In this document: piece by piece, positions 1 to 64,000 of the stretch | How positions within the stretch are numbered: position 1 is the first letter of the stretch | Layout of the letters: every line of letters begins with the position of its first letter | Source: Escherichia coli | Lineage (GTDB): Bacteria; Pseudomonadota; Gammaproteobacteria; Enterobacterales; Enterobacteriaceae | Length of the DNA stretch: 64,000 nucleotides | Assembly (NCBI RefSeq): GCF_041886205.1 | Contig: NZ_CP169029.1 | Reading direction: 5' to 3' (one strand) | Notes under the pieces: model-generated | The model's input: only the letters and a program-made list of their open reading frames with translations | What the model was told of the DNA's origin: nothing | Database searches by the model: none | Position numbers and translations under genes: made by a program

Positions 1-1322
1 TCCATAGCGAACAGCTATTGAACGGCTATCTCATGCTGGCAACGCCGGTTATTAGCCTGTTTCCTGCCATCCTTGCGCAAAACTTCTGGCACCGTTTTCC
101 ACTTTACTGGCAGCGTCTGACGTTGCTGTTAGCCACGGTCACAACAGCTTCATTGCTGAATACCGCCCTGCTCTCCCCTTTTATGTCAGGCCCAATAATG
201 CTGCCGGGTTTGACCTCATTTACCGGAGGCGTATTACTGACGCCGTTTGTCTATCTTATCTTTGAGTTTCTGCGCCAGCAGCATCGCTACCAGCTCCTGG
301 GACTCGATACGCATAATCCCCCCTTGCGTACCTCTTTAATCATCTGGTGTAGCCTGTTTTTTATTATTGGTATCGGCACTCAGATGGTGCTGTCACCTGA
401 AATTGAACGTCTGCTGTTGATCGTAGTTTTTCTACCCAATGTGGTGATGGCGTGGAAATTTGGCTGGCAAGGTGGCGTACTCTCCGGGCTTTTGGGCAGC
501 ATGATGATCACCATCGCCCGCCAGATTGGCGTGGGCTTTAGTAACCTGGTGGAGCTGGAGATTTTCCTCGCGACCCAGGCATTGCTGGGAATTGGCCTGG
601 GCATTGCCATCAGCCGCCAGCAACATCTGGCGCTAAACCTGCACCATTACCGACAACGGCTGGAGGCCGAGCTGGCAGCGCGGCGGGCATTAGCGGAAAA
701 GCTGATCCACACCGAGGAGGACACGCGAAAAAACCTGGCGAGGGAGCTGCACGACGAAATCGGTCAAAACATCACCGCCATTCAGATCCAGTCGCAACTG
801 GTGAAGCGAGCGCGCGATCCGGCGCAAATTCAATCCGCAGCCAGCCAAATCAATGAACTCGCTCGCCGCATTCATCTCTCCACCCGCCAGTTGCTGCGCC
901 AGCTGCGGCCCCCCGCGCTTGATGAACTGACATTCCGCGAAGCGTTGTTGCATCTGATTAATGAATTTGCCTTTAGTGAACGCGGCATTCATTGCCAGTT
1001 TTCCTATCAACTGACCTCCACACCAGAAAACGAAACGGTGCGCTTTACCTTGTATCGGTTATTGCAGGAGTTGCTCAATAACGTCTGTAAACACGCCGAA
1101 GCCAGCGAAGTGACGATTATCCTGCGCCAGCAGGGAGAGATATTGCATCTGGAGGTCAGCGACAACGGCGTGGGGATCGCTTGCGGGAAAATGGCTGGAT
1201 TTGGCATTCAGGGGATGCGTGAGCGCGTCAGTGCCCTGGGCGGCGACTTAACGCTCGAAAAACAGCACGGCACGCGGGTAATTGTTAACTTGCCCACAAT
1301 TTTGCAACAAATCGCCGGATAA
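1..1322 (+). CDS. UhpB-like sensor histidine kinase, 5' end outside window (frame open back to position 3)
   Basis: Hydrophobic N-terminal segments, then H-box HTEEDTRKNLARELHDEIGQ and a C-terminal HATPase region (GMRERVSALGG); resembles UhpB. No in-frame stop upstream of the TTG at 18. Confidence 0.8.
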   Translation, partial: HSEQLLNGYLMLATPVISLFPAILAQNFWHRFPLYWQRLTLLLATVTTASLLNTALLSPFMSGPIMLPGLTSFTGGVLLTPFVYLIFEFLRQQHRYQLLGLDTHNPPLRTSLIIWCSLFFIIGIGTQMVLSPEIERLLLIVVFLPNVVMAWKFGWQGGVLSGLLGSMMITIARQIGVGFSNLVELEIFLATQALLGIGLGIAISRQQHLALNLHHYRQRLEAELAARRALAEKLIHTEEDTRKNLARELHDEIGQNITAIQIQSQLVKRARDPAQIQSAASQINELARRIHLSTRQLLRQLRPPALDELTFREALLHLINEFAFSERGIHCQFSYQLTSTPENETVRFTLYRLLQELLNNVCKHAEASEVTIILRQQGEILHLEVSDNGVGIACGKMAGFGIQGMRERVSALGGDLTLEKQHGTRVIVNLPTILQQIAG

Positions 1323-1394
1323 CCAGGAAAAAATCTTAGGCATCCCGGATTTTCTCTCATCCCCTTTCACTTTCATTTTCATATAGTCAGCAAC

Positions 1395-2711
1395 ATGGAG
1401 ACAACCATGCACGCGCGTTCAGCGAGAGAAATTAATCAATGCTACCGGACATTACGTCCGCGATTGCTGATGTGCATGATTATTGGCTACGCCGCATTTT
1501 ATCTGACGCGAAAAAGCGTGAATTACGTCCTTCCGGCGCTGCAAACCGACCTCGGACTGGATAAAGGCGACATTGGCCTGCTGGGTTCGCTGTTTTATCT
1601 CAGCTACGGATTGTCGAAATTTACCGCCGGACTGTGGCATGACAGCCACGGACAACGCGGTTTTATGGGCGTCGGCTTGTTCACCACCGGATTATTGAAC
1701 GTGGTGTTTGCCTTTGGCGAATCACTTACGCTTTTGCTTGTGGTCTGGACACTGAACGGATTTTTTCAGGGCTGGGGATGGCCACCGTGTGCTCGCTTGC
1801 TGACCCACTGGTACTCACGCAATGAGCGCGGTTTCTGGTGGGGCTGCTGGAATATGTCGATCAACATTGGCGGAGCGATTATTCCGCTAATTAGTGCCTT
1901 TGCCGCCCACTGGTGGGGCTGGCAGGCCGCGATGCTGACACCGGGGATAATCAGCATGGCATTAGGGATCTGGTTAACGCTACAACTCAAAGGCACGCCC
2001 CAGGAAGAGGGATTACCGACAGTTGGTCACTGGCGTCACGATCCGCTGGAGTTACGTCAGGAACAACAAAGTCCGCCGATGGGGCTGTGGCAAATGTTGC
2101 GCACCACCATGCTGCAAAATCCGCTGATCTGGCTACTGGGCGTCTCTTATGTACTGGTTTATGTGATCCGGATTGCGCTTAACGACTGGGGCAATATCTG
2201 GCTGACGGAAAGCCACGGCGTCAACCTGCTCAGCGCCAACGCCACGGTAATGCTGTTTGAAGTGGGCGGCTTACTCGGCGCGTTATTTGCCGGATGGGGA
2301 TCGGATTTGCTGTTTAGCGGGCAACGAGCGCCAATGATTTTGCTGTTCACGCTGGGGTTGATGGTGTCAGTCGCTGCACTGTGGCTGGCACCGGTTCATC
2401 ACTACGCTCTGCTGGCAGTGTGCTTTTTTACCGTAGGCTTTTTCGTCTTTGGTCCACAAATGCTGATTGGACTTGCGGCGGTGGAGTGTGGGCACAAAGC
2501 TGCGGCGGGTTCAATCACCGGATTTCTCGGCCTGTTCGCTTACCTTGGCGCGGCGCTGGCAGGCTGGCCACTGTCGCTGGTCATCGAACGCTACGGCTGG
2601 TCGGGAATGTTCAGTTTACTCTCGGTCGCCGCAGTACTTATGGGTTTACTGCTGATGCCGTTACTGATGGCGGGCATCACCACCACTCACGCTCGAAGGA
2701 TAAAACAATGA
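1395..2711 (+). CDS. UhpC-like MFS sugar-phosphate sensor/transporter (organophosphate:Pi antiporter family)
   Basis: 438 aa multi-helix membrane protein with UhpC/UhpT/GlpT-like N-terminus; 72 bp downstream of the kinase gene. Confidence 0.8.
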   Translation: METTMHARSAREINQCYRTLRPRLLMCMIIGYAAFYLTRKSVNYVLPALQTDLGLDKGDIGLLGSLFYLSYGLSKFTAGLWHDSHGQRGFMGVGLFTTGLLNVVFAFGESLTLLLVVWTLNGFFQGWGWPPCARLLTHWYSRNERGFWWGCWNMSINIGGAIIPLISAFAAHWWGWQAAMLTPGIISMALGIWLTLQLKGTPQEEGLPTVGHWRHDPLELRQEQQSPPMGLWQMLRTTMLQNPLIWLLGVSYVLVYVIRIALNDWGNIWLTESHGVNLLSANATVMLFEVGGLLGALFAGWGSDLLFSGQRAPMILLFTLGLMVSVAALWLAPVHHYALLAVCFFTVGFFVFGPQMLIGLAAVECGHKAAAGSITGFLGLFAYLGAALAGWPLSLVIERYGWSGMFSLLSVAAVLMGLLLMPLLMAGITTTHARRIKQ

Positions 2712-3739
2712 AAATGACCTTTACCTCTACTCTGATTGCTTCTGCCGTTGCGCTGGCGACTTTAACGGGTGCCGCGCAGGCGAAAGGCCGGCTGGTGGTC
2801 TATTGCAGCGCCACCAATGAAATGTGTGAAGCTGAAACCAAAGCGTTTGGCGAGAAATATGATGTGAAAACTTCATTTATCCGCAACGGTTCCGGAAGCA
2901 CCCTGGCAAAAGTCGATGCTGAAAAGAAAAACCCCCAGGCTGACGTCTGGTATGGCGGCACTTTAGACCCGCAATCGCAGGCCGGCGAGATGGGCCTGCT
3001 ACAGGCGTATAAATCCCCTAACCTTGAGCAGATCATGGAGAAATTCCGCGATCCGGCAAAAGTGAAAGGGAATCTGTCCTCTGCCGTATATGTGGGGATC
3101 CTCGGTTTTGGCGTAAACACCGATCGTCTGAAAGAGAAAGACCTGCCGGTGCCGAAGTGCTGGAAAGATCTCACCAAACCGGAATATAAAGGCGAAATTC
3201 AAATTGCCGATCCGCAAAGTTCCGGTACTGCCTACACCGCGCTGGCTACTTTTGCGCAGCTGTGGGGGGAAGATCAGGCCTTTGATTATCTAAAACAACT
3301 GAACGCCAACGTCTCCCAGTATACCAAATCAGGCATAGCCCCGGCACGTAACGCCGCTCGCGGCGAAACGGCGATTGGTATTGGCTTCCTGCATGACTAC
3401 TCGCTGGAAAAAGAACAGGGTGCGCCGCTGGAGTTGATTTCCCCTTGTGAAGGTACGGGCTATGAAATTGGCGGCGTCAGCATTCTGAAAGGCGCGCGCA
3501 ACCTCGACAATGCCAAACTGTTTGTGGACTGGGTATTATCAAAAGAAGCTCAGGAACTGGCGTGGAAGAAAGGGAAGTCTTATCAGATCCTGACCAATAC
3601 CACCGCCGAAACGTCGCCAAATTCGCTGAAGCTCGACGACCTGAAATTAATCAACTACGACATGGATAAATACGGTTCCACGGATGTTCGTAAGGCATTG
3701 ATTAATAAATGGGTTAGCGAAGTGAAGATGGGTAAGTAA
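2708..3739 (+). CDS. afuA: AfuA/FbpA-family periplasmic substrate-binding protein (sugar-phosphate or ferric type)
   Basis: Start MKMTFTSTLIASAVALATLTGAAQA is a signal peptide; ATG overlaps the uhpC-like stop (ATGA). The long ORF 2381-3739 is an upstream extension in the same frame. Confidence 0.8.
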   Translation: MKMTFTSTLIASAVALATLTGAAQAKGRLVVYCSATNEMCEAETKAFGEKYDVKTSFIRNGSGSTLAKVDAEKKNPQADVWYGGTLDPQSQAGEMGLLQAYKSPNLEQIMEKFRDPAKVKGNLSSAVYVGILGFGVNTDRLKEKDLPVPKCWKDLTKPEYKGEIQIADPQSSGTAYTALATFAQLWGEDQAFDYLKQLNANVSQYTKSGIAPARNAARGETAIGIGFLHDYSLEKEQGAPLELISPCEGTGYEIGGVSILKGARNLDNAKLFVDWVLSKEAQELAWKKGKSYQILTNTTAETSPNSLKLDDLKLINYDMDKYGSTDVRKALINKWVSEVKMGK

Positions 3740-3807
3740 ACCCGCATTAGGCGCATTTGCCGGGTGCAGCACAAATGCCTGCCCCGGCCAACCATACCGG
3801 AACTGCT

Positions 3808-5886
3808 ATGTCACAGACACTTGCACTCCATCCCGTGAAAAAGCGGGATGCGATTTTCCTTTGGGTTTTGCTGGGCTGGCTGGCATTTATCCTGTTGCCG
3901 AGCTGGAGTCTCGATTATGGCCTGCTGGAATCCACGAGTGATGAGATCCTCGAGGCTTATGGCTGGTCGCATTTTAATATCAGCTGGCTGTGGTATTTGT
4001 TACCGAGTCTGTTGCTGGTTCGCCCGTTTCGTGAGGCCACACGTGAACAGCGTAGTCGTCATTATTTTGATGCCGGCTGGGCATTGCTCTGTATGGCGTT
4101 TATCGTCATCAGCGCCACCGTGGCTGGACGCGGTTTAGGCTACGCCGCCATCGTGCTGTTTGTTGAATTAGGCGCGATTATGACGCTGGCCTTAACCCGC
4201 CTCGAATGGCTGGGCGGCGACCGCTTCGTGATCGGCTCGCTGATTGCGATTGTGGCGCTGATTGGCATTTTTATCGTCTGGCCGAGCATCGCCATTTTTA
4301 TCCCGATGTTCACCAACGACGCGGGAGAGTTCGCCCCGCTGGCGTTTATGAACGTGCTCTCGCAGGCACATATTGTGCAGGTGATCGTCAACTCTATCGT
4401 CTTGTCGATAGCGGTGGGTATTGGCTGTACCTTCTTCGGTCTGGTACTGGCGATTTATACCACGCGCATCGCCAAACGCAGCGCCATTATTGGCCGCATC
4501 TTTTCCATTCTGCCCATCGTTACACCACCGTTTGTGGTCGGCTTAGGCGTGACACTCATGATGGGGCGCTCCGGCTATATCACGGAGTTTATGGTGGAGT
4601 GGTTTGGGCTGACCAACACCAACTGGCTGTATGGCTTTACCGGGATCTGGCTGGCGCAGGTTCTGGCATTCACGCCAATGGCTTTTATGATCCTCGACGG
4701 GGCCATTAAAACCATTCATCCCTCGCTGGAAGAGGCCTCCTACACCCTGCGCGCCAGCCGCTGGCAAACCTTTAACGGCGTGTTTGTGCCGTTGCTAAAG
4801 CCCGCGCTCGCCAATGCCTTTTTAATCGTCGTGGTACAGTCACTGGCTGATTTCAGTAACCCGCTGGTGCTTGGCGGCAACTTCGACGTACTGGCGACGC
4901 AAATTTACTTCTACATTACCGGCTCGCAGCTGGATTATCAGGCCGCCAGCACGCTTGGTGCTTTCCTGCTGCTGTTCTCGCTGCTGGTGTTCTGCGTCCA
5001 GTATATGTGGATTGGTAAACGCTCTTACGTCACGGTTTCCGGCAAATCCTACCGTGGCGACGTCCAGCCACTACCGGTCACCCTGGTGTGGAGCGTGGTC
5101 GCCATACTTGCGGTATGGATTGCCTTTAACGCCCTGCTCTACGGCAGCATTTTCTACGGCAGCTTCACGGTGAACTGGGGCGTTGACTACACCCTGACGC
5201 TGGATAACTTTATCAAGTTATTTGGTCAGGGGATGAGCGACGGCGCGTGGCCTTCACTGTTGGATACCCTGCTCTACGCCGGGATTGCAGCCCCCATTAC
5301 CGCTATCTTTGGCCTGCTCATCGCCTGGGTGGTGGTGCGTCAACAATTCAAAGGCAAAAAGACCATCGAGTTCACCACCATGCTGTGCTTTGCCGTACCG
5401 GGTACGGTGGCGGGCGTCTCGTATATTCTCGCCTTTAACAGCGCTCCGGTTTATCTCACCGGAACGGCGGCAATTGTGATTATCTCGATGGTGATGCGTA
5501 ACGTTCCGGTGGGCATTCGTGCCGGGATTGCAGGTCTGGGGCAGATCGACAAATCGCTGGATGAAGCCTCACTCAGCCTGCGTGCGGGTTCCCTGCGAAC
5601 CATAACCCACATTTTACTGCCGCTGCTGCGCCCGGCCATTCTCTCGGCCCTGATCTACAGCTTTGTGCGGGCCATCACGACGGTCAGCGCCATCGTCTTT
5701 CTCGTCACGCCGGACACCCGCGTGGCAACAGCCTACATTCTTAACCGCGTTGAAGACGGCGAATATGGCGTAGCTATCGCCTATGGTTCGATTCTGATCG
5801 TGGTGATGCTGGCGATTATTTTCCTCTTTGACTGGCTGATCGGAGAAGCACGTATCTCCCGTTCTAAAGCCAAAAACCAGGCGTAA
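3808..5886 (+). CDS. afuB: AfuB/FbpB-family ABC transporter permease (fused two-domain)
   Basis: About 690 aa polytopic membrane protein; start chosen at MSQTLAL with GGAA upstream; ORF also open from 3757. Confidence 0.75.
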
Positions 5887-5897
5887 TGGAGCGCACT

Positions 5898-6944
5898 ATG
5901 AGTCAGAAAAATTTTGTGGAACTGCGCAACGTCACTAAACGATTCGGCAGTAATACGGTTATCGACAATATCAATCTCACCATTCCACAAGGGCAAATGG
6001 TGACGCTGCTCGGCCCTTCCGGCTGTGGCAAAACCACCATTCTGCGTCTGGTTGCCGGGCTGGAAAAACCGAGCGAAGGGCAAATTTTTATTGATGGCGA
6101 AGATGTCACGCATCGTTCCATTCAACAGCGCGATATCTGCATGGTGTTTCAGTCATACGCTCTGTTCCCGCATATGTCGCTGGGTGAAAACGTTGGCTAC
6201 GGGCTGAAGATGCTTGGCGTGTCGCGTAGCGAAGTGAAACAGCGGGTGAAGGAGGCGCTGGCAATGGTGGATCTGGAAGGCTTCGAGGACCGCTATGTCG
6301 ATCAGATTTCCGGTGGTCAGCAACAGCGTGTGGCGCTGGCCCGCGCGTTGATCCTCAAACCGAAGGTACTGCTGTTTGATGAGCCGTTAAGTAACCTCGA
6401 TGCCAACCTGCGCCGCAGTATGCGCGATAAGATCCGCGAGCTGCAAAAGCAGTTTAATATCACGTCGCTCTACGTCACTCACGATCAAAGTGAAGCTTTC
6501 GCGGTGTCCGACACCGTACTGGTGATGAATAAAGGTCACATCATGCAGATTGGTTCACCGCAAGATCTCTATCGTCAGCCCGCCTCCCGCTTTATGGCAA
6601 GTTTTATGGGCGACGCCAACCTGTTCCCGGCGAACTTTAGCGAAGAGGATGTCGATATCTACGGTTATCGCCTGCCGCGCGCGGCGCATTTCCCGGCGCA
6701 AGGTAGCGGCACCGTCGGCGTTCGCCCGGAAGCCATCACCTTAAGCAATCACGGCGAAGAGAGTCAGCGTTGTGTTATTCGCCATGTCGCCTACATGGGG
6801 CCGCAGTACGAAGTGACCGTAGAGTGGCATGGACAGGAGATTTTATTACAAGTAAACGCCACCCGTTTACAGCCCGATATTGGTGAGCACTATTACCTCG
6901 AAATCCATCCTTACGGGATGTTTGTTTTAGCGGATGCGGCATAA
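5898..6944 (+). CDS. afuC: AfuC/FbpC ABC transporter ATP-binding protein
   Basis: Walker [10 protein letters not shown], signature [15 protein letters not shown], Walker B LLFDEP; 348 aa from MSQKNF; an in-frame ATG at 5886 overlaps the afuB stop. Confidence 0.9.
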
Positions 6945-6957
6945 AAATAGCACATAA

Positions 6958-6985
6958 ACGGTCCCCACCTGTCTTGAGGGACCGT
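6958..6985 (+). terminator. Hairpin downstream of afuC (ACGGTCCC-12 nt-GGGACCGT), no clear U-tract
   Basis: Perfect 8 bp inverted repeat 14 bp after the afuC stop. Confidence 0.3.
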
Positions 6986-7026
6986 TCACCTGGTTAGGCT
7001 TCGGACAACAATTATTCTCCAGTGTT

Positions 7027-7078
7027 ATATACTATAGGGGGGTATGCATTGACATATAGCATACCCCCCTATAGTATA
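7027..7078 (+). promoter_or_regulatory. frmRAB promoter/operator: long dyad with G6/C6 tracts (FrmR operator)
   Basis: TATACTATAGGGGGGTATGC ... GCATACCCCCCTATAGTATA, a near-perfect 52 bp inverted repeat ending 25 bp before frmR. Confidence 0.7.
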
Positions 7079-7103
7079 TTGCATGCAGATGATGAGGTGC
7101 GAA

Positions 7104-7379
7104 ATGCCCAGTACTCCGGAAGAGAAGAAAAAGGTCCTTACTCGAGTTCGTCGTATTCGAGGGCAGATTGATGCTCTGGAACGGTCGCTGGAGGGTGATG
7201 CCGAATGCCGTGCCATACTCCAACAGATCGCTGCCGTTCGGGGCGCGGCTAACGGGCTGATGGCAGAAGTGCTTGAAAGCCATATCCGGGAAACGTTTGA
7301 CCGAAATGACTGCTACAGCCGCGAAGTCAGCCAATCCGTTGACGACACTATTGAACTGGTTCGTGCCTATCTGAAATAG
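7104..7379 (+). CDS. frmR: FrmR formaldehyde-responsive repressor (CsoR/RcnR family)
   Basis: 91 aa from [21 protein letters not shown]; the listed ORF 7083-7379 is an upstream extension. Confidence 0.9.
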
Positions 7380-7383
7380 CTGA

Positions 7384-8523
<1,140 letters not shown>

Positions 8524-8614
8524 TTTCCCGCAGGTATACCCGTCCACTTCAGACGGGGTTCTTAATACTCTCCCCGGGCAGCCGTCCGGGGGATTAACCG
8601 TGAGATAATGACTG

Positions 8615-9448
8615 ATGGAACTCATTGAAAAACATGCCAGCTTTGGCGGCAGGCAAAATGTGTATCGGCATTATTCCCAATCACTGAAATGTGAAATGAA
8701 TGTCGGCGTCTATCTCCCACCAAAAGCCGCGAATGAAAAATTGCCGGTGCTGTACTGGCTTTCAGGCCTGACCTGCAACGAGCAGAATTTCATTACTAAA
8801 TCGGGGATGCAGCGTTACGCGGCTGAGCACAACATTATTGTTGTTGCGCCGGACACCAGTCCGCGAGGCAGTCATGTCGCAGATGCCGACCGTTACGATC
8901 TCGGGCAAGGTGCCGGGTTTTACCTGAACGCGACGCAAGCGCCGTGGAATGAACATTACAAAATGTATGACTATATCCGCAACGAGCTGCCGGATTTAGT
9001 GATGCAACATTTTCCGGCAACGGCCAGAAAGTCTATCTCAGGTCATTCTATGGGCGGGCTGGGCGCGCTAGTGCTGGCGTTACGTAATCCAGATGAATAT
9101 GTCAGCGTCTCGGCGTTTTCGCCCATTGTTTCCCCATCGCAAGTACCGTGGGGACAACAAGCCTTTGCCGCATATCTTGGTGAAAATAAAGAGGCGTGGT
9201 TGGATTACGATCCGGTGAGCCTTATTTCACAAGGTCAACGCGTTGCGGAAATCATGGTTGATCAGGGGTTGAGTGATGATTTTTACGCGGAACAGCTGCG
9301 GACTCCAAATCTTGAAAAGATCTGCCAGGCGATGAATATCAAGACGTTAATCCGTTATCACGAGGGTTATGATCACAGCTATTATTTTGTCTCCAGTTTT
9401 ATTGGCGAGCATATTGCCTACCACGCCAATAAACTGAATATGCGTTGA
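8615..9448 (+). CDS. frmB: S-formylglutathione hydrolase (esterase D family)
   Basis: 277 aa with GHSMGG serine-hydrolase motif; third gene of frmRAB. Confidence 0.95.
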   Translation: MELIEKHASFGGRQNVYRHYSQSLKCEMNVGVYLPPKAANEKLPVLYWLSGLTCNEQNFITKSGMQRYAAEHNIIVVAPDTSPRGSHVADADRYDLGQGAGFYLNATQAPWNEHYKMYDYIRNELPDLVMQHFPATARKSISGHSMGGLGALVLALRNPDEYVSVSAFSPIVSPSQVPWGQQAFAAYLGENKEAWLDYDPVSLISQGQRVAEIMVDQGLSDDFYAEQLRTPNLEKICQAMNIKTLIRYHEGYDHSYYFVSSFIGEHIAYHANKLNMR

Positions 9449-9473
9449 TAATAGTGCACGACTGCCGGATGCG

Positions 9474-9660
9474 GCGTGAACGCCTTATCCGGCCTACACT
9501 TCGCCCATAAACCGTAGGCCTGATAAGACGCGAAAAGCGTCGCATCAGGCATTTGCGCACGGCTGCCGGATGCGGCGTGGACGCCTTATCCGGCCTACAT
9601 TTTACCCATAAACCGTAGGCATGATAAGACGCGCATAGCGTCGCATCAGGCATCTGTGCA
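9474..9660. repeat. REP cluster: two tandem copies of a roughly 91 bp REP-containing unit
   Basis: GCCGGATGCGGCGTGAACGCCTTATCCGGCCTACA... recurs at 9474 and 9565 with few mismatches. Confidence 0.85.
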
Positions 9661-9674
9661 CGACTTATCTATGT

Positions 9675-10214
9675 TTACCACATCAAATCATCAGGCACTT
9701 TGAAGTCGGCATACGGGTCGTCTTCATCCTGCTCTTCGGCGCTGAGCGCGCTGTGCAACACTATACTGCTGGCATCACGCTGAGCAATTTTATCGGCAAC
9801 GCTGGCGGGAATAATTGCGTATTCACCTTCGCTATTGTTATCGAGCAACAAGCGGGCAATCGCCAGACGACCATTAATCAACTGCGCCTGTGTGAGCTTA
9901 TCGACAAAAATCTTCTTAATCAGATTGCCGTCAGTGAAGTTAAAACCAATATCACCATTGGCAATGGTGATTCGGTTCATTTCAATGAGCTGCTTCACCT
10001 GGGCTTTATATTCTTTCGCCAACGCCGCTTGTTTTTGTTGCTCGCTAAGCTGTTTATCACGCTCAAGCTGTGCCTTTTTATTTTCTTCTACCGCTGCCCG
10101 AGCTTCACGCGCCTGAACACGCGATTTTTTCGCCGTTCTCTCCACCTTCGCTGCTTTTTTGCTGGTGACTAATCCTGCTTTGAGCAACTGCTCTTGTAAG
10201 GTAAGTTTTGCCAT
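9675..10214 (-). CDS. yaiL: YaiL (DUF2058) protein
   Basis: 179 aa from MAKLTLQEQLLKAG; listed ORF extends upstream to 10331. Confidence 0.85.
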   Translation of the reverse strand: MAKLTLQEQLLKAGLVTSKKAAKVERTAKKSRVQAREARAAVEENKKAQLERDKQLSEQQKQAALAKEYKAQVKQLIEMNRITIANGDIGFNFTDGNLIKKIFVDKLTQAQLINGRLAIARLLLDNNSEGEYAIIPASVADKIAQRDASSIVLHSALSAEEQDEDDPYADFKVPDDLMW

Positions 10215-10315
10215 CTTTGTTTCCAAACCCGCTGAATAATTTTTAGCGAGTATACCTGTAAACGCCGTAGGTGTATTGGGGTGAAGTCCCTTTCGCCCCT
10301 GCCTAATAAAGCGCG

Positions 10316-11527
10316 TCAGGCATCGGCGCACGGCTGTATTCTTGATCTCCGGCTCATCAAAATAAACACCGCCAACCCAGCAACAATAATACCCGGTGCA
10401 GAAGCGGCCATTACGCCGACCGTGCCAGTGCCTAATGCCAGCATTTTCCCGGCCAGTAACGGACCGCTCATAGCCCCCAGACGCCCTACCGCCACGGCTG
10501 TTCCCACACCTGTTGCGCGGATCTGCGAGCTGTAAAACAACGGTGCCAATGCATATAAAACGCTTTGCCCACCTGTCGCAAACAACCCCGCGACAAATCC
10601 CGCCAGCAACATACCGTTAAATGACGACACCGTTCCCAGCGCCAGCAGCGAAGCTAACATGCCGCTATAAATCAGTAGCGACATGGTTACTGGACGCAGC
10701 TTATCCATCAATGCGCCCAACATTAACGTCCCGCTTGCCGCACCCATTTGCAGTGCAAACATCACCCCTGCCGCCTGCGATGGCTGGAATCCTTGCTCCA
10801 CCAAAAGTAGCGGTAGCCAGTTGATCAACATATAAACCACCAGCAGAGTGAAGAAATAACACAACCACAGCAGCAGCGTCGCGGTTGCCGTTTCTGGCGC
10901 AAATAAGGCTCGCAGTGGTGGCGCAGCCTGTTTTTCGCCAGCGAAAACCGCCGACTCCGGCAGCCAGCGCATTAATAGCGGCACCAGAATCAACGGCACC
11001 ACACCACCGACCCAAAACACCGTTTGCCATGCTAAGTTTGCCCCCGCGAAACCCAGCGTCGCCGCCAGCGCCGCGCCAATGGGAACACCGCAATACATCA
11101 GGCTCACTGCCGTCCCACGAAAACGTGGACCCGCGGCTTCAGACGTCAGGGCGATAAGATTCGGCAACGCCGCCCCCAGCCCGACACCGGTCATCAGCCG
11201 CGCAAAGACCAGTGAGGGGAAATCCCAGGCAATCGCCGTTGCCAGTGAGAACAAACCAAACAGCGCAACTGAGCCAATCAAAATGCGCTTGCGACCATAA
11301 CGGTCCGCCAGCATTCCACCAACCAACGCGCCGGGTAGCAAACCGAGTATTCCGGCGCTGAATATCCAACCCATTTGCATTTTATCGAGTGCGAAAGCCT
11401 GGGCGATGCCACCCGCCGCAATGCCAGCCGCCTGAAGATCCAGTCCTTCCATCAGAGCGACCAAAAAACAAAGCCCGATGGTCAGCATCAGGCGGGTTGA
11501 AGATGATGAAGGGGTACGAGTCGACAT
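10316..11527 (-). CDS. mhpT: 3-(3-hydroxyphenyl)propionate MFS transporter
   Basis: 403 aa from MSTRTPSSSSTRLMLTIG; 12-TM MFS protein beside the mhp operon. Confidence 0.9.
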   Translation of the reverse strand: MSTRTPSSSSTRLMLTIGLCFLVALMEGLDLQAAGIAAGGIAQAFALDKMQMGWIFSAGILGLLPGALVGGMLADRYGRKRILIGSVALFGLFSLATAIAWDFPSLVFARLMTGVGLGAALPNLIALTSEAAGPRFRGTAVSLMYCGVPIGAALAATLGFAGANLAWQTVFWVGGVVPLILVPLLMRWLPESAVFAGEKQAAPPLRALFAPETATATLLLWLCYFFTLLVVYMLINWLPLLLVEQGFQPSQAAGVMFALQMGAASGTLMLGALMDKLRPVTMSLLIYSGMLASLLALGTVSSFNGMLLAGFVAGLFATGGQSVLYALAPLFYSSQIRATGVGTAVAVGRLGAMSGPLLAGKMLALGTGTVGVMAASAPGIIVAGLAVFILMSRRSRIQPCADA

Positions 11528-11604
11528 AAGATGAACCTCGTTGCGAGTACAGGTGAATCGCGGCTGATACATTGTCAGCCGCGTAATCAGAACTATGTAA
11601 TGAC

Positions 11605-11662
<58 letters not shown>

Positions 11663-11702
11663 TGGGATGGGCATACAAAATGCACGTTCTCGGCAGTCAT
11701 CA

Positions 11703-12712
11703 TTATTTGTTGTTGCGCAGATCCAGCGCCACGTCGACGATCATATCCTCCTGGCCGCCAACCATCCGGCGTTTGCCCAGCTCAACGAGAATATCCACCG
11801 CGCTTAAGCCATAACGCGCCGCCGCCGTTTCACAGTGACGCAGGAAGCTCGAGTAAACACCAGCGTATCCCAGCGCCAGCGTTTCGCGATCGACTCGTAC
11901 CGGTCGATCCTGCAACGGACGCACCAGGTCGTCAGCGGCATCCATTAACGCATAGAGATCGGCCCCATGCTGCCAACCCAGTTTATCCGCGGCGGCAATA
12001 AACACTTCCAGTGGCGCATTACCTGCGCCCGCGCCCATTCCCGCGAGGCTGGCGTCGATTCGGTCGCAGCCCTCTTCCACCGCTGCGATAGAGTTCGCCA
12101 CGCCAAGACTCAGGTTATGGTGAGCGTGCATGCCGGTTTGCGTTTCTGGTTTCAACACTGCTTTCAGGGCGCGGAAACGGTCACGGATATCGCTCATGTT
12201 CATCGCACCGCCAGAATCCACCACATAAATGCAGGTCGCACCGTAGCCTTCCATCAGCTTTGCCTGCTTGGCGAGATTCTCCGGCGTGGTCATATGGCTC
12301 ATCATCAGAAAACCAACGGTGTCCATTCCGAGCTCGCGGGCATACTGAATATGCTGGGCGGAAACATCAGCTTCGGTACAGTGCGTAGCCACACGAACCA
12401 CCCGCGCGCCAGCCTGCCAGGCATTTTTCAGATCGTGAATAGTGCCGATTCCTGGCAGCAACAACGTCGCGATTTTGGCGTGCTTCACCACATCCGCCGC
12501 TGCTTCAATCCATTCAAGGTCGCTATGTGCGCCGAAACCATAGTTAAAGCTGGAACCCTGCAAACCGTCGCCGTGGGCCACTTCAATCGAATCCACGCGG
12601 GCATCGTCCAGTGCTTTGGCAATCTGGCGAACGTTTTCCAGCGAATACTGATGACGAATGGCGTGCATACCGTCACGCAACGTGACGTCCGAGATATAAA
12701 GTTTTTTACCGT

Positions 12713-12716
<4 letters not shown>
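11703..12716 (-). CDS. mhpE: 4-hydroxy-2-oxovalerate aldolase
   Basis: 337 aa; [26 protein letters not shown]-terminus; overlaps mhpF by 4 bp. Confidence 0.95.
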
Positions 12717-14478
<1,762 letters not shown>

Positions 14479-15345
14479 TTAAGGGCGTGCGAGGAAATTC
14501 AGCACCAGTTGATTGAAAGCGTCGGCATGTTCCCACTGCGCCCAGTGACCGCAGTCGCGGAAGATATGCAGTTCAGAACCGGCAATGCCGGACAGCAGAC
14601 GCAGACCCGCATCCATCGGCACAAAGCGGTCGTTGCGCCCCCAGACAATCAGGGTTTGCGCTTTGATTTCCGCCAAACGTGGGCCAAAATCCGGGAACTG
14701 TTTCGGATTGGCTTCCAGGCTCTTAACAAAGTTTTCCAGGTGATCGCGGCGCGACAGCATATTATTCAGGCGCGCTTCAAACAGGGCGTCGGTCAAATCG
14801 CTGGTATCAAAAACGAAGATATCCATCATCAGCTTCAGGTTTTCGATAGTCGGCTGACGATAAAGCTGATTCAGTCGCTTAATACCTTCGGTTGGCATCG
14901 GCGTAAACAAACTCATGCCGCCCGTACCGCCGCCCATCAGCACCAGTTTGCCGACGCGCTCCGGCCAGTTAAGGGTGAACGCCACAGAACTATGGCCGCC
15001 CATCGAGTTGCCCAGCAGGTGGATTTTGGCGATATCCAGTTGATCCACCACGCTTTTCAGGATTCGTGCATTAAGATCCGATCGTGAACCACTATTAACG
15101 ATCGAATCGCTTTTGCCCCAACCCGGACAATCCAGCAGGATCACCCGATAGCCCGCCTCTACCAGCGGATCGATATTGCGGCTGAAGTTCGCCCAGCCAG
15201 TAGCACCCGGGCCGGAACCATGCAGCAGGACAACGGTTTCGTCGCCTTGTCCGCAGTCATTAAAATGGATGCGCAGCGTTTTACCCGCTTCTTCTACATT
15301 CAGAAAACGGCTGGTGGCGGCTTCGGTTTGTGGCTGATAACTCAT
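14479..15345 (-). CDS. mhpC: 2-hydroxy-6-ketonona-2,4-dienedioate hydrolase (alpha/beta hydrolase)
   Basis: 288 aa from [20 protein letters not shown] nucleophile elbow; ORF open upstream to 15408. Confidence 0.9.
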
Positions 15346-15362
15346 CATCTTCTCCTGCATAT

Positions 15363-16307
15363 TCAGTTCTCTGTTCTGGCGCTTAACGAGCCAAATCCGG
15401 CAATCCACTCCGGGATTGGGCGGTAATAACGCCCTTCGCTACGCCAGTTGCCAAACGCAGAAATAGCGGCAAAAGCGGCGACCCAGGTTTTGATTTCATG
15501 TGTCGACTTTCCGGCAATGGAGGAAAGCTCTTCGTTACTGACGGCATCCAGTTCCTGTATGCGTCCCTGCTCCAGCAAAGTCATGAACTGGTTATCCCAA
15601 ATCGGGTTGAGCGGATGCAGAGTTCTCTGATCCTCAACAAACTTCTCAGCGGCGCTAATCACCCGTTGCTGACGCAATTCGCGCTCAGTGGCGGGTAAAT
15701 CTTTCCCGCTCCCCAACAGACGGTCGCGCATATGGGCATCGGCTTTCGCCAGTTCTGGCACCGGCGGCTGATGGGAAAGCCCACCGGAACCCAGGAACAG
15801 CACGCGTTTATTGAGAGTGCTGGTGAAACGTCCAATGGCTTCACCCAACATGCGGGTACGCTGGAAACCGGGCAGCGGCGTGGCGACACCGTTGATGAAC
15901 ACAGGCAGAACTGGCACCTTATCCAGCCCACCAAGCAGGAACTCCAGCGGCTGGGCGAACCCGTGGTCCACCTGCATACAGTAAGAAACGGCAAGATCGA
16001 TCCCGCTCTTCATGACGGCATGTGCACAGGCCTCCGCCAGCTCCACAGGCACGGGCAGCTCTCCTGCCGCACTGCCGAAATCACCAATTGCCGTCGCCCC
16101 AACGCCTAAACAGAACGGTGGCATCACGTCATAGAAAAAGCCGTTGTAGTGATCTGGCGCAAACAGCACCACCAGTTCAGGGGAGAAAGCCGCAATACGC
16201 TCGCGGGCGCTGGCAATCACGCCATTGACCTCATCGAGCACCTCTTGCGCCGGGTCGACATATCCCACCAGCGGCGAGTGGGAAAGACAGTGAAGATAAG
16301 CGTGCAT
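15363..16307 (-). CDS. mhpB: 3-carboxyethylcatechol 2,3-dioxygenase (extradiol)
   Basis: 314 aa; [20 protein letters not shown]-terminus. Confidence 0.95.
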
Positions 16308-16308
16308 A

Positions 16309-17973
16309 TCAGGCTACCTTTTCGACAGAAACGTCGGCATCAGGGCTGGTCAGCGTCATCACCGACGCCAGTTTATTCAGGGTCTTGCCCAGGGTTTGCG
16401 GAATGGCGGTGGCGGCAACAAAGCGATCCGGGCGTATCACCACCAGCGAAGCATTGTGTTGCGCGAACCAGCTACGCAGGCGACCTTGCGTATCCCCCAC
16501 GCGTAGTACGCCGTCGTGGTTATCCTGTGCGGTATGAATTTGCACTTCCGGCACCACCTGAATGAAGCGTGTGCCCAACGCGCGCCACTGCTGGATTTGC
16601 TCGTCGCTCATCCCCCACAGTGGATTGCATCCCCAGCCAATTACCGCAAAGTTCGCGCCGATCGCGTTATCGAGCAGCGTCACGTCGCCGTTTTCCAGCG
16701 TGACTTTCGGCTGAATAAACATCTTGCCGACCGGAGAGTGCTTCGCTTCGCCCTCACGCACCAGCGCACCGCCGTAATATTGCGGCATCGGCTTGAAGCG
16801 CATTTCGAGGAAGTAGCGTTTTACTGGCGGCAGATAATTCAACAGCCAGGAAACGCCGTCACGTAACGTACCCTGCCAGCGTTTCGGCGGAGCCAGCACG
16901 TTGCCCGCCGTCACGGACAGGTCAATCATCGCTTTGGCGTGATCGCGACGTTCTTGTTGATAGGTATCGAGCAGCGCATCGCGGGCTTTCCCCTGGATAA
17001 CCAACGCCAGTTTCCATGCGAGGTTAAAGGCGTCGCGCATACCACTGTTATAGCCCTGCCCCTGCCATACCGGCATGATGTGCGCGGCATCGCCCGCCAG
17101 CAGTACGCGATCAATACGGAAACGTTGCGCCAGTCGCGCGTTGTGGGTGTAGACACGCTGGCGAATCAATTCAACATTGTCCGGATTAGGCAGCACTTTG
17201 CTTAACAGCTTGCGCATATTTTGCGGCTCACGCAGCTGTTCTTCGGTTTCTCCCGGCATCACCATAAATTCAAAGCGACGTACCGCATGAGGCAGCGCGG
17301 CAGAAACATACGGGCGCACCGGATCGCAACACAAATAGATATGCGGCGTACTTAACGGATCGTTGGCGATATCCACCACAATCCACTGATTTGGCGCGGT
17401 TTTACCTTCAAACGGCACATTCAGGGTGCGACGGACAAAACTTGCCCCACCATCACAGGCTACCAGCCACTGGGCTTTGACCGTTTCCCGCTGCCCTTCT
17501 GCCGTTTTCAGGTGCAAGGTCACTTCGTCATTTTGCTGGCTGAAGGCCTCCAGCTCGCGGGCAAACAAGCAGCGCACATTCGGAAAACGCGACAACCCTT
17601 CCAGCATCACCGCATCGACCTGTGGCTGAATAAAGGCGTTACGGCGCGGCCAGCCAAATTCATCGGTCATTGGCTGAATATCAGCAAAACAGCGGCCTTT
17701 TGGGGTGAGAAAACGCATCGCGTGCCACGGTGTAGTGTGCGGCAGAACATTATCGACCAGGCCAACCGACTGCATGGTGCGCAGCGCCTCGTCATCAATA
17801 CCAATCGCACGCGGGTAGTCGATCAACTTATCGAGTTTCTCCACCACCAGCACGTCAATGCCCATCTGGCCGAGATAGTTCGCCATCATCAGCCCAACCG
17901 GACCGGCACCAGCGATCGCCACCTGAACGCTATGGTTAACAGCAGGCTGGATGTCAGGGTGTTGTATTGCCAT
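16309..17973 (-). CDS. mhpA: 3-(3-hydroxyphenyl)propionate hydroxylase (FAD monooxygenase)
   Basis: 554 aa; FAD-binding [22 protein letters not shown]-terminus. Confidence 0.95.
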
Positions 17974-18114
17974 TTCAGTACCTCACGACTCGGACAAAAT
18001 GCCGTTGCGCGCACAGTACGGCGCAACTTATTTTGTTAAAAACATGTAAATGATTTTTTATTGTGCGCTCAGTATAGGAAGGGTGTTTTCGGCTACAATC
18101 AAAATATGCCCGAA

Positions 18115-18131
18115 TGTGCACCAGGTGCACA
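18115..18131. promoter_or_regulatory. Perfect 17 bp palindrome TGTGCACCAGGTGCACA in the mhpR-mhpA divergent region (candidate MhpR operator)
   Basis: Exact inverted repeat 33 bp upstream of the mhpR start. Confidence 0.5.
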
Positions 18132-18163
18132 ACGTTGTTTTAACTATAGAAATGTCAATTAAT

Positions 18164-18997
18164 ATGCAGAACAATGAGCAGACGGAATACAAAACCGTGC
18201 GCGGCTTAACCCGCGGTCTAATGTTATTAAATATGTTAAATAAACTTGATGGCGGTGCCAGCGTCGGGCTGCTGGCGGAACTCAGCGGCCTGCATCGCAC
18301 CACTGTGCGGCGACTGCTGGAGACGCTGCAGGAAGAGGGATATGTCCGGCGTAGTCCCTCCGATGATAGTTTTCGTCTGACCATCAAAGTGCGGCAATTA
18401 AGCGAAGGATTTCGTGACGAACAGTGGATTTCTGCACTGGCGGCCCCGCTGCTGGGCGATCTGTTACGCGAAGTGGTATGGCCGACAGATGTGTCCACGC
18501 TGGATGTTGATGCAATGGTGGTACGCGAAACCACCCACCGTTTCAGCCGCTTATCCTTTCACCGGGCAATGGTCGGGCGGCGTTTACCGCTTCTGAAAAC
18601 CGCCTCGGGCCTGACCTGGCTGGCCTTTTGCCCGGAACAAGAACGCAAGGAATTAATCGAAATGTTAGCCACCCGTCCCGGTGATGACTATCAACTTGCA
18701 CGGGAACCGTTAAAACTGGAAGCCATTCTGGCGCGGGCGCGCAAAGAGGGGTACGGACAGAACTACCGCGGCTGGGATCAAGAAGAAAAGATCGCCTCTA
18801 TCGCCGTACCGCTGCGCAGTGAACAACGGGTGATTGGCTGTCTGAATCTGGTGTATATGGCGAGCGCAATGACCATCGAACAGGCAGCGGAAAAGCATCT
18901 TCCGGCACTACAACGGGTAGCAAAACAGATCGAAGAAGGGGTTGAATCGCAGGCTATTCTGGTGGCCGGACGGCGAAGCGGCGTGCATTTACGTTGA
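18164..18997 (+). CDS. mhpR: IclR-family activator of the mhp operon
   Basis: 277 aa from MQNNEQTEYKTVRGLTRGL; divergent from mhpA; ORF open upstream to 18050. Confidence 0.9.
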   Translation: MQNNEQTEYKTVRGLTRGLMLLNMLNKLDGGASVGLLAELSGLHRTTVRRLLETLQEEGYVRRSPSDDSFRLTIKVRQLSEGFRDEQWISALAAPLLGDLLREVVWPTDVSTLDVDAMVVRETTHRFSRLSFHRAMVGRRLPLLKTASGLTWLAFCPEQERKELIEMLATRPGDDYQLAREPLKLEAILARARKEGYGQNYRGWDQEEKIASIAVPLRSEQRVIGCLNLVYMASAMTIEQAAEKHLPALQRVAKQIEEGVESQAILVAGRRSGVHLR

Positions 18998-19009
18998 CAC
19001 CATCGAATG

Positions 19010-19038
19010 GCGCAAAACCTTTCGCGGTATGGCATGAT
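19010..19038 (+). promoter_or_regulatory. lacI promoter (-35 GCGCAA, 17 bp spacer, -10 CATGAT)
   Basis: GCGCAAAACCTTTCGCGGTATGGCATGAT; wild-type form, not the Iq GTGCAA variant. Confidence 0.7.
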
Positions 19039-19073
19039 AGCGCCCGGAAGAGAGTCAATTCAGGGTGGTGAAT

Positions 19074-20156
19074 GTGAAACCAGTAACGCTATACGATGTC
19101 GCAGAGTATGCCGGTGTCTCTTATCAGACCGTTTCCCGCGTGGTGAACCAGGCCAGCCACGTTTCTGCGAAAACGCGGGAAAAAGTGGAAGCGGCGATGG
19201 CGGAGCTGAATTACATTCCCAACCGCGTGGCACAACAACTGGCGGGCAAACAGTCGTTGCTGATTGGCGTTGCCACCTCCAGTCTGGCCCTGCACGCGCC
19301 GTCGCAAATTGTCGCAGCGATTAAATCTCGCGCCGATCAACTGGGTGCCAGCGTGGTGGTGTCGATGGTAGAACGAAGCGGCGTCGAAGCCTGTAAAGCG
19401 GCGGTGCACAATCTTCTCGCGCAACGCGTCAGTGGGCTGATCATTAACTATCCGCTGGATGACCAGGATGCCATTGCTGTGGAAGCTGCCTGCACTAATG
19501 TTCCGGCGTTATTTCTTGATGTCTCTGACCAGACACCCATCAACAGTATTATTTTCTCCCATGAAGACGGTACGCGACTGGGCGTGGAGCATCTGGTCGC
19601 ATTGGGTCACCAGCAAATCGCGCTGTTAGCGGGCCCATTAAGTTCTGTCTCGGCGCGTCTGCGTCTGGCTGGCTGGCATAAATATCTCACTCGCAATCAA
19701 ATTCAGCCGATAGCGGAACGGGAAGGCGACTGGAGTGCCATGTCCGGTTTTCAACAAACCATGCAAATGCTGAATGAGGGCATCGTTCCCACTGCGATGC
19801 TGGTTGCCAACGATCAGATGGCGCTGGGCGCAATGCGCGCCATTACCGAGTCCGGGCTGCGCGTTGGTGCGGATATCTCGGTAGTGGGATACGACGATAC
19901 CGAAGACAGCTCATGTTATATCCCGCCGTTAACCACCATCAAACAGGATTTTCGCCTGCTGGGGCAAACCAGCGTGGACCGCTTGCTGCAACTCTCTCAG
20001 GGCCAGGCGGTGAAGGGCAATCAGCTGTTGCCCGTCTCACTGGTGAAAAGAAAAACCACCCTGGCGCCCAATACGCAAACCGCCTCTCCCCGCGCGTTGG
20101 CCGATTCATTAATGCAGCTGGCACGACAGGTTTCCCGACTGGAAAGCGGGCAGTGA
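19074..20156 (+). CDS. lacI: Lactose operon repressor
   Basis: 360 aa from the GTG codon, MKPVTLYDVAEYAGVSYQTVSRVVN; the listed ORF starts two GTG codons earlier. Confidence 0.97.
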   Translation: MKPVTLYDVAEYAGVSYQTVSRVVNQASHVSAKTREKVEAAMAELNYIPNRVAQQLAGKQSLLIGVATSSLALHAPSQIVAAIKSRADQLGASVVVSMVERSGVEACKAAVHNLLAQRVSGLIINYPLDDQDAIAVEAACTNVPALFLDVSDQTPINSIIFSHEDGTRLGVEHLVALGHQQIALLAGPLSSVSARLRLAGWHKYLTRNQIQPIAEREGDWSAMSGFQQTMQMLNEGIVPTAMLVANDQMALGAMRAITESGLRVGADISVVGYDDTEDSSCYIPPLTTIKQDFRLLGQTSVDRLLQLSQGQAVKGNQLLPVSLVKRKTTLAPNTQTASPRALADSLMQLARQVSRLESGQ

Positions 20157-20168
20157 GCGCAACGCAAT
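20148..20168. promoter_or_regulatory. lac operator O3
   Basis: GGCAGTGAGCGCAACGCAATT across the lacI stop, about 92 bp upstream of O1. Confidence 0.85.
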
Positions 20169-20190
20169 TAATGTGAGTTAGCTCACTCAT
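20169..20190. promoter_or_regulatory. CRP (CAP) binding site of the lac promoter
   Basis: TAATGTGAGTTAGCTCACTCAT. Confidence 0.9.
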
Positions 20191-20204
20191 TAGGCACCCC
20201 AGGC

Positions 20205-20234
20205 TTTACACTTTATGCTTCCGGCTCGTATGTT
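20205..20234 (+). promoter_or_regulatory. lac promoter (-35 TTTACA, -10 TATGTT)
   Basis: TTTACACTTTATGCTTCCGGCTCGTATGTT. Confidence 0.9.
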
Positions 20235-20240
20235 GTGTGA

Positions 20241-23353
<3,113 letters not shown>

Positions 23354-23359
23354 TAATAA

Positions 23360-24658
<1,299 letters not shown>

Positions 24659-24667
24659 GCAATCAAT

Positions 24668-24698
24668 GTCGGATGCGGCGCGAGCGCCTTATCCGACC
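24668..24698. repeat. REP element between lacY and lacA
   Basis: GTCGGATGCGGCGCGAGCGCCTTATCCGACC. Confidence 0.8.
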
Positions 24699-24723
24699 AA
24701 CATATCAGGACGGAATGATCGCA

Positions 24724-25335
24724 ATGAACATGCCAATGACAGAAAGAATAAAAGCAGGCAAGCTATTTACCGATATGTGCGAAGGCTTACCGGAAAAAAG
24801 ACTTCGTGGGAAAACGTTAATGTATGAGTTTAATCACTCACATCCATCAGAAGTTGAAAAAAGGGAAAGCCTGCTTAAAGAAATGTTTGCCACGGTAGGG
24901 GAAAACGCCTGGGTAGAACCACCCGTCTATTTCTCTTACGGTTCCAACATCCATATAGGCCGCAATTTTTATGCAAATTTCAATTTAACTATTGTCGACG
25001 ACTACACGGTAACGATCGGTGATAACGTATTGATTGCACCCAATGTTACTCTTTCCGTTACGGGACACCCTGTACACCATGAATTGAGAAAAAACGGTGA
25101 GATGTACTCTTTTCCGATAACGATTGGCAATAACGTCTGGATCGGAAGTCATGTGGTTATTAATCCAGGCGTCACCATCGGGGATAATTCTGTTATTGGC
25201 GCGGGTAGTGTCGTCACAAAAGACATTCCACCAAACGTCGTGGCGACTGGCGTTCCTTGTCGGGTTATTCGCGAAATAAACGACCGGGATAAGCAATATT
25301 ATTTCAGAGATTACAAAGTTGAATCGTCAGTTTAA
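24724..25335 (+). CDS. lacA: Galactoside O-acetyltransferase (hexapeptide repeat)
   Basis: 203 aa from MNMPMTERIKAGKLFTDMCEGLPEKRLRGK; ORF open upstream to 24673. Confidence 0.95.
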   Translation: MNMPMTERIKAGKLFTDMCEGLPEKRLRGKTLMYEFNHSHPSEVEKRESLLKEMFATVGENAWVEPPVYFSYGSNIHIGRNFYANFNLTIVDDYTVTIGDNVLIAPNVTLSVTGHPVHHELRKNGEMYSFPITIGNNVWIGSHVVINPGVTIGDNSVIGAGSVVTKDIPPNVVATGVPCRVIREINDRDKQYYFRDYKVESSV

Positions 25336-25345
25336 ATTATAAAAA

Positions 25346-25437
25346 TTGCCTGATGCGCTTCGCTTATCAGGCCTACAAATTCAGTGATCTACGTAGGCCG
25401 CATCCGGCATGAACAAAGCGCAGGAACAAGCGTCGCA
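25346..25437. repeat. REP cluster between the convergent lacA and cynX
   Basis: TTGCCTGATGCGCTTCGCTTATCAGGCCTACA ... TACGTAGGCCGCATCCGGCA. Confidence 0.8.
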
Positions 25438-26592
25438 TCATGCCTCTTTGACCCACAGCTGCGGAAAACGTGCTGGTGCAAAACGCAGGGTTATGATCAT
25501 CAGCCCAACGACGCACAGCGCATGAAATACCCAGTCCATCAGGTAATTGCCGCTGATACTACGCAGCACGCCAGAAAACCACGGGGCAAGCCCGGCGATG
25601 ATAAAACCGATCCCCTGCATAAACGCCACCAGCTTGCCAGCAATAGCCGGTTGCACAGAGTGATCGAGAGCCAGCAGCAAACAGAGCGGAAATGCGCCAC
25701 CCAGACCTAACCCATACACCATCGCCCACAATACCGGCAATTGCAGCGGCAGCCAGATAAAGCCGCAGAACCCCACCAGTTGTAACACCAGCGCCAGCAT
25801 TAACAGTTTGCGCCGATCCTGATGGCGAGCCATAGCAGGCATCAGCAAAGCTCCTGCGGCTTGCCCAAGCGTCATCAATGCCAGCAAGGAACCGCTGTAC
25901 TGCGCGCTGGCACCAATCTCAATATAGAAAGCGGGTAACCAGGCAATCAGGCTGGCGTAACCACCGTTAATCAGACCGAAGTATAGGCCCAGCGTCCAGG
26001 CGCGGAGAGTAAATACCACGCGAACCGGAATGGTTGTTGTCTTGTGGGAAGAGGCGACCTCGTGGGTGCTTTGCCACCACCAGGCAAAGAGCGCAACAAC
26101 GGCAGGCAGCGCCCACCAGGCGAGTGTTTGATACCAGGTTTCGCTATGTTGAACTAACCAGGGCGTCAGGGCGGCACCAAGTCCACCGCCGCCCATCAGA
26201 GCCGCGGACCACAGCCCCATCACCAGTGGCGTGCGCTGCTGAAACCGCCGTTTAATCACCGAAGGCATCACTGCCTGAATGATGCCGATCCCCACCCCAC
26301 CAAGCAGTGCGCTGCTAAGCAGCAGCGCACTTTGGGGGTAAAGCTCACGCATCAATGCACCGACGGCAATCAGCAACAAACTGATGGCGACGCTGCGACG
26401 TTCGCTGACATGTTGATGAAGCCAGCTTCCGACCAGCGCCAGCCCGCCCATAGTGACCACCGGAAGAGCGGTCAACAGGGCAGCCACGCTAAAGCTCATT
26501 CCGCTCGCCTGGCGCAATTGCGGTAGCAGTGGCCCGACGGAGGTGAGCAGTGGTCGCATATTAAGACCAATCAGCACCAGTACCAGCAGCAT
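25438..26592 (-). CDS. cynX: Cyanate MFS transporter
   Basis: 384 aa from MLLVLVLIGLNMRPLLTSVGPLLP; ORF open upstream to 26619. Confidence 0.9.
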   Translation of the reverse strand: MLLVLVLIGLNMRPLLTSVGPLLPQLRQASGMSFSVAALLTALPVVTMGGLALVGSWLHQHVSERRSVAISLLLIAVGALMRELYPQSALLLSSALLGGVGIGIIQAVMPSVIKRRFQQRTPLVMGLWSAALMGGGGLGAALTPWLVQHSETWYQTLAWWALPAVVALFAWWWQSTHEVASSHKTTTIPVRVVFTLRAWTLGLYFGLINGGYASLIAWLPAFYIEIGASAQYSGSLLALMTLGQAAGALLMPAMARHQDRRKLLMLALVLQLVGFCGFIWLPLQLPVLWAMVYGLGLGGAFPLCLLLALDHSVQPAIAGKLVAFMQGIGFIIAGLAPWFSGVLRSISGNYLMDWVFHALCVVGLMIITLRFAPARFPQLWVKEA

Positions 26593-26624
26593 CGTGAACG
26601 TCTTTTGATGGTTGCGCATGGCTG

Positions 26625-27113
<489 letters not shown>

Positions 27114-27125
27114 TTAAAAATAAGG

Positions 27126-27785
27126 TTACGCTGCGGTCGGTTGGCGTAGCGGTATGGCACAAACGCGAGGATTAGCGGCCAGTGGCACAAACTGGCGGGT
27201 TGCGCCGTCAAAAGCTGCGATGCTGCCGCTTTCAATGTCGTAGACCCAGCCGTGCAGGGCGATCCGCCCCTCTTCGAGCGCCAGGCGCACCGATGGATGA
27301 GTTTGCAAATTAGCCAACTGAGCAATGACGTTTTCACGTACCATCGCCGCAGCTTTTGACGGTAAATCGGAATGCGGGCGCGCCTCATTAACGACGCGGG
27401 CTGAATCGGCATAACGCAGCCAGTGGGAGACGGCAGGCATATGGTCCATGCACTGACAGCTGGCAATGGCGGTCATCGCGCCACAGTTGGAATGACCACA
27501 AATCACAATGTCAGATACCCGAAGCGCAGCGACGGCATACTCCACCGAAGCAGAAACGCCACCGGGTTCCGGCCCGTAGGAAGGGACAATATTACCTGCG
27601 TTGCGAATAACGAACAGATCGCCAGGCTCACGTTGCGTCACCAGCTCAGGGACCAGACGGCTGTCGGAGCAGGAGATAAAAAGGGTGCGCGGGCTTTGCT
27701 GTGTCGCCAGCTGTTTAAATAAGGCTTCCCGCTTCGGAAATGCCTCGCGCTGGAATTTAAGGAATCCATCAATAATCTCTTTCAC
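27126..27785 (-). CDS. cynT: Beta-class carbonic anhydrase
   Basis: 219 aa; [43 protein letters not shown] with CSDSR zinc-site motif. Confidence 0.95.
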
Positions 27786-27894
27786 CGTTAACCTCTGTCT
27801 GTCTCTGGAATGAGAGGCAGACTACTCGCCGATTGTCATAAGGTAAAAGTCTCATTTATGATGAGTTCTATTGGATTTACTTATAGGTTGGCGA

Positions 27895-28794
27895 ATGCTC
27901 TCTCGACATATCAACTATTTTCTTGCCGTGGCTGAACATGGCAGCTTTACCCGTGCCGCCAGTGCGTTGCACGTCTCCCAGCCTGCGCTTTCCCAGCAGA
28001 TTCGCCAGTTAGAGGAGAGTTTAGGCGTGCCGCTGTTTGACCGTAGCGGGCGAACGATTCGTCTCACTGATGCAGGAGAAGTCTGGCGACAGTACGCCAG
28101 CCGGGCGTTACAGGAACTGTGGGCGGGTAAACGGGCGATTCATGATGTTGCCGATCTGACGCGAGGATCGCTGCGTATCGCCGTCACCCCCACCTTTACG
28201 AGCTACTTTATCGGCCCCTTAATGGCGGATTTCTATGCGCGCTACCCCGGCATCACGCTCCAGCTACAGGAAATGTCGCAGGAGAAAATCGAAGATCTGC
28301 TTTGTCGCGACGAGCTGGACGTTGGGATTGCCTTCGCGCCTGTGCATTCGCCGGAGCTGGAGGCAATGCCTTTACTGACAGAAAGTTTAGCGTTAGTGGT
28401 GGCGCAACATCATCCGCTGGCTGACCAGGAACAGGTGGCGTTGAGTCGCTTGCATGATGAAAAACTGGTCCTGCTCAGCGCGGAATTTGCCACCAGAGAG
28501 CAAATTGACCACTACTGCGAGAAAGCGGGGCTGCATCCACAGGTGGTCATTGAGGCGAACTCAATTAGCGCGGTTCTGGAGCTGATTCGCCGCACTTCCC
28601 TTTCCACATTGTTACCAGCAGCGATTGCCACACAACATGACGGGCTTAAAGCTATTTCTCTTGCCCCGCCACTACTGGAGAGAACGGCGGTTTTGTTGCG
28701 GCGGAAAAATAGCTGGCAGACAGCCGCCGCGAAGGCATTTTTGCACATGGCGTTGGATAAATGCGCGGTTGTTGGCGGAAATGAATCGCGGTAA
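27895..28794 (+). CDS. cynR: LysR-family regulator of the cyn operon
   Basis: 299 aa from [40 protein letters not shown]; divergent from cynT. Confidence 0.92.
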
Positions 28795-28806
28795 CCACTG
28801 ACACAA

Positions 28807-28888
28807 TTGCCTGATGCGCTACGCTTATCAGGCCTACGAGTTCAGTGCTCTACGTAGGCCGGATAAGGCGTTCACGCCGCATCCGGCA
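28807..28888. repeat. REP cluster
   Basis: TGCCTGATGCGCTACGCTTATCAGGCCTACGAG ... TACGTAGGCCGGATAAGGCGTTCACGCCGCATCCGGCA. Confidence 0.85.
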
Positions 28889-28926
28889 TAAACTACGCTC
28901 GCTTTGTCAACACACAGCCCAGCCGA

Positions 28927-30210
28927 TCACCGTTTGTAATCGATGGCTTCTGGCTGCTCCAGATATACGGTGGTTTGTGCCGGTTGTGTACTGGCAATCA
29001 CCTTGCCGCCACGTACCGAATAACGTACCGGAACCTGACGGCGCAGCGCATCAAATCCATTTTCAGCCGGCAGGATAATCAGGTTTGCGCTGTTTCCGGC
29101 GGCAATGCCGTAATCCTGCAAATTCAACGTTCTGGCACTGTGGTGGGTGATTAAATTCAGGCCATCGTTAATCTGCCCGTAGCCCATCAACTGGCAAACA
29201 TGCAGCCCCATATGCAGCACTTGCAGCATATTCGCCGTTCCCAGCGGATACCACGGGTCGAAGACATCATCGTGACCAAAGCAGACGTTAATGCCGGACT
29301 CCAGCATCTCTTTAACGCGCGTGATGCCGCGACGTTTTGGATACGTATCGAATCGTCCTTGCAGATGAATATTGACCAGCGGGTTGGCGACAAAGTTAAT
29401 ACCGGACATTTTCAGCAAGCGGAACAGACGTGAGGTATACGCCCCGTTATAGGAGTGCATTGCCGTGGTGTGGCTGGCGGTGACTTGCGCGCCCATGCCT
29501 TCACGGTGCGCCAGGGCAGCAACGGTTTCGACAAAGCGCGACTGCTCGTCATCGATCTCATCACAGTGAACGTCGATGAGACGGTCGTATTTTTGCGCCA
29601 GGGCGAAGGTTTTATGCAGCGACTCCACGCCGTATTCACGGGTAAATTCAAAATGCGGAATCGCCCCAACAACATCTGCCCCTAAGCGTAGCGCCTCTTC
29701 CAGCAGCTCTTCACCGTTGGGATACGACAAAATCCCTTCCTGCGGGAAGGCGACAATTTGCAGATCAATCCACGGCGCAACTTCCTGTTTCACTTCCAGC
29801 ATCGCTTTCAACGCAGTCAGCGTTGCGTCGGAGACATCGACATGGGTACGCACATGCTGAATGCCGTTGGCAATCTGCCATTTCAGCGTTTGCCATGCGC
29901 GTTGTTTCACGTCGTCATGGGTTAATAACGCTTTGCGCTCGGCCCAGCGTTCAATGCCTTCAAACAGCGTGCCGGACTGATTCCAGTTCGGTTGCCCGGC
30001 GGTTTGCGTGGTGTCCAGGTGAATATGCGGCTCCACAAATGGCGGTATAACTAAACCTTGTTCGGCATCCAGGCTGTTTTCAGTTACGGACATCACGCCG
30101 GATTGCGCATCAATGGCGCTGATTTTTCCGTCCTGCAGATGAATCTGCCACAGCCCCTCTTTGCCGGGTAACCGGGCGTTAATAATTGTATGTAAAGCGT
30201 TATTCGACAC
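28927..30210 (-). CDS. codA: Cytosine deaminase
   Basis: 427 aa from a GTG start ([16 protein letters not shown]...); HxH metal-binding N-terminal motif ([10 protein letters not shown]); 5' end overlaps codB. Confidence 0.93.
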
Positions 30211-31459
30211 TGTTAGCCTCCACACGCGTCATTGCAGCCGTCGTTTTGCGATTCAAAATCGGGTTAAGGATCAGATAGCTCAGCGCGCCACCTAATACCG
30301 CGTTGACCGGAACAATTCCCGGTAACCAGTGGCCTGCGGCAATCCCCAGCGCGACCGCCAGAATCGCCACCCAATTGACACTCATCATACGCGTGGTCGC
30401 AAAGTGCTCATAGCGGCGACGGTTCATCAGATAGTCAGCGATGATCACGCCCCCTACCGGAGGAATAGCTGCCGAAAGGAAGGTCAGCCAGCCGACAAAA
30501 TTGTTATACAGCCATAATGCGCAGACCGTACCGATAATACCGTTAATCACCGAAAGGGTTTTACTCGACATACCAGTAATGTTGGCGAAACCTAAACCCG
30601 ACGCATAGAGCGCGTTATCGTTGGTGGTCCAGATATTCAGCCCCAGCACCACAATCGCAGGCAGCAGCAGTCCCTGAGCAATCATCACATCAGAGATATC
30701 CGCCATCCCCAGTGCCGCAGCGCCCGCTGCACCGAAAATAAACATCAACGAGTTGCCGAGGAAAAAGGCCACCATCGCCACCAGCACCGCCAGTTTGGCA
30801 TTGCGACCAAACCGGACAAAGTCAGCGGTGAGCGTACCCGCACTGATAAATGACCCCACAACCAGCGCCAGCGCGACATTGAAATCTAATGGTTGTGCGG
30901 GAACGACCGCTTTTAATGCGTCCAGGCCGCCCATGCCGTTAACGGCCAGCCACACGGAATAACCGCCAAGACAGGCGATCGCCGGAACCGCAATCACCGA
31001 AAGAACTGTCAGCGCCGAAATGCCAAAGAAGACGGTGACGGTCATCAGTAAACCGGAAACGGCAATCAGCAAATTAATATCCAGCCCGGTTGCCTTGCCC
31101 ACCGGAATAGCAAACATCGCCACACCGACGCCAAACCAGCCAACCTGGGTGCCGCCCAGCAGCAGTGAAGGCAGCCATGAGCCTTTAACACCAAACGAGA
31201 AGCGAGCAAGAAGATGAGTGGTCAGGCCGGTTTTTGCGCCAATGTAACCGAGAAATGAAGTGTAAATACCGAGGAGAAGATTGCCGATGAGAACTGCGAG
31301 GAAGAAATCATGATAGCTAAGACCGGTTCCGAGAGTGCCGCCGGTCCACATACTGGCGGAAAAGAAGGTTAATCCCAGCATGACGAACGTCAATGCCAAT
31401 ACCCCTTTCCGCGCCGACTGCGGGACTGGCCCCTGGCTAAAGTTGTTATCTTGCGACAC
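30200..31459 (-). CDS. codB: Cytosine permease (NCS1 family)
   Basis: 419 aa; [33 protein letters not shown]. Confidence 0.95.
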
Positions 31460-31525
31460 GAAATTCCCCCTTTTTGCTGTTTGAAACCCAAAAAATCCGC
31501 CGCATTCTATTCATCTGAAGATAAA

Positions 31526-31541
31526 AAGCAATCGTTTTCGT
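31526..31541. promoter_or_regulatory. Candidate PurR box upstream of codBA
   Basis: Minus-strand reading ACGAAAACGATTGCTT approximates the pur-box consensus ACGCAAACGTTTGCGT. Confidence 0.4.
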
Positions 31542-31612
31542 GGGGAAATATATTTTTTATATGAATGAGTGCAAAAAGGTGGGGGAAAAATTATCGGTGT
31601 AAAAACAGTGGG

Positions 31613-31692
31613 TAGGCATAATAAGACGCGGTAAGCGTCGCATCAGGCATCGGCGCATGGTGTCGGATGCGCCAGGCGACGCATCCGACAAC
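31613..31692. repeat. REP cluster
   Basis: GGCATAATAAGACGCGGTAAGCGTCGCATCAGGCAT ... GTCGGATGCGCCAGGCGACGCATCCGACA. Confidence 0.8.
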
Positions 31693-31695
31693 ACC

Positions 31696-33582
31696 TTACT
31701 CTTCCATCGCCTGACGGATCTGATCCAACGACGCCGGATCATCAATGGTCGTCAGATCCCCCGGATCGCGTCCTTCGCAAATCGCCTGGATTGTGCGGCG
31801 CAGCATTTTTCCGGATCGCGTTTTTGGCAATTGCGAGACAAACCAGACGTGCGCCGGGCGGCCAAAGTTGCCAATCTGGCTGTCCACCAGCGCCATAATC
31901 GCCTTCTCTTGCGAATGCGCCACCTCACGATCTTCCAGACTATCGCTCTCTTTCGGAATGACAAACGCCACTGCCACCTGCCCTTTCAGCGCATCTTTCA
32001 CCCCAACCACCGCCACTTCGGCAACGCCCGGATGACTGGAGATACTCTCTTCAATCTCGCGCGTCCCCAGCCGATGCCCGGCAACGTTAATTACATCGTC
32101 AGTGCGCCCGAGAATAAAGTGATAACCGTCAGCGTCACGGATGCCCCAGTCAAAGGTGGCGTACACCGGGCGGGAAAACAGCGACCAATACGTCTTCACA
32201 AAGCGGTCGTCGTCGCCCCAGATGGTCTGAATACAGCCCGGCGGCAATGGCCCTTCCACCACCAGCATCCCTTTCTCATTGACGCCGCACGGTTCGCCGG
32301 TGACTTCATTAAGCAACTGCACGTTATAGCCATACATCGGCACGCCGGGGCTTCCCAGACGCGTCGGCCTGTCGTCCAGACCGCGAGCAATCGCCATAAT
32401 CGGCCAGCCGGATTCGGTCTGCCAGTAGTTGTCGATGACCGGCACATCCAGCGTATTGCTCACCCAACTGGCGGTCGGCTCGTCCAGCGGTTCTCCAGCC
32501 AGATAGAGCACTTCCAGCGACGAGAGATCGTGTTTACGAATTTCAGCGGTAGGGAATTTTTTCAGCACGCGAATGGCAGTCGGCGCTGAGAACATCCGGC
32601 TCACCTGATATTTCTCGACGATTTTCCACCACACGCCGCAGTCCGGCCAGGTCGGTAATCCTTCGTAAACGATAGTCGCCATCCCCGCCAGCAGCGGCGC
32701 GTAGACGATATACGAATGCCCCACCACCCAGCCGATATCCGAAGCACAAAAGAACACACCGCCCGCTTTGCCGCCAAAAATGGTGTCCATCGAGGTCGCC
32801 AGCGCCACCGCATATCCGCCGACGTCACGCTGCACGCCTTTAGGTTTGCCGGTCGTGCCGGAGGTGTAGAGAATGCAGGAGGTTTCGTTGGATTCCAGCC
32901 ACGCCACCGGTACCCGCGCGCCGATGTGTTGATGGCGCAACGACGCGAAATCGACATCCCGCCCGCTGACGCGTGCCATTTTCGCCAGCCCGCGATCCAC
33001 CAGCAAAACATGGCGTGGCTGGTGCTGCGCCTGACTTATCGCATCGTCGAGCAATTTTTTATAGGGAATGATTTTGCCACCGCGCGCTCCGGCATCAGCC
33101 GAGACAATCAGCACCGGGTTAGCATCATCAATTCGCGCCGCCACGCTGTGCGAGGCAAATCCACCAAACACCACCGAGTGAATAGCGCCAATGCGCGCGC
33201 AGGCCAGCAGAGTAATATGCGCTTCGGCAATCATCGGCATATACACCAGCACCCGATCGCCACGCTGCACGCCCAGCGAGCGCAGCATTGACGCCACCGC
33301 ATTCACTTCGTCATGCAGCTGACGAAAGGTAAAGGTGCGCTCTTCTTCTGTTTCCGAAGAGACGGCAATCAGCGCCAGCGCCTCTGGCTGTTTCTCCAGC
33401 CAGCGGTCGATAGCGTTGTGACACAAGTTGGTTCGGCCTTCACAAAACCAACGGGCAAATGGCGGATTACTGTGGTCGAGCGTTTGCGTAAAGGGCGTCT
33501 GCCAGTCAATACGCCGGGCCTGCTCGGCCCAGAACTGCTCCGGTTCGTTAATCGAACGCTGATAAAATTCGCTAAAAGACAT
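31696..33582 (-). CDS. prpE: Propionyl-CoA synthetase
   Basis: 628 aa acyl-CoA synthetase; MSFSEFYQRSINEPEQFWAEQARRIDW; AMP-binding YTSGTTGKPKG. Confidence 0.95.
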   Translation of the reverse strand: MSFSEFYQRSINEPEQFWAEQARRIDWQTPFTQTLDHSNPPFARWFCEGRTNLCHNAIDRWLEKQPEALALIAVSSETEEERTFTFRQLHDEVNAVASMLRSLGVQRGDRVLVYMPMIAEAHITLLACARIGAIHSVVFGGFASHSVAARIDDANPVLIVSADAGARGGKIIPYKKLLDDAISQAQHQPRHVLLVDRGLAKMARVSGRDVDFASLRHQHIGARVPVAWLESNETSCILYTSGTTGKPKGVQRDVGGYAVALATSMDTIFGGKAGGVFFCASDIGWVVGHSYIVYAPLLAGMATIVYEGLPTWPDCGVWWKIVEKYQVSRMFSAPTAIRVLKKFPTAEIRKHDLSSLEVLYLAGEPLDEPTASWVSNTLDVPVIDNYWQTESGWPIMAIARGLDDRPTRLGSPGVPMYGYNVQLLNEVTGEPCGVNEKGMLVVEGPLPPGCIQTIWGDDDRFVKTYWSLFSRPVYATFDWGIRDADGYHFILGRTDDVINVAGHRLGTREIEESISSHPGVAEVAVVGVKDALKGQVAVAFVIPKESDSLEDREVAHSQEKAIMALVDSQIGNFGRPAHVWFVSQLPKTRSGKMLRRTIQAICEGRDPGDLTTIDDPASLDQIRQAMEE

Positions 33583-33621
33583 AATGCTCTCCTGTTGAAC
33601 TTACGCCTTACCGCTGTTTGC

Positions 33622-35073
33622 TTAAATGACGTACAGGTCGAGATACTCATTGACCGGCATCTGTTCCAGGCGAGTTCTGTCGAGAGAAACCTCCAGAATG
33701 CGCTGCTGTTGGCGAGTCGGGAACTGGCGCGCGAGATTGATTTTGAATTTATCGATCAGTTTCGGAATACCATCCTGACGGCGGCGAGCATGACCAATTG
33801 GGTACTCCACCACCACTTCTTCAAATCGTGTGCCGTCGGTGAACTCAAGGGTAATGGCATTGGCGATGGCGCGTTTTTCCGGGTCGTGGTAGTCAGCGGT
33901 AAATGCCGGATCTTCAAAGCAATTGATCTTCTCGCGCAGGGCGTCAATGCGTTTATCTTGCGCAACGTTGTCCTCGTAATCTGCCGCCGTTAAGCGCCCG
34001 AATAACAGCGGGATCGCCACCATGTACTGAATGCAGTGGTCGCGGTCTGCCGGGTTATTGAGCGGCCCTTTTTTGTCGATGATGCGAATACAGGCTTCGT
34101 GGGTGCGAATGGTCACTTTTTCGATATCTGCCGCCGTTTTGCCTGCGGCCTGCATCTGTTCATAGAGCGTCATCGCCGCTTCAACTGCCGTCTGGGAGTG
34201 GAACTCCGCCGGGAAGGAGATTTTGAACAGCACATTCTCCATGACGTAAGAACCGTACGGGCGCTGGAAGCGGAACGATTCACCTTTGAAGGAGACGTCG
34301 TAGAAGCCCCACACCGGCGCAGTCAGGGCTGACGGGTAACCCATTTCACCCGTTTTCGCCATCAGTGCCAGACGTACCGCGCGGGAAGTGGCATCGCCCG
34401 CCGCCCAGGATTTACGCGTGCCGGTGTTCGGCGCATGGCGATAGGTACGCAGCGACTGACCGTCCACCCACGCCAGCGAAACAGCGTTGAGAATTTCCTC
34501 GCGGGTCAGGCCGAGCATTTCGGCGACCACGGCGGTGGAAGCCACTTTCACTAACAGAACGTGGTCGAGGCCGACGCGGTTAAAGGAGTTTTCCAGCGCG
34601 ATGCAGCCCTGAATTTCATGGGCTTTGATCATTGCGGTCAGCACCTGTTTCATGGTCAACGGCGCTTTGCCGCTGGCGACCGCATTGCGCGAAAGCCAGT
34701 CCGCCGTTGCCAGAATGCCGCCGAGGTTGTCGGAAGGATGGCCCCACTCCGCCGCCAGCCAGGTATCGTTGAAATCGAGCCAGCGGATCATCGCGCCAAT
34801 GTTAAATGCCGCCTGGACGGGGTCGAGCTGGAACTGAGTTCCGGGGACGCGCACGCCGTTAGGTACGACGGTGCCAGGAACAATTGGCCCCAGCAGTTTT
34901 TTACAGGCCGGGTATTCAAGAGCTTCAAGACCGCAGCCGAGAGTGTCGAGCAGGCAGTAATGTGCGGTGTCGTAGGCTACTTTGGAGCTAATTTCGTAGT
35001 TCATCACGTAATCGACGATATCAACGATTTCACGATCAAATTCCGGGCGGATGTTGTTGATTTGAGCTGACAT
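33622..35073 (-). CDS. prpD: 2-methylcitrate dehydratase
   Basis: 483 aa MmgE/PrpD family; [23 protein letters not shown]. Confidence 0.95.
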
Positions 35074-35106
35074 TGGGTACGTTTCCTTATTGTTATTCGT
35101 AGAGGT

Positions 35107-36276
35107 TTACTGGCGCTTATCCAGCGCGACAAACGGGCGGTCTTCCGGTCCAACATAATTGGCGGAAGGACGGATAATTTTGTTGTCCTGACGTTGTTCG
35201 ATAATGTGCGCCGCCCAGCCGGTGACGCGGGCGATAACAAACAGTGGTGTGAACATCTCGGTGGGAACGCCCATCATGTTGTAGGAAACGGCGGAGAACC
35301 AGTCGAGATTGGGGAACATTTTTTTGCTCTCCCACATCACTGTTTCCAGGCGATCGGCGATGTTGTACATCTTCAGCGAGCCGCCGTCCTGCGAGAGCTG
35401 CTTCGCCACGCGTTTGATCACCTGATGACGCGGGTCGGCGATGGTGTAAACCGGATGACCAAAACCAATGACCACTTCTTTGTTTTCCACGCGCTTGCGG
35501 ATATCGGCTTCGGCTTCGTCCGGCGTTTCGTAGCGTTGCTGGATCTCCAGCGACACTTCATTCGCCCCGCCGTGTTTCGGCCCGCGCAGTGCGCCAATCG
35601 CGCCAATAATCGCGGAATACATATCAGAGCCAGTGCCCGCAATCACCCGGCTGGTAAAGGTGGAAGCGTTAAACTCGTGTTCGGCGTACAGCACCAGCGA
35701 AATATGCATCGCCTTTTCCCAGCTTTGCGATGGCTTTTCGCCATGCAGCAGATGCAGGAAGTGACCTCCGATGGAGTCGTCATCGGTTTCCGGCTGGATG
35801 CGTTCGCCGTTGTGGCTGTAGTGATACCAGTAGAGAAGAATCGAGCTAAGTGACGCCAGCAGTTTGTCGGCAATATCCCGCGCGCCAGAGACAGTATGCC
35901 CCTCTTTTTCCGGCAGCGTGCAGCCGAGCGCGGAAACGCCGGTGCGCATAACATCCATCGGGTGCGACGCCGCGGGTAAGGCTTCCAGCACGGTACGCAC
36001 GTTAGCCGGTAAACCGCGCAGGGCTTTCAGTTTTGTTTTGTAAGCGGCGAGTTCGTCACGGGTCGGCAGTTTGCCGTGGATCAGCAGATGCGCCACTTCT
36101 TCAAATTCGCAATGTTCCGCGAGGTCAAGAATATCGTAGCCGCGGTAATGCAGGTCATTGCCGCTTTTACCCACGGTGCAGAGCGCCGTATTGCCCGCCG
36201 GAACGCCGGAAAGTGCTACCGATTTTTTCGGTTTAATGACATGGGTACTGTTTTGCAGGATCGTTGTGTCGCTCAT
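35107..36276 (-). CDS. prpC: 2-methylcitrate synthase
   Basis: 389 aa from [30 protein letters not shown]; citrate synthase family; ORF open upstream to 36402. Confidence 0.93.
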
Positions 36277-36318
36277 GTTGTCCTCGTCATTGTTATCATT
36301 TGTAGGGTCGAGATTGTT

Positions 36319-36412
36319 GTCGGATGCGACGCTATGCGTCTTATCCGACAGTTCAGTGCATCCCGTAGGCCTGATAAGTCGCGTCAGCGGCGCATCAGGC
36401 ATCGGTTGTCAA
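36319..36412. repeat. REP cluster between prpC and prpB
   Basis: GTCGGATGCGACGCTATGCGTCTTATCCGACA ... GTAGGCCTGATAAGTCGCGTCAGCGGCGCATCAGGCAT. Confidence 0.8.
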
Positions 36413-36432
36413 ATACAACCAACGGGCGTTTT

Positions 36433-37323
36433 TTATTTCGCCTGGTTACGGGCAAACAGGTCGTCGAGCTTCTCTTCGTACTGGTAATAGTTGATGCTTT
36501 CGTACAGCTCGTTGCGGGTTTGCATGGTGTCGATGACGCTTTTCTGCGTGCCTTCCTGACGCAGGACGTTGTAGACATGTTCAGCGGCGCGGTTCATGGC
36601 GCGGAACGCTGAAAGCGGGTACAGCGCCATTGCGACATGGGCGCTGCGTAATTCGTCGGTGGTAAACAGCGGTGTTGCGCCAAATTCGGTAATGTTGGCG
36701 AGGATTGGCACCTGCACCGCATCGGCAAACTGGCGGTACATGGCGAGTTCGGTAATCGCCTCCGGGAACAACATCTCGGCACCCGCTTCAACATAGGCCT
36801 GCGCACGCTCGATCGCCGCATCCAGCCCCTCTACCGCCAGCGCATCGGTGCGCGCCATGATCACAAAATCAGGATCGGTTTTCGCATCCACCGCCGCGCG
36901 GATCCGATCCACCATCTCTTCTTTCGAGACGATCGCTTTATTCGGACGATGACCGCAGCGTTTCGCACCAACCTGATCTTCAATATGCAATCCTGCCGCA
37001 CCGGCTTTAATCATCGATTTCACCGTACGCGCCACGTTAAAGGCCGAAGAACCAAAACCGATATCCGCATCCACCAGCAGCGGCAGCGAACAAACGTCGG
37101 TGATACGGCGAATATCGGTCAGCACGTCATCAAGGGTAGAAATACCGAGATCCGGCAGCCCCAGCGAACCTGCCGCCACGCCACCGCCGGAAAGATAAAT
37201 TGCCTGATATCCGGCACGCTGCGCCAACAGCGCATGATTAGCGTTGATGGTGCCAACAATCTGCAATGGATTTTCTTTAGACAGTGCAGCGCGAAACGCT
37301 TTACCTGGAGAGTGTAGAGACAT
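36433..37323 (-). CDS. prpB: 2-methylisocitrate lyase
   Basis: 296 aa ICL/PEP-mutase family; [34 protein letters not shown]. Confidence 0.95.
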
Positions 37324-37368
37324 AGCCCATCCTTTGTTATCAACTTGTTATTTTCGTTGATAAAGACA

Positions 37369-37386
37369 AAGCAAGGGGTGTGCCAC
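37369..37386 (-). promoter_or_regulatory. Sigma-54 (-24/-12) promoter of prpBCDE
   Basis: Minus strand reads TGGCACACCCCTTGC, matching TGGCAC-N5-TTGC, about 50 bp upstream of prpB. Confidence 0.8.
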
Positions 37387-37460
37387 AATTGCCTTATTAG
37401 AATTAAATGTTTAATTTCAATTTGTTATAAATAAAGTCATGAAGTAATCTGCAAATATGC

Positions 37461-37518
37461 GTTTCAGTTAACGTTTCAGGCAATGTTTCACCGCGTTTCA
37501 TTGCAACAATTATGAAAC
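37461..37518. promoter_or_regulatory. GTTTCA repeat array with inverted TGAAAC (candidate PrpR enhancer sites)
   Basis: Four GTTTCA copies at 37461, 37473, 37485 and 37495 plus TGAAAC at 37513, 90-140 bp upstream of the sigma-54 promoter. Confidence 0.45.
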
Positions 37519-37561
37519 AAGACTAAACCCAATATTCGGTTTCTTAACTTTGCGGTGCGCT

Positions 37562-39148
37562 ATGGCACATCCACCACGGCTTAATGACGACAAACCGGTT
37601 ATCTGGACGGTATCTGTAACGCGCCTGTTCGAGCTGTTTCGCGATATCAGCCTCGAGTTTGATCACCTGGCGAACATTACCCCTATCCAGCTTGGCTTTG
37701 AAAAAGCAGTGACCTATATCCGCAAGAAACTGGCAAACGAACGGTGCGACGCCATCATCGCCGCTGGATCTAACGGCGCGTACCTGAAAAGCCGCCTGTC
37801 AGTGCCAGTTATTTTGATTAAACCGAGCGGCTACGATGTGTTACAGGCACTGGCAAAAGCCGGAAAACTCACCTCTTCTATCGGCGTTGTCACCTATCAG
37901 GAAACCATTCCAGCGCTGGTGGCGTTTCAAAAAACCTTTAATCTGCGCCTCGATCAACGTAGCTACATTACCGAAGAAGACGCGCGCGGGCAGATTAACG
38001 AGCTGAAAGCTAACGGCACTGAAGCGGTGGTCGGCGCGGGGCTGATTACCGATCTGGCAGAAGAAGCCGGAATGACCGGAATTTTTATCTATTCCGCCGC
38101 CACCGTGCGCCAGGCGTTCAGCGATGCGCTGGATATGACGCGCATGTCGTTACGCCATAACACTCACGATGCCACCCGCAACGCCCTGAGAACTCGTTAC
38201 GTGCTGGGCGATATGCTCGGTCAATCACCACAGATGGAACAAGTACGGCAGACTATTTTGCTGTATGCCCGCTCCAGTGCAGCGGTGTTGATTGAGGGGG
38301 AAACGGGGACGGGCAAAGAGCTGGCGGCCCAGGCGATTCATCGGGAATATTTTGCCCGCCACGATGCGCGACAGGGCAAAAAGTCGCATCCGTTTGTTGC
38401 CGTCAACTGCGGGGCGATAGCCGAATCGCTGCTGGAAGCGGAGCTGTTTGGCTATGAGGAAGGGGCGTTTACCGGCTCGCGACGCGGAGGTCGCGCCGGG
38501 CTGTTCGAAATTGCCCACGGCGGTACGCTGTTTCTGGATGAGATTGGCGAAATGCCGCTACCTTTGCAGACTCGCCTGTTACGGGTGCTGGAAGAAAAAG
38601 AGGTCACCCGCGTCGGCGGGCATCAGCCTGTTCCGGTAGATGTACGGGTCATTAGCGCCACTCACTGCAATCTGGAAGAAGATATGCAGCAAGGACGTTT
38701 TCGCCGTGATCTGTTTTATCGGCTGAGTATTTTGCGTCTGCAATTGCCACCACTGCGCGAGCGGGTGGCGGATATTCTTCCGCTGGCGGAAAGCTTTTTG
38801 AAAGTGTCTCTGGCGGCGCTCTCCGCCCCGTTTTCTGCCGCATTACGCCAGGGATTACAGGCAAGCGAAACCGTGCTGGTGCACTACGACTGGCCAGGTA
38901 ATATTCGTGAACTGCGCAATATGATGGAGCGACTGGCGCTATTTTTAAGTGTGGAACCGACGCCGGATTTAACGCCGCAATTTTTGCAGCTGCTACTGCC
39001 GGAACTGGCGCGCGAGTCGGCGAAAACTCCCGCTCCACGCTTACTGACACCACAACAGGCACTGGAGAAATTTAATGGCGATAAAACAGCAGCGGCGAAT
39101 TATTTAGGCATCAGCCGGACGACGTTCTGGCGGCGGCTGAAAAGCTGA
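37562..39148 (+). CDS. prpR: Sigma-54-dependent activator of the prp operon
   Basis: 528 aa from [22 protein letters not shown]+ sigma-54 interaction domain ([13 protein letters not shown]); divergent from prpB. Confidence 0.93.
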
Positions 39149-39150
39149 AC

Positions 39151-39183
39151 TGCCGAATGCAGCGCGAACGCTTTATCCGGCAT
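39151..39183. repeat. Degenerate REP-like palindrome after prpR
   Basis: TGCCGAATGCAGCGCGAACGCTTTATCCGGCAT. Confidence 0.5.
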
Positions 39184-39245
39184 AAATTTCAATAGATGAT
39201 CGCCGATAAACTTACGCATCGGGCATGTTTATATAGGGTTCAGAA

Positions 39246-39521
39246 TTACTTCTTCTTATAAATATCCGCCGTGCCGTGGATCTTATTGTCAGTCTGACCG
39301 GAGGTCAGCACCAACACATCAGCCCCTTTTTCATCGGCTTTTTTGATCAGATCTTCTTTCGCATCTGCGGTCGACATTTCATTACTGGTTGAAATATCAC
39401 CTATTTTTTCATATTGCGATGCAACTTTTTCAAATTCCGCTTTGGTCATTAATTCTGCGGCATAGATATTGGTAACGGCAAACGCTAACGCACCGACTAA
39501 CATTTTAGAGATTATTTTCAT
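39246..39521 (-). CDS. yahO: YahO periplasmic protein (DUF1471)
   Basis: 91 aa with signal peptide [21 protein letters not shown]. Confidence 0.85.
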
Positions 39522-39667
39522 ATTACGGCTCCAGAGTTGTTATCACACTATCACCCACCCACATTATTGGGTTGATTAATAATTAGTTCAGTCAGGGCAT
39601 AAACGCCAGTAACCGGAAATAAGACACTTTGTGATCTCTCTCGCACCCGATTATTTTTGGTAGAAAT

Positions 39668-40339
39668 ATGATGCAGTTAGTTCACTTATTTATGGATGAA
39701 ATCACTATGGATCCTTTGCACGCCGTTTACCTGACCGTAGGACTGTTCGTGATTACTTTTTTTAATCCGGGAGCCAATCTCTTTGTGGTAGTACAAACCA
39801 GCCTGGCTTCCGGTCGACGCGCAGGGGTGCTGACCGGGCTGGGCGTGGCGCTGGGCGATGCATTTTATTCCGGGTTGGGTTTGTTTGGTCTTGCAACACT
39901 AATTACGCAGTGTGAGGAGATTTTTTCGCTTATCAGAATCGTCGGCGGCGCTTATCTCTTATGGTTTGCGTGGTGCAGCATGCGCCGCCAGTCAACACCG
40001 CAAATGAGCACACTACAACAACCGATTAACGCACCCTGGTATGTCTTTTTTCGCCGCGGATTAATTACCGATCTCTCTAACCCGCAAACCGTTTTATTTT
40101 TTATCAGTATTTTCTCAGTAACATTAAATGCCGAAACACCAACATGGGCTCGTTTAATGGCCTGGGCGGGGATTGTGCTCGCATCAATTATCTGGCGAGT
40201 CTTTCTTAGTCAGGCGTTTTCTTTGCCCGCTGTGCGTCGTGCTTATGGGCGTATGCAACGCGTTGCCAGTCGGGTTATTGGTGCAATTATTGGTGTATTC
40301 GCGCTACGCCTGATTTACGAAGGGGTGACCCAGCGGTGA
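39668..40339 (+). CDS. yahN: LysE/RhtB-family amino-acid exporter
   Basis: 223 aa membrane protein. Confidence 0.85.
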   Translation: MMQLVHLFMDEITMDPLHAVYLTVGLFVITFFNPGANLFVVVQTSLASGRRAGVLTGLGVALGDAFYSGLGLFGLATLITQCEEIFSLIRIVGGAYLLWFAWCSMRRQSTPQMSTLQQPINAPWYVFFRRGLITDLSNPQTVLFFISIFSVTLNAETPTWARLMAWAGIVLASIIWRVFLSQAFSLPAVRRAYGRMQRVASRVIGAIIGVFALRLIYEGVTQR

Positions 40340-40355
40340 GCAGATAATTTACTCT

Positions 40356-40601
40356 CTACGTAATCAACCTGATTTGCCGAATCCCGACCATCGGCGATGA
40401 TAGCCCCCGTAATGCGTGGTCCTTATTTCCGATAAGTTTACTTGAGTCTTTAGCTTCCCATTTCAGCCCACTCTCCCCTGTGTGGGCTTTTTTCATTGGT
40501 CTGCCCCATCCTGAATAGCCAAACAATGGCAATGTTCCACTTTGCAGGGATGATAATAAGGGGATCTGATTCAGAAGAGTTTTGAAAAGTTGGACCGCCA
40601 T
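40356..40601 (-). CDS. yahM: Small uncharacterised protein YahM
   Basis: 81 aa from MAVQLFKTLLNQ; position and size match recalled K-12 yahM (17 bp from yahN); a hairpin lies inside it. Confidence 0.5.
   Translation of the reverse strand: MAVQLFKTLLNQIPLLSSLQSGTLPLFGYSGWGRPMKKAHTGESGLKWEAKDSSKLIGNKDHALRGLSSPMVGIRQIRLIT
40465..40494 (+). terminator. Intrinsic-terminator-like hairpin plus T6 (AGCCCAC-10 nt-GTGGGCT-TTTTTT), candidate yahN terminator
   Basis: 7 bp GC-rich stem followed by TTTTTT, 126 bp downstream of yahN, inside the yahM ORF. Confidence 0.5.
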
Positions 40602-41013
40602 CGAGGCCTCGAACCCCGTACCATACAACAATCCTGGTTGTCGTCTGCTCTTCCTGATGAGCTAATGGCGGTTTTTGATATGAGCCTTACAGCATATTTT
40701 CTGTCAGGCTTGAGTGCGATGCGTAAGATACAGAAAAGACCCCACACAAACATGATGGAATTATGATTTTTTTCATATGAATGTCAACCCACACATTCAC
40801 AAAACATCTGCATGAGATCATTTTTTATACACCGCATGGCTGCGAAACCACTACTGGTGCTTTTTTAAGCGAAGTGTCGCCGATCACAACAAAATATAGG
40901 CGAAAAAAGAGATGGAATGCCTGTTGGCATACAGATATACAGATGAAATGATTACCTGCATTGCGATTCACTCTCAGGTGGAATAACAATTTGCAGGTGG
41001 AACCCTTTCTGAA

Positions 41014-41829
41014 CTAAAGAGTGTAGCGGATTTTAACGTGCTTATTTACAGGATAATATCTGTCACCTAATTCCTGCACTCTATTAGATATCCATTCATT
41101 TAATCGCGCATCATCTCTGTATGTTTTTACGTCCAGAACAGAGAGCAATAACATCACCAGTGATTCAGGAAAAACAGGGTAGATATTTTTTAAGTGTAAT
41201 AATAATCCATGCGCAAGCGCCTGCTTAATGGGCGCGTCTGTCTCCGGAATAGACGACATTTCGCGAAGCCATTTTTCCACATGCATACACTCTTTCCCTT
41301 TAGGGAAAATTTTCAGCAAAGGCATATGGTGTTCAAGAAGAATACATTTGCAATCTGTTCGCACTGAATCGATAAACTGCACTAATTTCTTAAGCCCGGT
41401 AAAGCGTCCAGCCTGCACGTTTGCTTTAATATCAAGAAACGCATCATCCTGGTCATATACCCAAACTGTCCCTTTTTGATTTTCAAGTATGTGAAAAACA
41501 AACTTAACCGGGTGATCAGGGTAATCCATCCAGTCATAAAATCCAGGGAAATCATTAAACTGCACATTTATGGTGAGTGCGTTATCGTCTGACCACTCAC
41601 AGTCTCGTACGGCAGCCATGAGATGAATGAGTTTGTCGTCATCGACTAAATCATCACGACAATCATAAGGATAATCATAATATTGTTTAATCAAAACCTT
41701 GAATATATCGACACAGGAAACCAGGGAGCTTTTGATATCCTCTGGTAACTGATTGTTTTTAACCGTATTAAGTATGCTTTGTTGCGTATATGGCATCAAA
41801 TTATTGTGCGGAGCTTTTAATGATATCAT
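41014..41829 (-). CDS. yahL: Uncharacterised protein YahL
   Basis: 271 aa; MISLKAPHNNLMPYTQQSILNTVKNNQLPEDIK. Confidence 0.8.
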   Translation of the reverse strand: MISLKAPHNNLMPYTQQSILNTVKNNQLPEDIKSSLVSCVDIFKVLIKQYYDYPYDCRDDLVDDDKLIHLMAAVRDCEWSDDNALTINVQFNDFPGFYDWMDYPDHPVKFVFHILENQKGTVWVYDQDDAFLDIKANVQAGRFTGLKKLVQFIDSVRTDCKCILLEHHMPLLKIFPKGKECMHVEKWLREMSSIPETDAPIKQALAHGLLLHLKNIYPVFPESLVMLLLSVLDVKTYRDDARLNEWISNRVQELGDRYYPVNKHVKIRYTL

Positions 41830-42071
41830 CGCGATCTCTCTTAAATAAAAATAAACGTCGCAGATAATAAAGCTCTGATTAAACCAGGCACTATCAGAAA
41901 TCGCTCATAACTAACGTGTGAAGTATTGTGTACTGGAGGGCGTTAATTTAACAATTTAAATTTACGTTATAGGTTTTACTGCTACTTTGATATTATTTCG
42001 CTCTCCTTAACTAAAAAGTTAAGTGGAGAGCGAAGTTAATATGTTAAACCACAGGGTATTTATTAATTTTT

Positions 42072-43121
42072 TCAGTCTGTTAGTGTGCGATTATCGATAA
42101 CAAAACGATATTTCACATCACCGCGCAGCATTCGCTCATAGGCTTCATTAATTTGATCGGCCCGAATCATCTCTATATCAGCCACGATGCCATGTTCGGC
42201 GCAAAAATCGAGCATCTCCTGAGTTTCTGGAATGCCGCCAATCATAGAACCGGCTATCGCACGGCGTTTCATGATCAGGTTGAAAACTTCCGGCGATTTA
42301 TGCGGTGTCGCAGGCGCACCAACCAGCGTCATGGTGCCATCACGCTTCAGCAAGGTGGTAAAATCGTCGAGATTATGTGGCGCAGCTACTGTATTCAAAA
42401 TGAAATCGAAACTCTTCAGATGAGCCGCCATCTCATCGGCATTGCGTGAGTTAACAACTTCATCGGCCCCCAGGGCTTTTGCCGCTTCGCGTTTTGCCTC
42501 AGAAGTGGTAAATGCCACCACATGTGCCCCCATCGCGTGGGCCAGCTTAATCCCCATATGTCCCAGACCGCCGATGCCGACCACGCCCACTTTTTTACCC
42601 GGCCCGGCCTGCCAGTGACGTAGCGGCGAATACGTGGTGATCCCTGCACACAACAAAGGAGCCACCGCCGCCAGCTGCTCTTGCGGGTGACGAATACGCA
42701 GAACATATCGCTCATGAACGACGATCTGTTGTGAGTAGCCGCCCAGAGTATGGCCCGGTTCGTCCGGCGTCGGCGAGTTATAGGTGCCGGTCATGTGATC
42801 ACAGTAGTTTTCCAACCCGTCTTCACACTCTTCGCAATGTTTACAACTGTCGACAATGCAGCCGACACCGACCAGATCGCCCGGCGCATATTTTTCTACC
42901 TGATCACCAACGGCTACCACACGCCCCACAATTTCATGACCCGGCACGCAGGGGTAAACCGTCCCCGCCCACTCGGAACGGACCTGGTGGAGATCGGAAT
43001 GGCAAACGCCACAGTAAGCGATTTCGATTTTGACATCATTCGGTCCCGGTTCACGCCGGGTGATATCCATCGGTTCAAGTGGTTGTTTAGCGGAATATGC
43101 ACCAACAGCTTTGATCTTCAT
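42072..43121 (-). CDS. yahK: NADPH-dependent aldehyde reductase (Zn-ADH, cinnamyl-alcohol dehydrogenase family)
   Basis: 349 aa; GVCHSDLH and GHEIVGRV zinc motifs, GVVGIGGLGHMG Rossmann. Confidence 0.92.
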   Translation of the reverse strand: MKIKAVGAYSAKQPLEPMDITRREPGPNDVKIEIAYCGVCHSDLHQVRSEWAGTVYPCVPGHEIVGRVVAVGDQVEKYAPGDLVGVGCIVDSCKHCEECEDGLENYCDHMTGTYNSPTPDEPGHTLGGYSQQIVVHERYVLRIRHPQEQLAAVAPLLCAGITTYSPLRHWQAGPGKKVGVVGIGGLGHMGIKLAHAMGAHVVAFTTSEAKREAAKALGADEVVNSRNADEMAAHLKSFDFILNTVAAPHNLDDFTTLLKRDGTMTLVGAPATPHKSPEVFNLIMKRRAIAGSMIGGIPETQEMLDFCAEHGIVADIEMIRADQINEAYERMLRGDVKYRFVIDNRTLTD

Positions 43122-43207
43122 TGTGTTTACTCCTGATTAGCTATGTGTATTTGGCAACGCCTGATATGTCATCGCGGCAAAACGCGTCCATTGAATATAG
43201 CCAATAT

Positions 43208-44164
43208 TTAAACCACCCGATCCAGCCCCAACATGCCGCGAGCCTGAATGAAACAGAGCAGCAACGTTCCCCATAAGGCCATCGTCAGGTAGGGGCTTAT
43301 ACCGAGAATATTGAAGCCGCTTTCAATAATTTGCAGAAGAAACAGCGCCAGCACCATACCAATTATCCGCCCGCTGCCGCCGTCCGGATTAACCCCGCCG
43401 AGTACTGCCGCGAGGATTGACACCAGCAAGTACGATTCGCCATAAGAGGCCTTAGCCGAGTTGAGTTTCGACATCATCAAAAATGCCGCTACCGCACAAA
43501 GCAAGGCGGAAATGACATAAACCCAAATCAGCACCCGACGAGTGTTAATGCCGGAGTAAAGTGTTGCTCGTTCGTTAGACCCAATCAGGTAAATGGCTTT
43601 ACCGAGCGGCGTTTTCTCCAGCAATATCCACAGCCCCAGTGCCACTGCGGCAAACAACCACATCGGTAGCGGAATACCGAACCATTGCGCATGATTCAAC
43701 CACAGCACCCATGAGGGATAATTGGCAATGGCGCTACCACCTGTCACCAGAATATTTATCCCTTTGAGCAACGTCATCATCCCAAGCGTTGCAAGAATTG
43801 GCGACACTCGAATACCAGCAATCAATACGCCGTTACATAAACCGATTATCACCGCCGCGCCAGCGCCCGCCAGTAACGTAGCGACAACCGTAGCAATACC
43901 CGGTGGATACTGAGTCGCCACCCACGCCATCACCAGTGAACAGGCGTTAGCAGTGGCTATAATTGACAAGTTAATGCCACCGCAAAGCATGGTCACCGCC
44001 ATAGCCAACGCCAGAATGCCCAGCACGGGCATTTGCGAAGCGACGGACTGGAAATTACTTATCGACCAGAAAATCTCCGGCATAGTAATGCTGAACGCGG
44101 CAACAGTTAGCACCAGCAGGCCGATCAAGTAAAACTCAACGTTATTACGCCACGATTTTTTCAT
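43208..44164 (-). CDS. Sugar ABC transporter permease (CUT2, RbsC/LsrD-like)
   Basis: Polytopic membrane protein; start at MKKSWRNN overlaps the upstream permease stop by 4 bp; ORF open to 44194. Confidence 0.85.
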   Translation of the reverse strand: MKKSWRNNVEFYLIGLLVLTVAAFSITMPEIFWSISNFQSVASQMPVLGILALAMAVTMLCGGINLSIIATANACSLVMAWVATQYPPGIATVVATLLAGAGAAVIIGLCNGVLIAGIRVSPILATLGMMTLLKGINILVTGGSAIANYPSWVLWLNHAQWFGIPLPMWLFAAVALGLWILLEKTPLGKAIYLIGSNERATLYSGINTRRVLIWVYVISALLCAVAAFLMMSKLNSAKASYGESYLLVSILAAVLGGVNPDGGSGRIIGMVLALFLLQIIESGFNILGISPYLTMALWGTLLLCFIQARGMLGLDRVV

Positions 44165-45132
44165 AGCAGACTCCGGTTCTGATGCTGACTCCACGCCGTG
44201 GCACTAATGCTGGCAACGATGATGATGCCGGTGATCAATGTTTGCCAGTAAGACGAGACTCCCAATAAATTTAGCCCGTTTTGCATCACTGCCAACAACA
44301 CCACGCCGAGCAAAGTACCGGTTAACGTGCCGCGCCCGCCGAGCAAACTAGTGCCGCCAAGCACCACCGCAGCCAGTACTGTCAGCTCATAACCCAGAAG
44401 AGAATCGGGGGCGACAGTCATCACCGTCCACGACTGCACTACACCCGCAGCGCCAGACATCAATCCCATATAGCCATAGACGAAAAGTTGCAGTTTCAGC
44501 ACGCTAAAGCCGATGCGACTGGCTGATTCGCGGTTCCCGCCAAGGGCATAAATTTTGCGCCCTACACTGGTGAAATTCATGATAAACGCTGTTAGCAGCA
44601 CCACCGTAATCATGGCGATCAGCGGCAGACCAAGGCCATAGTCATAGCCATCAGCATCGGTATACTTGAACAACATAACCCCCTGCTCAAACCACGGCGG
44701 AAAGTCGTACAGCCACACACCTTTACTCAACCATAACAGCAGGCCATAGAAAATATTCAGCGTCGAGATAGTGATGATGATAGAAGGCACCCGTAGGCGA
44801 TTAACCAGTAAGGCGTTAATTAAGCCAAGTAAAATGCCGATGCAGCCCGCCAGTGCAAACGCGACAGCGAAGTTGCCACCAATTTTTTGCAGCAACAGCA
44901 CCATGCCGTATTGCGCAATGATGGTCATTGCTGGAAACGAAATATCAATTCCACCGGAAATCAACACCACAAACAAACCACAGGCGAGAATAGTCAACAT
45001 GGCATAGTTATTGGCGAGATCGTACAAATTACCGAATGTCAGAAACTCGTCGCTGCGCCAGGCAAGGCCAACAAACATCACCACAATCAGTAATGCCAGC
45101 CAGAATTCATGGCGTTTTTTCAGTTCAGCCAT
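44161..45132 (-). CDS. Sugar ABC transporter permease (CUT2, RbsC/LsrC-like)
   Basis: 323 aa polytopic membrane protein; MAELKKRHEFWLALLIVVMFVGLAW. Confidence 0.85.
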   Translation of the reverse strand: MAELKKRHEFWLALLIVVMFVGLAWRSDEFLTFGNLYDLANNYAMLTILACGLFVVLISGGIDISFPAMTIIAQYGMVLLLQKIGGNFAVAFALAGCIGILLGLINALLVNRLRVPSIIITISTLNIFYGLLLWLSKGVWLYDFPPWFEQGVMLFKYTDADGYDYGLGLPLIAMITVVLLTAFIMNFTSVGRKIYALGGNRESASRIGFSVLKLQLFVYGYMGLMSGAAGVVQSWTVMTVAPDSLLGYELTVLAAVVLGGTSLLGGRGTLTGTLLGVVLLAVMQNGLNLLGVSSYWQTLITGIIIVASISATAWSQHQNRSLL

Positions 45133-46609
45133 TTACCACCTCCGCAATCCTGGCCTGAGAACTGCTGTCAGGCAGGAAGCTATGGGTGATCTGACCTTTT
45201 TGCATTACCAAAATCCGGTGGCTTTGATACCACGCTTCTTCAATTTCATCGCAGATCATCAATACCGCAATGCCATGAGCCGCCAGATCGCTGATAATGC
45301 CGTATATTCCTGCTTTGTTGGCGATATCAACACCGACTGTCGGGCTATCGAGAATCAACAGTCGTGGCCCAATCGCCAGCCATTTGGCGATCGATACTCG
45401 CTGCGCGTTACCACCAGAAAGCGTATTCACCGGAAGATGAGGATCAGAGACTTTGATGGTCAATGCCTTGATTAGCCTGTCCACCAGGTCACGCACTTTA
45501 GTTTCACTCAGAAAGCCGAAGCGATCTTTTACCTTGTGAAAAACAGTGCTAATGATGTTGTCTTCAATAGATTGCGCCATCACCAAACCGCGCGACATGC
45601 GATCTTCCGAAACATAACCAATACCGTGGCGGATGGCGTCCTGGTTACTATGCAGTGTAACCGGCTGGCCGTTGATGAGGATCTCGCCAGCATCCGGTCG
45701 GGTCATACCAAACAGACTCAGACATAATTCCGTGCGCCCCGCACCAAGCAGGCCAACAATCGATACCACTTCGCCCGCTTCCACCCGCAAGTTAATATTT
45801 AGATATTCCCCATGACGACTTAAATTACGCACCTCCAGCACCGGGGTGCTGGATTTTCCCTGCCACAACTCTCGCACCTGATATTCAAACTCCTGGCCGG
45901 TCATCAGGAAACCGAGTTGTTTTGTGGTCATCTCTGCAGCCGGAAAAGTCCCGACCAGCTCACCATCTTTCAGCACTGAAATACGGTCGGAAACTTCCAT
46001 CACTTCTTCCAGACGATGACTGACGAAGACCACGCAGATCCCGCGTTCACGCAATTGATGCACCACCTGTAATAACCCTTGCACTTCCTGATGGGTCAGC
46101 GAAGCGGTTGGTTCATCCATCACGATCAACCGTGCGTCCTGCGCCAGTGCACGGCAAATTGCCACCAGCTGACAGCGGGCAATTGAAAGCTCAGAAACGA
46201 GCGTATCCAGTGGCAATGTGACGTTAATACTAGTCATTGCCGCCTGCGCCACCTCACGCAGACGACGGCGGTTAACAAACAGACCGTGGTGATAGTGATT
46301 CACGGCGATATTCTCCCAGACACTCAGGTTAGGAAATAAAGAGAGGTCCTGATAAATCACCTGAATCCCCTGCGCCACCGAAGCGGCTGGTGTCAGCTTT
46401 GACCAGTTTTTCCCACCAAGCGTAATTTCCGCTCCCTCATCCGGGCGATAAACACCGGACATAATTTTAATCAACGTCGATTTACCACAGCCGTTTTGTC
46501 CGGCAAGGCAGTGCACTTCACCCGACATAAAGTCGAGAGAAACATCGCGCAGCGCTCGCGTGGCATGAAACGTTTTGTTGATATGACGAAGGGAAAGGAA
46601 GGTTTCCAT
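45125..46609 (-). CDS. Sugar ABC transporter ATP-binding protein, two fused NBDs (RbsA/LsrA-like)
   Basis: Walker A GQNGCGKST and second-domain GLLGAGRTE; signature LSGGNAQRV; start may be at 46624. Confidence 0.9.
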   Translation of the reverse strand: METFLSLRHINKTFHATRALRDVSLDFMSGEVHCLAGQNGCGKSTLIKIMSGVYRPDEGAEITLGGKNWSKLTPAASVAQGIQVIYQDLSLFPNLSVWENIAVNHYHHGLFVNRRRLREVAQAAMTSINVTLPLDTLVSELSIARCQLVAICRALAQDARLIVMDEPTASLTHQEVQGLLQVVHQLRERGICVVFVSHRLEEVMEVSDRISVLKDGELVGTFPAAEMTTKQLGFLMTGQEFEYQVRELWQGKSSTPVLEVRNLSRHGEYLNINLRVEAGEVVSIVGLLGAGRTELCLSLFGMTRPDAGEILINGQPVTLHSNQDAIRHGIGYVSEDRMSRGLVMAQSIEDNIISTVFHKVKDRFGFLSETKVRDLVDRLIKALTIKVSDPHLPVNTLSGGNAQRVSIAKWLAIGPRLLILDSPTVGVDIANKAGIYGIISDLAAHGIAVLMICDEIEEAWYQSHRILVMQKGQITHSFLPDSSSQARIAEVVNG

Positions 46610-46657
46610 AACATCCCCTGGCAATAAGAATCGGGGCTTTCGCCCCGAAGAAATGGA

Positions 46658-47644
46658 TTAATAAAGTGAGTCGATATTGTCTTTGTTGACCAGTAATACC
46701 TTATGGAAACGGATAATTCGCTTATCCATATCTACGTCGGCCTTACCCAGATTCTGCATTTCTAATCCAGGTTTGATCTCTTCACCCTTCAGCAACGTGC
46801 TGGCGACGGCTGCGAGTGCGTAACCTGCAGAGGCCGGATCGTAAGTAATCCCTTCGGTGATATCACCACTTTTAATCAGTGATGCCGCCTGTGAAGGGAT
46901 CATCATGCCATAGACTGCGACTTTATTTTTCGCCCGTTTCTCTTTCACCGCACGTCCCGCGCCAATCGGACCGTTTGAACCAAAGGAGACAACCGCTTTC
47001 AAGTCAGGATAGGTTTTCATCAGGTCCAGTGTGGTACGACGTGAGTCATCCACACTCTCGGCAACCGGCATGCGGCGGGTAACTTCATGCATATCCGGGT
47101 AATGCTCTTTCTGGTATTTCACCAGCAAGTCAGCCCATAAGTTATGCTGCGGCACGGTCAAACTACCCACGTAAATCACATAGCCGCCCTTGCCCCCCAT
47201 GCGTTTCGCCATATGCTCAACATATTCAGCGGCAAATTTTTCGTTATCAATGATTTCGATATCCCAGTTAGCACTTGGCTGACCGGGGGATTCGTTGGTC
47301 AGAACCACAATTCCGGCATCTCGCGCTTTTTTGAATACCGGTTCCAGCACGTTGGCATCGTTTGGCACGATAGTAATTGCATTAACCTTACGGGCGATTA
47401 AATCCTCAATAATTTTAACTTGTTGCGGAGCATCAGTACTTGAAGGCCCCACCTGTGAGGCATTAACACCAAAGGCTTTACCCGCCTCAACCACACCTTC
47501 GCCCATGCGATTAAACCACGGCATACCATCGACTTTAGAAATATTCACCACGATTTTTTCCGCTGCCTGGAGCGGCGCAGAAATTAGCGCAGCGCCTAAT
47601 AACAGCGAAGACACCATATTGATAACAAAACGTTTATTCATCAT
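46658..47644 (-). CDS. Periplasmic sugar-binding protein (type I PBP, LsrB/RbsB-like)
   Basis: 328 aa with signal peptide MMNKRFVINMVSSLLLGAALISAPLQA; C-terminus RIIRFHKVLLVNKDNIDSLY resembles LsrB. Confidence 0.85.
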   Translation of the reverse strand: MMNKRFVINMVSSLLLGAALISAPLQAAEKIVVNISKVDGMPWFNRMGEGVVEAGKAFGVNASQVGPSSTDAPQQVKIIEDLIARKVNAITIVPNDANVLEPVFKKARDAGIVVLTNESPGQPSANWDIEIIDNEKFAAEYVEHMAKRMGGKGGYVIYVGSLTVPQHNLWADLLVKYQKEHYPDMHEVTRRMPVAESVDDSRRTTLDLMKTYPDLKAVVSFGSNGPIGAGRAVKEKRAKNKVAVYGMMIPSQAASLIKSGDITEGITYDPASAGYALAAVASTLLKGEEIKPGLEMQNLGKADVDMDKRIIRFHKVLLVNKDNIDSLY

Positions 47645-47877
47645 TTCAGCCTCATTGCAGGGTAGTCAGGAAGTGTTCGCCCAAATTAGCGCGCTGGAGA
47701 GAATAAGAATTTTCGAATATTTTTATGCAGAATAAACAGCTCTATTTCAGGCAGCTATTAAAAATATGGTTATAAATATGGACAAAACGGGCAGCAATAA
47801 TAAGTGTGACATTCATCACGTAAAAAACAGCAAAATAAACAAAATTAGCGATATTTTATGTTTGTGAGCTTATTTCG

Positions 47878-47899
47878 TGTAGATAAATAGTTATCTACA
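47878..47899. promoter_or_regulatory. Perfect palindrome TGTAGATAA-ATAG-TTATCTACA
   Basis: 9 bp perfect arms at the 3' end of the ASCH gene, about 235 bp upstream of the ABC operon start. Confidence 0.4.
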
Positions 47900-48305
47900 C
47901 AACGTCAATAAGGGCATATTCTTCAAAGATAACGTCCATTTCTGGTGAATAGCTTCCTTCTGCCTGGAAAAAACGACGGTGTTCATTACGCCAATATTCA
48001 AGACTGAGGTCACCTTCACCTTCCTTACGGGCAAGCTCCGCGGTGACATCAGAAAAGCGCAGTAAATGCAGGCCAATCACTCTGATAACACATACAGGCT
48101 CACCACAGCTATTTTCTACAATCTTATACTCACCAATCATCGGAAATGCGTTGTCTTCAATACATCCCGCCAGCGAACCACAGGAAGCTGTTTTAACACC
48201 AGTCGCAATCAACGTTGCGAGGTGATCGGCCAACGCGGCTGAATCGCCAAAAGTACAAAAGGAAGCATGGGGATATTTTTGTGAGAATTTTTCTTTTATG
48301 GTCAT
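47895..48305 (-). CDS. ASCH-domain (PUA-like) protein, possible small amidohydrolase
   Basis: 136 aa from MTIKEKF; ASFCTFGD and GVKTASCGSL resemble ASCH-domain proteins such as YqfB; ORF open to 48335. Confidence 0.55.
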   Translation of the reverse strand: MTIKEKFSQKYPHASFCTFGDSAALADHLATLIATGVKTASCGSLAGCIEDNAFPMIGEYKIVENSCGEPVCVIRVIGLHLLRFSDVTAELARKEGEGDLSLEYWRNEHRRFFQAEGSYSPEMDVIFEEYALIDVV

Positions 48306-48603
48306 GGAAATATTTTTGCGATTACGGAAAAACAAATCACATCTTAATTACTGTTGGTAACCATCAGCAAGAGTATCATTGGTTTTTCGATACTGAATCT
48401 TTTTTATCCGAAGCAGGTCACATTTATGGCCTGATAAATACCTTTGTTAAAACTCACTTTTGTGTATTTCTCTCAAATAATCCCCTGGAAATTATGCCGG
48501 GAGATTATAAAGTTCAGGATCATTCATTAGCAAACCATTCCCGCCCCACTCCCTGGGGCTTAAATCTCTTACCGTTCACCGTTGCAGACATATCAAATGC
48601 GCA

Positions 48604-49986
48604 TCAACCTGCCACACTCCCCCACACCAGTTGCCCTTTATGGAACGTTGCGGTTCTCGGCGAGATACGCGCCACCGCCTCGGCGGAACAGGAGGCGTCC
48701 ACCAGCACAAAGCTGGCGTCATCCTGCGCTTTTGGCCATACACGCTCGCCTTTTTCATTCAGCGGCAATACATCGCCAGTGGCTAAAAACAGCGAACGGG
48801 AGAGGTTCTGTTCGTTAGGACGAATATAGAGCTGCGCGTAGAGATTGGCTTTTTCCAGCATGCCGCCCAGACCATAAGGCGACCAGTGGTCGATAACGCT
48901 GTCAGTGCCAGTCATCACTTTTACGCCTTTGTCGTGCAGCTGTTTGAGCGGCATATGCAGCGTGCCAATCGGCACCGTCGAGGCGATAGAAATTTGCTGC
49001 GCCGCCATCCGGTGCGCCAGCGCATCGACCTGTTGTTCGTTGAGCGTTGCCAGCGCAAAGGCGTGGCTGATGGTCAGCTTACCTTTCAGTTGTGGCGTTT
49101 TCTCCACTGTTTCAACCATATAATTGATGGCCGCCACGCCCGCCGGAGTGGTTTCGTGCAGGTGAATATCGACGCCTTTGTCGTAGTCCAGCGCAATCTG
49201 AAACATGGTGTCGAGGGATTTTTCCATCGCGCCATCGACACTGGTCGGGTCCAGACCGCCGACGTAATGCGCGCCCGCCTGCATTGCTTCACGCATTAAG
49301 GGTTCCGATTTCGACAGCAGCAAACCGTGCTGCGGGAAGGCGACGATTTCACACTCGAAGCCCGCCTGACGCCGCGCCAGCACCGCCTGCAAATTTTGCA
49401 GATTTTTCAGGCCGGAAACCGGTTCGATATTGCAGTGGCTGCGGGCAATGGTGGTGCCTTTCGACTGCAATAGTTCGATCAGTTTTTCCGCCCGCTCCTG
49501 CGTGTACGGTTGTAACTCCGGCAGCATTTTCTGCTCGAGTTTGATCATGTCCTGGATGGTGGTGCCTGCCGGGCGATTGAGCGAGCGCCACGGCCCGCCG
49601 TAGAAGGTTTTGTCGAGATGAATATGCATGTCGCGAGTGGTGGGCAGCATCAGCTTACCGCCAGCATCATAGTGCGGTAGCGTGGCGTCCGGATGCTGCT
49701 TGTTCTCGCGCAGAGCAACAATTTTGCCGCTCTGAATCTCTACGGTCTGGTGCGCCGTGCGGGTCTGTACCGCCACACCGTTTTCGTAATCAAATCCGGT
49801 TTCCAGCAGCACGTTGTCGAGATAGTAGTGCGGGTCAGTGATTTTCATGGTGTTATTTGCCTCGCAGTGGGTTGTGCCAGAGACTGCCGCATGGGCGAGC
49901 GGCACAGAGGTACCAAACAGCGCGGCGGCAGTGACCATCTTACCGCTCTGGCTCAGAAACTCACGGCGGCTATTGTTTTCTTTCAT
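48604..49986 (-). CDS. yahJ: Tat-exported metal-dependent amidohydrolase/deaminase
   Basis: 460 aa; twin-arginine signal NSRREFLSQSGKMVTAAALFGTSVPLAHA; HIHLD metal-binding motif. Confidence 0.9.
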   Translation of the reverse strand: MKENNSRREFLSQSGKMVTAAALFGTSVPLAHAAVSGTTHCEANNTMKITDPHYYLDNVLLETGFDYENGVAVQTRTAHQTVEIQSGKIVALRENKQHPDATLPHYDAGGKLMLPTTRDMHIHLDKTFYGGPWRSLNRPAGTTIQDMIKLEQKMLPELQPYTQERAEKLIELLQSKGTTIARSHCNIEPVSGLKNLQNLQAVLARRQAGFECEIVAFPQHGLLLSKSEPLMREAMQAGAHYVGGLDPTSVDGAMEKSLDTMFQIALDYDKGVDIHLHETTPAGVAAINYMVETVEKTPQLKGKLTISHAFALATLNEQQVDALAHRMAAQQISIASTVPIGTLHMPLKQLHDKGVKVMTGTDSVIDHWSPYGLGGMLEKANLYAQLYIRPNEQNLSRSLFLATGDVLPLNEKGERVWPKAQDDASFVLVDASCSAEAVARISPRTATFHKGQLVWGSVAG

Positions 49987-49995
49987 CTTACGTCC

Positions 49996-50946
49996 TTACG
50001 TTTTAATAATATGAGTGCCCGTTTCGCCACGCAGCGCCGCTGGCAGGCATTCCGGCGTGGTGATAATCACTTCTTTACCGCCCTGTTCCAGGAACGTCAG
50101 GCTGGCGATGATTTTTGGCAACATGCTGCCGGGCGGGAAATGTCCTTCCTGCATATAGCGAGTCATGGTGGCAATATCCACCCGATCCAGCGCCTGCTGC
50201 TCGAGTTTGCCAAAGTGAATACACACTTTTTCGACGCCGGTGGTGATCACCAGAATGTCGGCGTGAATTTCACGGGCCAGCAGCGCGGTAGAGAGATCTT
50301 TGTCGATAACCGCGTCCACGCTTTGGTAATCCCCCGCTTCAGTACGCACTACCGGAATTCCGCCGCCGCCCGCGCCAATTACGACAAAACCTTGTTGGAT
50401 CAGCGCCTTAATGGCAGGTGCCTCGACAATACGTTTCGGTTCCGGCGAGGCGACCACGCGGCGATAGCCCCGCCCGGCATCTTCAACAAAACACCAGTCA
50501 GGGTTTGCCTTTTGTAGTTCGTCACGCTGACTTTCACTAAAGAATGCGCCGATGGGCTTGGTGGGATGAGCAAAACCCGGATCGTTTATATCCACTTCCA
50601 CCTGAGTCACCACGGTGACGGCTTTTTTCTCGCCGTGACGCGCCAGTCGGTTGTTCAGCGCCTGTTGGATCAGATAGCCAATGCCGCCTTGCGTATCCGC
50701 TACACAGTTCGCCAGCGGCGTTAATGGCAGCCCTTCGCGCTCGTGGGCAATCTCCGCACGGCGTAAATCCAGCCCGACCTGCGGCCCGTTGCCGTGGGTC
50801 AGCACAATGTCGTAATCGGAAGCCAGCATTTCCAGCAGCGTATCGGCGACGGCTTTCACCGCCTCCGCCTGATGCTCAATCGACTGGCTGGCGTTATTTT
50901 TGATAATGCTGTTGCCACCAATGGCAACGACCACAAGCTCTTTCAT
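49996..50946 (-). CDS. yahI: Carbamate kinase-like protein
   Basis: 316 aa; MKELVVVAIGGNSI amino-acid-kinase N-terminus. Confidence 0.9.
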   Translation of the reverse strand: MKELVVVAIGGNSIIKNNASQSIEHQAEAVKAVADTLLEMLASDYDIVLTHGNGPQVGLDLRRAEIAHEREGLPLTPLANCVADTQGGIGYLIQQALNNRLARHGEKKAVTVVTQVEVDINDPGFAHPTKPIGAFFSESQRDELQKANPDWCFVEDAGRGYRRVVASPEPKRIVEAPAIKALIQQGFVVIGAGGGGIPVVRTEAGDYQSVDAVIDKDLSTALLAREIHADILVITTGVEKVCIHFGKLEQQALDRVDIATMTRYMQEGHFPPGSMLPKIIASLTFLEQGGKEVIITTPECLPAALRGETGTHIIKT

Positions 50947-50994
50947 GTTGTTATGTCCGCTACAGAGGGTGATGAGGTTATGACCAACGCCAGA

Positions 50995-51078
50995 CTGCCT
51001 GATGCGCTACGCTTATCAGGCCTACAATTCTCGGGCCATTCGTAGGCCGGATAAGGCGTTCACGCCGCATCCGGCATA
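50995..51078. repeat. REP cluster between yahI and yahG
   Basis: TGCCTGATGCGCTACGCTTATCAGGCCTACA ... GTAGGCCGGATAAGGCGTTCACGCCGCATCCGGCA. Confidence 0.85.
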
Positions 51079-51088
51079 AACATGTAAG

Positions 51089-64000: not shown

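Follow-up and report, generated by a model that had tools for sequence, protein, structure and literature searches.

A UhpABC-like sensory system colinear with genes of a predicted sugar-phosphate importer, AfuABC, on O-island 20 of a non-O157 Escherichia coli

Genes and features of the locus

The window (the whole stretch of E. coli DNA that was analysed, 64,000 nucleotides) opens inside a six-gene cassette that encodes, in order, a UhpA-like response regulator (FusR), a UhpB-like MASE1 kinase (FusK), a UhpC-like MFS receptor (z0461), AfuA, AfuB and AfuC. The features, with the basis of each assignment, are as follows.

1,112 nt upstream of base 1, no strand: left edge of the island, 38 nt upstream of tauA (blastn against K-12)
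1..1322, + strand: 3' 1,322 nt of the gene for a UhpB-like sensor histidine kinase, the FusK orthologue (PGAP, Pfam, comparison with UhpB)
1323..1339, + strand: predicted response-regulator box, CCAGGAAAAAATCTTAG (footprinting, match to PuhpT)
1355..1362, + strand: TCTCATCC, an element around the -35 position (near-invariant across genera)
1382..1387, + strand: TATAGT, predicted -10 hexamer of the promoter ahead of the uhpC-like-afuABC operon (conserved across orthologues)
1407..2711, + strand: UhpC-like MFS organophosphate receptor, the z0461 orthologue, 434 aa (NCBIfam, comparison with UhpC)
2708..3739, + strand: afuA, 343 aa, predicted to bind hexose and heptose phosphates in the periplasm; its signal peptide ends AQA|KG (PDB matches, ligand residues)
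3808..5886, + strand: afuB, 692 aa, a double permease fused from two BPD_transp_1-type halves (NCBIfam, PGAP)
5898..6944, + strand: afuC, ABC ATPase, 348 aa (NCBIfam, PGAP start)
6957..6986, + strand: hairpin after afuC, AACGGUCCCC...GGGACCGUU (folding energy -17.5 kcal/mol, z-score just -1.4)
7011..7012, no strand: right edge of the island, K-12 homology resuming from 7012, just 5' of the frmR promoter/operator

The kinase gene is cut by the window boundary: as PGAP annotates it in strain wlxctx60 (99.98% identical), it encodes 513 aa from a coding sequence that starts 220 nt before base 1 of the window, and a candidate reading frame from the TTG at 18 was rejected as an artefact of this truncation. 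The partner response regulator (209 aa), which the original prediction had proposed to look for upstream, is encoded there, wholly outside the window, by a gene that shares 1 nt with the kinase start (TAATG). An alternative start of the UhpC-like gene at 1395 gives 438 aa. The afuA start codon overlaps the UhpC-like stop (ATGA) as had been claimed, the TGA occupying 2709-2711, with an AAGGA Shine-Dalgarno sequence 7 nt upstream of afuA. NCBIfam permease models match AfuB twice each, at residues ~145-400 and ~430-680, and AfuC scores 699 bits against the NF008513 cut-off of 496. The TAATG motif that the original prediction placed between afuB and afuC does exist (stop TAA at 5884-5886, alternative ATG at 5886-5888), but it presupposes the less likely afuC start; the ATG at 5898, which separates the two genes by 11 nt without overlap, is likelier because it is the PGAP choice, because the NCBIfam profile begins at residue 5 of the longer reading frame, and because GGAG stands 6 nt upstream. 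Within the operon, no promoter or terminator signal exceeded the level of shuffled sequence. The hairpin at 6957..6986 may mark the 3' end of the operon; it is without a T-run and was not called by the terminator scan. The next gene, frmR (7104-7379), follows afuC after a gap of 159 nt.

Identity and distribution of the island

The locus is not new: it is the already described E. coli O-island 20 (OI-20) cassette, on which FusKR and afuABC have been placed together (Sit et al. 2015). Genes, order and chromosomal site (tauA|frmR) are all as in O-island 20 of EHEC O157:H7 (fusR z0463, fusK z0462, z0461, afuABC), whereas the window represents a non-O157 lineage with 97.5% nucleotide identity to that island. 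Protein identities to O157:H7 are 100% for AfuA, 99.5% for the regulator, 98.6% for AfuB and 97.1% for the kinase; the UhpC-like protein is 99.5% identical from end to end, and the frameshift that had been considered possible in its gene is not there. By blastn of the strain against K-12, an 8.1-kb island (8,124 bp) between tauA and frmR stands in place of the 5,220 bp of yaiO-yaiX::IS2-yaiP-yaiS, and in genomes that lack the island the match to the query starts only at 7012. The block had rightly been called strain-variable, the island being carried by 519 of 5,426 complete E. coli genomes; the recollections of K-12 were also right, in that yaiO–yaiS occupies the site there with frmR adjoining yaiO, and the only afu remnant lies elsewhere, as an IS1-truncated afuB' plus afuC (annotated fbpC) of 85.6% identity. 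Just 10 of the 519 carrier genomes belong to the allele group of the window (at least 99% identity), and its nearest complete genomes are those of isolates from bear, frog, pig and poultry. Overall, the original prediction held for the Uhp-like sensors, the AfuA ligand and the variability of the block, and missed that the locus is OI-20/FusKR of EHEC.

Every one of the 80 Enterobacterales loci with sufficient flanking sequence, from about 27 genera, has the six genes in this order, and they are likewise colinear in Pectobacterium, Vibrio fluvialis and Photobacterium profundum. The gap between the receptor gene and afuA is at most 20 nt in 63 of 78 loci, 23 of which have the ATGA overlap, and synteny with Uhp-like sensor genes was found in every locus examined outside Pasteurellaceae.

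A Uhp-like sensory system

All three sensory proteins are Uhp-like, as had been predicted for the kinase and the receptor. The regulator is of the NarL/FixJ type (receiver domain and GerE helix-turn-helix), is 48% identical to K-12 UhpA, keeps the phospho-acceptor motif DI(A/S)MPD, and has the recognition helix of UhpA (KTVHVHRAN). The kinase combines MASE1, HisKA_3 and HATPase_c domains (Pfam) and is 34% identical to K-12 UhpB, with the H-box ARELHDEIGQ aligning with ARELHDDIGQ of UhpB; its window-truncated sequence reaches 334 bits with the NCBIfam UhpB model, for which the cut-off is 408. The receptor passes the cut-off of the UhpC model NF008661 (587 versus 564 bits) and is 53% identical to K-12 UhpC and only 29% to UhpT. 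Equivalents of GlpT R45, K80 and R269 are retained in it (R35, K71 and R255) and in 79 of 79 orthologues, R35 and R255 corresponding to R46 and R266 of UhpC. At the position of GlpT His165, where UhpC, UhpT, GlpT and the Vibrio receptors have His, the receptor has Ile152, a change specific to the Enterobacterales cassette; its ligand could therefore differ from that of UhpC.

The K-12 UhpABC-UhpT system is a three-component sensor with the same domain set and a 1-nt overlap of regulator and kinase genes (TGATG there, TAATG here), but its kinase is the distant relative noted above and the transporter that it regulates is the antiporter UhpT, where the cassette has an ABC importer. Carriers of the island also have the canonical uhpABCT, so that both systems coexist.

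Predicted promoter of the uhpC-like-afuABC operon

The gap between the kinase and receptor genes holds a predicted promoter that is homologous to PuhpT of K-12 and is furnished with a UhpA-type box. This box, at 1323..1339, is a degenerate half-palindrome (ACCAGGAA-N3-TTCCTGGT) whose centre precedes the predicted start of transcription (~1394) by ~62 nt, and it occurs as a single copy within the 64-kb window. Phylogenetic footprinting over 74 distinct orthologous gaps showed it to be conserved at a fixed distance from a TCTCAT element; in Buttiauxella, Erwinia, Rahnella, Pectobacterium, Vibrio and Photobacterium the palindrome is perfect. Its match to the reverse strand of the K-12 uhpT promoter (CCTGGAAAATTTCTTAG) extends to 14 of 17 positions, a level reached by none of 5,000 shuffles. 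The architecture of the two promoters also agrees: the box lies at about -62 to -64, its centre is 51 nt from the -10 hexamer here and 52 nt in PuhpT, and the element at 1355..1362 precedes the -10 hexamer by 27 nt, as TCTCAGG does in PuhpT. According to published work on PuhpT, a CAP site is centred at -103 and the UhpA sites, strong and weak ones side by side, lie ~30 bp further downstream. The element at 1355..1362 probably serves the regulator as the weak, downstream site in a promoter of class II type. A GGAG Shine-Dalgarno sequence (1397-1400) is kept across orthologues. The predicted promoter has no consensus -35, and a scan for the sigma-70 consensus found no full promoter there, as expected for a promoter that depends on an activator. 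Here the predicted regulated promoter precedes the receptor gene, which puts the receptor inside the operon; the regulated promoter of K-12 stands between uhpC and uhpT.

AfuA and its predicted ligand

In the PDB, AfuA matches the structures of Actinobacillus pleuropneumoniae AfuA (PDB 4R72-75; E = 2e-169, 1.9e-169 for 4R72), which is 76% identical over the whole mature protein, and the Vibrio protein 8X1A, which is 79% identical. The A. pleuropneumoniae crystals hold glucose 6-phosphate (G6P), F6P or S7P, bound with a Kd of 8-57 nM (Sit et al. 2015; PDB 4R72-4R75), and sugar-phosphate transport by AfuABC has been shown experimentally in C. rodentium (Sit et al. 2015). Five ligand residues of the A. 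pleuropneumoniae protein that have been validated by mutagenesis (S37, T150, H205, D206 and E229) are all kept, as S62, T174, H229, D230 and E253, without variation in any of 80 orthologues. The pyridoxal-5'-phosphate binding protein P5PA (PDB 6WCE) is a paralogue in the same subfamily with a phosphorylated small-molecule ligand (E = 2e-109); the AfuA encoded here is much nearer to AfuA than to P5PA and carries the sugar-contacting His, Asp and Glu of AfuA. Judged by these residues, AfuA is predicted to bind sugar phosphates and not iron, and we infer from its orthologues that AfuABC of E. coli is a transporter of such compounds.

The order afuA-afuB-afuC is shared with A. pleuropneumoniae, but the afu loci of Pasteurellaceae (Actinobacillus, Basfia) differ from the cassette in being without adjacent Uhp-like genes and in having a CRP-like site (TGTGA-N6-TCACG) upstream of afuA.

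Proposed regulation of AfuABC

We estimate a probability of roughly 0.7 that the cassette couples hexose-phosphate sensing of the Uhp type to import by AfuABC, in the following manner. Periplasmic hexose phosphate would be bound by the UhpC-like receptor, and the ligand-bound receptor would cause the kinase to phosphorylate the regulator; once phosphorylated, the regulator would occupy two sites, the palindromic box (about -62) and the TCTCA element (near -35), and would thereby activate one transcript that spans the receptor gene and afuABC. With the receptor gene inside the activated transcript, the sensor would be subject to positive feedback, and the cassette would act beside the canonical uhpABCT of the same genomes. 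Control of the importer by the sensory system had been proposed in the original prediction; colinearity and the PuhpT-like promoter lend it strong support, the regulatory link being one that we infer from sequence.

Vibrio homologues of UhpABC reportedly control the transporter with which they are associated. The comparison system is the hexose-6-phosphate cluster VCA0682-VCA0687 of V. cholerae (Moisi et al. 2013), the relatives of which in V. fluvialis and Photobacterium share the six-gene order and, as here, have a palindromic box directly after the kinase stop together with the TCTCAT element. AfuA of the Vibrio type is 77-79% identical to AfuA of the cassette, whereas the sensory proteins are more diverged (regulator 56-60%, kinase 41-42%, receptor 54%), the Vibrio receptor has His where Ile is found here, and a gap of 106-168 nt separates the receptor gene from afuA in V. 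fluvialis and Photobacterium in place of the overlap.

Alternative explanations

The alternative that survives best is that the model published for EHEC is complete: FusK would sense fucose, FusR would repress ler, the fuc genes and z0461, and z0461 would import fucose, with afuABC a mere neighbour and not a positive target. As later papers relate it, Pacheco et al. (2012) observed autophosphorylation of FusK in response to L-fucose and repression by FusR of z0461, ler and the fuc genes, z0461 aiding the import of fucose; reviews and a transcriptome paper report the study in these terms. This model thus differs from our proposal in ligand (fucose) and in regulatory sign (repression). It would apply to sensory proteins that are 97-99.5% identical to those here, and the His-to-Ile change in the receptor leaves room for another ligand; however, a transporter of a non-phosphorylated sugar has no evident need of two phosphate-clamping arginines, which are invariant in the 79 orthologues, and the promoter ahead of z0461 has the activator-dependent architecture of PuhpT. 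Specificity of FusKR to O157, or an origin in Enterococcus, clashes with the observed distribution. The cassette stays with afuABC across two bacterial orders, mostly in non-pathogens, in which the LEE would not be expected; repression of the LEE could therefore not be the ancestral role. On balance we consider it unlikely that the fucose model is the whole account, and the evidence suggests a sensor that would detect sugar phosphates rather than only fucose.

It is considerably less probable still that the UhpC-like protein is a working antiporter of the UhpT type, served by the kinase and regulator in place of AfuABC. Its membership in the organophosphate:phosphate antiporter family, its transport-essential arginines and the transport role that EHEC work, as related by later papers, assigns to z0461 are compatible with this; its much greater identity to the sensor UhpC than to UhpT and its score above the UhpC-specific cut-off are not, and where UhpT has D388 and K391 it has T371 and L374, resembling T382 and V385 of UhpC. 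Moreover, a complete ABC importer for the same substrate class always follows directly behind.

That AfuABC is a ferric-iron importer with Uhp-like neighbours by coincidence is effectively refuted, even though PGAP calls afuC 'fbpC, ferric ABC transporter ATP-binding protein', the depositors of 4R72 and 8X1A labelled them Fe3+ or iron(III) binding proteins, and AfuA shares a fold class, an ABC operon layout and distant homology (E about 1e-11 to 1e-13 for FbpA/HitA) with FbpABC/HitABC/SfuABC. None of the four FbpA iron ligands, which we take to be His9, Glu57, Tyr195 and Tyr196 (H. influenzae numbering; reference sequence identical to 1D9V/1MRP), is kept in AfuA, which has T36, G84, L228 and H229 at the aligned positions (MAFFT and BLASTP), as against five of five sugar-phosphate ligands. 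This alignment, which the original prediction had proposed for the question of ligand that it left undecided, came out on the sugar-phosphate side that it had favoured; the sugar phosphates in the crystals of the 76%-identical protein and the Uhp-like synteny outside Pasteurellaceae also argue against iron.

Implications for FusKR

There is also a broader reading, to which we give about an even chance: by origin and primary function, FusKR and z0461 would constitute a second hexose-phosphate sensor of the Uhp type, with z0461-afuABC as its direct positive target through the PuhpT-like promoter. Cross-talk with uhpT may also occur, because the regulator has the recognition helix and the box of UhpA. 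Should this reading be correct, the reported effects that involve fucose and the LEE would be of a secondary kind or confined to particular lineages, or would call for re-examination.

The tauA-frmR island

The genes between tauA and frmR form a six-gene cassette that is, to near certainty, an island of the type known in EHEC O157:H7 as O-island 20 (OI-20). The original prediction, in which UhpB-like and UhpC-like sensors coupled to an AfuABC importer precede frmR, is supported in part: the gene block is confirmed, but the kinase gene is cut by the window edge and the start of afuC shifts to 5898. Strain wlxctx60, colinear with the window at 99.98% identity, supplied the sequence beyond the edge; there the partner response regulator that had been expected upstream lies directly before the window.

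Features of the cassette and its downstream neighbour (window coordinates)
Just upstream of the window: partner response regulator, 209 aa; its stop codon and the kinase start overlap by 1 base (TAATG)
220 nt before window base 1 to 1322: sensor kinase gene, 513 aa (start taken from wlxctx60)
1323-1339: box CCAGGAAAAAATCTTAG, a predicted regulator-binding site
1395 or 1407 to 2711: UhpC-like MFS gene
2708-3739: afuA
3808-5886: afuB
5886 or 5898 to 6944: afuC, with 5898 the probable start
7104-7379: frmR

The overlap of the MFS stop codon with the afuA start (ATGA) is real, and a good Shine-Dalgarno sequence precedes afuA. The overlap proposed for afuB and afuC (TAATG) exists in the sequence, but for afuC the ATG at 5898 is preferred because it has a GGAG Shine-Dalgarno sequence, is the choice of PGAP and coincides with the beginning of the NCBIfam profile. 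An Rfam scan of window positions 1-8000 gave zero matches, and a hairpin 3' of afuC, considered as a distinctive element, was statistically undistinctive (z-score -1.4).

In the O157:H7 chromosome these six genes occupy the identical position, and the DNA is 97.5% identical, the encoded proteins being 99.5% (regulator), 97.1% (kinase), 99.5% (MFS protein), 100% (AfuA), 98.6% (AfuB) and 99.4% (AfuC) identical. EHEC afuABC has been assigned to O-island 20 together with the fucose-sensing FusKR (Sit et al. 2015, PMC4546632), and later papers describe z0461 as encoding a fucose transporter and equate z0462 with fusK and z0463 with fusR. The locus was therefore already known, its novelty is accordingly low, and by itself it adds nothing new; earlier publications cover the island, the substrate of the transporter and the pair of kinase and regulator, in EHEC (2001 and 2012), V. 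cholerae (2013), and A. pleuropneumoniae and C. rodentium (2015).

The island is an 8,124-bp segment extending from tauA to the frmR promoter. Homology to K-12 stops 38 nt upstream of tauA and restarts at window position 7012, and the island takes the place of the K-12 segment comprising yaiO, yaiX::IS2, yaiP and yaiS (5,220 bp); no mobility genes or repeats were seen in the annotation at its edges. Two statements in the original prediction, that in K-12 frmR is next to yaiO and only afu remnants exist elsewhere, prove correct. The remnant (85.6% identity) consists of an afuB' fragment truncated by IS1 and a complete afuC (annotated fbpC), and it adjoins mmuM; in MG1655 (4362504-4363909) its surroundings are IS elements and yagB, in the CP4-6 region, and its orphan ATPase gene is intact. 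Among complete E. coli genomes, 519 of 5,426 contain the island, on the chromosome in every case; carriers include O157:H7 (among them EDL933), O55:H7, O145 and isolates from pig, poultry, baboon, deer and humans, and canonical uhpC is also present in carrier genomes.

Beyond the island, positions 7027-7079 contain an extended inverted repeat that is nearly perfect (ATACTATAGGGGGGTATGC...GCATACCCCCCTATAGTAT). It overlaps the region's one strong sigma-70 promoter (TTGACA-17-TAGTAT, 7049-7077) and presumably serves as the operator at which FrmR controls frmRAB. Between yahJ and yahK, genes that adjoin each other in K-12, lie a gene for an ASCH-domain protein and four genes for a sugar ABC transporter, the binding protein of which is annotated as 'autoinducer 2' type (approximately 43208-48305, minus strand); this may be another transporter insertion that varies between strains. 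At 57420-57422, 3,259 bp are absent relative to wlxctx60: ehaA, which encodes an autotransporter adhesin, lacks its 3' two-thirds, and the truncated gene is fused to the final ~50 nt of pdeL, the remainder of which is missing. A repeat of ~87 nt that occurs twice, in inverted orientation (28808-28893 and 50996-51081, 91% identity), is probably a REP/BIME-type intergenic element.

Ligand of AfuA

AfuA is 76% identical (E = 2e-169) to A. pleuropneumoniae AfuA, the crystal structures of which (4R72-4R75) contain G6P, F6P or S7P, bound with nanomolar affinity, and 79% identical to the Vibrio structure 8X1A. Mutation of S37, T150, H205, D206 or E229 in the A. pleuropneumoniae protein weakened or abolished binding; the aligned residues are S62, T174, H229, D230 and E253, and all five are kept in 80 of 80 collected AfuA orthologues. 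The original prediction left the choice between sugar phosphate and iron to an alignment with FbpA. The iron ligands of H. influenzae FbpA, H9, E57, Y195 and Y196, align with T36, G84, L228 and H229 of AfuA by both MAFFT and BLASTP, and the FbpA reference sequence was confirmed to be identical to 1D9V/1MRP. With none of the four FbpA ligands present, the interpretation of AfuABC as an iron transporter is rejected. Judged by its aligned residues, AfuA is a sugar-phosphate binder and not an iron binder, and the 'ferric' labels on afu genes are legacy annotation. Import of G6P, F6P and S7P has been shown for the AfuABC systems of A. pleuropneumoniae and C. rodentium.

Sensor proteins

The domain set of the kinase is MASE1, HisKA_3 and HATPase_c, and its identity to UhpB is 34%. 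Between the regulator and UhpA identity is 48%, with the same recognition helix (KTVHVHRAN) in both. The MFS protein shares 53% identity with UhpC and 29% with UhpT, and it scores above the NCBIfam cut-off for UhpC. The 1-base overlap of the regulator and kinase genes (TAATG) likewise has a counterpart in K-12 uhpA/uhpB (TGATG). R35, K71 and R255 of the MFS protein correspond to the two arginines and one lysine that bind phosphate in GlpT/UhpT, and are invariant in 79 orthologues. Ile152 (codon 1860-1862) replaces a His of UhpC, UhpT, GlpT (His165) and the afu-linked receptors of Vibrio and Photobacterium; it is invariant in 79 of 79 Enterobacterales orthologues and in Pectobacterium. A supposed signalling residue of UhpC, 'D388', was dropped, that position being Phe in UhpC.

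Coupling of the sensor to the importer

Three lines of comparative evidence, namely synteny, spacing and a conserved predicted promoter, lead us to infer that the sensor is wired to the importer. When one genome per species was scanned, an AfuA relative was encoded in 281 species, and the best 80 loci, spanning ~27 Enterobacterales genera, were examined. The order regulator-kinase-MFS-afuA-afuB-afuC holds in all of these 80 wherever the contig allows, and also in Pectobacterium, Vibrio fluvialis and Photobacterium profundum. The MFS gene and afuA overlap by 4 nt in 23 loci and by 1 nt in 8, the gap between them is no more than 20 nt in 63 of 78, and the kinase-MFS gap is ~72-96 nt in nearly every locus. 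In contrast, Pasteurellaceae (Actinobacillus, Basfia) possess afuABC without Uhp-like sensor genes. In two Pasteurellaceae loci (L085, 7756-8001; L086, 7779-8001) a motif, TTTGTGAAC-N5-CTCACGGTAT, lies upstream of afuA, and its resemblance to a CRP site suggests a different regulatory logic there; Basfia has two afuA paralogues in tandem.

The conserved parts of the kinase-MFS gap are the box, a near-invariant GTCTCATCC element, a TATAGT -10 and a GGAG Shine-Dalgarno sequence; the stretch downstream of TCTCATCC varies between genera, without conservation. The box is perfectly palindromic in many genera (ACCAGGAA-N3-TTCCTGGT or ACTAGGAA-N3-TTCCTAGT), and in Vibrio and Photobacterium the box and the TCTCAT element recur directly after the kinase stop codon. 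Transcription in E. coli is predicted to start near 1394. At 14 of 17 positions the E. coli box agrees with the K-12 uhpT promoter read on the other strand, a score reached by 0 of 5,000 shuffles. Its centre is 51 nt before the -10, compared with 52 nt in the uhpT promoter, and a TCTCA element is found 27 nt before the -10 in both. In the published account a CAP site centred at -103 is followed ~30 bp downstream by the UhpA sites, a strong upstream site adjoining a weak downstream one, and this layout fits the predicted geometry of the island promoter.

A sigma-70 and terminator scan of window positions 1-7500 found only the frmR promoter to exceed shuffled expectation, and the predicted operon promoter has no consensus -35; because such a promoter would be activator-dependent, the missing -35 is expected and the sigma-70 scan is uninformative. 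The box has no second copy in the 64-kb window or the 23-kb locus, the stretch before the regulator gene included, so there is no sign of autoregulation of regulator and kinase through it. The Vibrio system is described as Pho-regulated; in the island promoter, inspected by eye for a Pho box, TCA-containing repeats are not at 11-bp spacing.

In the proposed mechanism, external hexose phosphate would be perceived by the UhpC-like receptor, which would act through the kinase on the regulator, and the phosphorylated regulator would bind the box and activate a transcript of the receptor gene and afuABC. Unlike in K-12, the regulated promoter of the island precedes the receptor gene, and for this reason receptor and AfuABC would be induced together. 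In Vibrio, induction mediated by the UhpABC homologues was reportedly shown by Moisi in 2013. We consider a Uhp-type system probable overall (roughly 0.7), and this particular action of the sensor on receptor-afuABC likely to a slightly lesser degree.

Relation to the FusKR model

The published model, as later papers summarise Pacheco et al. 2012, has FusK sensing fucose, FusR repressing ler, z0461 and the fuc genes, and z0461 optimising fucose import. It is retained as a rival because sequence can decide neither the ligand nor the sign of regulation; we regard it as unlikely to describe this cassette. The FusR motif of the ler promoter, as quoted in later literature, has by eye no convincing similarity to the box. 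The later papers also call FusKR specific to O157:H7 and perhaps derived from Enterococcus faecalis, which misfits a distribution across several lineages of E. coli, the Enterobacterales genera and Vibrionaceae.

By every sequence criterion tested, the FusKR/z0461 genes appear instead to form the sensing part of a cassette for hexose-phosphate import, one that is common to dozens of mostly non-pathogenic genera of Enterobacterales and Vibrionaceae. This identity is the only point of interest in the locus; it is unreconciled with a widely cited model of host, microbiota and pathogen in which fucose acts through FusKR to repress the LEE, and the predicted promoter makes testing easy and inexpensive. 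If sugar phosphates induce the cassette, O157 specificity or an Enterococcus origin would fall, and the ecology of OI-20 would shift towards scavenging of sugar phosphates in the gut.

Follow-up and report, generated by a model that had tools for sequence, protein, structure and literature searches.

The frm promoter of Escherichia coli (Pfrm) is a widely used formaldehyde biosensor part. A large inverted repeat within it was recognized by Denby et al. 2016 (Sci Rep 6:38879, PMC5146963, Fig. 6a) as a tandem of type I sites for the repressor FrmR. The same authors reported that FrmR binds Pfrm DNA specifically, with a Kd of about 220 nM, that formaldehyde dissociates the complex, and that transcription from Pfrm in vitro is inhibited in an FrmR-dependent manner (PMC5146963). 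In addition, they identified a methylene bridge between Pro2 and Cys35 as the formaldehyde-sensing mechanism and considered, as an alternative, a single tetramer bridging the two sites (PMC5146963). In a study from 2024 (PMC11127321), two ATAC-N9-GTAT sites were placed 5' of the -35 of promoter J23100 and in its -35/-10 spacer, and this resulted in FrmR-dependent repression. Repression was reportedly lost with a PfrmR that was truncated upstream of the sites and kept both of them; this was in a multicopy methylglyoxal sensor, and the exact end of the truncation is not stated. Moreover, according to a second-hand account of the Sort-seq map of Rohlhill et al. 2017, base changes in the palindromic regions of Pfrm alter the strength of the promoter.

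Two other operators are close enough for a direct comparison. The frmRA promoter of Salmonella Typhimurium was studied by fluorescence anisotropy with a 33-bp probe, frmRAPro (TTCTGATAGTATACCCCCCTATAGTATATGGAG), which binds two FrmR tetramers; mutation of one AT-rich flank (probe TTCTGGTTCAACACCCCCCTATAGTATATGGAG) left no detectable FrmR binding (Osman et al. 2015, 2016). The rcnR-rcnA operator of E. coli is bound by RcnR, a repressor of the same family (FrmR scores 68 bits on the RcnR model), and consists of two type I sites of the form TACT-G6-N-AGTA (Iwig and Chivers, as cited in Denby et al. 2016).

Full-text and term searches that covered the primary FrmR papers found no published FrmR footprint on E. 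coli Pfrm, and the contact of FrmR with each arm of the repeat is therefore a well-supported assignment and not a nucleotide-resolution measurement. The first-pass annotation of the DNA described below had proposed a comparison with published footprints. That yardstick falls away, whereas the site assignment itself holds by other evidence, namely the sequence, the binding of promoter fragments or of the 33-bp Salmonella probe, the flank mutation and the transplantation of the sites.

The inverted repeat at the frm promoter

We analyzed a stretch of 64 kb of E. coli DNA (the window) in which the frm operon follows directly on an afu island. The elements of the promoter region are, in order:

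7008-7026, + strand: short block 5' of the dyad (…TTATTCTCCAGTGTT), kept in all Escherichia compared whichever gene lies 5' of it
7027-7047, + strand: left, promoter-distal arm of the dyad, 21 nt, ATATACTATAGGGGGGTATGC (repeat search)
7029-7045, + strand: FrmR site 1, ATAC-TATAGGGGG-GTAT, in the left arm, with the G6 tract, directly 5' of the -35
7048-7058, + strand: spacer of the dyad, 11 nt, ATTGACATATA; the dyad centre is 7053
7059-7079, + strand: right, promoter-proximal arm of the dyad, 21 nt, GCATACCCCCCTATAGTATAT (repeat search)
7061-7077, + strand: FrmR site 2, ATAC-CCCCCTATA-GTAT, in the right arm, with the C6 tract, filling the -35/-10 spacer and overlapping the -10
7082-7085, + strand: predicted transcription start, placed from the -10 position and from the repeat centre at -29 given by Denby et al. 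(7053 + 29 = 7082)

According to the repeat search the two arms are 100% complementary, lie 11 nt apart and span 53 bp overall; with its flanks (7020-7090) the dyad reads cagtgttATATACTATAGGGGGGTATGCattgacatataGCATACCCCCCTATAGTATATtgcatgc. The G6 tract is found at 7037-7042 in the left arm and the C6 tract at 7064-7069 in the right arm. The first-pass annotation had thus described a real dyad and the right tracts, but its measures (arms of 20 bp, a spacer of 12 bp, positions 7027-7078, 52 bp in total) are each off by one. Among the perfect inverted repeats with a gap of at most 40 nt the dyad is the longest in all 64 kb. The runner-up within the window has 13 nt and lies at the lac operator, and the longest arms in 20 first-order Markov surrogates of the window measured 9-12 nt. 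The perfect arms of the dyad are far beyond chance.

The lac repeat belongs to the promoter-operator O1 region (20234-20268, just 5' of lacZ) and consists of TGTGTGAAATTGT and ACAATTTCACACA; the corresponding sequence in K-12 is one that we take to be TGTGTGGAATTGT. If so, a G-to-A change in the present strain, outside the 21-bp O1 core, renders the flanks fully symmetric.

A promoter scan of positions 6850-7450 yielded a single sigma-70-like site, with TTGACA at 7049-7054, a spacer of 17 nt and TAGTAT at 7072-7077, matching the consensus at ten of the twelve positions. The -35 hexamer is perfect and falls within the 11-nt spacer, the loop between the arms, and the -10 hexamer, which agrees with the consensus at four of six positions, lies inside the right arm. 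The pattern ATAC-N9-GTAT has exactly two matches in the 64 kb (0.47 expected by chance), one in each arm of the dyad. The inner part of their N9 is formed by the G6 and the C6 tract, respectively. By our own count the site centres, 7037 and 7069, are 32 bp apart, versus the 31 bp given by Denby et al. 2016.

Type I sites of the CsoR/RcnR family have a central G/C tract of 3-8 bp (the definition as quoted from Denby et al. 2016), AT-rich inverted repeats around this tract and a location in the promoter of an operon that is headed by, or adjacent to, the gene of the cognate repressor. Both arms have the tract, both have the repeats (ATAC...GTAT in the case of FrmR), and frmR is the adjacent gene. 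Judged by these features, each arm of the dyad is a predicted type I operator site of the family, with the G6 or the C6 tract as its centre.

The genes on either side of the promoter are the following:

5886-6944, + strand: afuC/fbpC, ABC ATPase (NF008513, 699 bits), the last gene of the island, which abuts the frm promoter and lies outside the operator
7104-7379, + strand: frmR, 91 aa, with Pro2, Cys35 and His60 present in the translation
7414-8523, + strand: frmA, S-(hydroxymethyl)glutathione dehydrogenase, 369 aa (TIGR02818, 745 bits, above cut-off)
8615-9448, + strand: frmB/fghA, S-formylglutathione hydrolase, 277 aa (TIGR02821, 401 bits, above cut-off)

The dyad ends 24 nt before the ATG of frmR (7104), which is preceded by a Shine-Dalgarno-like GAGGTG at 7094-7099, and it was rightly placed directly upstream of that gene. 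The identity of frmR is clear: the product is identical to K-12 FrmR over 91 of 91 residues, scores 186 bits against PDB 5LBM over residues 1-91 and 189 bits against the NCBIfam equivalog NF008464 (cut-off 133). Downstream of it, frmA and frmB are full-length open reading frames in the same orientation. The location at the frm promoter that had been proposed from the sequence is borne out by the -35 in the spacer, the -10 in the right arm and the FrmR gene downstream.

Relation to the described operators

The resemblance to the K-12 promoter is nearly complete. Locus, FrmR product and arrangement are the same: in both, the -35 is enclosed by a large inverted repeat made of ATAC-N9-GTAT sites in tandem. 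The operator is identical to that of MG1655 at 52 of 53 bases, and the 19-nt cores are identical in the alignment. The one difference is a C to A change at the equivalent of 7060, which leaves K-12 with perfect arms of only 19 nt versus 21 nt here. Outside the operator K-12 differs in having yaiO upstream of about 7005, where the present strain has afuC. The first-pass annotation had spoken of a known FrmR operator architecture, and the match to the inverted repeat of Denby et al., with one differing base in K-12 and an unchanged FrmR, is in full agreement with that. The reports of Denby et al. and Osman et al. and the 2024 transplantation all fit the dyad; its identification is therefore correct and the element, real but ordinary, had already been described.

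With Salmonella Typhimurium the locus shares the core ATACCCCCCTATAGTATAT, 19 consecutive bases that are common to the 33-bp probe and positions 7061-7079 (19/19). The Salmonella promoter has been described with one C6 site, whereas E. coli has an extra, inverted copy 5' of the -35, and the Salmonella FrmR is a more distant homologue (PDB 5LCY, E = 7e-25). The RcnR operator likewise has G6 between TACT/AGTA-like half-sites, a tandem arrangement and one tetramer per site. It differs in the distance between the centres (19 bp versus 32 bp for FrmR), in the effector (Ni/Co versus formaldehyde) and in layout, with the FrmR sites forming a single long dyad on both sides of the -35.

Variation within Escherichia

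Of 5426 complete E. coli genomes, 5411-5415 have the promoter block that runs from about 7012 to frmR. The exact 53 bp were found in 3554 of the 5135 matching E. coli records, with MG1655 showing one mismatch. Hence the perfect 53-bp dyad is the majority allele of E. coli, and it is K-12, the studied strain, that carries a one-base imperfection.

An alignment of nine Escherichia sequences (six E. coli, E. albertii and two other Escherichia lineages) showed where change is tolerated. The left core ATATACTATAGGGGGGTAT (7027-7045, 19 nt) is invariant in all nine, and so is the right core (7061-7079) except in E. albertii, which has ATACTCCCC. Otherwise the changes are confined to the spacer and to the two stem pairs next to it (7046-7047 and 7059-7060). 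One-sided variants of arm and spacer are GAATAC in K-12, TCATAC in O157:H7, GTATAC in 2014C-3057 and TATGT in 2012C-4227; the spacer is polymorphic among E. coli, and strain 2012C-4227 has one change within the TTGACA hexamer. Because these changes are one-sided and uncompensated, the pairing of the stem is not what selection preserves. The pattern points to selection on two protein sites and not on a hairpin. The value of this result is modest and comparative: the invariant unit is a core of 19 nt per arm.

FrmR sites at other frmR loci

For a wider comparison we used 80 frmR loci from other genomes of gamma-, beta- and alpha-proteobacteria. Most of these loci have an ATAC-N9-GTAT site (consensus ATACT-N7-AGTAT) 5' of frmR. 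A single site, positioned right after or over the promoter hexamers, is found in Brucella/Ochrobactrum and relatives, the Comamonadaceae, the Pasteurellaceae and Tatumella. Two sites around a TTGAC(A)-like -35, with centres 32-35 bp apart, are found in Pantoea, Edwardsiella, Providencia, Serratia, Morganella, Aeromonas and Deefgea, in most cases in inverted orientation. By this distribution the proximal site is near-universal and the inverted distal site is an addition in the Enterobacterales, Aeromonas and Deefgea. At the locus of Erwinia endophytica (L016), the sites ATACTGGGATATAGTAT and ATACTGGTGTATAGTAT, about 30-80 nt 5' of frmR, flank the -35 as direct repeats, and a hairpin is therefore not required.

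In other genera the arms differ at 1-4 of the 17 positions. An uninterrupted G6 tract was seen only in Escherichia and the Salmonella probe, and the other Enterobacterales among the loci compared have GTGGAG or GTGGGG. In nine two-site lineages the mean mismatch between arms was 1.67 within a locus versus 2.11 across loci, a difference too small to claim concerted evolution of the arms. Both arms simply follow one consensus, ATACTATAG-K-GG-R-GTAT, and the GTGGAG-core perfect dyads at L008, L010 and L018 are on that account best taken as two good copies of the local consensus.

Two further observations concern particular groups of loci. Near-identical frm promoters, with a perfect dyad of 18-21 nt and the core TATACTATAGTGGAGTAT about 100 nt 5' of the frmR match, occur at L008, L010 and L018, and the hosts of this type are an Edwardsiella anguillarum plasmid, an Enterobacter sp. 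and Morganella psychrotolerans. A second near-identical type is common to Citrobacter freundii, Klebsiella grimontii and Maribrevibacterium harenarium. The recurrence of such promoters across genera suggests that frm cassettes may be horizontally mobile. In the Lysobacteraceae and relatives (L034-L036, L053, L056, L078) the ATAC-N9-GTAT pattern has no match, and a motif ATACTCCCCCCCACT ends at, and overlaps, the start of the frmR homologue as deduced by tblastn. Either the true start codon lies further downstream at these loci or the operator overlaps the start.

The junction with the afu island

Homology between E. coli of the afu type and of the yaiO type breaks at about 7001-7012, some 15-25 bp 5' of the dyad. 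The gene afuC is the upstream neighbour in only 450 of about 5415 promoter-bearing genomes; in the others, including K-12, B and many pathogens, this position is taken by yaiO. The conserved block at 7008-7026 could be an UP-like element or provide flanking contacts.

The island itself is annotated in an identical strain (L086, where positions 1223-9015 correspond to about 1-6944 of the window) between tauA and frmR. The annotation lists a response regulator, a MASE1 sensor histidine kinase, a UhpC-like MFS sugar-phosphate receptor, and the substrate-binding protein, permease and ATPase of an ABC system, the last one named 'ferric' fbpC. The UhpC-like neighbour suggests that the afu island serves the uptake of sugar phosphates and not the transport of iron. 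Behind the stop codon of afuC, at 6958-6989, lies a G+C-rich stem of 8 bp (ACGGTCCC...GGGACCGT) with a loop of 12 nt and no T run. This stem is part of the island-specific DNA, is present in O157:H7 as well, and may be a transcript-end or stabilizing hairpin for afuABC.

Discussion

The 53-bp dyad is, with high confidence, the operator of frmRAB, made up of two FrmR sites in inverted orientation, which flank the core promoter and in part overlap it. Tetrameric FrmR free of formaldehyde would sit on both sites and exclude RNA polymerase, and the bound repressor would shut down frmA and frmB as well as its own gene. Formaldehyde cross-links Pro2 to Cys35 between subunits, reshapes the DNA-binding face and so frees FrmR. 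Since frmR is the first gene of the operon, the operon would be autoregulated. This reading joins what was observed here (the sequence, its position relative to the hexamers and frmR, its identity to the sites published for E. coli and Salmonella and the pattern of conservation) to the binding, the repression and the formaldehyde mechanism as established in the literature. FrmR binding and release by formaldehyde may be expected on the present operator from K-12 Pfrm and from the Salmonella probe with its 19 of 19 matching nucleotides, for which they have been published. For the strain at hand we infer the occupancy of both arms, the stoichiometry and steric occlusion as the way in which repression is achieved.

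The manner in which FrmR engages the two sites leaves some room for other views. FrmR tetramers might bridge both sites, one on each face of the disc, or wrap flanking DNA, and thereby hold the -35 in a small repression loop. We consider such an arrangement unlikely, yet it is compatible with the distance of 32-35 bp at which the distal site is kept across the Enterobacterales, with the conservation of the 7008-7026 block and with the reported failure of the truncated promoter. In fact, since that truncated PfrmR still had both sites, sequences outside the dyad may matter. An operator consisting of the promoter-proximal arm alone, with the distal arm as a dispensable or merely auxiliary inverted duplicate, is suggested by the single site, between or over the -35/-10, of the Salmonella, Pasteurellaceae, Tatumella and most alpha- and beta-proteobacterial frmR promoters and by the two tetramers that the one-site Salmonella probe already takes. 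Nevertheless, the distal core of 19 nt is invariant in all Escherichia compared, a distal site at 32-35 bp has also been kept in Erwinia, Serratia, Pantoea, Providencia, Edwardsiella, Deefgea and Aeromonas despite drift of its sequence, and both sites were used in the synthetic promoter that works (PMC11127321). We therefore regard the proximal arm as the sole working operator as improbable.

That the dyad acts as a nucleic-acid structure, instead of or beside its role as a protein site, is very improbable. A cruciform in supercoiled DNA, with the -35 concealed in the loop, or a hairpin in RNA that terminates read-through from afuABC, could draw on the perfect stem of 21 bp, on the stability of the fold as single-stranded DNA (-22.2 kcal/mol, z = -6.7, equalled by none of 200 shuffles) and on the position of the dyad 83 nt after the stop codon of afuC. 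However, the sequence that follows the dyad has no T run on either strand (TGCATGCAGATG on the + and AACACTGGAGAA on the - strand), and the dyad is not among the calls of the terminator scan; an intrinsic terminator was therefore rejected. The predicted frm start lies downstream of the dyad, which is thus not part of the frm mRNA. In addition, the variants of K-12, O157:H7, 2014C-3057, 2012C-4227 and E. albertii break stem pairs on one side only and without compensation, the direct orientation of the sites in Erwinia endophytica permits no hairpin, and the dyad occurs in more than 5100 genomes that mostly have yaiO and not afuC upstream. A scan of the dyad against Rfam 15 gave a best score of 26.8 bits versus a threshold of 90, for a eukaryotic miRNA hairpin model, and amounts to noise. 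The proximity of the afu/yaiO homology break could finally be taken to mean that the dyad was left behind when the island arrived by a mobile element or by recombination, for instance as a terminal inverted repeat or an att-like site. This is hardly credible, since the dyad lies on the conserved side of the junction, the promoter is found in 5411 genomes of which only 450 have an adjoining afuC, E. albertii and cryptic Escherichia clades have the dyad next to other upstream DNA, the 64-kb window holds no second copy, and the repeat was not seen at the far end of the island or at further island junctions. Being present regardless of the island, the dyad is not the end of a mobile element.

With the dyad taken as the frmRAB operator, the claim remains that its presence confirms that frmRAB regulation is intact next to the island. 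All known regulatory parts are indeed unchanged: the operator is the majority allele, FrmR is identical to that of K-12, and frmA and frmB are full length. Formaldehyde-inducible, FrmR-repressed transcription of frm is predicted for this strain, and the regulation is very likely intact beside the island. The word "confirms" is nonetheless too strong for sequence evidence, because the upstream DNA differs from that of K-12 by the afu island and the truncated PfrmR reportedly lost repression. If FrmR were indeed to bridge the sites or wrap the flanks, insertions of islands such as afu beside the promoter could tune the sensitivity to formaldehyde. As it stands, about 15-25 bp separate the afu insertion from the operator, and the known cis and trans parts of the frm system are all unchanged.

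Follow-up and report, generated by a model that had tools for sequence, protein, structure and literature searches.

A two-unit BIME-2 array with a polymorphic second unit between frmB and yaiL in Escherichia coli

The 3' ends of the convergent genes frmB and yaiL of Escherichia coli are separated, in the 64-kb stretch of DNA analysed here (hereafter the window), by a spacer that consists almost entirely of a direct repeat carrying REP palindromes. This raises the question of what kind of element the repeat is, how it varies between strains and whether its second copy is of any consequence. There is very little doubt that the element is a BIME-2 made of two tandem 101-bp Y-S-Z2 units in the 226-bp convergent spacer between frmRAB and yaiL, that it belongs to a genome-wide family and that its second unit is subject to polymorphic gain or loss; what can be said of its function is carried over from the family. 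Elements of this kind are already known. The one described here is a textbook BIME-2, and the comparative data provide a tidy illustration of the family with nothing surprising in them.

Genomic context of the array

The array is flanked by two genes whose stop codons face each other:

8615-9448, + strand: frmB (fghA), coding sequence of the S-formylglutathione hydrolase, identified from the list of open reading frames, a 100%-identical match annotated fghA and the K-12 annotation
9675-10331, − strand: yaiL, maximal open reading frame of a DUF2058 protein with a TAA stop at 9675-9677, identified from the list of open reading frames and annotations

The gene frmB is the last of frmRAB and ends with a TGA codon at 9446-9448. 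The true start of yaiL probably lies near 10214, since the coding sequence annotated in K-12 is 540 nt long. The convergent spacer measures 226 bp (9449-9674). The array occupies nearly all of it and is wholly extragenic, being contained between the two stop codons. The equivalent spacer of K-12 is 223 bp long (NC_000913.3 377,312-377,534), and the K-12 annotation gives the gene order yaiO-frmR-frmA-frmB followed by the convergent yaiL-mhpT. The NC_000913.3 record carries no repeat_region feature at this spacer. Neither frmB nor yaiL is mentioned in the text supplements of the gyrase Topo-seq paper (PMC6379681) and of the RepRanger paper. The locus is nearly universal in the species: an 801-bp query over the region matched 5,425 of the 5,426 complete E. 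coli genomes, with flanks annotated fghA and yaiL, and the match was 100% identical in the pig isolate LHM10-1. An intrinsic terminator in the spacer was considered and rejected, as no terminator-like site was predicted on either strand between 9300 and 9800.

Period and bounds of the tandem repeat

Tandem Repeats Finder reported a repeat at 9456-9665 with a period of 101, 2.1 copies, 89% matches, no indels and a score of 350. A gap-free repeat finder returned the same period, with two copies of 101 nt each (9456-9556 and 9557-9657) at 90% identity, and a position-by-position comparison found 91 of the 101 positions identical. The tandem direct repeat is real and far beyond chance. It is composed as follows:

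9456-9556, unstranded: BIME-2 unit 1 (101 bp), with an 8-nt lead, a Y REP, a 16-nt linker, an inverted Z2 REP and the start of the head-to-head linker
9557-9657, unstranded: BIME-2 unit 2 (101 bp), identical to unit 1 at 91/101 positions
9658-9665, unstranded: partial third copy of 8 nt, GCACGACT, the same as the first 8 nt of unit 1

An earlier reading of the sequence alone had rightly placed the repeat between the convergent frmB and yaiL and had seen multiple REP palindromes in each unit, which turn out to be exactly two, one Y and one inverted Z2. The period of 91 bp that it proposed is wrong, 91 being the count of identical positions and 101 bp the period. The coordinates that it gave, 9474-9660, miss the first 18 nt and the last 5 nt of the repeat, the corrected bounds being 9456-9665.

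Short tandem repeats can be mis-assembled, and the exact allele of the window is rare, with 15 records at 99% identity or more. There is nevertheless next to no probability that chance similarity or faulty assembly (a collapsed or expanded repeat) explains what is seen, given the Tandem Repeats Finder score of 350 over two copies matching at 91/101 positions. The units differ at 10 positions and therefore are no copy-paste artefact. Two-unit alleles were present in about 45% of the sampled complete genomes, including those of K-12 MG1655, BW25113, DH5alpha, NC101 and Nissle, and a 100%-identical 801-bp match was found in an independent genome (H1). The comparative data have already refuted an artefact.

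REP anatomy and predicted hairpins

The spacer holds four REPs, joined by linkers of 14 to 16 nt:

9464-9497, + strand: Y REP no. 1, GCCGGATGCGGCGTGAACGCCTTATCCGGCCTAC, 0 mismatches to the consensus, predicted hairpin of −21.3 (+) / −20.9 (−) kcal/mol
9498-9513, unstranded: tail-to-tail linker of unit 1, 16 nt, ACTTCGCCCATAAACC, placed where BIME-2 have their short S linker (layout in PMC3333891)
9514-9550, − strand: Z2 REP no. 1, 0 mismatches, predicted hairpin of about −21.5 kcal/mol (+ strand −21.8)
9551-9564, unstranded: head-to-head linker, 14 nt, ATTTGCGCACGGCT, aligned to the 'l' linker of the naRNA4 model in the Rfam alignment
9565-9598, + strand: Y REP no. 2, 0 mismatches, with the loop GTGGAC instead of GTGAAC, predicted hairpin of −21.3 / −20.9 kcal/mol
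9599-9614, unstranded: tail-to-tail linker of unit 2, 16 nt, ATTTTACCCATAAACC, read from the sequence
9615-9651, − strand: Z2 REP no. 2, one mismatch, GGCATGAT, predicted hairpin of −15.2 / −14.7 kcal/mol

The REPs alternate in orientation, tail-to-tail and head-to-head, with both Y REPs on the + strand (9464 and 9565) and both Z2 REPs on the − strand (9514 and 9615). The Y and Z2 consensus patterns gave 0 matches in shuffled sequence. No inverted-repeat pair was reported in the array by the repeat finder at its default seed length, because the REP stems are short and imperfect; the REPs were located by consensus search and folding instead.

Each single REP is predicted to fold as an RNA hairpin of −15 to −22 kcal/mol on both strands. 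The weaker hairpin of Z2 no. 2 is due to its one stem mismatch (GGCATGAT). The fold of the whole array is also far more stable than that of shuffled sequences (z = −7.6 for the + strand, −5.6 for the − strand), and its global minimum pairs distant REPs together. The local REP hairpins are more likely to be the structures that would form co-transcriptionally than these modelled minimum-free-energy folds of the whole array.

A minus-strand open reading frame of 84 aa (9399-9653) crosses the entire REP array into the 3' end of frmB and is composed of REP sequence. Gene callers sometimes annotate such reading frames; this one was rejected as spurious and is almost certainly not a gene.

Assignment to the BIME-2 family

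In the nomenclature of Gilson, Bachellier and Hofnung, BIME-2 are the elements that combine z2 with y REPs; the tandem copies within a locus show good conservation, and E. coli strains differ in how many of them a given locus carries (Ton-Hoang et al. 2012, PMC3333891). The frmB-yaiL array shows the same alternation of Y and Z2, the same tandem units and extragenic location, as well as the strain-variable copy number and the mutual resemblance of its tandem copies. Its linkers (16 nt tail-to-tail and 14 nt head-to-head) are short and, by length and position, may correspond to linkers of the S/s/l/r type. Nothing of substance differs from the family description: there are two units here and up to six or more at other loci, and the distal Z2 of the window carries one stem mismatch.

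Related classes were considered and rejected. BIME-1 elements, which are single-copy and combine a Y and a Z1 REP with a long L linker bearing an IHF site, resemble the array in being an inverted REP pair in an intergenic spacer. In contrast with BIME-1, the partner REP is here Z2, the linkers are only 14-16 nt long and the element is tandem; no match to Z1 was found in 9449-9674, the Z1 matches of the window lying only at 25348, 28809 and 50997. A REPtron, in which REPs or a BIME directly flank a tnpA-REP (RAYT) gene for a Y1 transposase, is not what was found either, the neighbours being frmB/fghA and yaiL (DUF2058) with no transposase adjoining the array. The 222-bp RRS elements were considered for their similar size. 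They lie near dusC and lysO, about 650 kb on either side of dif, and form a class distinct from BIME-2 (PMC10592627), so that both location and class set them apart.

Copy-number polymorphism and allele history

The number of units was determined in two samples drawn from the 5,426 complete E. coli genomes. The first was a systematic spread sample of the 801-bp search, in which a span of 798-802 bp corresponds to two units and one of 698-700 bp to one unit; it comprised 24 two-unit and 33 one-unit loci. For the second, the query was made of the last 200 bp of frmB and the last 200 bp of yaiL and matched each genome once, with spans of 623-626 bp (two units) or 524-526 bp (one unit); it comprised 28 two-unit and 30 one-unit loci. 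When both samples are pooled, 52 of the 115 loci have two units and 63 have one, which bears out the expectation of the sequence-only reading that copy number at the frmB-yaiL junction differs between strains. Zero-unit and three-unit alleles were absent from the 115 sampled loci. Strains with two units include K-12 derivatives, O104:H4, NC101 and Nissle; those with one unit include O157:H7, O55:H7 and O145. This near-even split suggests that copy number is close to neutral and argues against a strongly selected role for the second unit.

Ten complete alleles were read. They are mosaic and differ in their linkers, in their REP loops and by small indels. For instance, the left part of the two-unit allele of 2020N21-246 is the same as the left part of the one-unit allele of 09A19CPO009, and the distal Z2 of the window (GGCATGAT...GCGCATAGCG) is identical to the single Z2 of one-unit alleles. 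Over the spacer, two-unit alleles have a mean pairwise identity of 93.5% and one-unit alleles one of 91.5%, against 97.8% and 97.1%, respectively, for the adjoining 300-bp coding ends. The divergence of the array (6.5-8.5%) is thus about three times that of its flanks (2.2-2.9%).

Gain and loss of the second unit would likely proceed by replication slippage, by unequal recombination or gene conversion between units, or through the REP-associated tyrosine transposase. RecA-dependent recombination has requirements on homology length. The longest perfect block common to both units is 19 bp in the allele of the window versus 37 bp in K-12, and RecA-dependent collapse of the array should therefore be less likely in the strain of the window. 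As to the transposase, TnpA-REP cleaves and recombines BIMEs in vitro (PMC3333891).

The age of the array was approached through other Escherichia, with one genome per species and a degenerate pattern for the C-terminus of FrmB; the sampling was thin and three loci were found. E. albertii carries a single REP pair at the site, of other types (a Y/Z-like hybrid and a Z1-like REP). In the divergent 'E. coli' lineage SCPM-O-B-8794, a linker of 7 nt joins the REPs of a single Y+Z2 pair, and Escherichia sp. E1V33 has two units similar to those of the window, with 10 extra nt (GTAGCAGGCC) in the second linker. The presence of a REP pair at the site in these loci indicates that the pair is old in the genus. 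From the same thinly sampled sequences, the second unit looks derived.

In E1V33, the extra GTAGCAGGCC (L015, about 9940-9950) connects the 'ATAAACC' linker end of two-unit alleles to the 'CAGGCC' end of one-unit alleles. It may be a scar left by the gain of the second unit, at a GTAG/CTAC site such as TnpA-REP cleaves.

Insertion of IS621 and IS1397 into the array

In 133 records, the two flanks of the array were not joined within 700 bp. Four such loci were examined and all four contain a REP-specific insertion sequence inside the array. Three of them carry IS621, a bridge-RNA recombinase element of the IS110 family (1,279 bp), at sites equivalent to 9514-9524 of the window: L003 (4270-5548), L004 (about 2670-3950) and L016 (about 2224-3502). 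The natural target of IS621 is the 11-nt sequence ATCAGGCCTAC with a CT core (Durrant et al.; PMC11208160). A perfect copy of this target, ATCAGGCCTAC, lies in Z2 no. 1 of the window (− strand, 9514-9524).

The junctions read ...CCGTAG / ATACTGTT...IS621...ATACAAG / GCCTGATAAG..., with GCATGATAA... in L004. In all three, IS621 interrupts the tail of a minus-strand Z2 REP, the cut being ATCAGGC^CTAC. Both L003 and L016 have two units, with IS621 in Z2 no. 1. L004 is a one-unit allele in which IS621 lies at the variant target ATCATGCCTAC; a mismatched site is thus usable. Since IS621 is found in both one-unit and two-unit alleles, at least two independent insertions must have occurred. A query spanning the frmB-BIME-IS621 junction was covered over at least 80% of its length in 98 of the 5,426 genomes.

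The fourth locus, from strain 16843 (L017), carries IS1397, an IS3-family element of 1,431 bp (about 2068-3498), in the loop of the Y REP at a site equivalent to about 9477-9481 of the window. The 4 bp GTGA are present on both sides of the element. IS1397 is known to insert into palindromic units of BIMEs, according to work cited in PMC1525189.

The insertions in these strains fit the known behaviour of both elements at REP-targeted sites. On the evidence of the junction sequences, the array is a demonstrated landing site for the REP-specific IS621 and IS1397. Together with the mosaic alleles, these insertions inside the array of other strains agree with the role of recombination site that the sequence-only reading had envisaged. 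The window itself contains neither IS621 nor IS1397, its site being an empty target.

As a side observation, the mhp cluster, mhpT included, is absent from its usual position beside yaiL in L017, where lacI follows yaiL almost directly.

The naRNA4 match

The array contains the sole gathering-level Rfam match of the 64-kb window, to naRNA4 (RF02564). It runs from 9595 to 9517 on the − strand and covers the full-length model (1-77) with 80.9 bits, the gathering score being 59.5:

9517-9595, − strand: Y(2)-l-Z2(1) head-to-head module, RF02564 match, in the sense of yaiL, spanning the unit junction

The match was found at frmB-yaiL in six of six two-unit alleles and in none of the four one-unit alleles tested, because the module requires two adjacent units. 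RF02564 also matches at least four modules in the mhpT-mhpE BIME-2 of K-12 and six in L014. In practice, the model is therefore a detector of generic BIME-2 head-to-head modules, and Rfam naRNA4 matches mark such modules and not one specific gene.

The RNA naRNA4 is one of the six Y-l-Z2 units of REP325, located between yjdM and yjdN. It binds HU, and the two together condense DNA that contains cruciforms. Transcripts are made from many REPs, and naRNAs probably arise when read-through RNA from the upstream gene is processed (Qian et al. 2015, PMC4550694). The module at frmB-yaiL is of the same two-hairpin Y-l-Z2 type, 77-79 nt long, above the Rfam gathering threshold, and its orientation would allow transcription by yaiL read-through, as proposed for yjdM and REP325. 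It differs in lying at frmB-yaiL and not at yjdM-yjdN, in being one complete module instead of six and in several positions of the linker. Moreover, it is missing from about half of E. coli genomes. The locus was accordingly rejected as the naRNA4 gene itself and is a paralogous BIME-2 module that matches the model.

These similarities allow a reading in which the second unit matters because it creates a naRNA4-equivalent Y-l-Z2 module: a two-hairpin RNA of 77 nt, produced by yaiL read-through, would bind HU and help to bridge cruciform DNA, and two-unit strains would possess an extra nucleoid-associated RNA gene. The score of 80.9 bits, the yaiL-sense orientation and the presence in all six two-unit and no one-unit alleles tested agree with it, as do the REP transcription and the probable processing of upstream read-through reported in PMC4550694. 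It is nonetheless very unlikely: the Rfam model is generic for BIME-2 head-to-head modules, REP325 at yjdM-yjdN is the one array with a demonstrated function, and the module is absent from frmB-yaiL in about half of E. coli genomes. That the one-/two-unit polymorphism amounts to the presence or absence of a naRNA4-type HU-binding non-coding RNA module issued from the 3' UTR of yaiL is very unlikely indeed. If true, the frmB-yaiL spacer would provide an additional nucleoid-associated RNA or cruciform contact point in about half of E. coli strains, perhaps with altered gyrase loading between frmRAB and yaiL, and local topology or frm/yaiL expression would be measurably affected.

A weak sigma-70-like match (TTATCA, 17-nt spacer, TAAAAT; 9/12 positions) lies on the − strand at 9627-9599, inside unit 2 and in the sense of the naRNA4 module. 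It falls in REP and linker sequence and is probably a coincidence with the consensus. This would be the place to look if a naRNA4-type module were transcribed independently of yaiL.

Possible functions of the array

Several activities have been reported for REPs: stabilisation of the mRNA upstream, attenuation of transcription, binding of gyrase, Pol I and IHF, and insulation of the supercoils that transcription induces (PMC3333891). BIME-2, and chiefly their Y REPs, are enriched in sites of gyrase cleavage, which blocking transcription does not abolish (PMC6379681). BIME-2 are also topological barriers, and most of them lie on the boundaries of supercoiling regions (PMC10592627).

No structured element other than the frmB-yaiL array is present where its two convergent transcription units end, and these lack predicted intrinsic terminators. 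At the RNA level, its four stable hairpins at the 3' ends of both convergent transcripts would form a barrier to 3'-to-5' exonucleases and act as attenuators. The literature, the predicted stability of the hairpins and the absence of an intrinsic terminator together suggest that the array may stabilise transcripts, as the sequence-only reading had proposed. At the DNA level, by analogy with other BIME-2, the array would likely be a preferred gyrase site or a topological barrier where the positive supercoils of converging polymerases would meet. The most economical reading would combine 3'-end protection or attenuation on both strands with a gyrase site.

An alternative is that the main role is translational, the hairpin of Y no. 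1 near the frmB stop stalling terminating ribosomes and lowering FrmB output by the Liang-Rudd-Deutscher mechanism. According to a statement quoted in PMC12306157, REPs located less than 16 nt past a stop codon reportedly reduce translation of the gene that they follow. The stem of Y no. 1 begins at 9464, which places it exactly 15 nt past the TGA of frmB (9446-9448); the distance is the same in the other alleles read and is 13 nt in K-12. However, 15 nt is at the edge of the published limit. The mechanism also concerns the first REP only and leaves unexplained the tandem duplication and the yaiL side, where 23 nt separate the stop codon from Z2 no. 2. As the main role of the array, it is unlikely; by analogy, a REP-dependent translational effect would be a secondary possibility, for frmB only.

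Significance and other REPs of the window

Taken alone, the array is of little importance, as BIME-2 arrays, their copy-number variation and their targeting by IS621 and IS1397 are all established. The 226-bp spacer is rather a clean worked example, in which unit gain and loss, mosaic alleles, bridge-RNA-guided insertion of IS621 at its exact target and insertion of IS1397 into a REP loop can be followed from one public genome to another. It is also a possible natural test bed for relating BIME-2 copy number to 3'-end stability, gyrase loading and production of naRNA-like RNA.

The frmB-yaiL array is the sole tandem BIME-2 of the window. The nearby mhpT-mhpE spacer is 130 bp long in the window (11573-11702) and holds a single Y REP (11621-11654, − strand). 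In K-12, the same spacer measures 577 bp (L001, 5376-5952) and holds at least four naRNA4-scoring BIME-2 modules (L001, 5472-5850). Since the two spacers differ, the neighbouring BIME is also polymorphic.

Elsewhere in the window, two Z1+Y pairs with 16-nt spacers lie at 28809-28887 and 50997-51075, a lone Z1-like REP at 25348-25376 and a lone degenerate Z2 at 31612-31648. The window additionally contains four more perfect IS621 targets, at 25366, 28827, 36365 (− strand; 36365-36375) and 51015.

Follow-up and report, generated by a model that had tools for sequence, protein, structure and literature searches.

Which role do the two palindromes play that lie between the divergent genes mhpR and mhpA of Escherichia coli, and do they act as DNA or as RNA? 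A first-pass annotation of a 64-kb stretch of E. coli DNA (in the following "the window", meaning the whole stretch that was analysed) had pointed them out and had put forward the one closer to mhpR as a candidate operator for MhpR. Here, both palindromes were compared with published sites, with the other E. coli genomes and with the mhp loci of other genera.

Sequence context of the two palindromes

The junction around the palindromes is that of E. coli lacZ-lacI-mhpR and mhpABCDFE. The elements needed first are these:

16309–17973, minus strand: mhpA coding sequence, 554 aa; NCBIfam equivalog model NF004827, 1284 bits against a cut-off of 966
18004–18027, no strand assigned: palindrome 1, inner stem GTTGCGC/GCGCAAC with a 10-nt loop; +39 to +62 of the predicted leader of the mhpA promoter Pa, −52 to −29 of the mhpR promoter Pr
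18115–18131, no strand assigned: palindrome 2, MhpR operator, TGTGCACC-A-GGTGCACA, core GTGCAC-N3-GTGCAC at 18116–18130; about −50 to −66 of the predicted Pa, +60 to +76 of the mhpR transcript
18164–18997, plus strand: mhpR coding sequence, 277 aa, IclR family; equivalog model NF007341, 344 bits against a cut-off of 269

The start codon of mhpR is at 18164, not at 18165, and the intergenic length between mhpR and mhpA is 190 bp. All genes of mhpABCDFE are on the minus strand, and upstream of palindrome 1 the plus strand is free of genes. A 351-bp region was 100% identical to E. coli LHM10-1 and occurred in 4896 out of the 5426 complete genomes of E. coli; the mhpR gene shares 97–98% identity with its counterparts in other Escherichia. 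When the enterobacterial intergenic regions were aligned, the conserved blocks were the operator, the −35 region and −10 of Pa, an A/T-rich block containing the ArcA site and the −10 of Pr, and the SD region.

Both palindromes were recovered as described, by inspection of the sequence and by an inverted-repeat scan. Palindrome 1 has perfect 7-nt arms, GTTGCGC (18004–18010) and GCGCAAC (18021–18027), 10 nt apart and followed by TTATTTTGTT at 18028–18037. Palindrome 2 is a perfect 17-bp palindrome with 8-nt arms, TGTGCACC (18115–18122) and GGTGCACA (18124–18131), around a central A. For 64 kb neither of them alone is statistically unusual: perfect palindromes having arms of 8 nt or longer and a spacer of 0–1 nt number 3 in the window (2.4 ± 1.6 in shuffled sequence), and hairpins having 7-nt perfect arms and loops of 3–12 nt number 94 (42 ± 8 in shuffled sequence). 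What lends the two palindromes significance is where they are located, their conservation and the mapping that has been published.

The MhpR operator and its alleles

The E. coli MhpR operator of Torres et al. 2003 is given in the table of a review on the IclR family (PMC8222616) as GGTGCACCTGGTGCACA. On the mhpA sense strand, K-12 MG1655 reads exactly GGTGCACCTGGTGCACA at the homologous position, and the window is identical to it in 16 out of 17 bases. The operator listed in that review thus coincides with palindrome 2 and is not a different sequence, so that the proposed assignment to MhpR was borne out. The two sites have locus, position and core in common and differ only in the outermost base, which is T in the window where K-12 has the first G; it is the T that makes the palindrome perfect.

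To count the alleles, complete E. coli genomes were searched with 35-nt queries, chosen so that any 28-nt seed within them has to span the SNP. The T allele occurred in 3080 genomes and the G of K-12 in 1503; T is hence the majority allele in E. coli, about 63% of the E. coli genomes carrying the perfect form of the palindrome. T is also the consensus across genera.

With regard to context, the operator adjoins an orthologue of mhpR that is divergent from mhpA, both proteins scoring above the cut-offs of the equivalog models for MhpR and MhpA. The operators of the PcaU/PobR/PcaR/HmgR group, as given in the same review (PMC8222616), are likewise dyads of 15–17 bp in the spacer between a divergent regulator gene and its operon and likewise serve IclR-type activators, and MhpR is placed in this group there. 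MhpR also scores with the PcaR/PcaU/PobR subfamily model, but below the cut-off. Compared with the operators of that group, the MhpR half-site GTGCAC is self-complementary, and therefore the MhpR site is at the same time a direct repeat with a period of 9 bp.

According to secondary sources MhpR is a 3HPP-dependent activator of Pa and is indispensable for CRP to bind there; the same kind of source states for K-12 that 3HPP, PP and DHPP stimulate the binding of MhpR to its operator in the mhpABCDFE promoter. Published accounts already exist for the operator, for the ArcA site and for the control of the region by CRP. Judged by its sequence, its context and its conservation, palindrome 2 belongs to the class of MhpR operators.

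Conservation of the operator

The scan of species-representative genomes with MhpR covered 80 loci from Escherichia, Citrobacter, Kluyvera, Shimwellia, Pluralibacter, Edaphovirga, Pseudomonas, Azotobacter, Marinobacterium, Zobellella and Nitrincola. The core GTGCAC-N3-GTGCAC was present without mismatch at most 140 bp upstream of mhpR in 64 out of 81 loci, and with one mismatch in 9 others. One would expect 0.05 exact core sites in the 447 kb of sequence from these loci; 73 were found, all of them in intergenic DNA flanking mhpR. Directly upstream of mhpR are 63 of these, the remainder being located in neighbouring intergenic DNA of loci with another gene order.

The two GTGCAC hexamers are invariant and their flanks are randomised, a pattern which is that of a site for a sequence-specific dimeric protein and not of an RNA stem. 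Positions 8 and 10 of the operator vary mostly in a symmetrical way, as C..G or T..A (50 of 73 loci). The distance from the operator to the mhpR ATG is nearly fixed in the 73 loci, at about 29–57 bp and at 41 bp in most enterics, whereas mhpA lies anywhere from 88 to over 400 bp away.

Two promoters facing each other

The position of the operator relative to both promoters was derived from published mapping on the mhpR side and from conserved sequence blocks on the mhpA side. The elements are the following:

17997–18018, plus strand: annotated CRP site of the mhpR promoter (−59 to −38), AAATGCCGTTGCGCGCACAGTA, in K-12 AAATGTCG...; placed by the position given in a preprint together with the start at 18056; overlaps the left arm and the loop of palindrome 1
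18033–18064, plus strand: ArcA site, three direct repeats TTGTTAAAAACATGTAAATGATTTTTTATTGT, identical in sequence to the published site; −23 to +9 of the mhpR promoter
18056, plus strand: mapped mhpR TSS, from converted ArcA-site coordinates; the conversion reproduces the mhpR ATG
18071–18076, minus strand: predicted −10 hexamer of Pa, TATACT; in Pseudomonas through to E. coli, YATACT stands 47–48 nt away from the operator centre
18092–18104, minus strand: conserved block TTTTGATTGTAGC (mhpA sense), −35 region of Pa, between operator and −10, at fixed spacing to the operator
18150–18171, no strand assigned: weak CRP-like sequence TGTCA-N6-ATGCA (6/10), read from the sequence; centre 18160.5, overlapping the mhpR ATG, would be at −95.5 of Pa

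For mhpR, an ArcA ChIP study (Park et al. 2013; PMC3798270, Tables S3, S4 and S6) reported an ArcA site of three direct repeats at U00096.2 367744–367775, from −23 to +9 of the mapped TSS, and found mhpR-lacI derepressed 23.9-fold in an arcA mutant. As these repeats correspond to 18033–18064 in the window, transcription of mhpR starts at 18056. Consequently the operator is itself transcribed, at +60 to +76 inside the 5'UTR of mhpR, which comprises 108 nt (18056–18163) and has no SD. That palindrome 2 is located just upstream of mhpR, as had been noted, is therefore correct for the gene but not for its promoter. A promoter for mhpR between the operator and the ATG had also been considered; it is ruled out by the position of the ArcA site relative to the mapped TSS.

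The ArcA site includes an extended −10-like element (TG at 18034–35, TAAAAA at 18037–42), and the TTGT-TAAnnn element is kept in all enteric genera examined. The site begins within the T-rich tract that the first-pass annotation had described behind palindrome 1. As sequence this tract is there; on the mhpA sense strand it is an A-tract preceding the stem, and on the DNA, the ArcA site and the −10-like element of mhpR start with it. A Reg-Seq preprint states that the real −10 of mhpR is near −20 and is bound by ArcA, and, citing Manso 2011, it places the CRP site of mhpRp2 at −38 to −59.

The interval 17997–18018, with the half-sites TGYCG and GCACA, is the best CRP-like match upstream of TTGT-TAAAAA (18033–42), with 6/10 in the window and 7/10 in K-12. 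It is located exactly 32 bp from the centre of the −10-like element, in class II geometry, and this only in Escherichia; the match in Citrobacter and Kluyvera reaches only 3–5/10. When TGTGA-N6-TCACA was used as the CRP consensus, no site of at least 7/10 was found between 17940 and 18200. The ArcA and CRP sites of the mhpR promoter overlap palindrome 1 and are not the palindrome itself, its arms being the spacer of the CRP site and the stretch from CRP to −10. Palindrome 1 as the CRP dyad itself was rejected: the centres are 8 bp apart (18015.5 versus 18007.5) and the arms are not CRP half-sites.

For mhpA, a TTTTSRTTGT block is kept in enterobacteria and Pseudomonas at constant spacing from the operator. 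Together with the conserved hexamer it suggests a start of Pa near 18064/18065. Because YATACT is conserved 47–48 nt from the operator centre (18123), this centre would be near −58/−59 of Pa. The operator is a probable activator site for the divergent Pa; with regard to mhpR, it does not precede the promoter. MhpR reportedly is located at −58 and CRP at −95.5; a figure of −40.5 is likewise said to have been given. A start at 18065 fits the first two, −58 with the operator centre at 18123 and −95.5 with the CRP-like centre at 18160.5. The CRP-like sequence at 18150–18171, whose TGTCA half is conserved in enterics, is a candidate for the CRP site of Pa. Pa and Pr face each other, and with the predicted Pa start about 10 nt at the 5' ends are transcribed from both.

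A scan of 17850–18300 with the sigma-70 consensus called no promoter; the promoters of this region are thus too weak, or depend too much on activators, to be picked up in this way. The supplements of Reg-Seq, PredCRP and Conway 2014 contained no usable TSS or CRP-site data for this region. According to the scheme favoured here, MhpR would bind the two GTGCAC half-sites and, with its inducers 3HPP, PP and DHPP, would activate the sigma-70 promoter Pa of mhpABCDFE; binding of MhpR would also be required for the action of CRP at Pa.

Autoregulation and further readings of palindrome 2

The operator lies downstream of the mapped mhpR TSS and keeps its distance to the mhpR ATG and not to mhpA. It could therefore be thought of as also or mainly autoregulatory, with MhpR at +60 to +76 acting as a roadblock or repressor of Pr. 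However, a PmhpR::lux fusion with 200 nt upstream of mhpR was reported to be constitutive, and neither pH nor 3HPP nor PP had an effect. A constitutive mhpR promoter means that palindrome 2 is not an inducer-responsive autoregulatory operator, and the fixed distance may only reflect the compact divergent architecture. Pr is described in the literature as MhpR-independent. Altogether, autoregulation appears quite improbable.

Another regulator, NtrC or CRP, might have palindrome 2 as its physiological target. The mhpR/mhpA spacer is the first-listed peak of the NtrC genomic SELEX (88%), and the operator, which contains TGCACC and TGGTGCA, shares the words TGCACC/GGTGCA with the NtrC box TGCACCAnnnTGGTGCA. 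For CRP, the window allele reads TGTG-N9-CACA and reaches 8/10 core matches, though only when the spacer may be 7 nt long. The spacing of the half-sites is wrong in both cases, though: those of the operator are 4 bp closer than NtrC needs, and CRP would need 1 bp less. Furthermore, K-12, the strain used for SELEX, has no outer TGTG...CACA symmetry. The SELEX peak is an in vitro result, no in vivo evidence for NtrC at this spacer was found, and nitrogen control of mhp was not reported in the literature examined. A role of palindrome 2 as target of either protein is therefore highly improbable.

Finally, palindrome 2 as an attenuator- or terminator-like RNA hairpin in the long mhpR 5'UTR instead of a protein site is hardly credible: it is transcribed, a consensus scan flags it on the plus strand as terminator-like (7-bp stem, 3-nt loop, then ACGTTGTTTT), the downstream ACGTTGTTTTA is invariant in enterics and mhpR mRNA was reported to rise 15-fold at pH 4.4 with unchanged promoter activity, but the U-tract begins 3 nt past the stem, the fold of the mhpR 5'UTR is not significant (z = −1.1) and has no local hairpin in its MFE structure, the stem lacks compensatory substitutions, GTGCAC is invariant over very distant genera as in a protein-contact signature, and a protein footprint on the site is published according to the sources cited above.

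A candidate stem-loop in the mhpA leader

On the mhpA sense strand, palindrome 1 extends to a larger structure:

17994–18036, minus strand: extended bipartite hairpin with outer arms ACAAAAT (17994–18000) and ATTTTGT (18030–18036), ending 9 nt upstream of the mhpA SD, GAGG at 17981–17984

In E. coli, the single-sequence fold of 17994–18036 has a dG of −16.3 kcal/mol (z = −2.2). The hairpin is part of an insertion of about 60 nt which is specific to Escherichia, Citrobacter and Kluyvera and is variable in sequence between the conserved blocks. In Pluralibacter, Edaphovirga and Pseudomonas, TTAACAA leads nearly straight to the SD and the hairpin is absent; it must therefore be dispensable for mhp regulation as such. 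Where the insertion exists, a different stem is found per genus at the same place, namely GTTGCGC/GCGCAAC, AATTGC/GCAATT, GGCGG.../...CCGCC and GCGCGCTTG/CAAACGCGC. The hairpins across these genera range from −10 to −26 kcal/mol with z of about −2 to −8 in single-sequence folds, for which three rows were ignored.

When the E. coli structure was scored on the alignment, 82% of the cells were paired, against 35–50% in slid controls. There were 7 pairs with double changes, a count that is not made up of independent events as the Citrobacter sequences are closely related, and the covariation score was reached by 0 of 500 shuffles. G.U cells numbered 23 on the mhpA sense strand and 5 on the other strand. 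Two SNPs occur in the hairpin within E. coli, one in a bulge and one in an internal loop. RNAalifold, run on the leader alignment, returned an empty consensus without a column-consistent structure, and the whole Pa leader was not more stable than shuffled sequences (z = −0.4). The covariance models of Rfam 15 assigned no family, with two matches at chance level (E = 0.09–0.27, far under the gathering scores). A dispersed repeat of the REP/BIME or ERIC type was rejected, palindrome 1 occurring at a single place per genome in 4896 genomes.

Like the leader stem-loops and intrinsic terminators of enterobacteria, palindrome 1 has an A-tract and a U-tract on either side of a GC-rich stem, lies between TSS and SD and shows compensatory change. 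It differs from them in that the hairpin starts at about +30 and not at the extreme 5' end, in that the U-run of the sense strand is not adjacent to the stem, and in having no Rfam family. The reading we favour, with about an even chance or slightly less, is that the hairpin forms in the leader of the mhpA mRNA (about +30 to +72 from the predicted start, 9 nt in front of the SD) and has an effect on stability or translation.

Palindrome 1 may also have no function of its own, its dyad symmetry being a by-product of the CRP site and of the mhpR promoter's upstream region, or of a neutral insertion in the leader. Hairpins with 7-nt arms are frequent, as the 94 of the window illustrate; the annotated CRP site falls on the left arm and loop; other genera have a working mhp locus without the hairpin; and RNAalifold gave no consensus. 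On the other hand, Citrobacter and Kluyvera have not kept the CRP-like match and yet form strong hairpins of other sequence at the same place, and the centre of the hairpin (18015.5) is not that of the CRP site (18007.5). We regard an incidental dyad as rather unlikely.

Clearly unlikely, in our view, is an intrinsic terminator, on the plus strand or bidirectional, that would shield the mhpR promoter from antisense transcription out of mhpA. The shape invites this idea. On the plus strand the 7-bp GC-rich stem stands directly before UUAUUUUGUU, and with the A-tract before the stem and the T-tract after it the arrangement resembles bidirectional terminators. The fold of the plus strand has a dG of −18.3 (z = −2.0), and in Kluyvera and C. 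sedlakii the plus strand forms the more stable hairpin. However, the nominal loop is 10 nt long, compared with 3–8 nt for a Rho-independent terminator, and a scan with standard criteria made no call. With respect to position, palindrome 1 does not close a transcription unit: the plus strand upstream of it has neither a gene nor a known promoter, and on the minus strand it falls into the 5' leader of mhpA. By the G.U asymmetry, the mhpA sense strand is the favoured one, and there the U-run begins 4 nt past the stem, which would make a poor terminator.

Possible roles of the hairpin and consequences for mhp control

At the DNA level, the class II CRP site covers the left arm and the loop of palindrome 1, and the T-tract is where the mhpR promoter's ArcA site and −10-like element begin. 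A further proposal, tentative and less likely than not, is that the bipartite hairpin is an uncharacterised cis element that was acquired by the mhpA leader of Escherichia, Citrobacter and Kluyvera. As RNA it might tune the stability or translation of mhpA; as DNA it might underlie a CRP/ArcA-controlled mhpR promoter that fires face-to-face into Pa, so that both promoters would be coupled by transcriptional interference. In a weaker variant, the operator palindrome, which is transcribed in the mhpR 5'UTR, acts at the RNA level too; this could explain the post-transcriptional rise of mhpR in acid.

Taken together, we consider it very probable that palindrome 2 is the activator operator of MhpR at Pa, and that mhpR starts at 18056 facing Pa. 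For palindrome 1, a stem-loop of the mhpA leader is the most likely reading. The operator has been kept along with mhpR across the Gammaproteobacteria. In E. coli, the textbook operator of K-12 is a minority and imperfect allele of a site which is mostly a perfect palindrome. To establish what the leader hairpin does would add modestly to the understanding of how the catabolism of aromatic acids is tuned in gut enterobacteria.

Alleles and repeat expansion of the MhpR operator

The published MhpR operator (18115–18131, core GTGCAC-N3-GTGCAC) differs between the window and the K-12 locus, L002, at its outermost base, position 18131, which is T here and G in K-12. By exact 28-mer matching, the T allele, which makes the palindrome perfect, was found in 3080 complete E. 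coli genomes versus 1503 for the G allele; neither exact 28-mer was present in about 300 further complete genomes. The imperfect-palindrome G allele of the K-12 reference operator is a minority form in E. coli. At the outer positions of the operator the cross-genus consensus reads T...A.

A different kind of variation was seen in E. coli Z1323HEC0011 (locus L083), the sole record among 4900 to fall within the 90–95% identity band. An 18-bp insertion, aligned to window 18115–18131, consists here of two additional GTGCACCAG units, and the operator holds four GTGCAC hexamers with a period of 9 bp. The insertion reveals a dual nature of the operator, which besides being a palindrome repeats a self-complementary hexamer in direct orientation, and it shows the site to be slippage-prone.

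The operator also resembles the sites of other regulators. Its half-sites contain TGCACC and TGGTGCA (window 18116–18130), which are words of the NtrC box (consensus TGCACCAnnnTGGTGCA) at the wrong spacing, and in an NtrC genomic-SELEX study the mhpR/mhpA spacer was the first-listed peak (88%). Furthermore, the allele in the window can be read as TGTG-N9-CACA, which is a CRP core lengthened by 1 bp. A palindrome scan of the 64-kb window returned two further perfect 8+1+8 palindromes, CACCATTGGCAATGGTG and ATTATCGCCGCGATAAT, located, in that order, as follows:

9953–9969, perfect 8+1+8 palindrome
54509–54525, perfect 8+1+8 palindrome

Promoters and leaders between mhpR and mhpA

Between the operator and the -10 element of the mhpA promoter Pa lies a block, TTTTGATTGTAGC (window 18092–18104), which is kept at fixed spacing from Pseudomonas, where its form is TTTTCGTTGT, to E. 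coli. Rather than acting as a -35 box, this block could provide MhpR with an extended contact or serve as a second half-site.

Rightward transcription of mhpR, with its start mapped to 18056, faces leftward transcription from Pa, whose inferred start is at about 18065; the ArcA site at 18033–18064 covers both starts. With Pa starting there, some 10 nt would be common to the mhpR and mhpA transcription units, and the two promoters may interfere with each other transcriptionally. An inverted-repeat scan also found a 13-nt inverted repeat with 85% complementarity (TGCGCGCACAGTA / TATTGTGCGCTCA, window 18006–18018 and 18059–18071), which joins the loop of the other palindrome, the probable mhpA leader hairpin (18004–18027), to the region of both transcription starts.

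At the accepted mhpR ATG (18164) a recognisable Shine-Dalgarno sequence is absent. The MFE structure predicted for the 5'UTR pairs the invariant ACGTTGTTTTA with mhpR codons 2–4 (CAGAACAAT) around the start codon, within 18132–18175. Post-transcriptional induction of mhpR has been reported at pH 4.4. Traced further upstream, the mhpR frame remains open as far as an ATG at 18050, which precedes the mapped transcription start by 6 nt and would give an ORF of 315 aa.

Operator placement in other mhpR loci

In the Pseudomonas loci L027, L028, L032–L049 and others, the intergenic regions measure 290–470 bp, with 30–41 bp from the operator to the mhpR ATG and about 260–430 bp to the mhpA homologue; the latter gap may be taken up by a long leader or by a small gene that has escaped recognition. 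Where a divergent mhpA is missing, the exact GTGCAC-N3-GTGCAC core is shifted to other intergenic regions flanking mhpR, either 199–324 bp upstream of the gene (L024–L026, L029, L066, L082) or directly 3' of its stop codon (L042, L050, L056, L081). These displaced cores presumably sit before catabolic genes of different arrangement.

Follow-up and report, generated by a model that had tools for sequence, protein, structure and literature searches.

The 64,000-nucleotide stretch of Escherichia coli DNA analyzed here (hereafter, the window) carries mhp, lacI-ZYA, cynXST, cynR, codAB, prpEDCB, and prpR, in that order. The 236-nt spacer that separates prpE from codB houses a 16-bp element, referred to below as the PUR box, and codB is the first gene under it. 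The genes on either side, which were named via NCBIfam equivalog or subfamily models, and the box itself are arranged as follows.

31696..33582, minus strand: prpE, matched by its NCBIfam model with a very strong score.
31526..31541, minus strand: the PUR box (candidate PurR operator), whose 16 bp, ACGAAAACGATTGCTT, form an imperfect palindrome centered on CG.
30200..31459, minus strand: codB, a cytosine permease of 419 amino acids with a GTG start (NCBIfam NF008241, E = 2.4e-209; RefSeq annotation of matching genomes).
28927..30210, minus strand: codA, which follows codB in the operon and encodes cytosine deaminase (NCBIfam NF006685, E = 1.6e-270).

The codA start at 30210 was taken from the RefSeq annotation of the same locus in strain 6EVA (locus coordinate = window coordinate - 13299), according to which codB and codA overlap by 11 nt (30200..30210). 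The longest codA open reading frame begins at a GTG at 30225 and, at 432 amino acids, is five codons longer than the annotated 427-amino acid protein. Strain 6EVA is 100% identical to the window over a 501-bp query around the PUR box, a query that finds matches in 5396 of 5426 complete E. coli genomes. Between the prpE stop codon and the codBA promoter lies a REP/BIME-type palindromic element (31615..31690), which gives a subthreshold Rfam match to naRNA4 (RF02564) on both strands (39.6 bits versus a gathering score of 59.5). No RNA family was found over the PUR box itself in an Rfam search of 31380..31760, in which the naRNA4 match was the only one. The purR gene is absent from the 64-kb window; E. 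coli carries it elsewhere, and for K-12, Cho et al. 2011 (PMC3159470) give a purR site at 1.73 Mb.

The sequence ACGAAAACGATTGCTT is present as a single copy in the window, on the codB strand, and its 3' end is 66 nt from the codB GTG. It thus falls within the interval upstream of codB (31460..31560) to which the original prediction had assigned a candidate PurR site, and it was matched in none of 100 dinucleotide-preserving shuffles of the window. The PUR box agrees with the ideal palindrome ACGCAAACGTTTGCGT at 13 of 16 positions, with the central CG kept, and it conforms to the PUR-box consensus ACGNAAACGTTTGCNT, a 16-bp imperfect palindrome with a central CpG.

To quantify this resemblance, we used the 28 PurR motifs from ChIP-chip that Cho et al. 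2011 tabulate (PMC3159470, Table 1). The codBA site is itself one of these motifs, and its entry was removed to avoid circularity, leaving 27 sites from which a log-odds matrix was built and run over both strands of the 64-kb window. The PUR box scores 22.2 bits and is the top match in the window by about 7 bits. With leave-one-out scoring, it ranks fourth of the 28 ChIP-chip sites, below purT, sdaCB, and purHD and above purL, purF, purR, and purB. The exact tail probability of such a score is 1.8e-8 per position, corresponding to an expected count of 0.0023 in the whole window (both strands) and of 8e-6 in the spacer, and 2 of 300 first-order-Markov random 64-kb windows attain it. The likeness to the PurR operator consensus that had been claimed from inspection is therefore borne out by a PurR matrix, at a score that does not fall below threshold. 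The next independent match, AGGACAACGGTTTCGT at 15227..15242 on the plus strand, lies within the mhpC coding sequence and scores 14.3 bits; as this is lower than the mean best score of the random windows (15.7 bits), we take it to be a chance occurrence and not a PurR site.

The published regulation of codBA agrees with these results. Cho et al. 2011 (PMC3159470, Table 1) report a PurR ChIP-chip region for codB-codA at 354056-354323 of MG1655, enriched only in the presence of adenine (log2 1.41), and the motif that they locate in it, at 354064-354079, is the exact 16-mer ACGAAAACGATTGCTT. The ChIP was done with tagged PurR, and its resolution at this locus is the 268-bp region, so that the assignment to the 16-mer rests on the motif search together with the conservation described below. 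In the same study (PMC3159470), deletion of purR affects both codA and codB, which are among the 23 genes classed as directly repressed by PurR. Addition of adenine lowers codB expression 34.5-fold, an effect that is not attributable to PurR alone because adenine also represses pyrimidine-pathway genes (PMC3159470) and because codBA is subject to UTP-dependent and nitrogen-dependent controls as well. Purine repression of cytosine uptake and deamination, the second part of the original prediction, is thereby upheld by the literature. Papers on RegulonDB grade the evidence for the codBA PurR site as strong, PurR-codBA appears among the known E. coli interactions in a 2008 comparative paper (PMC2329645), and the title of Andersen et al. 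1989 names purR in the regulation of codA. The interpretation first drawn from the sequence is supported; the site was already known, and in this respect the finding is an ordinary one.

In the K-12 reference sequence (NC_000913.3), the PUR box is found at 354840-354855, which corresponds to the coordinates of Cho et al. plus 776. A gapped alignment shows the promoter to be 100% identical between the window and K-12 MG1655 from the edge of the REP element to the start of codB. The two sequences share the 16-mer, all of the promoter on the codB side of the REP element, and a 66-nt spacing to the GTG, and the K-12 data therefore apply directly to the window. Although the regulatory region shows no difference, the REP arrangement upstream of the promoter does, being longer in K-12 than in the window.

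The elements of the sequence around the PUR box are listed here from the distal end toward codB.

31548..31562, minus strand: NAC-like site ATA-N9-TAT, read from the sequence, with its center at 31555, or -59 from A31496.
31526..31531, minus strand: hexamer TTGCTT at the -35 position (3/6 matches to TTGACA), read from the sequence and forming the 3' half of the PUR box.
31504..31509, minus strand: -10 hexamer TAGAAT, of which TAnnAT is invariant in 19 promoters of Enterobacterales and Pasteurellaceae.
31489..31497, minus strand: initially transcribed region GATTTTTTG, with the A at 31496 taken as +1.
31466..31470, minus strand: Shine-Dalgarno-like GGGGG, read from the sequence, 6 nt before the codB GTG.

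The initially transcribed region of codBA is documented as 5'-ATTTTTTG (PMC7039003, citing Qi & Turnbough 1995), which places +1 at about 31496 and therefore the PUR box at about -45 to -30, over the -35 region. The -10 hexamer lies 7-8 nt upstream of this documented initiation sequence, and a GC-rich discriminator, GCGGCG, occupies the interval between TAGAAT and GATTTTTTG, the whole extending from 31509 to 31489 on the minus strand. Since TTGCTT is separated from the conserved -10 hexamer by 16 nt, we infer that it serves as the -35 element; bases T50, T51, G52, C53, and T55 of the block at this position are invariant in the 19 taxa aligned. Other taxa have AGGAG or GGAGG aligned at the position of the Shine-Dalgarno-like sequence of codB. 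UTP-dependent start-site switching and nonproductive stuttering have been documented for codBA, and the features of a UTP-sensitive promoter that undergoes reiterative transcription are present here, namely a T-run at the start site with a -10 hexamer and a GC-rich discriminator just upstream. The alternative G start of codBA, reportedly described by Qi and Turnbough in 1995, would correspond to 31497. Among the matches listed in a full-text literature search for GATTTTTTG, only unrelated papers were found.

Activation of codBA by Nac has been documented. Muse et al. in 2003 reportedly gave ATA-N9-TAT as the Nac consensus and placed the codBA Nac site at -59, with which the putative site at 31548..31562 would agree. 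The ATA-N9-TAT sequence is not recognizably conserved in the other genera aligned. A generic sigma-70 scan proposed a different promoter, TTTGCA-17-TATATT at 31575..31547. We rejected this candidate as the main promoter: it shares sequence with the Nac-like A/T tract, lacks conservation in other taxa, and would start transcription ~40 nt upstream of the documented ATTTTTTG. The same scan did not call TTGCTT-16-TAGAAT, the -35 hexamer of which has only 3/6 matches.

To gain insight into how strictly this region is maintained within the species, we searched for a 96-nt promoter segment (31480..31575) and found it in 5222 of 5426 complete E. coli genomes, at an identity of at least 99% in 3416, 95-99% in 1163, and 90-95% in 645. 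Five divergent alleles were fetched. All of their substitutions fall upstream of the PUR box, some of them directly at its 5' edge, and the sequence from the PUR box through the GTG is invariant. Among the changes in the divergent alleles are an A-to-G substitution in the ATA-N9-TAT spacer and others in the CCCC tract between ATA-N9-TAT and the PUR box. The segment has no match in 204 of the 5426 genomes, and some E. coli lineages may be without the codBA promoter region or carry a disrupted one. A few copies (8 places) are found on plasmids.

We then extended the comparison to other genera. From species-representative genomes, 80 codB loci (L006-L085) were collected by protein similarity to avoid a bias toward the PUR box, and the 300 nt upstream of each codB were scanned with the codBA-excluded matrix; 300-nt stretches taken from within codB served as controls. 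Of 78 upstream regions, 45 contain a box that scores at least 15 bits, compared with 0 of 234 coding-sequence controls, the highest of which scores 8.3 bits. Such boxes occur in 28 of 29 Enterobacterales (including Proteus, Morganella, Providencia, Citrobacter, Salmonella, Kluyvera, Edwardsiella, Hafnia, Budvicia, Pragia, and Leminorella), 9 of 10 Pasteurellaceae, 8 of 36 Vibrionaceae, and 0 of 3 others; Marinobacter, Pseudoalteromonas, and Spirabiliibacterium are among the taxa without one. In Enterobacterales and Pasteurellaceae, 58-67 nt separate the box from the start of the codB match; in Vibrionaceae, it is farther away, mostly at about 100-105 nt. This distribution indicates, as judged from sequence comparison, that conservation of the PurR-codBA link extends much further than was reported in a 2008 Tractor_DB study, which, among 20 genomes that carry both genes, found it conserved only in Salmonella typhi and Salmonella typhimurium and chose it to illustrate poor conservation of an interaction (PMC2329645). 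Regulon databases that postdate this study probably contain the wider range implicitly.

In a MAFFT alignment of 19 promoters from Enterobacterales and Pasteurellaceae, the PUR box, TAnnAT, and the discriminator with its T-run stand out as three conserved blocks whose spacing is fixed; the T-run is invariant in all 19 taxa. The mean column information of the PUR box is 1.62 bits versus 0.46 and 0.63 in its flanks. Some of this conservation would be expected if the block were kept only as core promoter DNA, a -35 hexamer with an upstream element, and its likeness to a PUR box were incidental and without a role for PurR, as TTGCTT does sit at -35 relative to the conserved -10. The conservation, however, runs through the 5' half-site, which lies upstream of -35 (mean 1.46 bits, compared with 1.78 for the right half-site). 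It is also dyad symmetric about the CG and relaxed at positions 4, 7, 10, and 15, the same positions that vary among other PurR sites; over all 16 positions, the Spearman coefficient between the profile of the codB-promoter boxes and that of the other 27 E. coli sites is 0.86 (p = 2e-5). Moreover, in vivo occupancy of the region by PurR depends on adenine (Cho et al. 2011, PMC3159470). We thus consider it very improbable that the block is promoter sequence and nothing more.

A further explanation is that the palindrome mainly serves a different LacI-family repressor whose operator has a similar AAACGTTT core, such as a regulator of ribose or nucleoside genes, and that PurR binds it only secondarily. 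Operators of this family share a common central core, xAAxCGxTTx, and the left half of the codBA box, CGAAAAC, departs from the ideal GCAAAC. Left halves of the form ACGAAAAC are nevertheless found in the bona fide pur promoters purT, purHD, and purL, the arms of the box carry the PurR-specific GCAA/TTGC signature, and its score is among those of the best PurR sites. It was tagged PurR that gave the occupancy data, deletion of purR altered expression (PMC3159470), and the literature searched yielded no second regulator at the PUR box. Primary control by another member of the family is accordingly very unlikely. A chance match without function, for which the 2 in 300 random windows might be cited, is scarcely credible given an expected count of 8e-6 in the 236-nt spacer, a box without any change across the fetched E. 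coli alleles despite variation in neighboring bases, its conservation at a fixed distance in other genera, and its published occupancy in vivo. Even when these three explanations are combined, they retain only a slight probability, and ACGAAAACGATTGCTT is almost certainly the operator through which PurR represses codBA.

PurR is a LacI-family purine repressor that uses hypoxanthine or guanine as its corepressor. When either of these is plentiful, the corepressor-bound dimer would be expected to occupy the palindrome, from about -45 to about -30, and TTGCTT, the half-site on the 3' side, would double as the -35 element of a weak sigma-70 promoter (TTGCTT, 16 nt, TAGAAT). Because this half-site sits at -35, PurR on the operator would compete with RNA polymerase for the -35 region, and transcription of codB and codA would be reduced. 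Steric occlusion of RNA polymerase is the most likely mode of repression, as suggested by the overlap of the two elements. According to Cho et al. 2011 (PMC3159470), PurR generally affects initiation, from sites in the -35 to -10 interval.

The codBA box shares its 16-bp imperfect palindromic form, its ACGAAAAC left half, and its central CG with the PUR boxes of the pur regulon, such as those of purT (ACGAAAACGTTTGCGT), purHD, and purL. Its position overlapping the promoter is, as in the pur regulon, typical of PurR repression of initiation. It differs from the pur regulon boxes in having A instead of T at position 10 and T instead of G at position 15, both of which are tolerated variants. Whereas the genes of the pur regulon serve purine synthesis, codBA functions in pyrimidine salvage and nitrogen scavenging, and the codBA promoter, unlike the pur regulon boxes, also carries the Nac and UTP-sensing controls. 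The purB and purR sites, which lie within coding or transcribed regions, use the same repressor and motif as codBA; they are elongation roadblocks inside the transcribed region, however, whereas the codBA box is upstream of +1, over the -35.

The fixed spacing of the three blocks suggests an old arrangement. PurR control of codBA, an operator that is at once the -35 region, and a start within a T-run very probably constitute an ancient architecture, held at fixed spacing in Enterobacterales and Pasteurellaceae and looser in some Vibrionaceae. The segment comprising the -10 (TAnnAT), the GC-rich discriminator, and the T-run start (31489..31509, minus strand) is kept from E. coli to Pasteurellaceae (L007-L074), and UTP-sensitive start-site switching and stuttering at codBA may be as old as control by PurR. 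One Enterobacterales locus stands apart: CodB of Hafnia paralvei (L007, 1380..2769) is 94% identical to that of E. coli, compared with 81-86% for other Enterobacterales. In this species, the PUR box is identical and the remaining promoter through the T-run nearly so, with the similarity starting just upstream of the box. This pattern suggests that the codBA cassette may have been transferred horizontally together with its promoter.

Overall, the PUR box would explain why the cell shuts off the uptake and deamination of cytosine when it has ample purines. All three of the codBA controls had already been described for E. coli K-12, and the finding has little import beyond correct annotation of the window; the comparative footprint modestly widens the known phylogenetic range of the PurR-codBA link, a minor correction. 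For the organism, a single promoter of about 75 bp would join three signals, with nitrogen sensed through the Nac site, purines through PurR at the PUR box, and pyrimidines through UTP-sensitive initiation at the ATTTTTTG region.

Follow-up and report, generated by a model that had tools for sequence, protein, structure and literature searches.

Bacterial enhancer-binding proteins (bEBPs) activate σ54 promoters from a well-established upstream layout: NtrC at glnAp2, NorR at norV and PspF at pspA each use multiple short sites located ~100-150 bp upstream of the -24/-12 element, with the activator gene divergent or adjacent and with an AT-rich or IHF-bent spacer. The prpBCDE promoter and its PrpR enhancer underlie the widely used pPro propionate-inducible vectors as well as propionate biosensors. 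For the Salmonella enhancer, the abstract of the 2004 study by Palacios and Escalante-Semerena reportedly describes two sites with dyad symmetry.

The closest described system is the prpR-prpBCDE locus of Salmonella enterica LT2 (Horswill 1997; Palacios & Escalante-Semerena 2000, 2004), which has the same divergent gene order as the locus analysed here and an orthologous PrpR. In Salmonella, σ54 dependence has been demonstrated by experiment for four operons, among them prpBCDE, whose expression was 45-fold higher in the wild type than in an rpoN deletion when a promiscuous activator was supplied, and the σ54 ChIP-chip site of prpB is TGGCATAGCCTTTGCTTT (PMC3844500). Reviews describe a system that depends on prpR, rpoN and ihf, with 2-methylcitrate as co-activator; in this account PrpR, bound to an enhancer-like element, reaches the polymerase by looping (PMC4987338, PMC5566544). 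Table 1 of PMC4987338, a list of bEBP enhancer consensus sequences, gives CGTTTCATGAAACG for Salmonella PrpR, citing Palacios & Escalante-Semerena 2004, and the same review relays from that work that PrpR binding and its necessity for 2-methylcitrate-dependent activation were shown in Salmonella. The consensus is a perfect palindrome of the GTTTCA/TGAAAC hexamer. In E. coli hosts the Salmonella prp system is ~3-fold stronger than that of E. coli (PMC5566544).

For E. coli K-12, σ54 ChIP-seq by Bonocora et al. (2015) identified, as first intergenic site OS01, the motif GTGGCACACCCCTTGCT upstream of prpB with a FAT of 17 (PMC4591121, Table 1), and genomic SELEX with reconstituted RpoN holoenzyme yielded a peak in the prpR/prpB spacer (PMC8743547). 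In 2015 EcoCyc listed the prpB promoter as predicted and not experimentally confirmed (footnote in PMC4591121), and in the accessible literature we found neither a direct PrpR footprint nor an experimentally mapped prpB transcript start for E. coli. The σ54 promoter and the PrpR enhancer of prpBCDE are already known (EcoCyc prpBp, OS01, pPro vectors): σ54 occupancy in K-12, the dependence on prpR, rpoN and ihf together with the enhancer consensus in Salmonella, and the 2-methylcitrate signal have all been shown by others. The sole addition made here is a map of ancient versus Escherichia-specific half-sites, together with a suggested turnover of the proximal site.

The prp locus and its σ54 promoter

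The window, i.e. the whole stretch of 64,000 nt that was analysed, carries the prp locus of E. coli. The 1.1 kb around the prpR/prpB spacer are 100% identical to an E. coli chromosome and were found in 5,223 of 5,426 complete E. coli genomes. According to the RefSeq annotation of the identical genome, prpR is divergent from prpB-prpC-prpD-prpE, which are followed by codBA. Genes and promoter elements are located as follows.

31696..37323, minus strand: prpBCDE operon (RefSeq genes of the identical genome, positions converted to those of the window)
31696-33582, minus strand: prpE (RefSeq)
33622-35073, minus strand: prpD (RefSeq)
35107-36276, minus strand: prpC (RefSeq)
36433-37323, minus strand: prpB, ATG at 37323 (RefSeq; Pfam)
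37359, minus strand: predicted prpB transcript start, giving a 36-nt leader (rule of Bonocora et al.)
37386..37370, minus strand: prpBp, gTGGCACACCCCTTGCt, with GG at -24 and GC at -12 (sequence match, identity to the K-12 ChIP-seq site, conservation)
37562..39148, plus strand: prpR, σ54 enhancer-binding activator of 528 aa (RefSeq, Pfam)

Pfam assigned PrpB to the PEP_mutase/isocitrate-lyase (ICL) family and resolved PrpR into PrpR_N (8e-52), Sigma54_activat (1e-65), an AAA lid and HTH_8 (9e-11), so that the σ54 promoter has a cognate AAA+ activator in the divergent prpR gene.

The core of the promoter, TGGCACACCCCTTGC (37385..37371, minus strand), is the sole TGGCAC-N5-TTGC on either strand of the window, against 0.30 expected. 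Since 27 of 100 shuffled sequences contained at least one such match, it is the position and not the count that gives the match its significance. The slightly longer TGGCACACCCCTTGCT (37385..37370, minus strand) has no mismatch to the σ54 core, with the GG and GC doublets exactly 10 bp apart, and the 3' end of the promoter (37371) lies 47 nt upstream of the prpB ATG (37323). A preliminary description of this DNA had proposed a -24/-12 match on the minus strand about 50 bp from prpB, and both the element and its distance were borne out. The transcript start was predicted by the rule of Bonocora et al., which places it 19 bp downstream of the motif centre and lists a distance to prpB of 36 (PMC4591121).

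The window promoter is identical, base for base, to the K-12 17-mer, as is the whole hexamer array described below (K-12 prpBp; EcoCyc, OS01), and the few substitutions that separate the window from K-12 lie in the AT-rich spacer and the leader (alignment A2). Among five diverse E. coli strains the promoter is invariant (A2), and TGGCAy-N5-TTGCTTT is kept in Escherichia, Salmonella, Citrobacter and Kluyvera with the consensus TGGCAyNCCyTTGCTTT (alignments A1 and A3). At the aligned position Salmonella has TGGCATAGCCTTTGC where E. coli has TGGCACACCCCTTGC.

Two side observations concern the strain and its activator gene. When window positions 36900-38000 were compared with 5,225 E. coli records, 2 were at least 99% identical, 5,041 fell between 95 and 99% and 182 between 90 and 95%, the best match being a strain isolated from an Asian black bear. 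As only 2 of the 5,225 records reach 99%, the window represents an uncommon E. coli lineage, at least at the prp locus. Among database entries for E. coli PrpR, many have a length of 423-457 aa and lack the AAA lid and HTH_8 (e.g. P0099, or P0103 on 23 contigs), and in strain GN05064 prpR is annotated as a pseudogene with an internal stop next to an intact enhancer and promoter. Loss-of-function prpR alleles may be common in E. coli; some of the short entries may simply be truncated at contig ends.

The GTTTCA/TGAAAC array and its association with prpR

Reading the minus strand of 37150-37750 gives the prpB ATG at 37323, the promoter, the upstream string cttGTTTCAtaattgttgcaaTGAAACgcggTGAAACattgccTGAAACgttaacTGAAACgc and the rightward ATG at 37562. 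GTTTCA occurs on the plus strand at 37461, 37473, 37485 and 37495 and on the minus strand at 37518..37513, so that five copies lie within 58 bp (37461-37518), 90-147 bp upstream of the -12 GC and at -102 to -159 relative to the predicted start. Across the window the hexamer is not in excess (36 copies, 35.7 expected), but its clustering is far beyond chance: 300 Markov-1 simulated 64-kb sequences contained at most 3 copies per 60 bp, a number reached in 4 of the 300, compared with the 5 observed, and a Poisson estimate gave ~1.5e-5 five-copy clusters per window. Apart from the array at 37461-37518, nowhere in the window do 3 or more hexamers fall within 80 bp.

We then asked how the hexamer is distributed over other PrpR loci. 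A PrpR scan with one genome per species yielded full-length orthologue loci from E. albertii, Citrobacter, Photorhabdus, several Oxalobacteraceae, a Burkholderiaceae MAG and Xanthomonas, to which loci of Kluyvera, C. koseri, C. amalonaticus and Salmonella were added. For Salmonella, metagenome contigs were searched with the LT2 promoter 18-mer known from the literature, and three of the loci screened (L090-L169) were prp loci; one of them, L094, was identified by an exact match of its PrpR to NCBI S. enterica entries. In a 6-mer test without any assumed motif, strand-collapsed counts in the 200 bp upstream of prpR were compared with the rest of the loci for 17 loci. GTTTCA/TGAAAC ranked first with 56 copies against 1.26 expected, a 44-fold enrichment, and occurred at least twice in 15 of the 17 loci; the runners-up, GAAACA, CGTTTC and ATGAAA, are shifted versions of it. 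In 19 loci (117 kb), clusters with 3 or more hexamers in 80 bp numbered 14, 13 of them within 300 bp upstream of prpR and the remaining one (L009:218-243) ~145 bp upstream of another TGGCAy-N5-TTGC. All 14 adjoin prpR-linked promoter regions, an association without exception in this set.

The beta-proteobacterial orthologues, with ~60% identity, follow the same logic in a different syntax. Locus L012 carries GTTTCAcGTTTCAatgTGAAACgaatTGAAACtaagTGAAACaaataTGAAAC and, 53 bp later, ttggcacgctgcttgca and a prpB homologue, with 2+4 hexamer copies at ~10 bp spacing; L015 has 2+3 copies, and L007, L009 and L011 contain GTTTCA-N3-TGAAAC. Its enrichment and clustering upstream of prpR provide strong evidence that the hexamer is the recognition half-site of the PrpR family and the cluster the enhancer of the adjacent σ54 promoter. 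In an alignment of the C-terminal 62 residues of 18 PrpR homologues, the recognition helix ISRTTLWRR was near-invariant, even in homologues lacking arrays, and is therefore uninformative about which homologues have them.

The repeats had been described beforehand as four direct GTTTCA copies and one inverted TGAAAC, 90-140 bp further upstream, and as an enhancer for the divergently encoded PrpR. Copy number, orientation and distance agree with the exact positions given above, and the enhancer assignment gains support from the Salmonella consensus, built from the same hexamer, and from the co-occurrence of hexamer and PrpR locus. We therefore favour, with a probability of about 0.92, the reading that this DNA natively controls the propionate (2-methylcitrate cycle) operon of E. 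coli by the standard bEBP mechanism. σ54 RNA polymerase would be pre-bound as a closed complex on TGGCAC-N5-TTGC (37385..37371), and PrpR from the divergent gene would bind the GTTTCA/TGAAAC half-sites, which span ~60 bp centred ~130 bp upstream of the predicted start, via its C-terminal Fis-type helix-turn-helix, presumably contacting all five hexamers. 2-Methylcitrate, made from propionate via PrpE and PrpC, would lift the inhibition by the N-terminal PrpR_N domain, upon which the AAA+ domains would assemble and ATP hydrolysis would follow. Looping of the AT-rich spacer, probably bent by IHF, would then bring PrpR onto the polymerase, leading to promoter opening and transcription of prpBCDE.

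Some of the loci show further features. Loci of PrpR homologues without an array hold the one-base variant GTTGCA/TGCAAC within 250 bp, with 4 copies in L010 (2380-2470) and 3 in L017 (upstream of 764). The PrpR site of Xanthomonas citri, likened here by protein name, is GTTGCAA-N2-TTGCAAC as determined by EMSA (PMC12153269), and GTTGCAA is also present in the invariant spacer of the distal dyad of E. coli and Salmonella (window 37501-37506). The variant may reflect a specificity switch within the PrpR family or a second recognition element. In Massilia glaciei (L009, 75-243 and 2404-2426), and also in L007, there are two separate hexamer clusters. The Massilia cluster directly upstream of prpR faces a gene starting with MHDDMVQKIKSDPNYRKL and has no clear -24/-12 match, and the other, 2.2 kb away, is the one ~145 bp upstream of TGGCAy-N5-TTGC, which suggests that PrpR controls two transcription units in Massilia.

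Anatomy of the enhancer in E. coli and its relatives

Aligning the enhancer with those of other Enterobacteriaceae resolved it into a distal dyad, termed site A, and three further hexamers, given here in the prpB sense.

37461..37466, minus strand: h5, TGAAAC, -102 to -107 (Escherichia-specific; TGACAC in other genera)
37473..37478, minus strand: h4, TGAAACG, -114 to -119 (kept in all Enterobacteriaceae aligned, A3)
37485..37490, minus strand: h3, TGAAAC, -126 to -131 (E. coli only; A1, A2 and A3)
37495..37518, minus strand: site A, GTTTCA-taattgttgcaa-TGAAAC, -136 to -159 (invariant columns in A1 and A3)

As seen by phylogenetic footprinting in Enterobacteriaceae, the hexamers and the -24/-12 element are conserved, while the spacer in between varies. 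Site A, only 44 bp away from the start codon of prpR, consists of h1 (37513-37518) and h2 (37495-37500); across genera its two halves are invariant, as is most of the 12-bp spacer between them (GTTTCA-taawtgttgcaa-TGAAAC, including TTGCAA). Salmonella shares this dyad as GTTTCA-N12-TGAAAC with a nearly identical spacer, as well as the proximal half TGAAACG, and the E. coli segment 37461-37518 as a whole aligns opposite the two Salmonella dyads (A3). h4 aligns with the right half of the palindrome CGTTTCATGAAACG in Salmonella, Citrobacter and C. koseri, whereas the left half reads ATTGCC in Escherichia. The full palindrome was not found in the window, where no copy has fewer than 2 mismatches and the best match within the enhancer has 3. 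Salmonella continues from its perfect proximal palindrome to TGACAC, whereas E. coli combines the ATTGCC left half with two extra direct TGAAAC copies, h3 and h5, 12 bp on either side of h4. The position of h5 reads TGACAC, one substitution from TGAAAC, in Salmonella, Citrobacter and Kluyvera, and that of h3 reads TGAAAT in E. albertii and TGATTC in Salmonella. In total, three of the five hexamers (h1, h2 and h4) are conserved across genera.

Within E. coli the picture is uniform. All five hexamers are invariant in five diverse strains including K-12, O157:H7 and the lineage of the window, with the substitutions among them sitting in the AT-rich spacer and the leader (A2). Every one of the 5,220 E. 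coli records containing the 101-bp enhancer matches it at 95% identity or more. From the alignments, the arrangement of four direct copies and one inverted copy appears as a lineage-specific one layered on an older two-dyad design. Compared with the sites of NtrC, NorR and PspF, the recognition sequence differs, and in E. coli the PrpR region combines a single dyad with direct repeats instead of consisting of dyads alone.

Since h3 and h5 lack conservation beyond Escherichia, possibly not every one of the five hexamers of E. coli is functional. A conceivable though rather improbable refinement is that the enhancer comprises just the conserved subset, dyad A (h1 and h2) plus h4, that h3 and h5 are incidental, near-neutral changes, and that the "four direct repeats" are in part a coincidence of pattern. 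Reaching h3 or h5 from the sequences of other genera takes one or two point mutations each, and Salmonella and Citrobacter function with four hexamers arranged in two dyads. However, h3 and h5 lie exactly 12 bp to either side of h4, roughly on one helical face, they appear in a lineage that lacks the left proximal half, which looks compensatory, and both are invariant in the five E. coli strains. In addition, direct arrays with 10-12 bp spacing arose independently in the beta-proteobacterial loci L011, L012 and L015.

The comparison allows a tentative evolutionary suggestion, which we consider possible but doubtful: in Escherichia the proximal dyad CGTTTCATGAAACG, present in Salmonella, Citrobacter and Photorhabdus, may have been taken apart and given way to direct TGAAAC half-sites arrayed in helical phase at 10-12 bp spacing. 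Direct arrays of this kind have an independent origin in Oxalobacteraceae. If the suggestion is true, the turnover from dyad to array would change how the activator ring nucleates on DNA, and the turnover of the proximal half-site might bear on the 3-fold gap in strength reported for the two systems (PMC5566544), explaining why PprpB of E. coli is ~3-fold weaker and less leaky than the Salmonella promoter. The two regions also differ in the prpB leader and in the distance from enhancer to promoter, which is 75 bp in E. coli and 112 bp, i.e. 37 bp longer, in Salmonella. The base-resolution map of ancient (h1, h2, h4) versus Escherichia-specific (h3, h5) hexamers could guide the tuning of PprpB sensors and offers a small, testable example of half-site turnover in the enhancer of a bEBP.

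Other regulators, spacer and prpB leader

The array might alternatively be mainly a target of ArcA or CRP, controlling prpR and prpB by redox or carbon state. ArcA binds direct repeats ~11 bp apart, and it was considered here because of the 10-12 bp spacing of the hexamers. Park et al. (2013) predicted an ArcA site upstream of prpR by PWM (at least 15 bits) and found prpR expression changed in an arcA mutant, but the ArcA ChIP signal was absent at prpR (PMC3798270). For CRP, a site overlapping the PrpR operator has been reported (Lee et al., cited second-hand), E. coli is described, likewise second-hand, as losing PrpR regulation when the overlapping CRP/PrpR operator is mutated, and PMC3105977 lists one CRP site in the prpR-prpBCDE spacer. 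A search for TGTGA-N6-TCACA with up to 3 mismatches found no match within 37386-37553, and thus none in the enhancer; the nearest match to the CRP consensus is at 37554-37569, straddling the prpR start codon. Moreover, the hexamer clusters follow PrpR into loci of Oxalobacteraceae and Burkholderiaceae, where they lie upstream of -24/-12 elements, and the published PrpR consensus is built from the same hexamer (PMC4987338). The occurrence of the hexamer with PrpR beyond the enterics excludes ArcA as the primary explanation, and together with the missing ChIP signal it led us to reject ArcA as the main reading of the array. We thus regard control mainly by ArcA or CRP as highly improbable; overlapping secondary sites for either protein are possible. 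A chance origin of the -24/-12 match and the hexamer cluster in AT-rich intergenic DNA, without any regulatory role, as the 27 of 100 shuffles with a promoter match and the lack of window-wide hexamer enrichment might suggest, is already refuted by clustering far beyond simulation, by conservation across genera and classes, and by experimental σ54 occupancy.

The spacer between enhancer and promoter is AT-rich and unalignable between genera, measuring 75 bp in Escherichia and 98-112 bp elsewhere. It contains the following candidate.

37401..37427, no strand assigned: AT-rich spacer with candidate IHF bending site, about -42 to -68 (three overlapping WATCAANNNNTTR matches with 1 mismatch each)

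In 13 orthologous spacers we counted 14 IHF-like matches, compared with 2.9 expected from shuffles, distributed over 9 of the 13 loci, among which E. coli and E. albertii are not independent; the two shortest spacers, those of L011 and L012, hold perfect matches. The Salmonella spacer has no IHF match with up to 1 mismatch, and ihf is genetically required in Salmonella (Palacios 2000, as relayed by reviews including PMC4987338 and PMC5566544). Given this absence the assignment in E. coli is weak, and we consider an IHF site at 37401-37427 likely but unproven.

On the other side of the enhancer, a consensus scan of 37300-37620 found no σ70 promoter for prpR. By eye, a weak candidate consists of TTGCAA (37501-37506) and TAAACC (37524-37529), separated by a 17-bp gap and both in conserved columns. 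The short distance of 44 bp between site A and the prpR ATG means that the promoter of prpR must overlap the enhancer, and from this overlap autoregulation of prpR is plausible.

The prpB leader (window 37327-37361, minus strand) contains tATCAACgaaaataacaaGTTGATaacaa, which is invariant in Escherichia, Citrobacter and Kluyvera while its flanks vary (A1), and which is not conserved in Salmonella (A3). At the predicted mRNA 5' end it folds into a hairpin of 7 bp (-7.5 kcal/mol, z = -2.4), and its reverse complement, TATCAACTTGTTA (37338-37350, plus strand), is a perfect IHF consensus. An Rfam scan of 37200-37700 returned only two eukaryotic families far below threshold. The element could act as a stabilising 5' stem-loop, as a downstream IHF site or as a site for another regulator.

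Elsewhere in the window, the best match to the CRP consensus, with 1 mismatch, is TGTGAGTTAGCTCACT at 20172-20187, which looks like the CRP site of the lac promoter. The order lac - cod - prp, which we take to be that of the K-12 map, is consistent with this assignment.

What the first reader, a model, noticed from the sequence alone, without database searches (positions are those of the whole stretch)
40356..40601. yahM contains a terminator-like hairpin with T6 on the opposite strand
The 81 aa yahM ORF matches K-12 position and spacing, but a GC-rich stem-loop followed by TTTTTT (40465-40494) lies inside it on the + strand, where it would terminate yahN transcripts. Either the terminator is embedded in a real small gene or yahM is a spurious annotation over the yahN 3' region.
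Basis: partly seen in the sequence, partly recalled or inferred. Interest (0 to 1): 0.3.

Follow-up and report, generated by a model that had tools for sequence, protein, structure and literature searches.

The report
yahM hides a conserved tRNA-like gene
The hairpin is real and looks like the terminator of the neighbouring gene yahN, but the "yahM protein gene" drawn over it shows no sign of coding for a protein; what evolution conserves on that strand is an unannotated, phage-derived tRNA-shaped RNA gene with its own promoter.

Summary
Observation confirmed. A 7-bp GC-rich stem (40465-40471 / 40482-40488) followed by T6 (40488-40493) lies on the + strand, 126 nt after the yahN stop and inside the annotated yahM ORF (40356-40601, minus strand).

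yahM shows no coding signature. Its pN/pS is 0.9-1.6 with a flat codon-position profile, against 0.1-0.3 and a strong third-position bias for yahN. The ORF is broken in O157 (nonsense at codon 12) and in B2-like strains (T6 to T5 in the terminator run), and it shrinks to 11-31 codons in three other Escherichia lineages. It has no homologs outside E. coli/Shigella. Published data place a strong Rho-termination region inside it.

Its ATG lies in the 3' acceptor strand of an 81-nt cloverleaf (40591-40671, minus strand). This element is homologous to the lambdoid-phage argN tRNA but has a non-canonical anticodon arm. It is 100% identical between E. coli, E. albertii and two further Escherichia lineages, while its flanks are 75-93% identical. 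An 11/12 sigma-70 promoter sits upstream (TSS 40753). The conserved unit is 40582-40809.

Best reading: yahM is an untranslated trailer that runs from a conserved tRNA-like RNA gene into the yahN terminator. The RNA's function is unknown. No ribosome-profiling data could be reached, and no 3' end at the hairpin is listed in the one dataset I could read.

The parts
39668..40339 (+). yahN CDS (LysE-family transporter), the gene the hairpin would terminate
   Evidence: ORF. Pfam LysE E=6e-60. Annotated yahN in RefSeq. pN/pS 0.10, with 29 of 40 changes at third positions.
40340..40464 (+). Inferred yahN 3' UTR between the stop codon and the hairpin
   Evidence: Read from the sequence. 84-90% identical in E. 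albertii and SCPM; replaced by unrelated DNA in Escherichia sp. E1V33.
40465..40493 (+). Terminator-like hairpin (arms 40465-40471 and 40482-40488, 10-nt loop) plus T6 (40488-40493)
   Evidence: dG -12.7 kcal/mol. Stem preserved in E. albertii and SCPM, wobble change in EC32, T-run length polymorphic (T5/T6/T7).
40356..40601 (-). Annotated yahM ORF (81 codons plus stop); judged non-coding
   Evidence: ORF (listed from the upstream TTG at 40631). pN/pS 1.6 and 0.89, flat codon-position profile. Nonsense and frameshift alleles. 11-31 codons in other Escherichia lineages. No Pfam or NCBIfam hit.
40591..40671 (-). 81-nt tRNA-like element (argN-derived cloverleaf with encoded CCA); its 3' acceptor strand contains the yahM ATG (40601-40599), and its T-loop GAGG mimics a Shine-Dalgarno sequence
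   Evidence: ARAGORN. MFE structure is a cloverleaf. Homology to the phage argN position. 100% identical across four Escherichia lineages. No match to the Rfam tRNA model.
40672..40753 (-). Leader from the TSS (40753) to the tRNA-like element; the last ~24 nt (40672-40695) still resemble the ileZ 3' end and spacer of the phage cluster
   Evidence: The TSS is inferred from the start of the cloning primer for the 5'UTR fusion in PMC7815308 and from its position 7 nt after the -10 hexamer. Homology extent. 80-88% identical across species.
40760..40787 (-). yahMp sigma-70 promoter, TTGACA-16-CATAAT (11 of 12 consensus positions)
   Evidence: Conserved in E1V33 and SCPM; TTGACA...CATATT in E. albertii. 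Promoter and TSS confirmed, with IHF as repressor, by Reg-Seq (bioRxiv 10.1101/2025.05.13.653802).
40582..40809 (-). Conserved module (promoter, leader, tRNA-like element) retained while both flanks vary between Escherichia lineages
   Evidence: BLAST boundaries in E1V33 and E. albertii.
40615..40615 (-). Published Term-seq RNA 3' end (K-12 345390, + strand) inside the 5' strand of the T-stem
   Evidence: PMC7815308 supplementary files 1 and 3. The printed flanking sequence matches the window.
40400..40440 (-). Published Rho-termination region (peak at K-12 345585, equal to window ~40420) inside the yahM ORF. The range given is approximate.
   Evidence: PMC7815308 supplementary file 2: Rho score 6.2, p = 3e-33.

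Best explanation
Two convergent transcription units meet here, and 'yahM' is not a protein gene. On the + strand, yahN mRNA most likely ends at the hairpin plus T6 (40465-40493), acting as a Rho-independent terminator. This step is inferred. On the minus strand, a near-consensus sigma-70 promoter (40787-40760, TSS 40753) transcribes an ~80-nt leader and then an 81-nt tRNA-shaped RNA (40671-40591). That RNA descends from the middle tRNA (argN) of the lambdoid-phage ileZ-argN-argO cluster. It keeps intact acceptor, D and T arms and an encoded CCA, but its anticodon arm is non-canonical. RNA polymerase then runs on through an untranslated trailer, crosses the complement of the yahN hairpin (no U-tract follows it on this strand), and is stopped by Rho about 45 nt further on, at ~40420. 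This last step is shown by published data. The 81-codon ORF called yahM is that trailer. Gene finders accept it because the 3' acceptor strand supplies an ATG and the T-loop supplies a GAGG at Shine-Dalgarno distance. In the folded RNA both are base-paired, and 3' processing at the CCA would cut the ATG away from the rest of the ORF. The selected product is the tRNA-like RNA, together with its promoter. Its most likely mode of action is as a non-decoding tRNA mimic recognised through the acceptor/T-arm 'elbow' by tRNA-handling factors. This is inferred, and the actual function is unknown.
For: **Hairpin:**; conservation.

**No coding constraint.** In 10 E. coli genomes the yahM frame has 3 synonymous, 15 nonsynonymous, 1 nonsense and 2 indel changes. 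That gives pN/pS 1.6 and codon positions [7,8,4], against yahN at 0.10 and [10,1,29]. In 74 clean metagenomic haplotypes the yahM frame gives 0.89 and [10,10,11], the same as the two other frames (0.93 and 0.81), against yahN at 0.29 and [25,16,59].

**ORF decay.** O157 carries CAG to TAG at codon 12. B2-like strains are frameshifted by T6 to T5 and are annotated 'frameshifted'. 17 of 115 metagenomic loci are truncated to 11-50 codons. The ORF is 11, 17 and 31 codons in SCPM, E1V33 and E. albertii. Homologs are found only in E. coli/Shigella, and there are no domains.

**tRNA-like element.** ARAGORN calls it and its MFE structure is a cloverleaf. It is homologous to the phage argN position. 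It is 100% identical in E. albertii, E1V33 and SCPM, where yahN is 82-87%, the leader 80-88% and the promoter 75-93% identical. At the flank divergence rates, zero changes in 82 nt has probability about 6e-8, 9e-7 and 2e-4 for the three lineages (my calculation). The only common variant, in O157, turns a T-stem G.U pair into G.C. Segregating sites number 2 of 53 in the element against 22 of 81 in the leader. The element is single-copy in each genome.

**Module and transcription.** The module 40582-40809 is kept while both flanks are replaced. The Rho-termination region inside the ORF and the 3' end at 40615 come. yahM-yahN is listed as a convergent excludon in PMC12288877.
Against: - The ORF is intact in most E. 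coli (95 of 115 metagenomic loci) and is preceded by an SD-like GAGG, so weak translation cannot be excluded.
- I could reach no ribosome-profiling or proteome data for this gene.
- No Term-seq 3' end is listed at the hairpin on the yahN strand. This may only reflect low yahN expression.
- No mature 3' end at the CCA (K-12 345414) is listed either. The observed 3' end (40615) lies inside the T-stem, so a full tRNA-shaped species may not accumulate.
- The element fails the Rfam tRNA model.
- The polymorphism samples are small, and the metagenomic contigs include assembly noise.
- The cross-species lineages share ancestry, so the three probabilities are not independent.
Confidence: 0.7

Rival explanations
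1. yahM is a genuine but young, E. coli-restricted small protein gene. The tRNA-like element is its structured 5' UTR, and the yahN terminator happens to be embedded in its coding sequence.
For: The 81-codon ORF is intact in most E. coli. A GAGG lies 5 nt before the ATG. The transcript is made and regulated: a confirmed promoter, induction on epithelial cells (PMC7649339), and membership of a 'core perturbome' gene set (PMC12389024).
Against: pN/pS is about 1 and the yahM frame is indistinguishable from the other frames. Nonsense and frameshift alleles are fixed in the O157 and B2-like lineages. The upstream RNA is perfectly conserved where the ORF is lost. The ATG and the SD-like motif lie inside the acceptor and T stems. 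A strong Rho-termination region inside the ORF implies ribosome-free RNA. There are no homologs or domains.
Confidence: 0.12
2. The tRNA-like element is a cis-acting leader rather than a trans-acting RNA. Its fold, or its processing, sets how much transcription escapes Rho and runs antisense into the yahN 3' end. In this reading the unit exists to regulate yahN, as an excludon.
For: The published 3' end lies inside the element (40615) and is flagged as part of a Rho-termination region. yahM-yahN is listed as a convergent excludon in at least 50% of the RNA-seq samples analysed. The truncated RNA can adopt an alternative pairing of the 5' acceptor strand with AUGGUACGG.
Against: In E1V33 and E. 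albertii the DNA between the element and yahN is replaced, and E1V33 also lacks the hairpin, yet the element stays 100% identical. A purely cis role tied to this particular downstream sequence is hard to reconcile with that. A regulatory leader would not normally need every one of 81 nt invariant.
Confidence: 0.13
3. The tRNA-like element is an inert relic of an old lambdoid prophage (a dead argN pseudogene), the whole yahN-yahL spacer is junk, and only the terminator matters.
For: The anticodon arm is non-canonical and the Rfam tRNA model fails. Similar degenerate copies occur in phages and on a plasmid, where they are annotated 'tRNA-OTHER' or left unannotated. One Escherichia lineage (MOD1-EC7003) has deleted it, and IS1 insertions occur in single strains.
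Against: The element shows zero substitutions across species whose flanks differ by 10-25%. Its one common variant preserves the structure. The promoter is conserved and experimentally active. It is single-copy, so gene conversion cannot keep it uniform. The phage copies are only 76-86% identical, so they cannot be a recent source, and the exact variant is absent from viral contigs.
Confidence: 0.05

Closest known systems
Rho-independent (intrinsic) terminators of E. coli
   Same: A GC-rich 7-bp stem-loop is followed directly by U6, lies downstream of a stop codon on the same strand, and is one-directional.
   Different: The 10-nt loop is longer than usual. The 126-nt 3' UTR places the terminator inside an annotated ORF on the other strand. 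No measured 3' end is yet available.
argN, the middle tRNA of the ileZ-argN-argO cluster in the late region of lambdoid and Stx phages (phiP27, PhiR49_2 and others)
   Same: There is clear sequence homology over 105 nt, covering the acceptor, D and T arms, the CCA, and a trace of the upstream ileZ end and spacer. It has the same 81-nt length class as the degenerate phiP27-type copies.
   Different: It is chromosomal and single-copy, with its own sigma-70 promoter instead of phage late transcription. It has no anticodon UCG or canonical 7-nt loop. Its specific sequence is absent from viral contigs. It is conserved across Escherichia species.
Prophage attachment-site tRNA pseudogenes of K-12 (ptwF, pawZ, pauD; recalled from EcoCyc/EcoGene, not checked here)
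   Same: They are tRNA-derived sequences in the chromosome that owe their presence to phage history.
   Different: Those are partial 3' duplicates of a host tRNA gene at the far end of an integrated element. This one is full-length, has no host paralog, has no adjacent integrase or island, and has a promoter.
tRNA-like non-coding RNAs: the tRNA-like domains of YrlA (Y-RNA-like) and of tmRNA (from general knowledge)
   Same: They have a tRNA-shaped acceptor/T-arm/D-arm module without a decoding anticodon, and they are conserved as RNA.
   Different: There is no sequence relationship. No rsr/rtcB or smpB partner gene lies nearby. No effector domain is attached. Processing, modification and binding partners are untested.
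Spurious or overprinted small ORF annotations in K-12 (y-genes later demoted to 'phantom' genes)
   Same: It is an orphan ORF with no homologs, no selection signature and lineage-specific disruptions, and it lies over functional non-coding elements.
   Different: Here the ORF's apparent start signals (ATG and GAGG) are supplied by a tRNA acceptor strand and T-loop, and the ORF also spans a terminator of the opposite strand.
Convergent 'excludon' gene pairs
   Same: yahM-yahN is listed as a convergent excludon from RNA-seq overlap (PMC12288877). The mapped ends imply at least ~70 nt of overlap (40420-40493).
   Different: One partner is probably a non-coding RNA unit rather than an mRNA. Mutual regulation has not been shown.

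Membership tests
Intrinsic (Rho-independent) terminator | GC-rich stem-loop immediately followed by a U-tract on the transcribed strand | tested here: met
   7-bp stem with 5 GC pairs, dG -12.7 kcal/mol, then T6. No T-run follows it on the minus strand.
Intrinsic (Rho-independent) terminator | Located shortly downstream of a gene end on the same strand | tested here: met
   It starts 126 nt after the yahN stop, and no other candidate lies between them.
Intrinsic (Rho-independent) terminator | RNA 3' ends map to the U-tract in vivo | tested here: inconclusive
   No 3' end at K-12 ~345505-345529 appears in the curated Term-seq lists of PMC7815308. yahN expression in those conditions is unknown.
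Intrinsic (Rho-independent) terminator | Stem pairing conserved in relatives | tested here: met
   Stem identical in SCPM. Only loop changes in E. albertii. C to T gives a G.U pair in EC32. One strain (317) has a 1-nt deletion that weakens the stem. The hairpin is absent in E1V33, where the whole 3' region is replaced.
Protein-coding gene (YahM) | Purifying selection in the reading frame (pN/pS below 1, excess of third-position changes) | tested here: not met
   pN/pS 1.6 with positions [7,8,4]. pN/pS 0.89 with positions [10,10,11], equal to the off-frames. The yahN control gives 0.10 and 0.29.
Protein-coding gene (YahM) | ORF maintained in related lineages | tested here: not met
   11, 17 and 31 codons in SCPM, E1V33 and E. 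albertii. Nonsense in O157, frameshift in B2-like strains. 17 of 115 metagenomic loci truncated.
Protein-coding gene (YahM) | Homologs or recognisable domains | tested here: not met
   Hits only in E. coli/Shigella. No Pfam or NCBIfam family.
Protein-coding gene (YahM) | Evidence of translation (ribosome footprints, peptide detection) | not testable with these tools
   The supplements I reached contain no entry for yahM or its neighbours, and Li et al. 2014 is not held.
Canonical tRNA (Rfam RF00005) | Cloverleaf with acceptor, D, anticodon and T arms, plus the conserved core nucleotides (U8, A14, G18G19, T54-Psi55-C56, A58) | tested here: met
   The MFE structure is a four-arm cloverleaf. The core nucleotides were read directly from the sequence. 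ARAGORN calls a tRNA.
Canonical tRNA (Rfam RF00005) | 7-nt anticodon loop with U33 and a purine at 37; overall fit to the covariance model | tested here: not met
   The loop is CCAGGA (6 nt) or CAGGAUU (with A33 and U37), depending on register. The arm is 4-5 nt too long. No RF00005 hit at E<=10, even on 101 nt. RefSeq annotates no tRNA there.
Canonical tRNA (Rfam RF00005) | Mature species ending at CCA in vivo | tested here: inconclusive
   No 3' end at K-12 345414 is listed. The listed end is 345390, inside the T-stem. Term-seq may under-sample charged or structured ends.
Lambdoid-phage argN tRNA lineage | Sequence homology to argN across the acceptor, D and T arms | tested here: met
   76-86% identity over 82-110 nt, E down to 4e-17. 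Variants are listed.
Lambdoid-phage argN tRNA lineage | Position between Q/DNA methylase and the stx or lysis genes, flanked by ileZ and argO; anticodon UCG | tested here: not met
   The chromosomal context is yahN and yahL/yahK. No ileZ or argO is present, apart from ~24 nt resembling the ileZ end and spacer. The anticodon arm is replaced.
att-site tRNA pseudogene (ptwF/pawZ type) | Partial duplicate of a host tRNA 3' end bordering an integrated element with an integrase | tested here: not met
   It is full-length, single-copy and without a host paralog. No integrase or island lies at the locus in any lineage examined. The only insertions seen are sporadic IS1 copies.
Convergent excludon | Overlapping transcription of convergent neighbours | tested here: met
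   This rests on the literature only. yahM-yahN is listed in PMC12288877. The published minus-strand Rho region at ~40420 lies beyond the hairpin. Reciprocal regulation was not tested.

The most novel reading that the evidence does not exclude
The genus Escherichia carries a domesticated, phage-derived, tRNA-shaped non-coding RNA gene. It has its own near-consensus, IHF-repressed, stress-responsive promoter, is terminated by Rho, and is under near-absolute purifying selection. It has been hidden for decades under the protein annotation 'yahM'. It would act in trans as a non-decoding tRNA mimic, for example as a decoy or ligand for a tRNA-binding enzyme, nuclease or defence/toxin system.
Probability: 0.4. 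Interest if true: 0.65.

Novelty: new variant of a known kind. Interest (0 to 1): 0.5.

Why it matters
As written, the finding is ordinary. It describes a terminator of one gene lying inside a dubious ORF on the other strand, and the outcome is a case for demoting yahM (b0327, UniProt P75692) from protein gene to non-coding.

The by-product matters more. E. coli K-12, the best-annotated genome there is, appears to contain an unannotated tRNA-like RNA gene. It is invariant from E. coli to E. albertii, has an experimentally confirmed promoter, and descends from a phage tRNA. If it is functional, it is a tractable example of a phage tRNA domesticated into a non-decoding RNA.

It would also explain why 'yahM' keeps appearing in transcriptome screens (epithelial adhesion, stress 'perturbome', Rho and Reg-Seq studies) without any protein function ever being found. 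In addition, it is a warning for gene finders: a tRNA acceptor strand and T-loop can imitate a start codon with a Shine-Dalgarno sequence.

Tried and rejected
1. **Built-in terminator scan.** It did not report the hairpin because its loop limit is 8 nt. I replaced it with my own scan.
2. **Rfam.** It gave only sub-threshold chance hits (Betaproteobacteria toxic sRNA over the hairpin, an L31 leader over the T-arm). Both were rejected.
3. **Phage origin of the yahM body.** I tested whether the yahM body or the promoter region derives from the phage cluster. There is no homology beyond 40591-40695.
4. **Integration site.** I considered whether the tRNA-like element is an integration site. The partial copies turned out to be sporadic IS1 insertions, and no integrase is present.
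5. **Two divergent 'YahM' proteins (P0050, P0057).** They led to fragmented, low-quality assemblies and were not used.
6. **Ribosome-profiling and proteome look-ups.** PMC7043885, PMC8144880, PMC11005335 and bioRxiv 2021.07.02.450978 had no entries or no files. Li et al. 2014 is not held.
7. **Further 3'-end datasets.** TERMITe (PMC12207403) and Dar & Sorek 2018 (PMC6061677) gave nothing.
8. **Literature searches for a described RNA gene here.** Searches on argN/ileZ/argO, tRNA-like/pseudo-tRNA and yahL returned noise or nothing relevant.
9. **First metagenome alignment.** It was polluted by misaligned contigs, and an earlier attempt timed out. Only the gap-free re-analysis is used.
10. **Internal Met36 start (46-codon ORF).** Rejected: the ATG is ACG in SCPM and E. 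albertii, and the frame is shifted there.
Full report
**1. Layout and observation**

The window is E. coli and is 100% identical to strain wlxctx60 over this stretch. The local order is as follows:
- prpR (+, 37550-39148)
- yahO (-, 39246-39521)
- yahN (+, 39668-40339)
- yahM (-, 40356-40601)
- yahL (-, 41014-41829)

AGCCCAC (40465-40471) pairs with GTGGGCT (40482-40488) across a 10-nt loop, and TTTTTT (40488-40493) follows. It starts 126 nt after the yahN stop. The stem alone folds at -12.7 kcal/mol, and the local context has a z-score of -2.1. On the minus strand the stem forms too but is followed by GAAAUGG, not by U's. The tool's terminator scan missed it only because of its 8-nt loop limit.

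A strict version of the motif occurs once in the 64-kb window, against 0.38 per shuffle. Sequence alone is therefore weak evidence, and position and conservation carry the argument.

**2. Is yahM a gene?**

I compared ten E. coli genomes spanning 95-100% identity.
- yahN behaves as a normal gene: 31 synonymous and 9 nonsynonymous changes, 29 of 40 at third positions, pN/pS 0.10.
- The yahM frame has 3 synonymous, 15 nonsynonymous, 1 nonsense and 2 indel changes, codon positions [7,8,4] and pN/pS 1.6.

A second sample came from metagenomes: 115 loci, of which 74 were gap-free haplotypes.
- The yahM frame gives pN/pS 0.89 and positions [10,10,11]. The two other frames on the same strand give 0.93 and 0.81, so it is indistinguishable from them.
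- yahN gives 0.29 and [25,16,59].

The ORF is broken in several lineages:
- O157:H7 has CAG to TAG at codon 12, and RefSeq annotates only a 69-codon 'hypothetical protein' there.
- B2-like strains (317, EC32) are annotated 'frameshifted'.
- 17 of the 115 metagenomic loci are cut to 11-50 codons, and 43 different protein sequences occur among the 115.

The B2-like frameshift is telling. It is a T6 to T5 change in the terminator's T-run, which keeps a hairpin plus T-run but destroys the reading frame.

Protein searches find relatives only in E. coli and Shigella, many of them truncated. There is no Pfam or NCBIfam family.

**3. Other species**

yahN orthologs in Citrobacter, Salmonella enterica subsp. 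arizonae and diarizonae, and Edwardsiella are followed by unrelated DNA. None has the hairpin, yahM, the tRNA-like element or yahL. Within Escherichia the picture is informative:
- E. albertii keeps the yahN 3' UTR and the hairpin, with changes only in the loop. The DNA that encodes the N-terminal 35 codons of yahM is replaced.
- Escherichia sp. E1V33 has replaced everything between yahN and the tRNA-like element.
- The divergent 'E. coli SCPM-O-B-8794' lineage keeps the DNA but not the frame.
- The ORF starting at the yahM ATG is 31, 17 and 11 codons in these three lineages.

**4. What is conserved instead**

ARAGORN reports a tRNA at 40591-40671 on the minus strand. Its 3' acceptor strand...CGATGGCGGTCCA, contains the yahM ATG (40601-40599). 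The T-loop GAGG sits 5 nt upstream of that ATG, which explains why gene finders accept this start.

The 81-nt sequence folds by minimum free energy into a complete cloverleaf. It has U8, A14, G18G19, T54-T55-C56 and A58 in the expected places, and an encoded CCA (read).

Its anticodon arm is 4-5 nt too long. The loop is either 6 nt (CCAGGA) or 7 nt (CAGGAUU, with A33 and U37). The Rfam tRNA model does not match even when only 101 nt are searched. RefSeq annotates no tRNA there.

**5. Origin of the element**

BLAST links the element, and only the element (window 40591-40695), to the middle tRNA position of the lambdoid-phage ileZ-argN-argO cluster. That cluster lies between Q/DNA methylase and the stx or lysis genes.
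- The matches are 76-86% identical, in phiP27, mEp460, TL-2011c, PhiR49_2, Yersinia phages and a plasmid-borne prophage fragment. In the plasmid fragment PGAP labels the homolog 'tRNA-OTHER'.
- In IMG/VR contigs most copies are a canonical 77-nt tRNA-Arg (UCG). Fourteen are an 81-nt degenerate form that shares the GCAGACGACA... start of the aberrant arm with the window copy.
- The exact chromosomal variant occurs in no viral contig.
- The degenerate phage forms also fold as cloverleaves with a 7-bp anticodon-like stem and a short loop.

**6. Strength of conservation**

The 82-nt block is 100% identical in E. albertii, E1V33 and SCPM. In the same genomes the yahN coding sequence is 82-87% identical, the leader 80-88% and the promoter 75-93%. 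At the divergence of the adjacent leader and promoter, the chance of no change in 82 nt is about 6e-8, 9e-7 and 2e-4 for the three lineages. These figures are my calculation, and the lineages are not independent.

Within E. coli:
- 4821 of 5170 records carry the identical 82-mer, against 3591 of 5114 for the neighbouring 82 nt of the yahM body.
- The one common variant (the O157 lineage) changes the T-stem G.U pair to G.C.
- Segregating sites are 2 of 53 in the part of the element not fixed by my search pattern, against 22 of 81 in the leader.
- The element is single-copy in each genome, so concerted evolution cannot explain the uniformity.

**7. The transcription unit**

An 11/12 consensus sigma-70 promoter (TTGACA-16-CATAAT, 40787-40760) lies ~90 nt upstream of the element and is conserved in all four lineages.

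Published work supports it:
- Adams et al. built a 'yahM 5' UTR + ORF' fusion that starts at ATGTTTGTGTGGGG, which is window 40753, 7 nt after the -10 hexamer (PMC7815308).
- Reg-Seq confirmed a yahM promoter and TSS, with IHF acting as a repressor (bioRxiv 10.1101/2025.05.13.653802).

The block conserved across species is 40582-40809. Its flanks vary:
- In E1V33 it sits directly between yahN and yahK.
- In E. albertii its upstream neighbour is different again.
- In B2-like E. coli, yahL (41001-41835) is cleanly absent.

A self-contained promoter-leader-tRNA-like module that survives replacement of both flanks is the signature of the functional unit.

**8. Fate of the transcript**

Adams et al. 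list a Term-seq 3' end at K-12 345390 (+) in three growth conditions. This is window 40615, in the 5' strand of the T-stem, and the printed flanking sequence matches. They also list a Rho-termination region peaking at 345585 (window ~40420) inside the 'yahM ORF', with Rho score 6.2 and p = 3e-33. Rho needs ribosome-free RNA, so this argues against efficient translation of yahM.

No 3' end is listed at the CCA (345414) or at the hairpin on the yahN strand. A full-length tRNA-shaped species and use of the yahN terminator are therefore both unproven.

The RNA truncated at 40615 can pair its 5' acceptor strand with AUGGUACGG, a near-copy of the true 3' strand. That could explain a stable exonuclease stop at that position. 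This is an inference.

ExcludonFinder lists yahM-yahN among the convergent pairs with overlapping transcription (PMC12288877). That fits minus-strand RNA reaching ~40420 and plus-strand RNA reaching ~40493.

**9. Expression**

'yahM' RNA is induced in STEC adhering to colonic cells (PMC7649339) and belongs to a stress 'core perturbome' (PMC12389024). These measurements report RNA, not protein.

**10. Conclusion**

The hairpin is real and is best read as the yahN intrinsic terminator. This is inferred, at about 65-70% confidence.

yahM fails every test of a protein-coding gene that I could run. It is best read as the untranslated, Rho-terminated trailer of a conserved tRNA-like RNA unit (about 80-85% that it is non-coding). 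I found no prior description of that RNA gene in the searchable literature.

The RNA's function is unknown. The mechanism I consider most likely is a non-decoding tRNA mimic acting through its intact acceptor/T-arm/D-arm body. A cis role in Rho-dependent control of antisense transcription into yahN is the main alternative.

I could not obtain ribosome-profiling or proteomic evidence. That remains the decisive missing test.

Noticed in passing
window 39109-39182 (minus strand), between prpR and yahO: A REP-like palindromic element gives a sub-threshold Rfam match to naRNA4/CssrE (28.6 bits against a gathering score of 59.5, E = 0.02). Adams et al. also list a Term-seq 3' end nearby, at K-12 346858 (+), antisense to the prpR end.
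   Followed up: no
window 41001-41835 (yahL): yahL is a presence/absence polymorphism with clean boundaries. It is absent in the B2-like strains 317 and EC32, in E1V33 and in E. albertii, and it has an internal stop in strain fEC.1. It has no convincing Pfam family. Genomic SELEX peaks for sigma-28, sigma-24 and sigma-32 were reported inside it (PMC5493296). One paper uses it as an 'E. coli-specific signature protein' (PMC11057252) although it is missing from part of the species.
   Followed up: partly
window 40672-40753 (minus strand), the leader: The leader folds into two hairpins and contains strongly conserved blocks, for example GCGATGCGTAAGATA and CAGCATATTTTCTGTCAGG on the + strand. Its last ~24 nt resemble the 3' end of phage ileZ plus the spacer, so the leader may be a decayed ileZ. 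I did not test whether the hairpins covary.
   Followed up: partly
window 40605-40671 (minus strand): The variable-region/T-stem segment AUGGUACGG nearly duplicates the true 3' acceptor strand AUGGCGG. In the RNA truncated at the published 3' end (40615) it pairs with the 5' acceptor strand. This may be an alternative fold or an exonuclease-resistant form.
   Followed up: no
L042, L045 and 12 other viral contigs; L004 (phiP27) 2501-2582; L002 (plasmid) 3001-3081: A degenerate 81-nt argN derivative persists at the argN position in 14 of ~94 phage contigs, in two near-identical variants, and still folds as a cloverleaf. It may be a maintained non-decoding tRNA-like RNA in phages too, not just a dead copy. 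One further 78-nt variant (L054) shares the chromosomal T-arm (GAGGCCTCG).
   Followed up: partly
L136 (strain DETEC-S792) 5248-5945; L137 (strain NT1F25) 3288-3985 and 5201-5898: Independent IS1 insertions occur at this locus. One splits the tRNA-like element near its 3' end, and others lie inside the yahM body and yahL. This shows that the element is dispensable in at least single isolates.
   Followed up: yes
L033 (Escherichia sp. MOD1-EC7003) 3669-3900: This lineage has two deletions (window 40349-40501 and 40549-40990). Together they remove the hairpin, the tRNA-like element and the promoter, and most of yahL is also gone. It is a natural knockout of the whole module.
   Followed up: partly
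window 40571-40753 (minus strand, 60-codon ORF); L039 1732-1913: PGAP sometimes annotates a second 'hypothetical protein' (marked frameshifted) running across the leader and the tRNA-like element. It appears as 'hypothetical protein | yahM' in several RefSeq records and is another probable artefact of the same unannotated RNA gene.
   Followed up: no

Follow-up and report, generated by a model that had tools for sequence, protein, structure and literature searches.

The transporter block between yahK and yahJ of Escherichia coli is the Aau importer, probably an old, AraC/CRP-wired Escherichia locus that K-12 lost by deletion

The 64-kb stretch of Escherichia coli DNA analyzed here (the window) carries a five-gene transporter block between yahK and yahJ, which raises the questions of what is imported, whether the neighboring yah genes are served by it, and whether the block was inserted or lost. 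We identify the block as the AauABCD importer of E. coli (Z0415–Z0419, EHEC O-island 17), accompanied by an unrelated ASCH orphan gene. The importer has already been characterized: its ligand, regulator, kinase, in vivo phenotype, and crystal structure are published (Cottam et al., Nat Commun 2024, PMC11127945; 2025, PMC12307932). Our additions, which are a deletion scar, a CRP–AraC promoter layout, and the orphan status of the ASCH gene, are incremental. We are highly confident in the overall reading of an Aau importer with AraC/CRP wiring, encoded by an old Escherichia locus that K-12 has lost and that has no functional link to the yah genes.

The five open reading frames were found on the minus strand at the positions given in the original prediction (Table 1), and aauABCD, yahJ, and yahK are adjacent and co-oriented. 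The yahK–yahJ spacer measures 5,482 bp in the window, close to the predicted 5.5 kb, and 376 bp in the K-12-type strain D72. As the short junction occurs in 2,803 of 5,426 complete E. coli genomes, including MG1655, and the full block in 2,205, this difference from K-12 is real. NCBIfam and Pfam agree with the description of the block as an ASCH gene next to a complete sugar ABC importer of the CUT2 type, and the RefSeq coordinates give overlaps of 4 bp (aauC/aauD) and 8 bp (aauB/aauC), as had been noted. Likewise, the block contains no kinase or regulator gene among its open reading frames, profile matches, and RefSeq genes, with no kinase reading frame in 43122–48603; araC and araBAD lie outside the window. 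Positions 42000–50000 are 100% identical to E. coli 6EVA and are covered completely by O157 genomes at 98.8% identity with the same gene order, including the succession of binding protein, ATPase, permease, and permease beside yahK. The stem-loop that separates aauA from aauB probably acts as a partial terminator or stabilizes the mRNA, which would give an excess of binding protein.

Table 1. Features of the aau locus in window coordinates.
Feature	Position	Strand	Remarks
yahK	42072–43121		flank; RefSeq annotation
aauD, permease	43208–44164	-	318 aa; RefSeq permease; last 72 nt (43208–43279) remain in K-12-type scar
Proposed deletion 1, missing from K-12-type genomes	43280–47799	.	about 4.52 kb; about 8 nt filler instead
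aauC, permease	44161–45132	-	323 aa; RefSeq permease
aauB, fused two-domain ABC ATPase, intact	45125–46609	-	494 aa; RefSeq sugar ABC ATPase
G+C-rich stem-loop between aauA and aauB	46631–46648	-	
aauA, periplasmic substrate-binding protein	46658–47644	-	328 aa from MMNK; RefSeq start 47641
Predicted AraC I2, TAACCATATTTTTAATA	47756–47772	-	I1–I2 as a whole: 47756–47793
Predicted AraC I1, TGCCCGTTTTGTCCATA	47777–47793	-	4-nt spacer to I2
Predicted CRP site, CGTGATGAATGTCACA	47805–47820	-	upstream of the AraC half-sites
Perfect 9-bp hairpin over ASCH stop codon	47877–47900	-	kept in K-12-type scars
ASCH-domain gene	47895–48305	-	136 aa; YhfF-like; PF04266
Proposed deletion 2, missing from K-12-type genomes	47945–48541	.	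597 bp, ASCH 5' part and upstream region; 21 nt instead
yahJ	48604–49986		flank; RefSeq annotation

The assignment to the CUT2 class (TC 3.A.1.2) is based on a fused tandem ATPase, two BPD_transp_2-type permeases, and a Peripla_BP_4-type binding protein, Pfam families that were read on one E. coli copy of the block, and on full-length alignments to RbsA/AraG/XylG, RbsC/AraH, and RhaS/LsrB models. Each protein stays below every NCBIfam equivalog cut-off; AauB, for example, aligns over its full length to the AraG, YtfR, XylG, and RbsA models with 370–420 bits, all below the cut-offs. The canonical AraFGH system was rejected (AraG 423 versus a cut-off of 689, AraH 158 versus 378, and no AraF model matching the binding protein), as was an Rbl D-ribulose locus, since no linked FGGY D-ribulokinase is present in 43122–48603. 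RefSeq calls the binding protein an "autoinducer 2 ABC transporter substrate-binding protein", and LsrB structures are among its distant PDB matches (E about 1e-24). However, an Lsr-type autoinducer-2 importer is hardly credible here, as the scores are far too low (LsrB 112 versus 384, LsrA 385 versus 586, LsrD 145 versus 500, LsrC 116 versus 388), as no lsrK, lsrR, lsrF, or lsrG is annotated by RefSeq near the block, and as the AauA crystal structure contains D-ribulose (PMC12307932). The binding protein is also far below the RhaS cut-off. The RefSeq name is thus misleading for AauA.

The identity with Aau is clear. The window binding protein matches AauA of PDB entry 9I1M over its full length in 326 of 328 residues (99.4%, 713 bits), and all six D-ribulose contact residues listed for AauA (K37, W43, E118, H167, E196, and S223; PMC12307932) are present. 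The two exchanges relative to EHEC AauA, V31I and V201D, are conservative and away from the pocket. Locus, gene order, and chromosomal site are those of the EHEC system, whereas the host differs, as the window strain matches the human fecal isolate 6EVA, which carries no EHEC label. A further difference is that aauB is intact in the window, while that of TUV93-0, a derivative of EDL933, is interrupted by a premature stop at position 259 (PMC11127945). Isothermal titration calorimetry, differential scanning fluorimetry, and the D-ribulose-containing crystal structure gave a Kd of about 2 µM for D-ribulose and about 0.6 mM for L-arabinose (PMC12307932). The view that the ligand could not be read from sequence has been overtaken by these data, and the outcome that the original prediction had named as speaking against its proposal, binding of a common sugar unrelated to the neighboring enzymes, is what was found.

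The mechanism outlined here is taken from the literature on the 99.4%-identical protein, as micromolar D-ribulose binding and AraB-dependent use were reported for the ZAP193 protein (PMC12307932); for the window strain, the evidence is the sequence itself. L-arabinose-bound AraC would turn on the aau promoter, probably by acting at the I1–I2 repeat with a CRP site 11 nt upstream. AauA, whose affinity for alpha-D-ribulose is micromolar and for L-arabinose about 300-fold lower, would then capture the sugar in the periplasm and hand it to the AauC/AauD permease, with uptake driven by the two-domain ATPase AauB. Imported D-ribulose would be phosphorylated by the L-ribulokinase AraB and enter the pentose phosphate pathway. 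That expression needs AraC plus L-arabinose, the only known inducer, was shown in the first study (PMC11127945), and AraC dependence, an AraB kinase assay, and growth data are found in both (PMC12307932; PMC11127945). The block lacks its own kinase and regulator because AraC regulates its expression and AraB phosphorylates D-ribulose.

According to the 2024 interpretation, Aau is mainly an accessory L-arabinose scavenger, and D-ribulose binding would be incidental. This would fit the sole known inducer, the partial rescue of an araE mutant on L-arabinose by aau overexpression (PMC11127945, PMC12307932), and the conserved AraC/CRP promoter and Pasteurellaceae araC adjacency that tie the clade to the arabinose regulon. 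We nevertheless consider it unlikely, as AauA binds L-arabinose with a Kd of about 600 µM versus 2 µM for D-ribulose, and as deletion of aau caused no growth defect on L-arabinose but abolished the benefit from D-ribulose (PMC12307932).

Related transporters put this arrangement into perspective. The Rbl system of Citrobacter rodentium (RblABCD-RblK) is, like Aau, a CUT2 transporter for D-ribulose, and the binding proteins of its group (loci L061–L082) are about 58–64% identical to AauA. In contrast to aau, Rbl-type loci include an FGGY pentulose kinase and a sugar-phosphate isomerase (L063) and lack the composite CRP/AraC motif described below; Rbl does not respond to L-arabinose (PMC12307932). 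Closer to Aau is an operon of Pasteurellaceae (Actinobacillus, Mannheimia, and Rodentibacter), for which we found no experimental characterization in the literature. Its binding protein is 73–77% identical, and the four-gene order and the CRP–I1–I2 promoter are the same. Unlike in E. coli, araC is located immediately upstream (in Actinobacillus an araC equivalog with 372 bits versus a cut-off of 208) and an FGGY kinase immediately downstream, and the Pasteurellaceae cluster is therefore self-contained.

As at araBAD and araFGH, the predicted aau promoter consists of a CRP site followed by two direct 17-bp AraC half-sites 4 bp apart, and dependence on L-arabinose has been shown experimentally for all of them. 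The pattern GTGA-N6-TCACA is kept in aauA upstream regions of 10 taxa. The composite motif TCAC-N20-27-TCCAT-N5-TARC has one match in the window versus 0.01 expected, and it is found in 26 aau-type operon loci, each time in the equivalent position ahead of the gene for the binding protein, a count that leaves out three E. coli block copies (L001, L003, and L085) and the true araBAD CRP–I1–I2 region (L090), which it also matches. I1 has an invariant TCCATA B-box, and I2 begins with TAGC or TAAC. The gap between the CRP site and I1 is constantly 11 nt across the tabulated aau-type promoters, compared with 13 nt in araBAD. On its own, the simple 17-mer pattern of the AraC half-site was not enriched in the window (33 matches versus 40 expected), and no −35/−10 pair was called upstream of aauA at the position expected from araBAD. 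In E. coli aau, the A-box of I1 (TGCC), which is degenerate in comparison to araBAD/araFGH, and the B-box of I2 (TTAATA) are weak matches, and the published Aau papers contain no mapped AraC site at aau (PMC11127945, PMC12307932), which is why we only infer direct AraC binding at these predicted half-sites. As the araBAD-like geometry is kept from E. coli and Klebsiella to Pasteurellaceae, the AraC wiring appears to have arrived with the operon. This conservation across two orders argues that AraC control is ancestral to the aau-type transporter clade rather than a secondary "hijack".

It had also been proposed that the transporter imports a substrate of the YahJ amidohydrolase or of yahEFGI (AllFGH-like, carbamate kinase), such as a nitrogen heterocycle or modified nucleoside. 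The block indeed adjoins yahJ and yahK in the same orientation, and the ASCH protein, whose family includes N4-acylcytidine amidohydrolases, is encoded between a cytosine-deaminase-like amidohydrolase and the transporter. However, the ligand is a pentose or ketopentose according to crystal structure and calorimetry (PMC12307932), induction is AraC-dependent with L-arabinose as the only effector (PMC11127945), catabolism depends on AraB, and the aau promoter has its own predicted CRP/AraC sites. Moreover, yah or ASCH neighbors occur at none of 78 other-species loci with the orthologous operon, an Escherichia locus (L029) keeps aau without yahB–yahJ, and the 2,803 short-junction E. coli genomes, over half, keep yah without aau. 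The proposed supply of a yah substrate is thus unsupported and, in our judgment, very improbable, and the position of aau beside the yah genes appears to have no functional meaning.

The ASCH gene is a separate unit outside aau. Its product contains the ASCH domain PF04266 (E = 6e-22, residues 27–133), with 1T62 and 3S9X as PDB relatives. None of the aau loci outside Escherichia contains the gene, Escherichia sp. E2593 and E. coli HH45 have it while lacking aau, and the surroundings of its homologs in Yersinia, Pseudenterobacter, and Kosakonia are unrelated. The fold family is shared with the YqfB-type amidohydrolases (N4-acetylcytidine deacetylases), which use a Lys/Thr/Glu catalytic set with an Arg in a G-K-T-x-x-x-R octapeptide (bioRxiv 10.64898/2026.02.27.708502). 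The G-x-K-T motif of the window protein (TGVKTASC) resembles this GKT(R) octapeptide, but the Arg is missing or not conserved, and phmmer gave no link to YqfB, which is too distant. The protein belongs to the YhfF/1T62 subgroup, for which we found no assayed function in the literature.

The original prediction regarded the block as inserted relative to K-12, and the literature calls Aau "horizontally acquired" and part of a "pathogenicity island". A recent genomic island (OI-17) in a K-12-like spacer would agree with the patchy occurrence of the block among E. coli genomes (2,205 of 5,426, enriched in phylogroups B1, E, and D) and, among the best 80 loci, with the scattered closest non-Escherichia orthologs (Klebsiella, Franconibacter, and Mangrovibacter, 90–92% amino acid identity) and the lack of any other named Escherichia species. 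However, the supposedly empty site holds true remnants of both aau ends and of ASCH. The K-12-type junction still contains the final 24 codons of aauD, the aau CRP site in decayed form, and the 3' end of ASCH; the peptide that it encodes, LALWGTLLLCFIQVRGMLGLDRVV*, agrees with the C-terminus of AauD from E. coli, Klebsiella, Franconibacter, and Mangrovibacter. The block is not accompanied by an integrase, a tRNA, an IS element, or flanking direct repeats, and the G+C content of aauABCD (49–53%) is similar to that of the flanks. Escherichia sp. E2593 (about 89–95% nucleotide identity) shares the aau scar with an intact ASCH gene, whereas L029 has the full block beside yahK and is 89–93% identical across aauABCD and yahK, with aau as diverged as yahK. 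The case for an ancestral block draws on these two non-E. coli Escherichia genomes, which were assigned to species by nucleotide divergence only. As one divergent lineage shares the scar and another holds the complete block at this site, the direction implied by "insertion" is wrong, and a recent island is quite improbable. The short K-12 spacer is a scarred remnant of aauD, the aau promoter, and ASCH. The aau locus thus appears to be old in Escherichia, and K-12 would have lost it in two deletions, of which the one in aau came before the one in ASCH.

For those working on Aau, these results are of modest value: they provide a concrete candidate AraC/CRP site, conserved across two bacterial orders, and they present aau-negative strains as likely deletion derivatives. 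If these strains, including K-12, arose by deletion, the reading of the aau–LEE association changes, as it would reflect retention against loss and not acquisition. Beyond this, we lean toward a broader scenario in which Aau is an old Escherichia operon that arrived CRP/AraC-wired and is not a recent EHEC island. A cryptic Escherichia lineage and the K-12-type E. coli strains, which make up about 52% of the complete genomes, would share one ancient 4.5-kb deletion, and the "empty" allele would have been produced when ASCH was deleted later. As the first deletion is shared by both, full and deleted alleles would have coexisted across species-level divergence, which may mean that scavenging of D-ribulose/L-arabinose has been under long-term balancing or niche-dependent selection.

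The stretch between yahK and yahJ holds five minus-strand ORFs, whose annotation was taken from E. coli strain 6EVA, a 100% match to the window over 42000-50000. The 4-bp and 8-bp gene overlaps noted in the original prediction are real. By NCBIfam models, all four proteins of the transporter fall with the CUT2 sugar importers (Rbs, Ara, Xyl, Als, Lsr, Ytf), with all scores far below the equivalog cut-off. The yahK-yahJ spacer measures 5,482 bp in the window in comparison to 376 bp in strain D72, which has the short K-12-type junction. A survey of 5,426 complete E. coli genomes found the whole block in 2,205 and the short junction in 2,803, including MG1655. The ORFs, the RefSeq annotation, the spacer lengths, and these counts thus all bear out a five-ORF block that K-12 lacks. 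An Rfam E-value scan of 41800-49000 gave no match. The aauA-aauB spacer contains a stem-loop that is rich in G+C (TCGGGGC GAAA GCCCCGA) and leads into a T-rich tail, an arrangement typical for ABC operons that produce excess binding protein.

Features of the yahK-yahJ region in window coordinates, and the pieces of the window retained in the D72 junction
Feature	Coordinates	Strand	Source or remark
yahK	42072-43121		flank
Five-ORF block	43208-48335	-	
Permease	43208-44164	-	RefSeq annotation of 6EVA
Permease	44161-45132	-	RefSeq annotation of 6EVA
Sugar ABC ATPase	45125-46609	-	RefSeq annotation of 6EVA
Stem-loop with T-rich tail	46631-46648	-	between aauA and aauB
'Autoinducer 2 ABC transporter substrate-binding protein' (aauA)	46658-47641	-	RefSeq annotation of 6EVA
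Predicted AraC site	47756-47793		
Match to composite CRP/I1/I2 pattern	47769-47809	-	
Predicted CRP site	47805-47820		
ASCH domain protein	47895-48305	-	RefSeq annotation of 6EVA
yahJ	48604-49986		flank
D72 junction piece 1	43100-43279		includes last 72 nt of aauD
D72 junction piece 2	47873-47944		hairpin at ASCH stop codon and last 50 nt of ASCH
D72 junction piece 3	48542-48625		yahJ 3' flank

The block is an already characterised system that had been correctly read from sequence, and its description here is a rediscovery. The binding protein is identical in 326 of 328 positions to PDB 9I1M. This entry is the AauA protein of EHEC O-island 17, which serves the 'accessory L-arabinose uptake' system Aau (Z0415-Z0419) as its binding protein (PMC12307932; PMC11127945). 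O157 genomes covered the 8-kb query in full at 98.8% identity with unchanged gene content. L-arabinose is the sole inducer of aau transcription, which is lost in an araC mutant (PMC11127945). AauA binds D-ribulose with a Kd of 1.98 µM and L-arabinose with a Kd of 598 µM, and in the crystal alpha-D-ribulose is held between W43 and H167, with K37, E118, E196, and S223 as hydrogen-bond partners (PMC12307932). All six contact residues are kept in the window protein (6/6), and its two substitutions, V31I and V201D, lie outside of them. The RefSeq name 'autoinducer 2' is therefore misleading, as the crystal ligand is D-ribulose and the LsrB model reached only 112 bits where its cut-off is 384. D-ribulose is beneficial to growth only in the presence of L-arabinose, the effect depends on both aau and araBAD, and purified AraB phosphorylates D-ribulose (PMC12307932). 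In the published work on Aau, an aau mutant was outcompeted about 100-fold in streptomycin-treated mice. The block indeed contains neither a kinase nor a regulator, as had been stated, because AraB and AraC are used instead. The window aauB encodes a full-length ATPase, whereas the gene has a premature stop in the EDL933 derivative TUV93-0 (PMC11127945).

The published Aau papers name no AraC or CRP sites. An alignment of the regions upstream of aauA from E. coli, Franconibacter, Klebsiella, Mangrovibacter, Symbiopectobacterium, and Aeromonas revealed two conserved islands, GTGA-N6-TCACA and TTT(A/G)TCCATAT, with TAGC or TAAC coming 4 nt after the second. The araBAD promoter of MG1655 has the same order of elements, namely a CRP site, I1 (TAGCATTTTTATCCATA), AGAT, and I2 (TAGCGGATCCTACCTGA). 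A search of the window with a single half-site (TAGC-N7-TCCATA, up to 2 mismatches) was uninformative, with 33 matches versus 40 expected and thus no enrichment, and was replaced by the composite CRP/I1/I2 pattern TCAC-N20-27-TCCAT-N5-TARC. This pattern matched only once in the 64-kb window, with 0.01 matches expected, and also matched the araBAD promoter locus and three E. coli copies of the block (L001, L003, L085). A further 26 loci with an aau-type operon had one match each, located 120-360 nt upstream of the gene for the binding protein; they belong to Klebsiella, Franconibacter, Aeromonas, Symbiopectobacterium, Yersinia, Actinobacillus, Mannheimia, and Rodentibacter, together with the divergent Escherichia locus L029. 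There were no matches at loci resembling Rbl, another D-ribulose importer type (58-64% identity). The geometry is constant: 11 nt separate the CRP core from I1 (10 nt in Pasteurellaceae), and 4 nt separate I1 from I2. I1 agrees with araI1 in 10-15 of 17 positions, although in E. coli the half-sites match only weakly beyond the TCCATA box. Where araBAD would place the -35/-10 pair, a sigma-70 scan called none that was convincing. The transcription start is predicted some 25-35 nt past I2, at around 47720-47735. From this architecture, we predict an AraC site and a CRP site upstream of aauA, and we conclude that control by AraC and CRP would be ancestral to this transporter clade. The Actinobacillus operon is directly preceded by an araC equivalog and directly followed by an FGGY kinase gene. 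In Actinobacillus indolicus (L042, 7868-14941), these genes make up a compact araC-aauABCD-FGGY kinase cluster, whose AraC I1 is near-perfect (TAGCAGAATTTTCCATA), and such Pasteurellaceae clusters are possibly the self-contained ancestral form of the system. At the other end of the operon, a terminator scan found no terminator 3' of aauD and nothing terminator-like in the 86-nt aauD-yahK spacer (43122-43207). This spacer may contain a yahK promoter, and AraC-driven transcription may run on into yahK.

The original prediction described the block as inserted, but the remnants in the short junction reverse this direction and point to the block as the older state relative to K-12. The D72 junction is composed of three pieces of the window (see the table), and between pieces 1 and 2 is a decayed copy of the ASCH-aauA spacer that reaches through the CRP site. 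The aauD remnant, a partial pseudogene in the RefSeq annotation of D72, translates to LALWGTLLLCFIQVRGMLGLDRVV up to its stop codon and matches the AauD C-termini not only of E. coli but also of Klebsiella, Franconibacter, and Mangrovibacter, in which yahK is not a neighbour. Because the junction keeps remnants of aauD, the CRP region, and ASCH, the K-12 state would be the product of two deletions, 43280-47799 (aau) and 47945-48541 (ASCH). The block was found to lack an integrase, IS elements, tRNAs, and flanking repeats, and the G+C content of aauABCD is like that of the flanks. Aau has been called 'horizontally acquired' (PMC11127945), which may hold for a distant Escherichia ancestor. In K-12-type scars, the aauD-yahK spacer and the aauD remnant are 98% conserved, in comparison to 93% for the ASCH-side remnant. 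A repeat search gave no flanking direct repeats. An imperfect 25-nt inverted repeat (19/25) joins 43255-43279, ending exactly at the aau breakpoint 43279, with 48633-48657 in the yahJ 3' end; its contact with the breakpoint is probably due to chance. A second indel of the yah cluster concerns the yahI-yahG spacer, which has 142 nt in the window (50947-51088) versus 421 nt in D72 with an annotated 'yahH' (L002 6842-7262).

Other Escherichia genomes bear on the order of these events. Escherichia sp. E2593, which has 89-95% nucleotide identity to the window over the region, shows the order yahJ, intact ASCH, the same aau scar, and yahK, and derived changes of its scar, for example the decay of the CRP region, are also present in the K-12-type scar. 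Because an intact ASCH gene here accompanies a scar with shared derived changes, the aau deletion would have preceded the ASCH deletion and would be common across a species-level divergence. L029, labelled E. coli SCPM-O-B-8794, has the full aau block beside yahK at the same site, with 91-93% nucleotide identity in aauA-D and 89% in yahK, and this even divergence argues for vertical descent. A third locus, L085, was considered as an outgroup on account of its 75% identical ASCH, but turned out to be an E. coli assembly full of frameshifts with 97% nucleotide identity over 9 kb. Of the 5,426 E. coli genomes, only HH45 (L089 2846-3160) combines an intact ASCH gene with deleted aau. Its breakpoints at about 43285 and 47790 are 5 and 9 nt apart from the K-12-type ones (43280 and 47799), its junction carries a G-rich 13-nt filler, and yahL is missing. 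Because its upstream flank resembles the full allele, the aau deletion of HH45 is apparently recent and independent of the K-12-type one. Microhomology does not account for the junctions; filler DNA is present at both the K-12-type and the HH45 junctions.

It had also been proposed that the transporter feeds a YahJ/yahEFGI pathway. We scanned one genome per GTDB species for AauA relatives and inspected the best 80 loci, only two of which are from Escherichia: L029 and L003. The latter, 4.7 kb long and assigned to a 'Bacteroidales' MAG, encodes proteins with 99-100% identity to E. coli aauABCD and is almost certainly an E. coli contig that was misbinned. The four-gene operon was kept at every one of these loci with enough sequence, and its neighbours vary by genus: Klebsiella has genes for a tryptophan-tRNA ligase and an efflux adaptor, Mangrovibacter has a GntR regulator gene together with a PTS gene, and Yersinia has cobD. 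At no non-Escherichia locus of the best 80 was yahJ, yahK, yahI, yahG, yahF, or ASCH found within 9 kb. In L029, aau adjoins yahK, yahB-yahJ are gone, and what is left of ASCH directly borders a PdeL-like EAL gene, with lutB/ykgF-like genes ahead of the latter. Conversely, the yah cluster occurs without aau in over half of the E. coli genomes. The proposal thus finds no comparative support, and it is contradicted by the known ligand, on whose identity it had been made to depend: the protein binds the pentulose D-ribulose as well as L-arabinose.

The ASCH gene (G+C about 41%, lower) encodes a 136-aa single-domain protein (Pfam) of the YhfF type, the nearest solved relatives of which, 1T62 and 3S9X, have no assigned function. 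It is not part of the aau system, because it is absent from the non-Escherichia aau loci of the best 80, is present without aau in E2593 and HH45, and has homologues (55-65% identical) in Yersinia, Pseudenterobacter, and Kosakonia with unrelated neighbourhoods. These neighbourhoods also led us to reject a functional link of ASCH to either yahJ or aau. YqfB-type ASCH proteins deacetylate N4-acetylcytidine (bioRxiv 10.64898/2026.02.27.708502). The window protein keeps a G-x-K-T motif but lacks the arginine, and our best guess at its function, made with low confidence, is that of a small amidohydrolase with an N-acylated nucleobase or RNA as substrate.

Two further segments of the window were noted. 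One, beside frmRAB at about 1-6950, is an accessory transport block that encodes a MASE1-domain protein, a uhpC-like MFS receptor, and an ABC importer of the afu/fbp type, made up of a binding protein, a fused permease, and an fbpC ATPase; we take this block to resemble the island that carries the sugar-phosphate importer AfuABC in EHEC and Citrobacter. The other, at about 58603-62586 and flanked by betT and pdeL, contains the autotransporter adhesin gene ehaA and is presumably an O-island in EHEC.

For Aau itself, the conserved CRP-AraC architecture, the deletion scars common across species, and the independence of ASCH are incremental points that are of value to specialists on this system.
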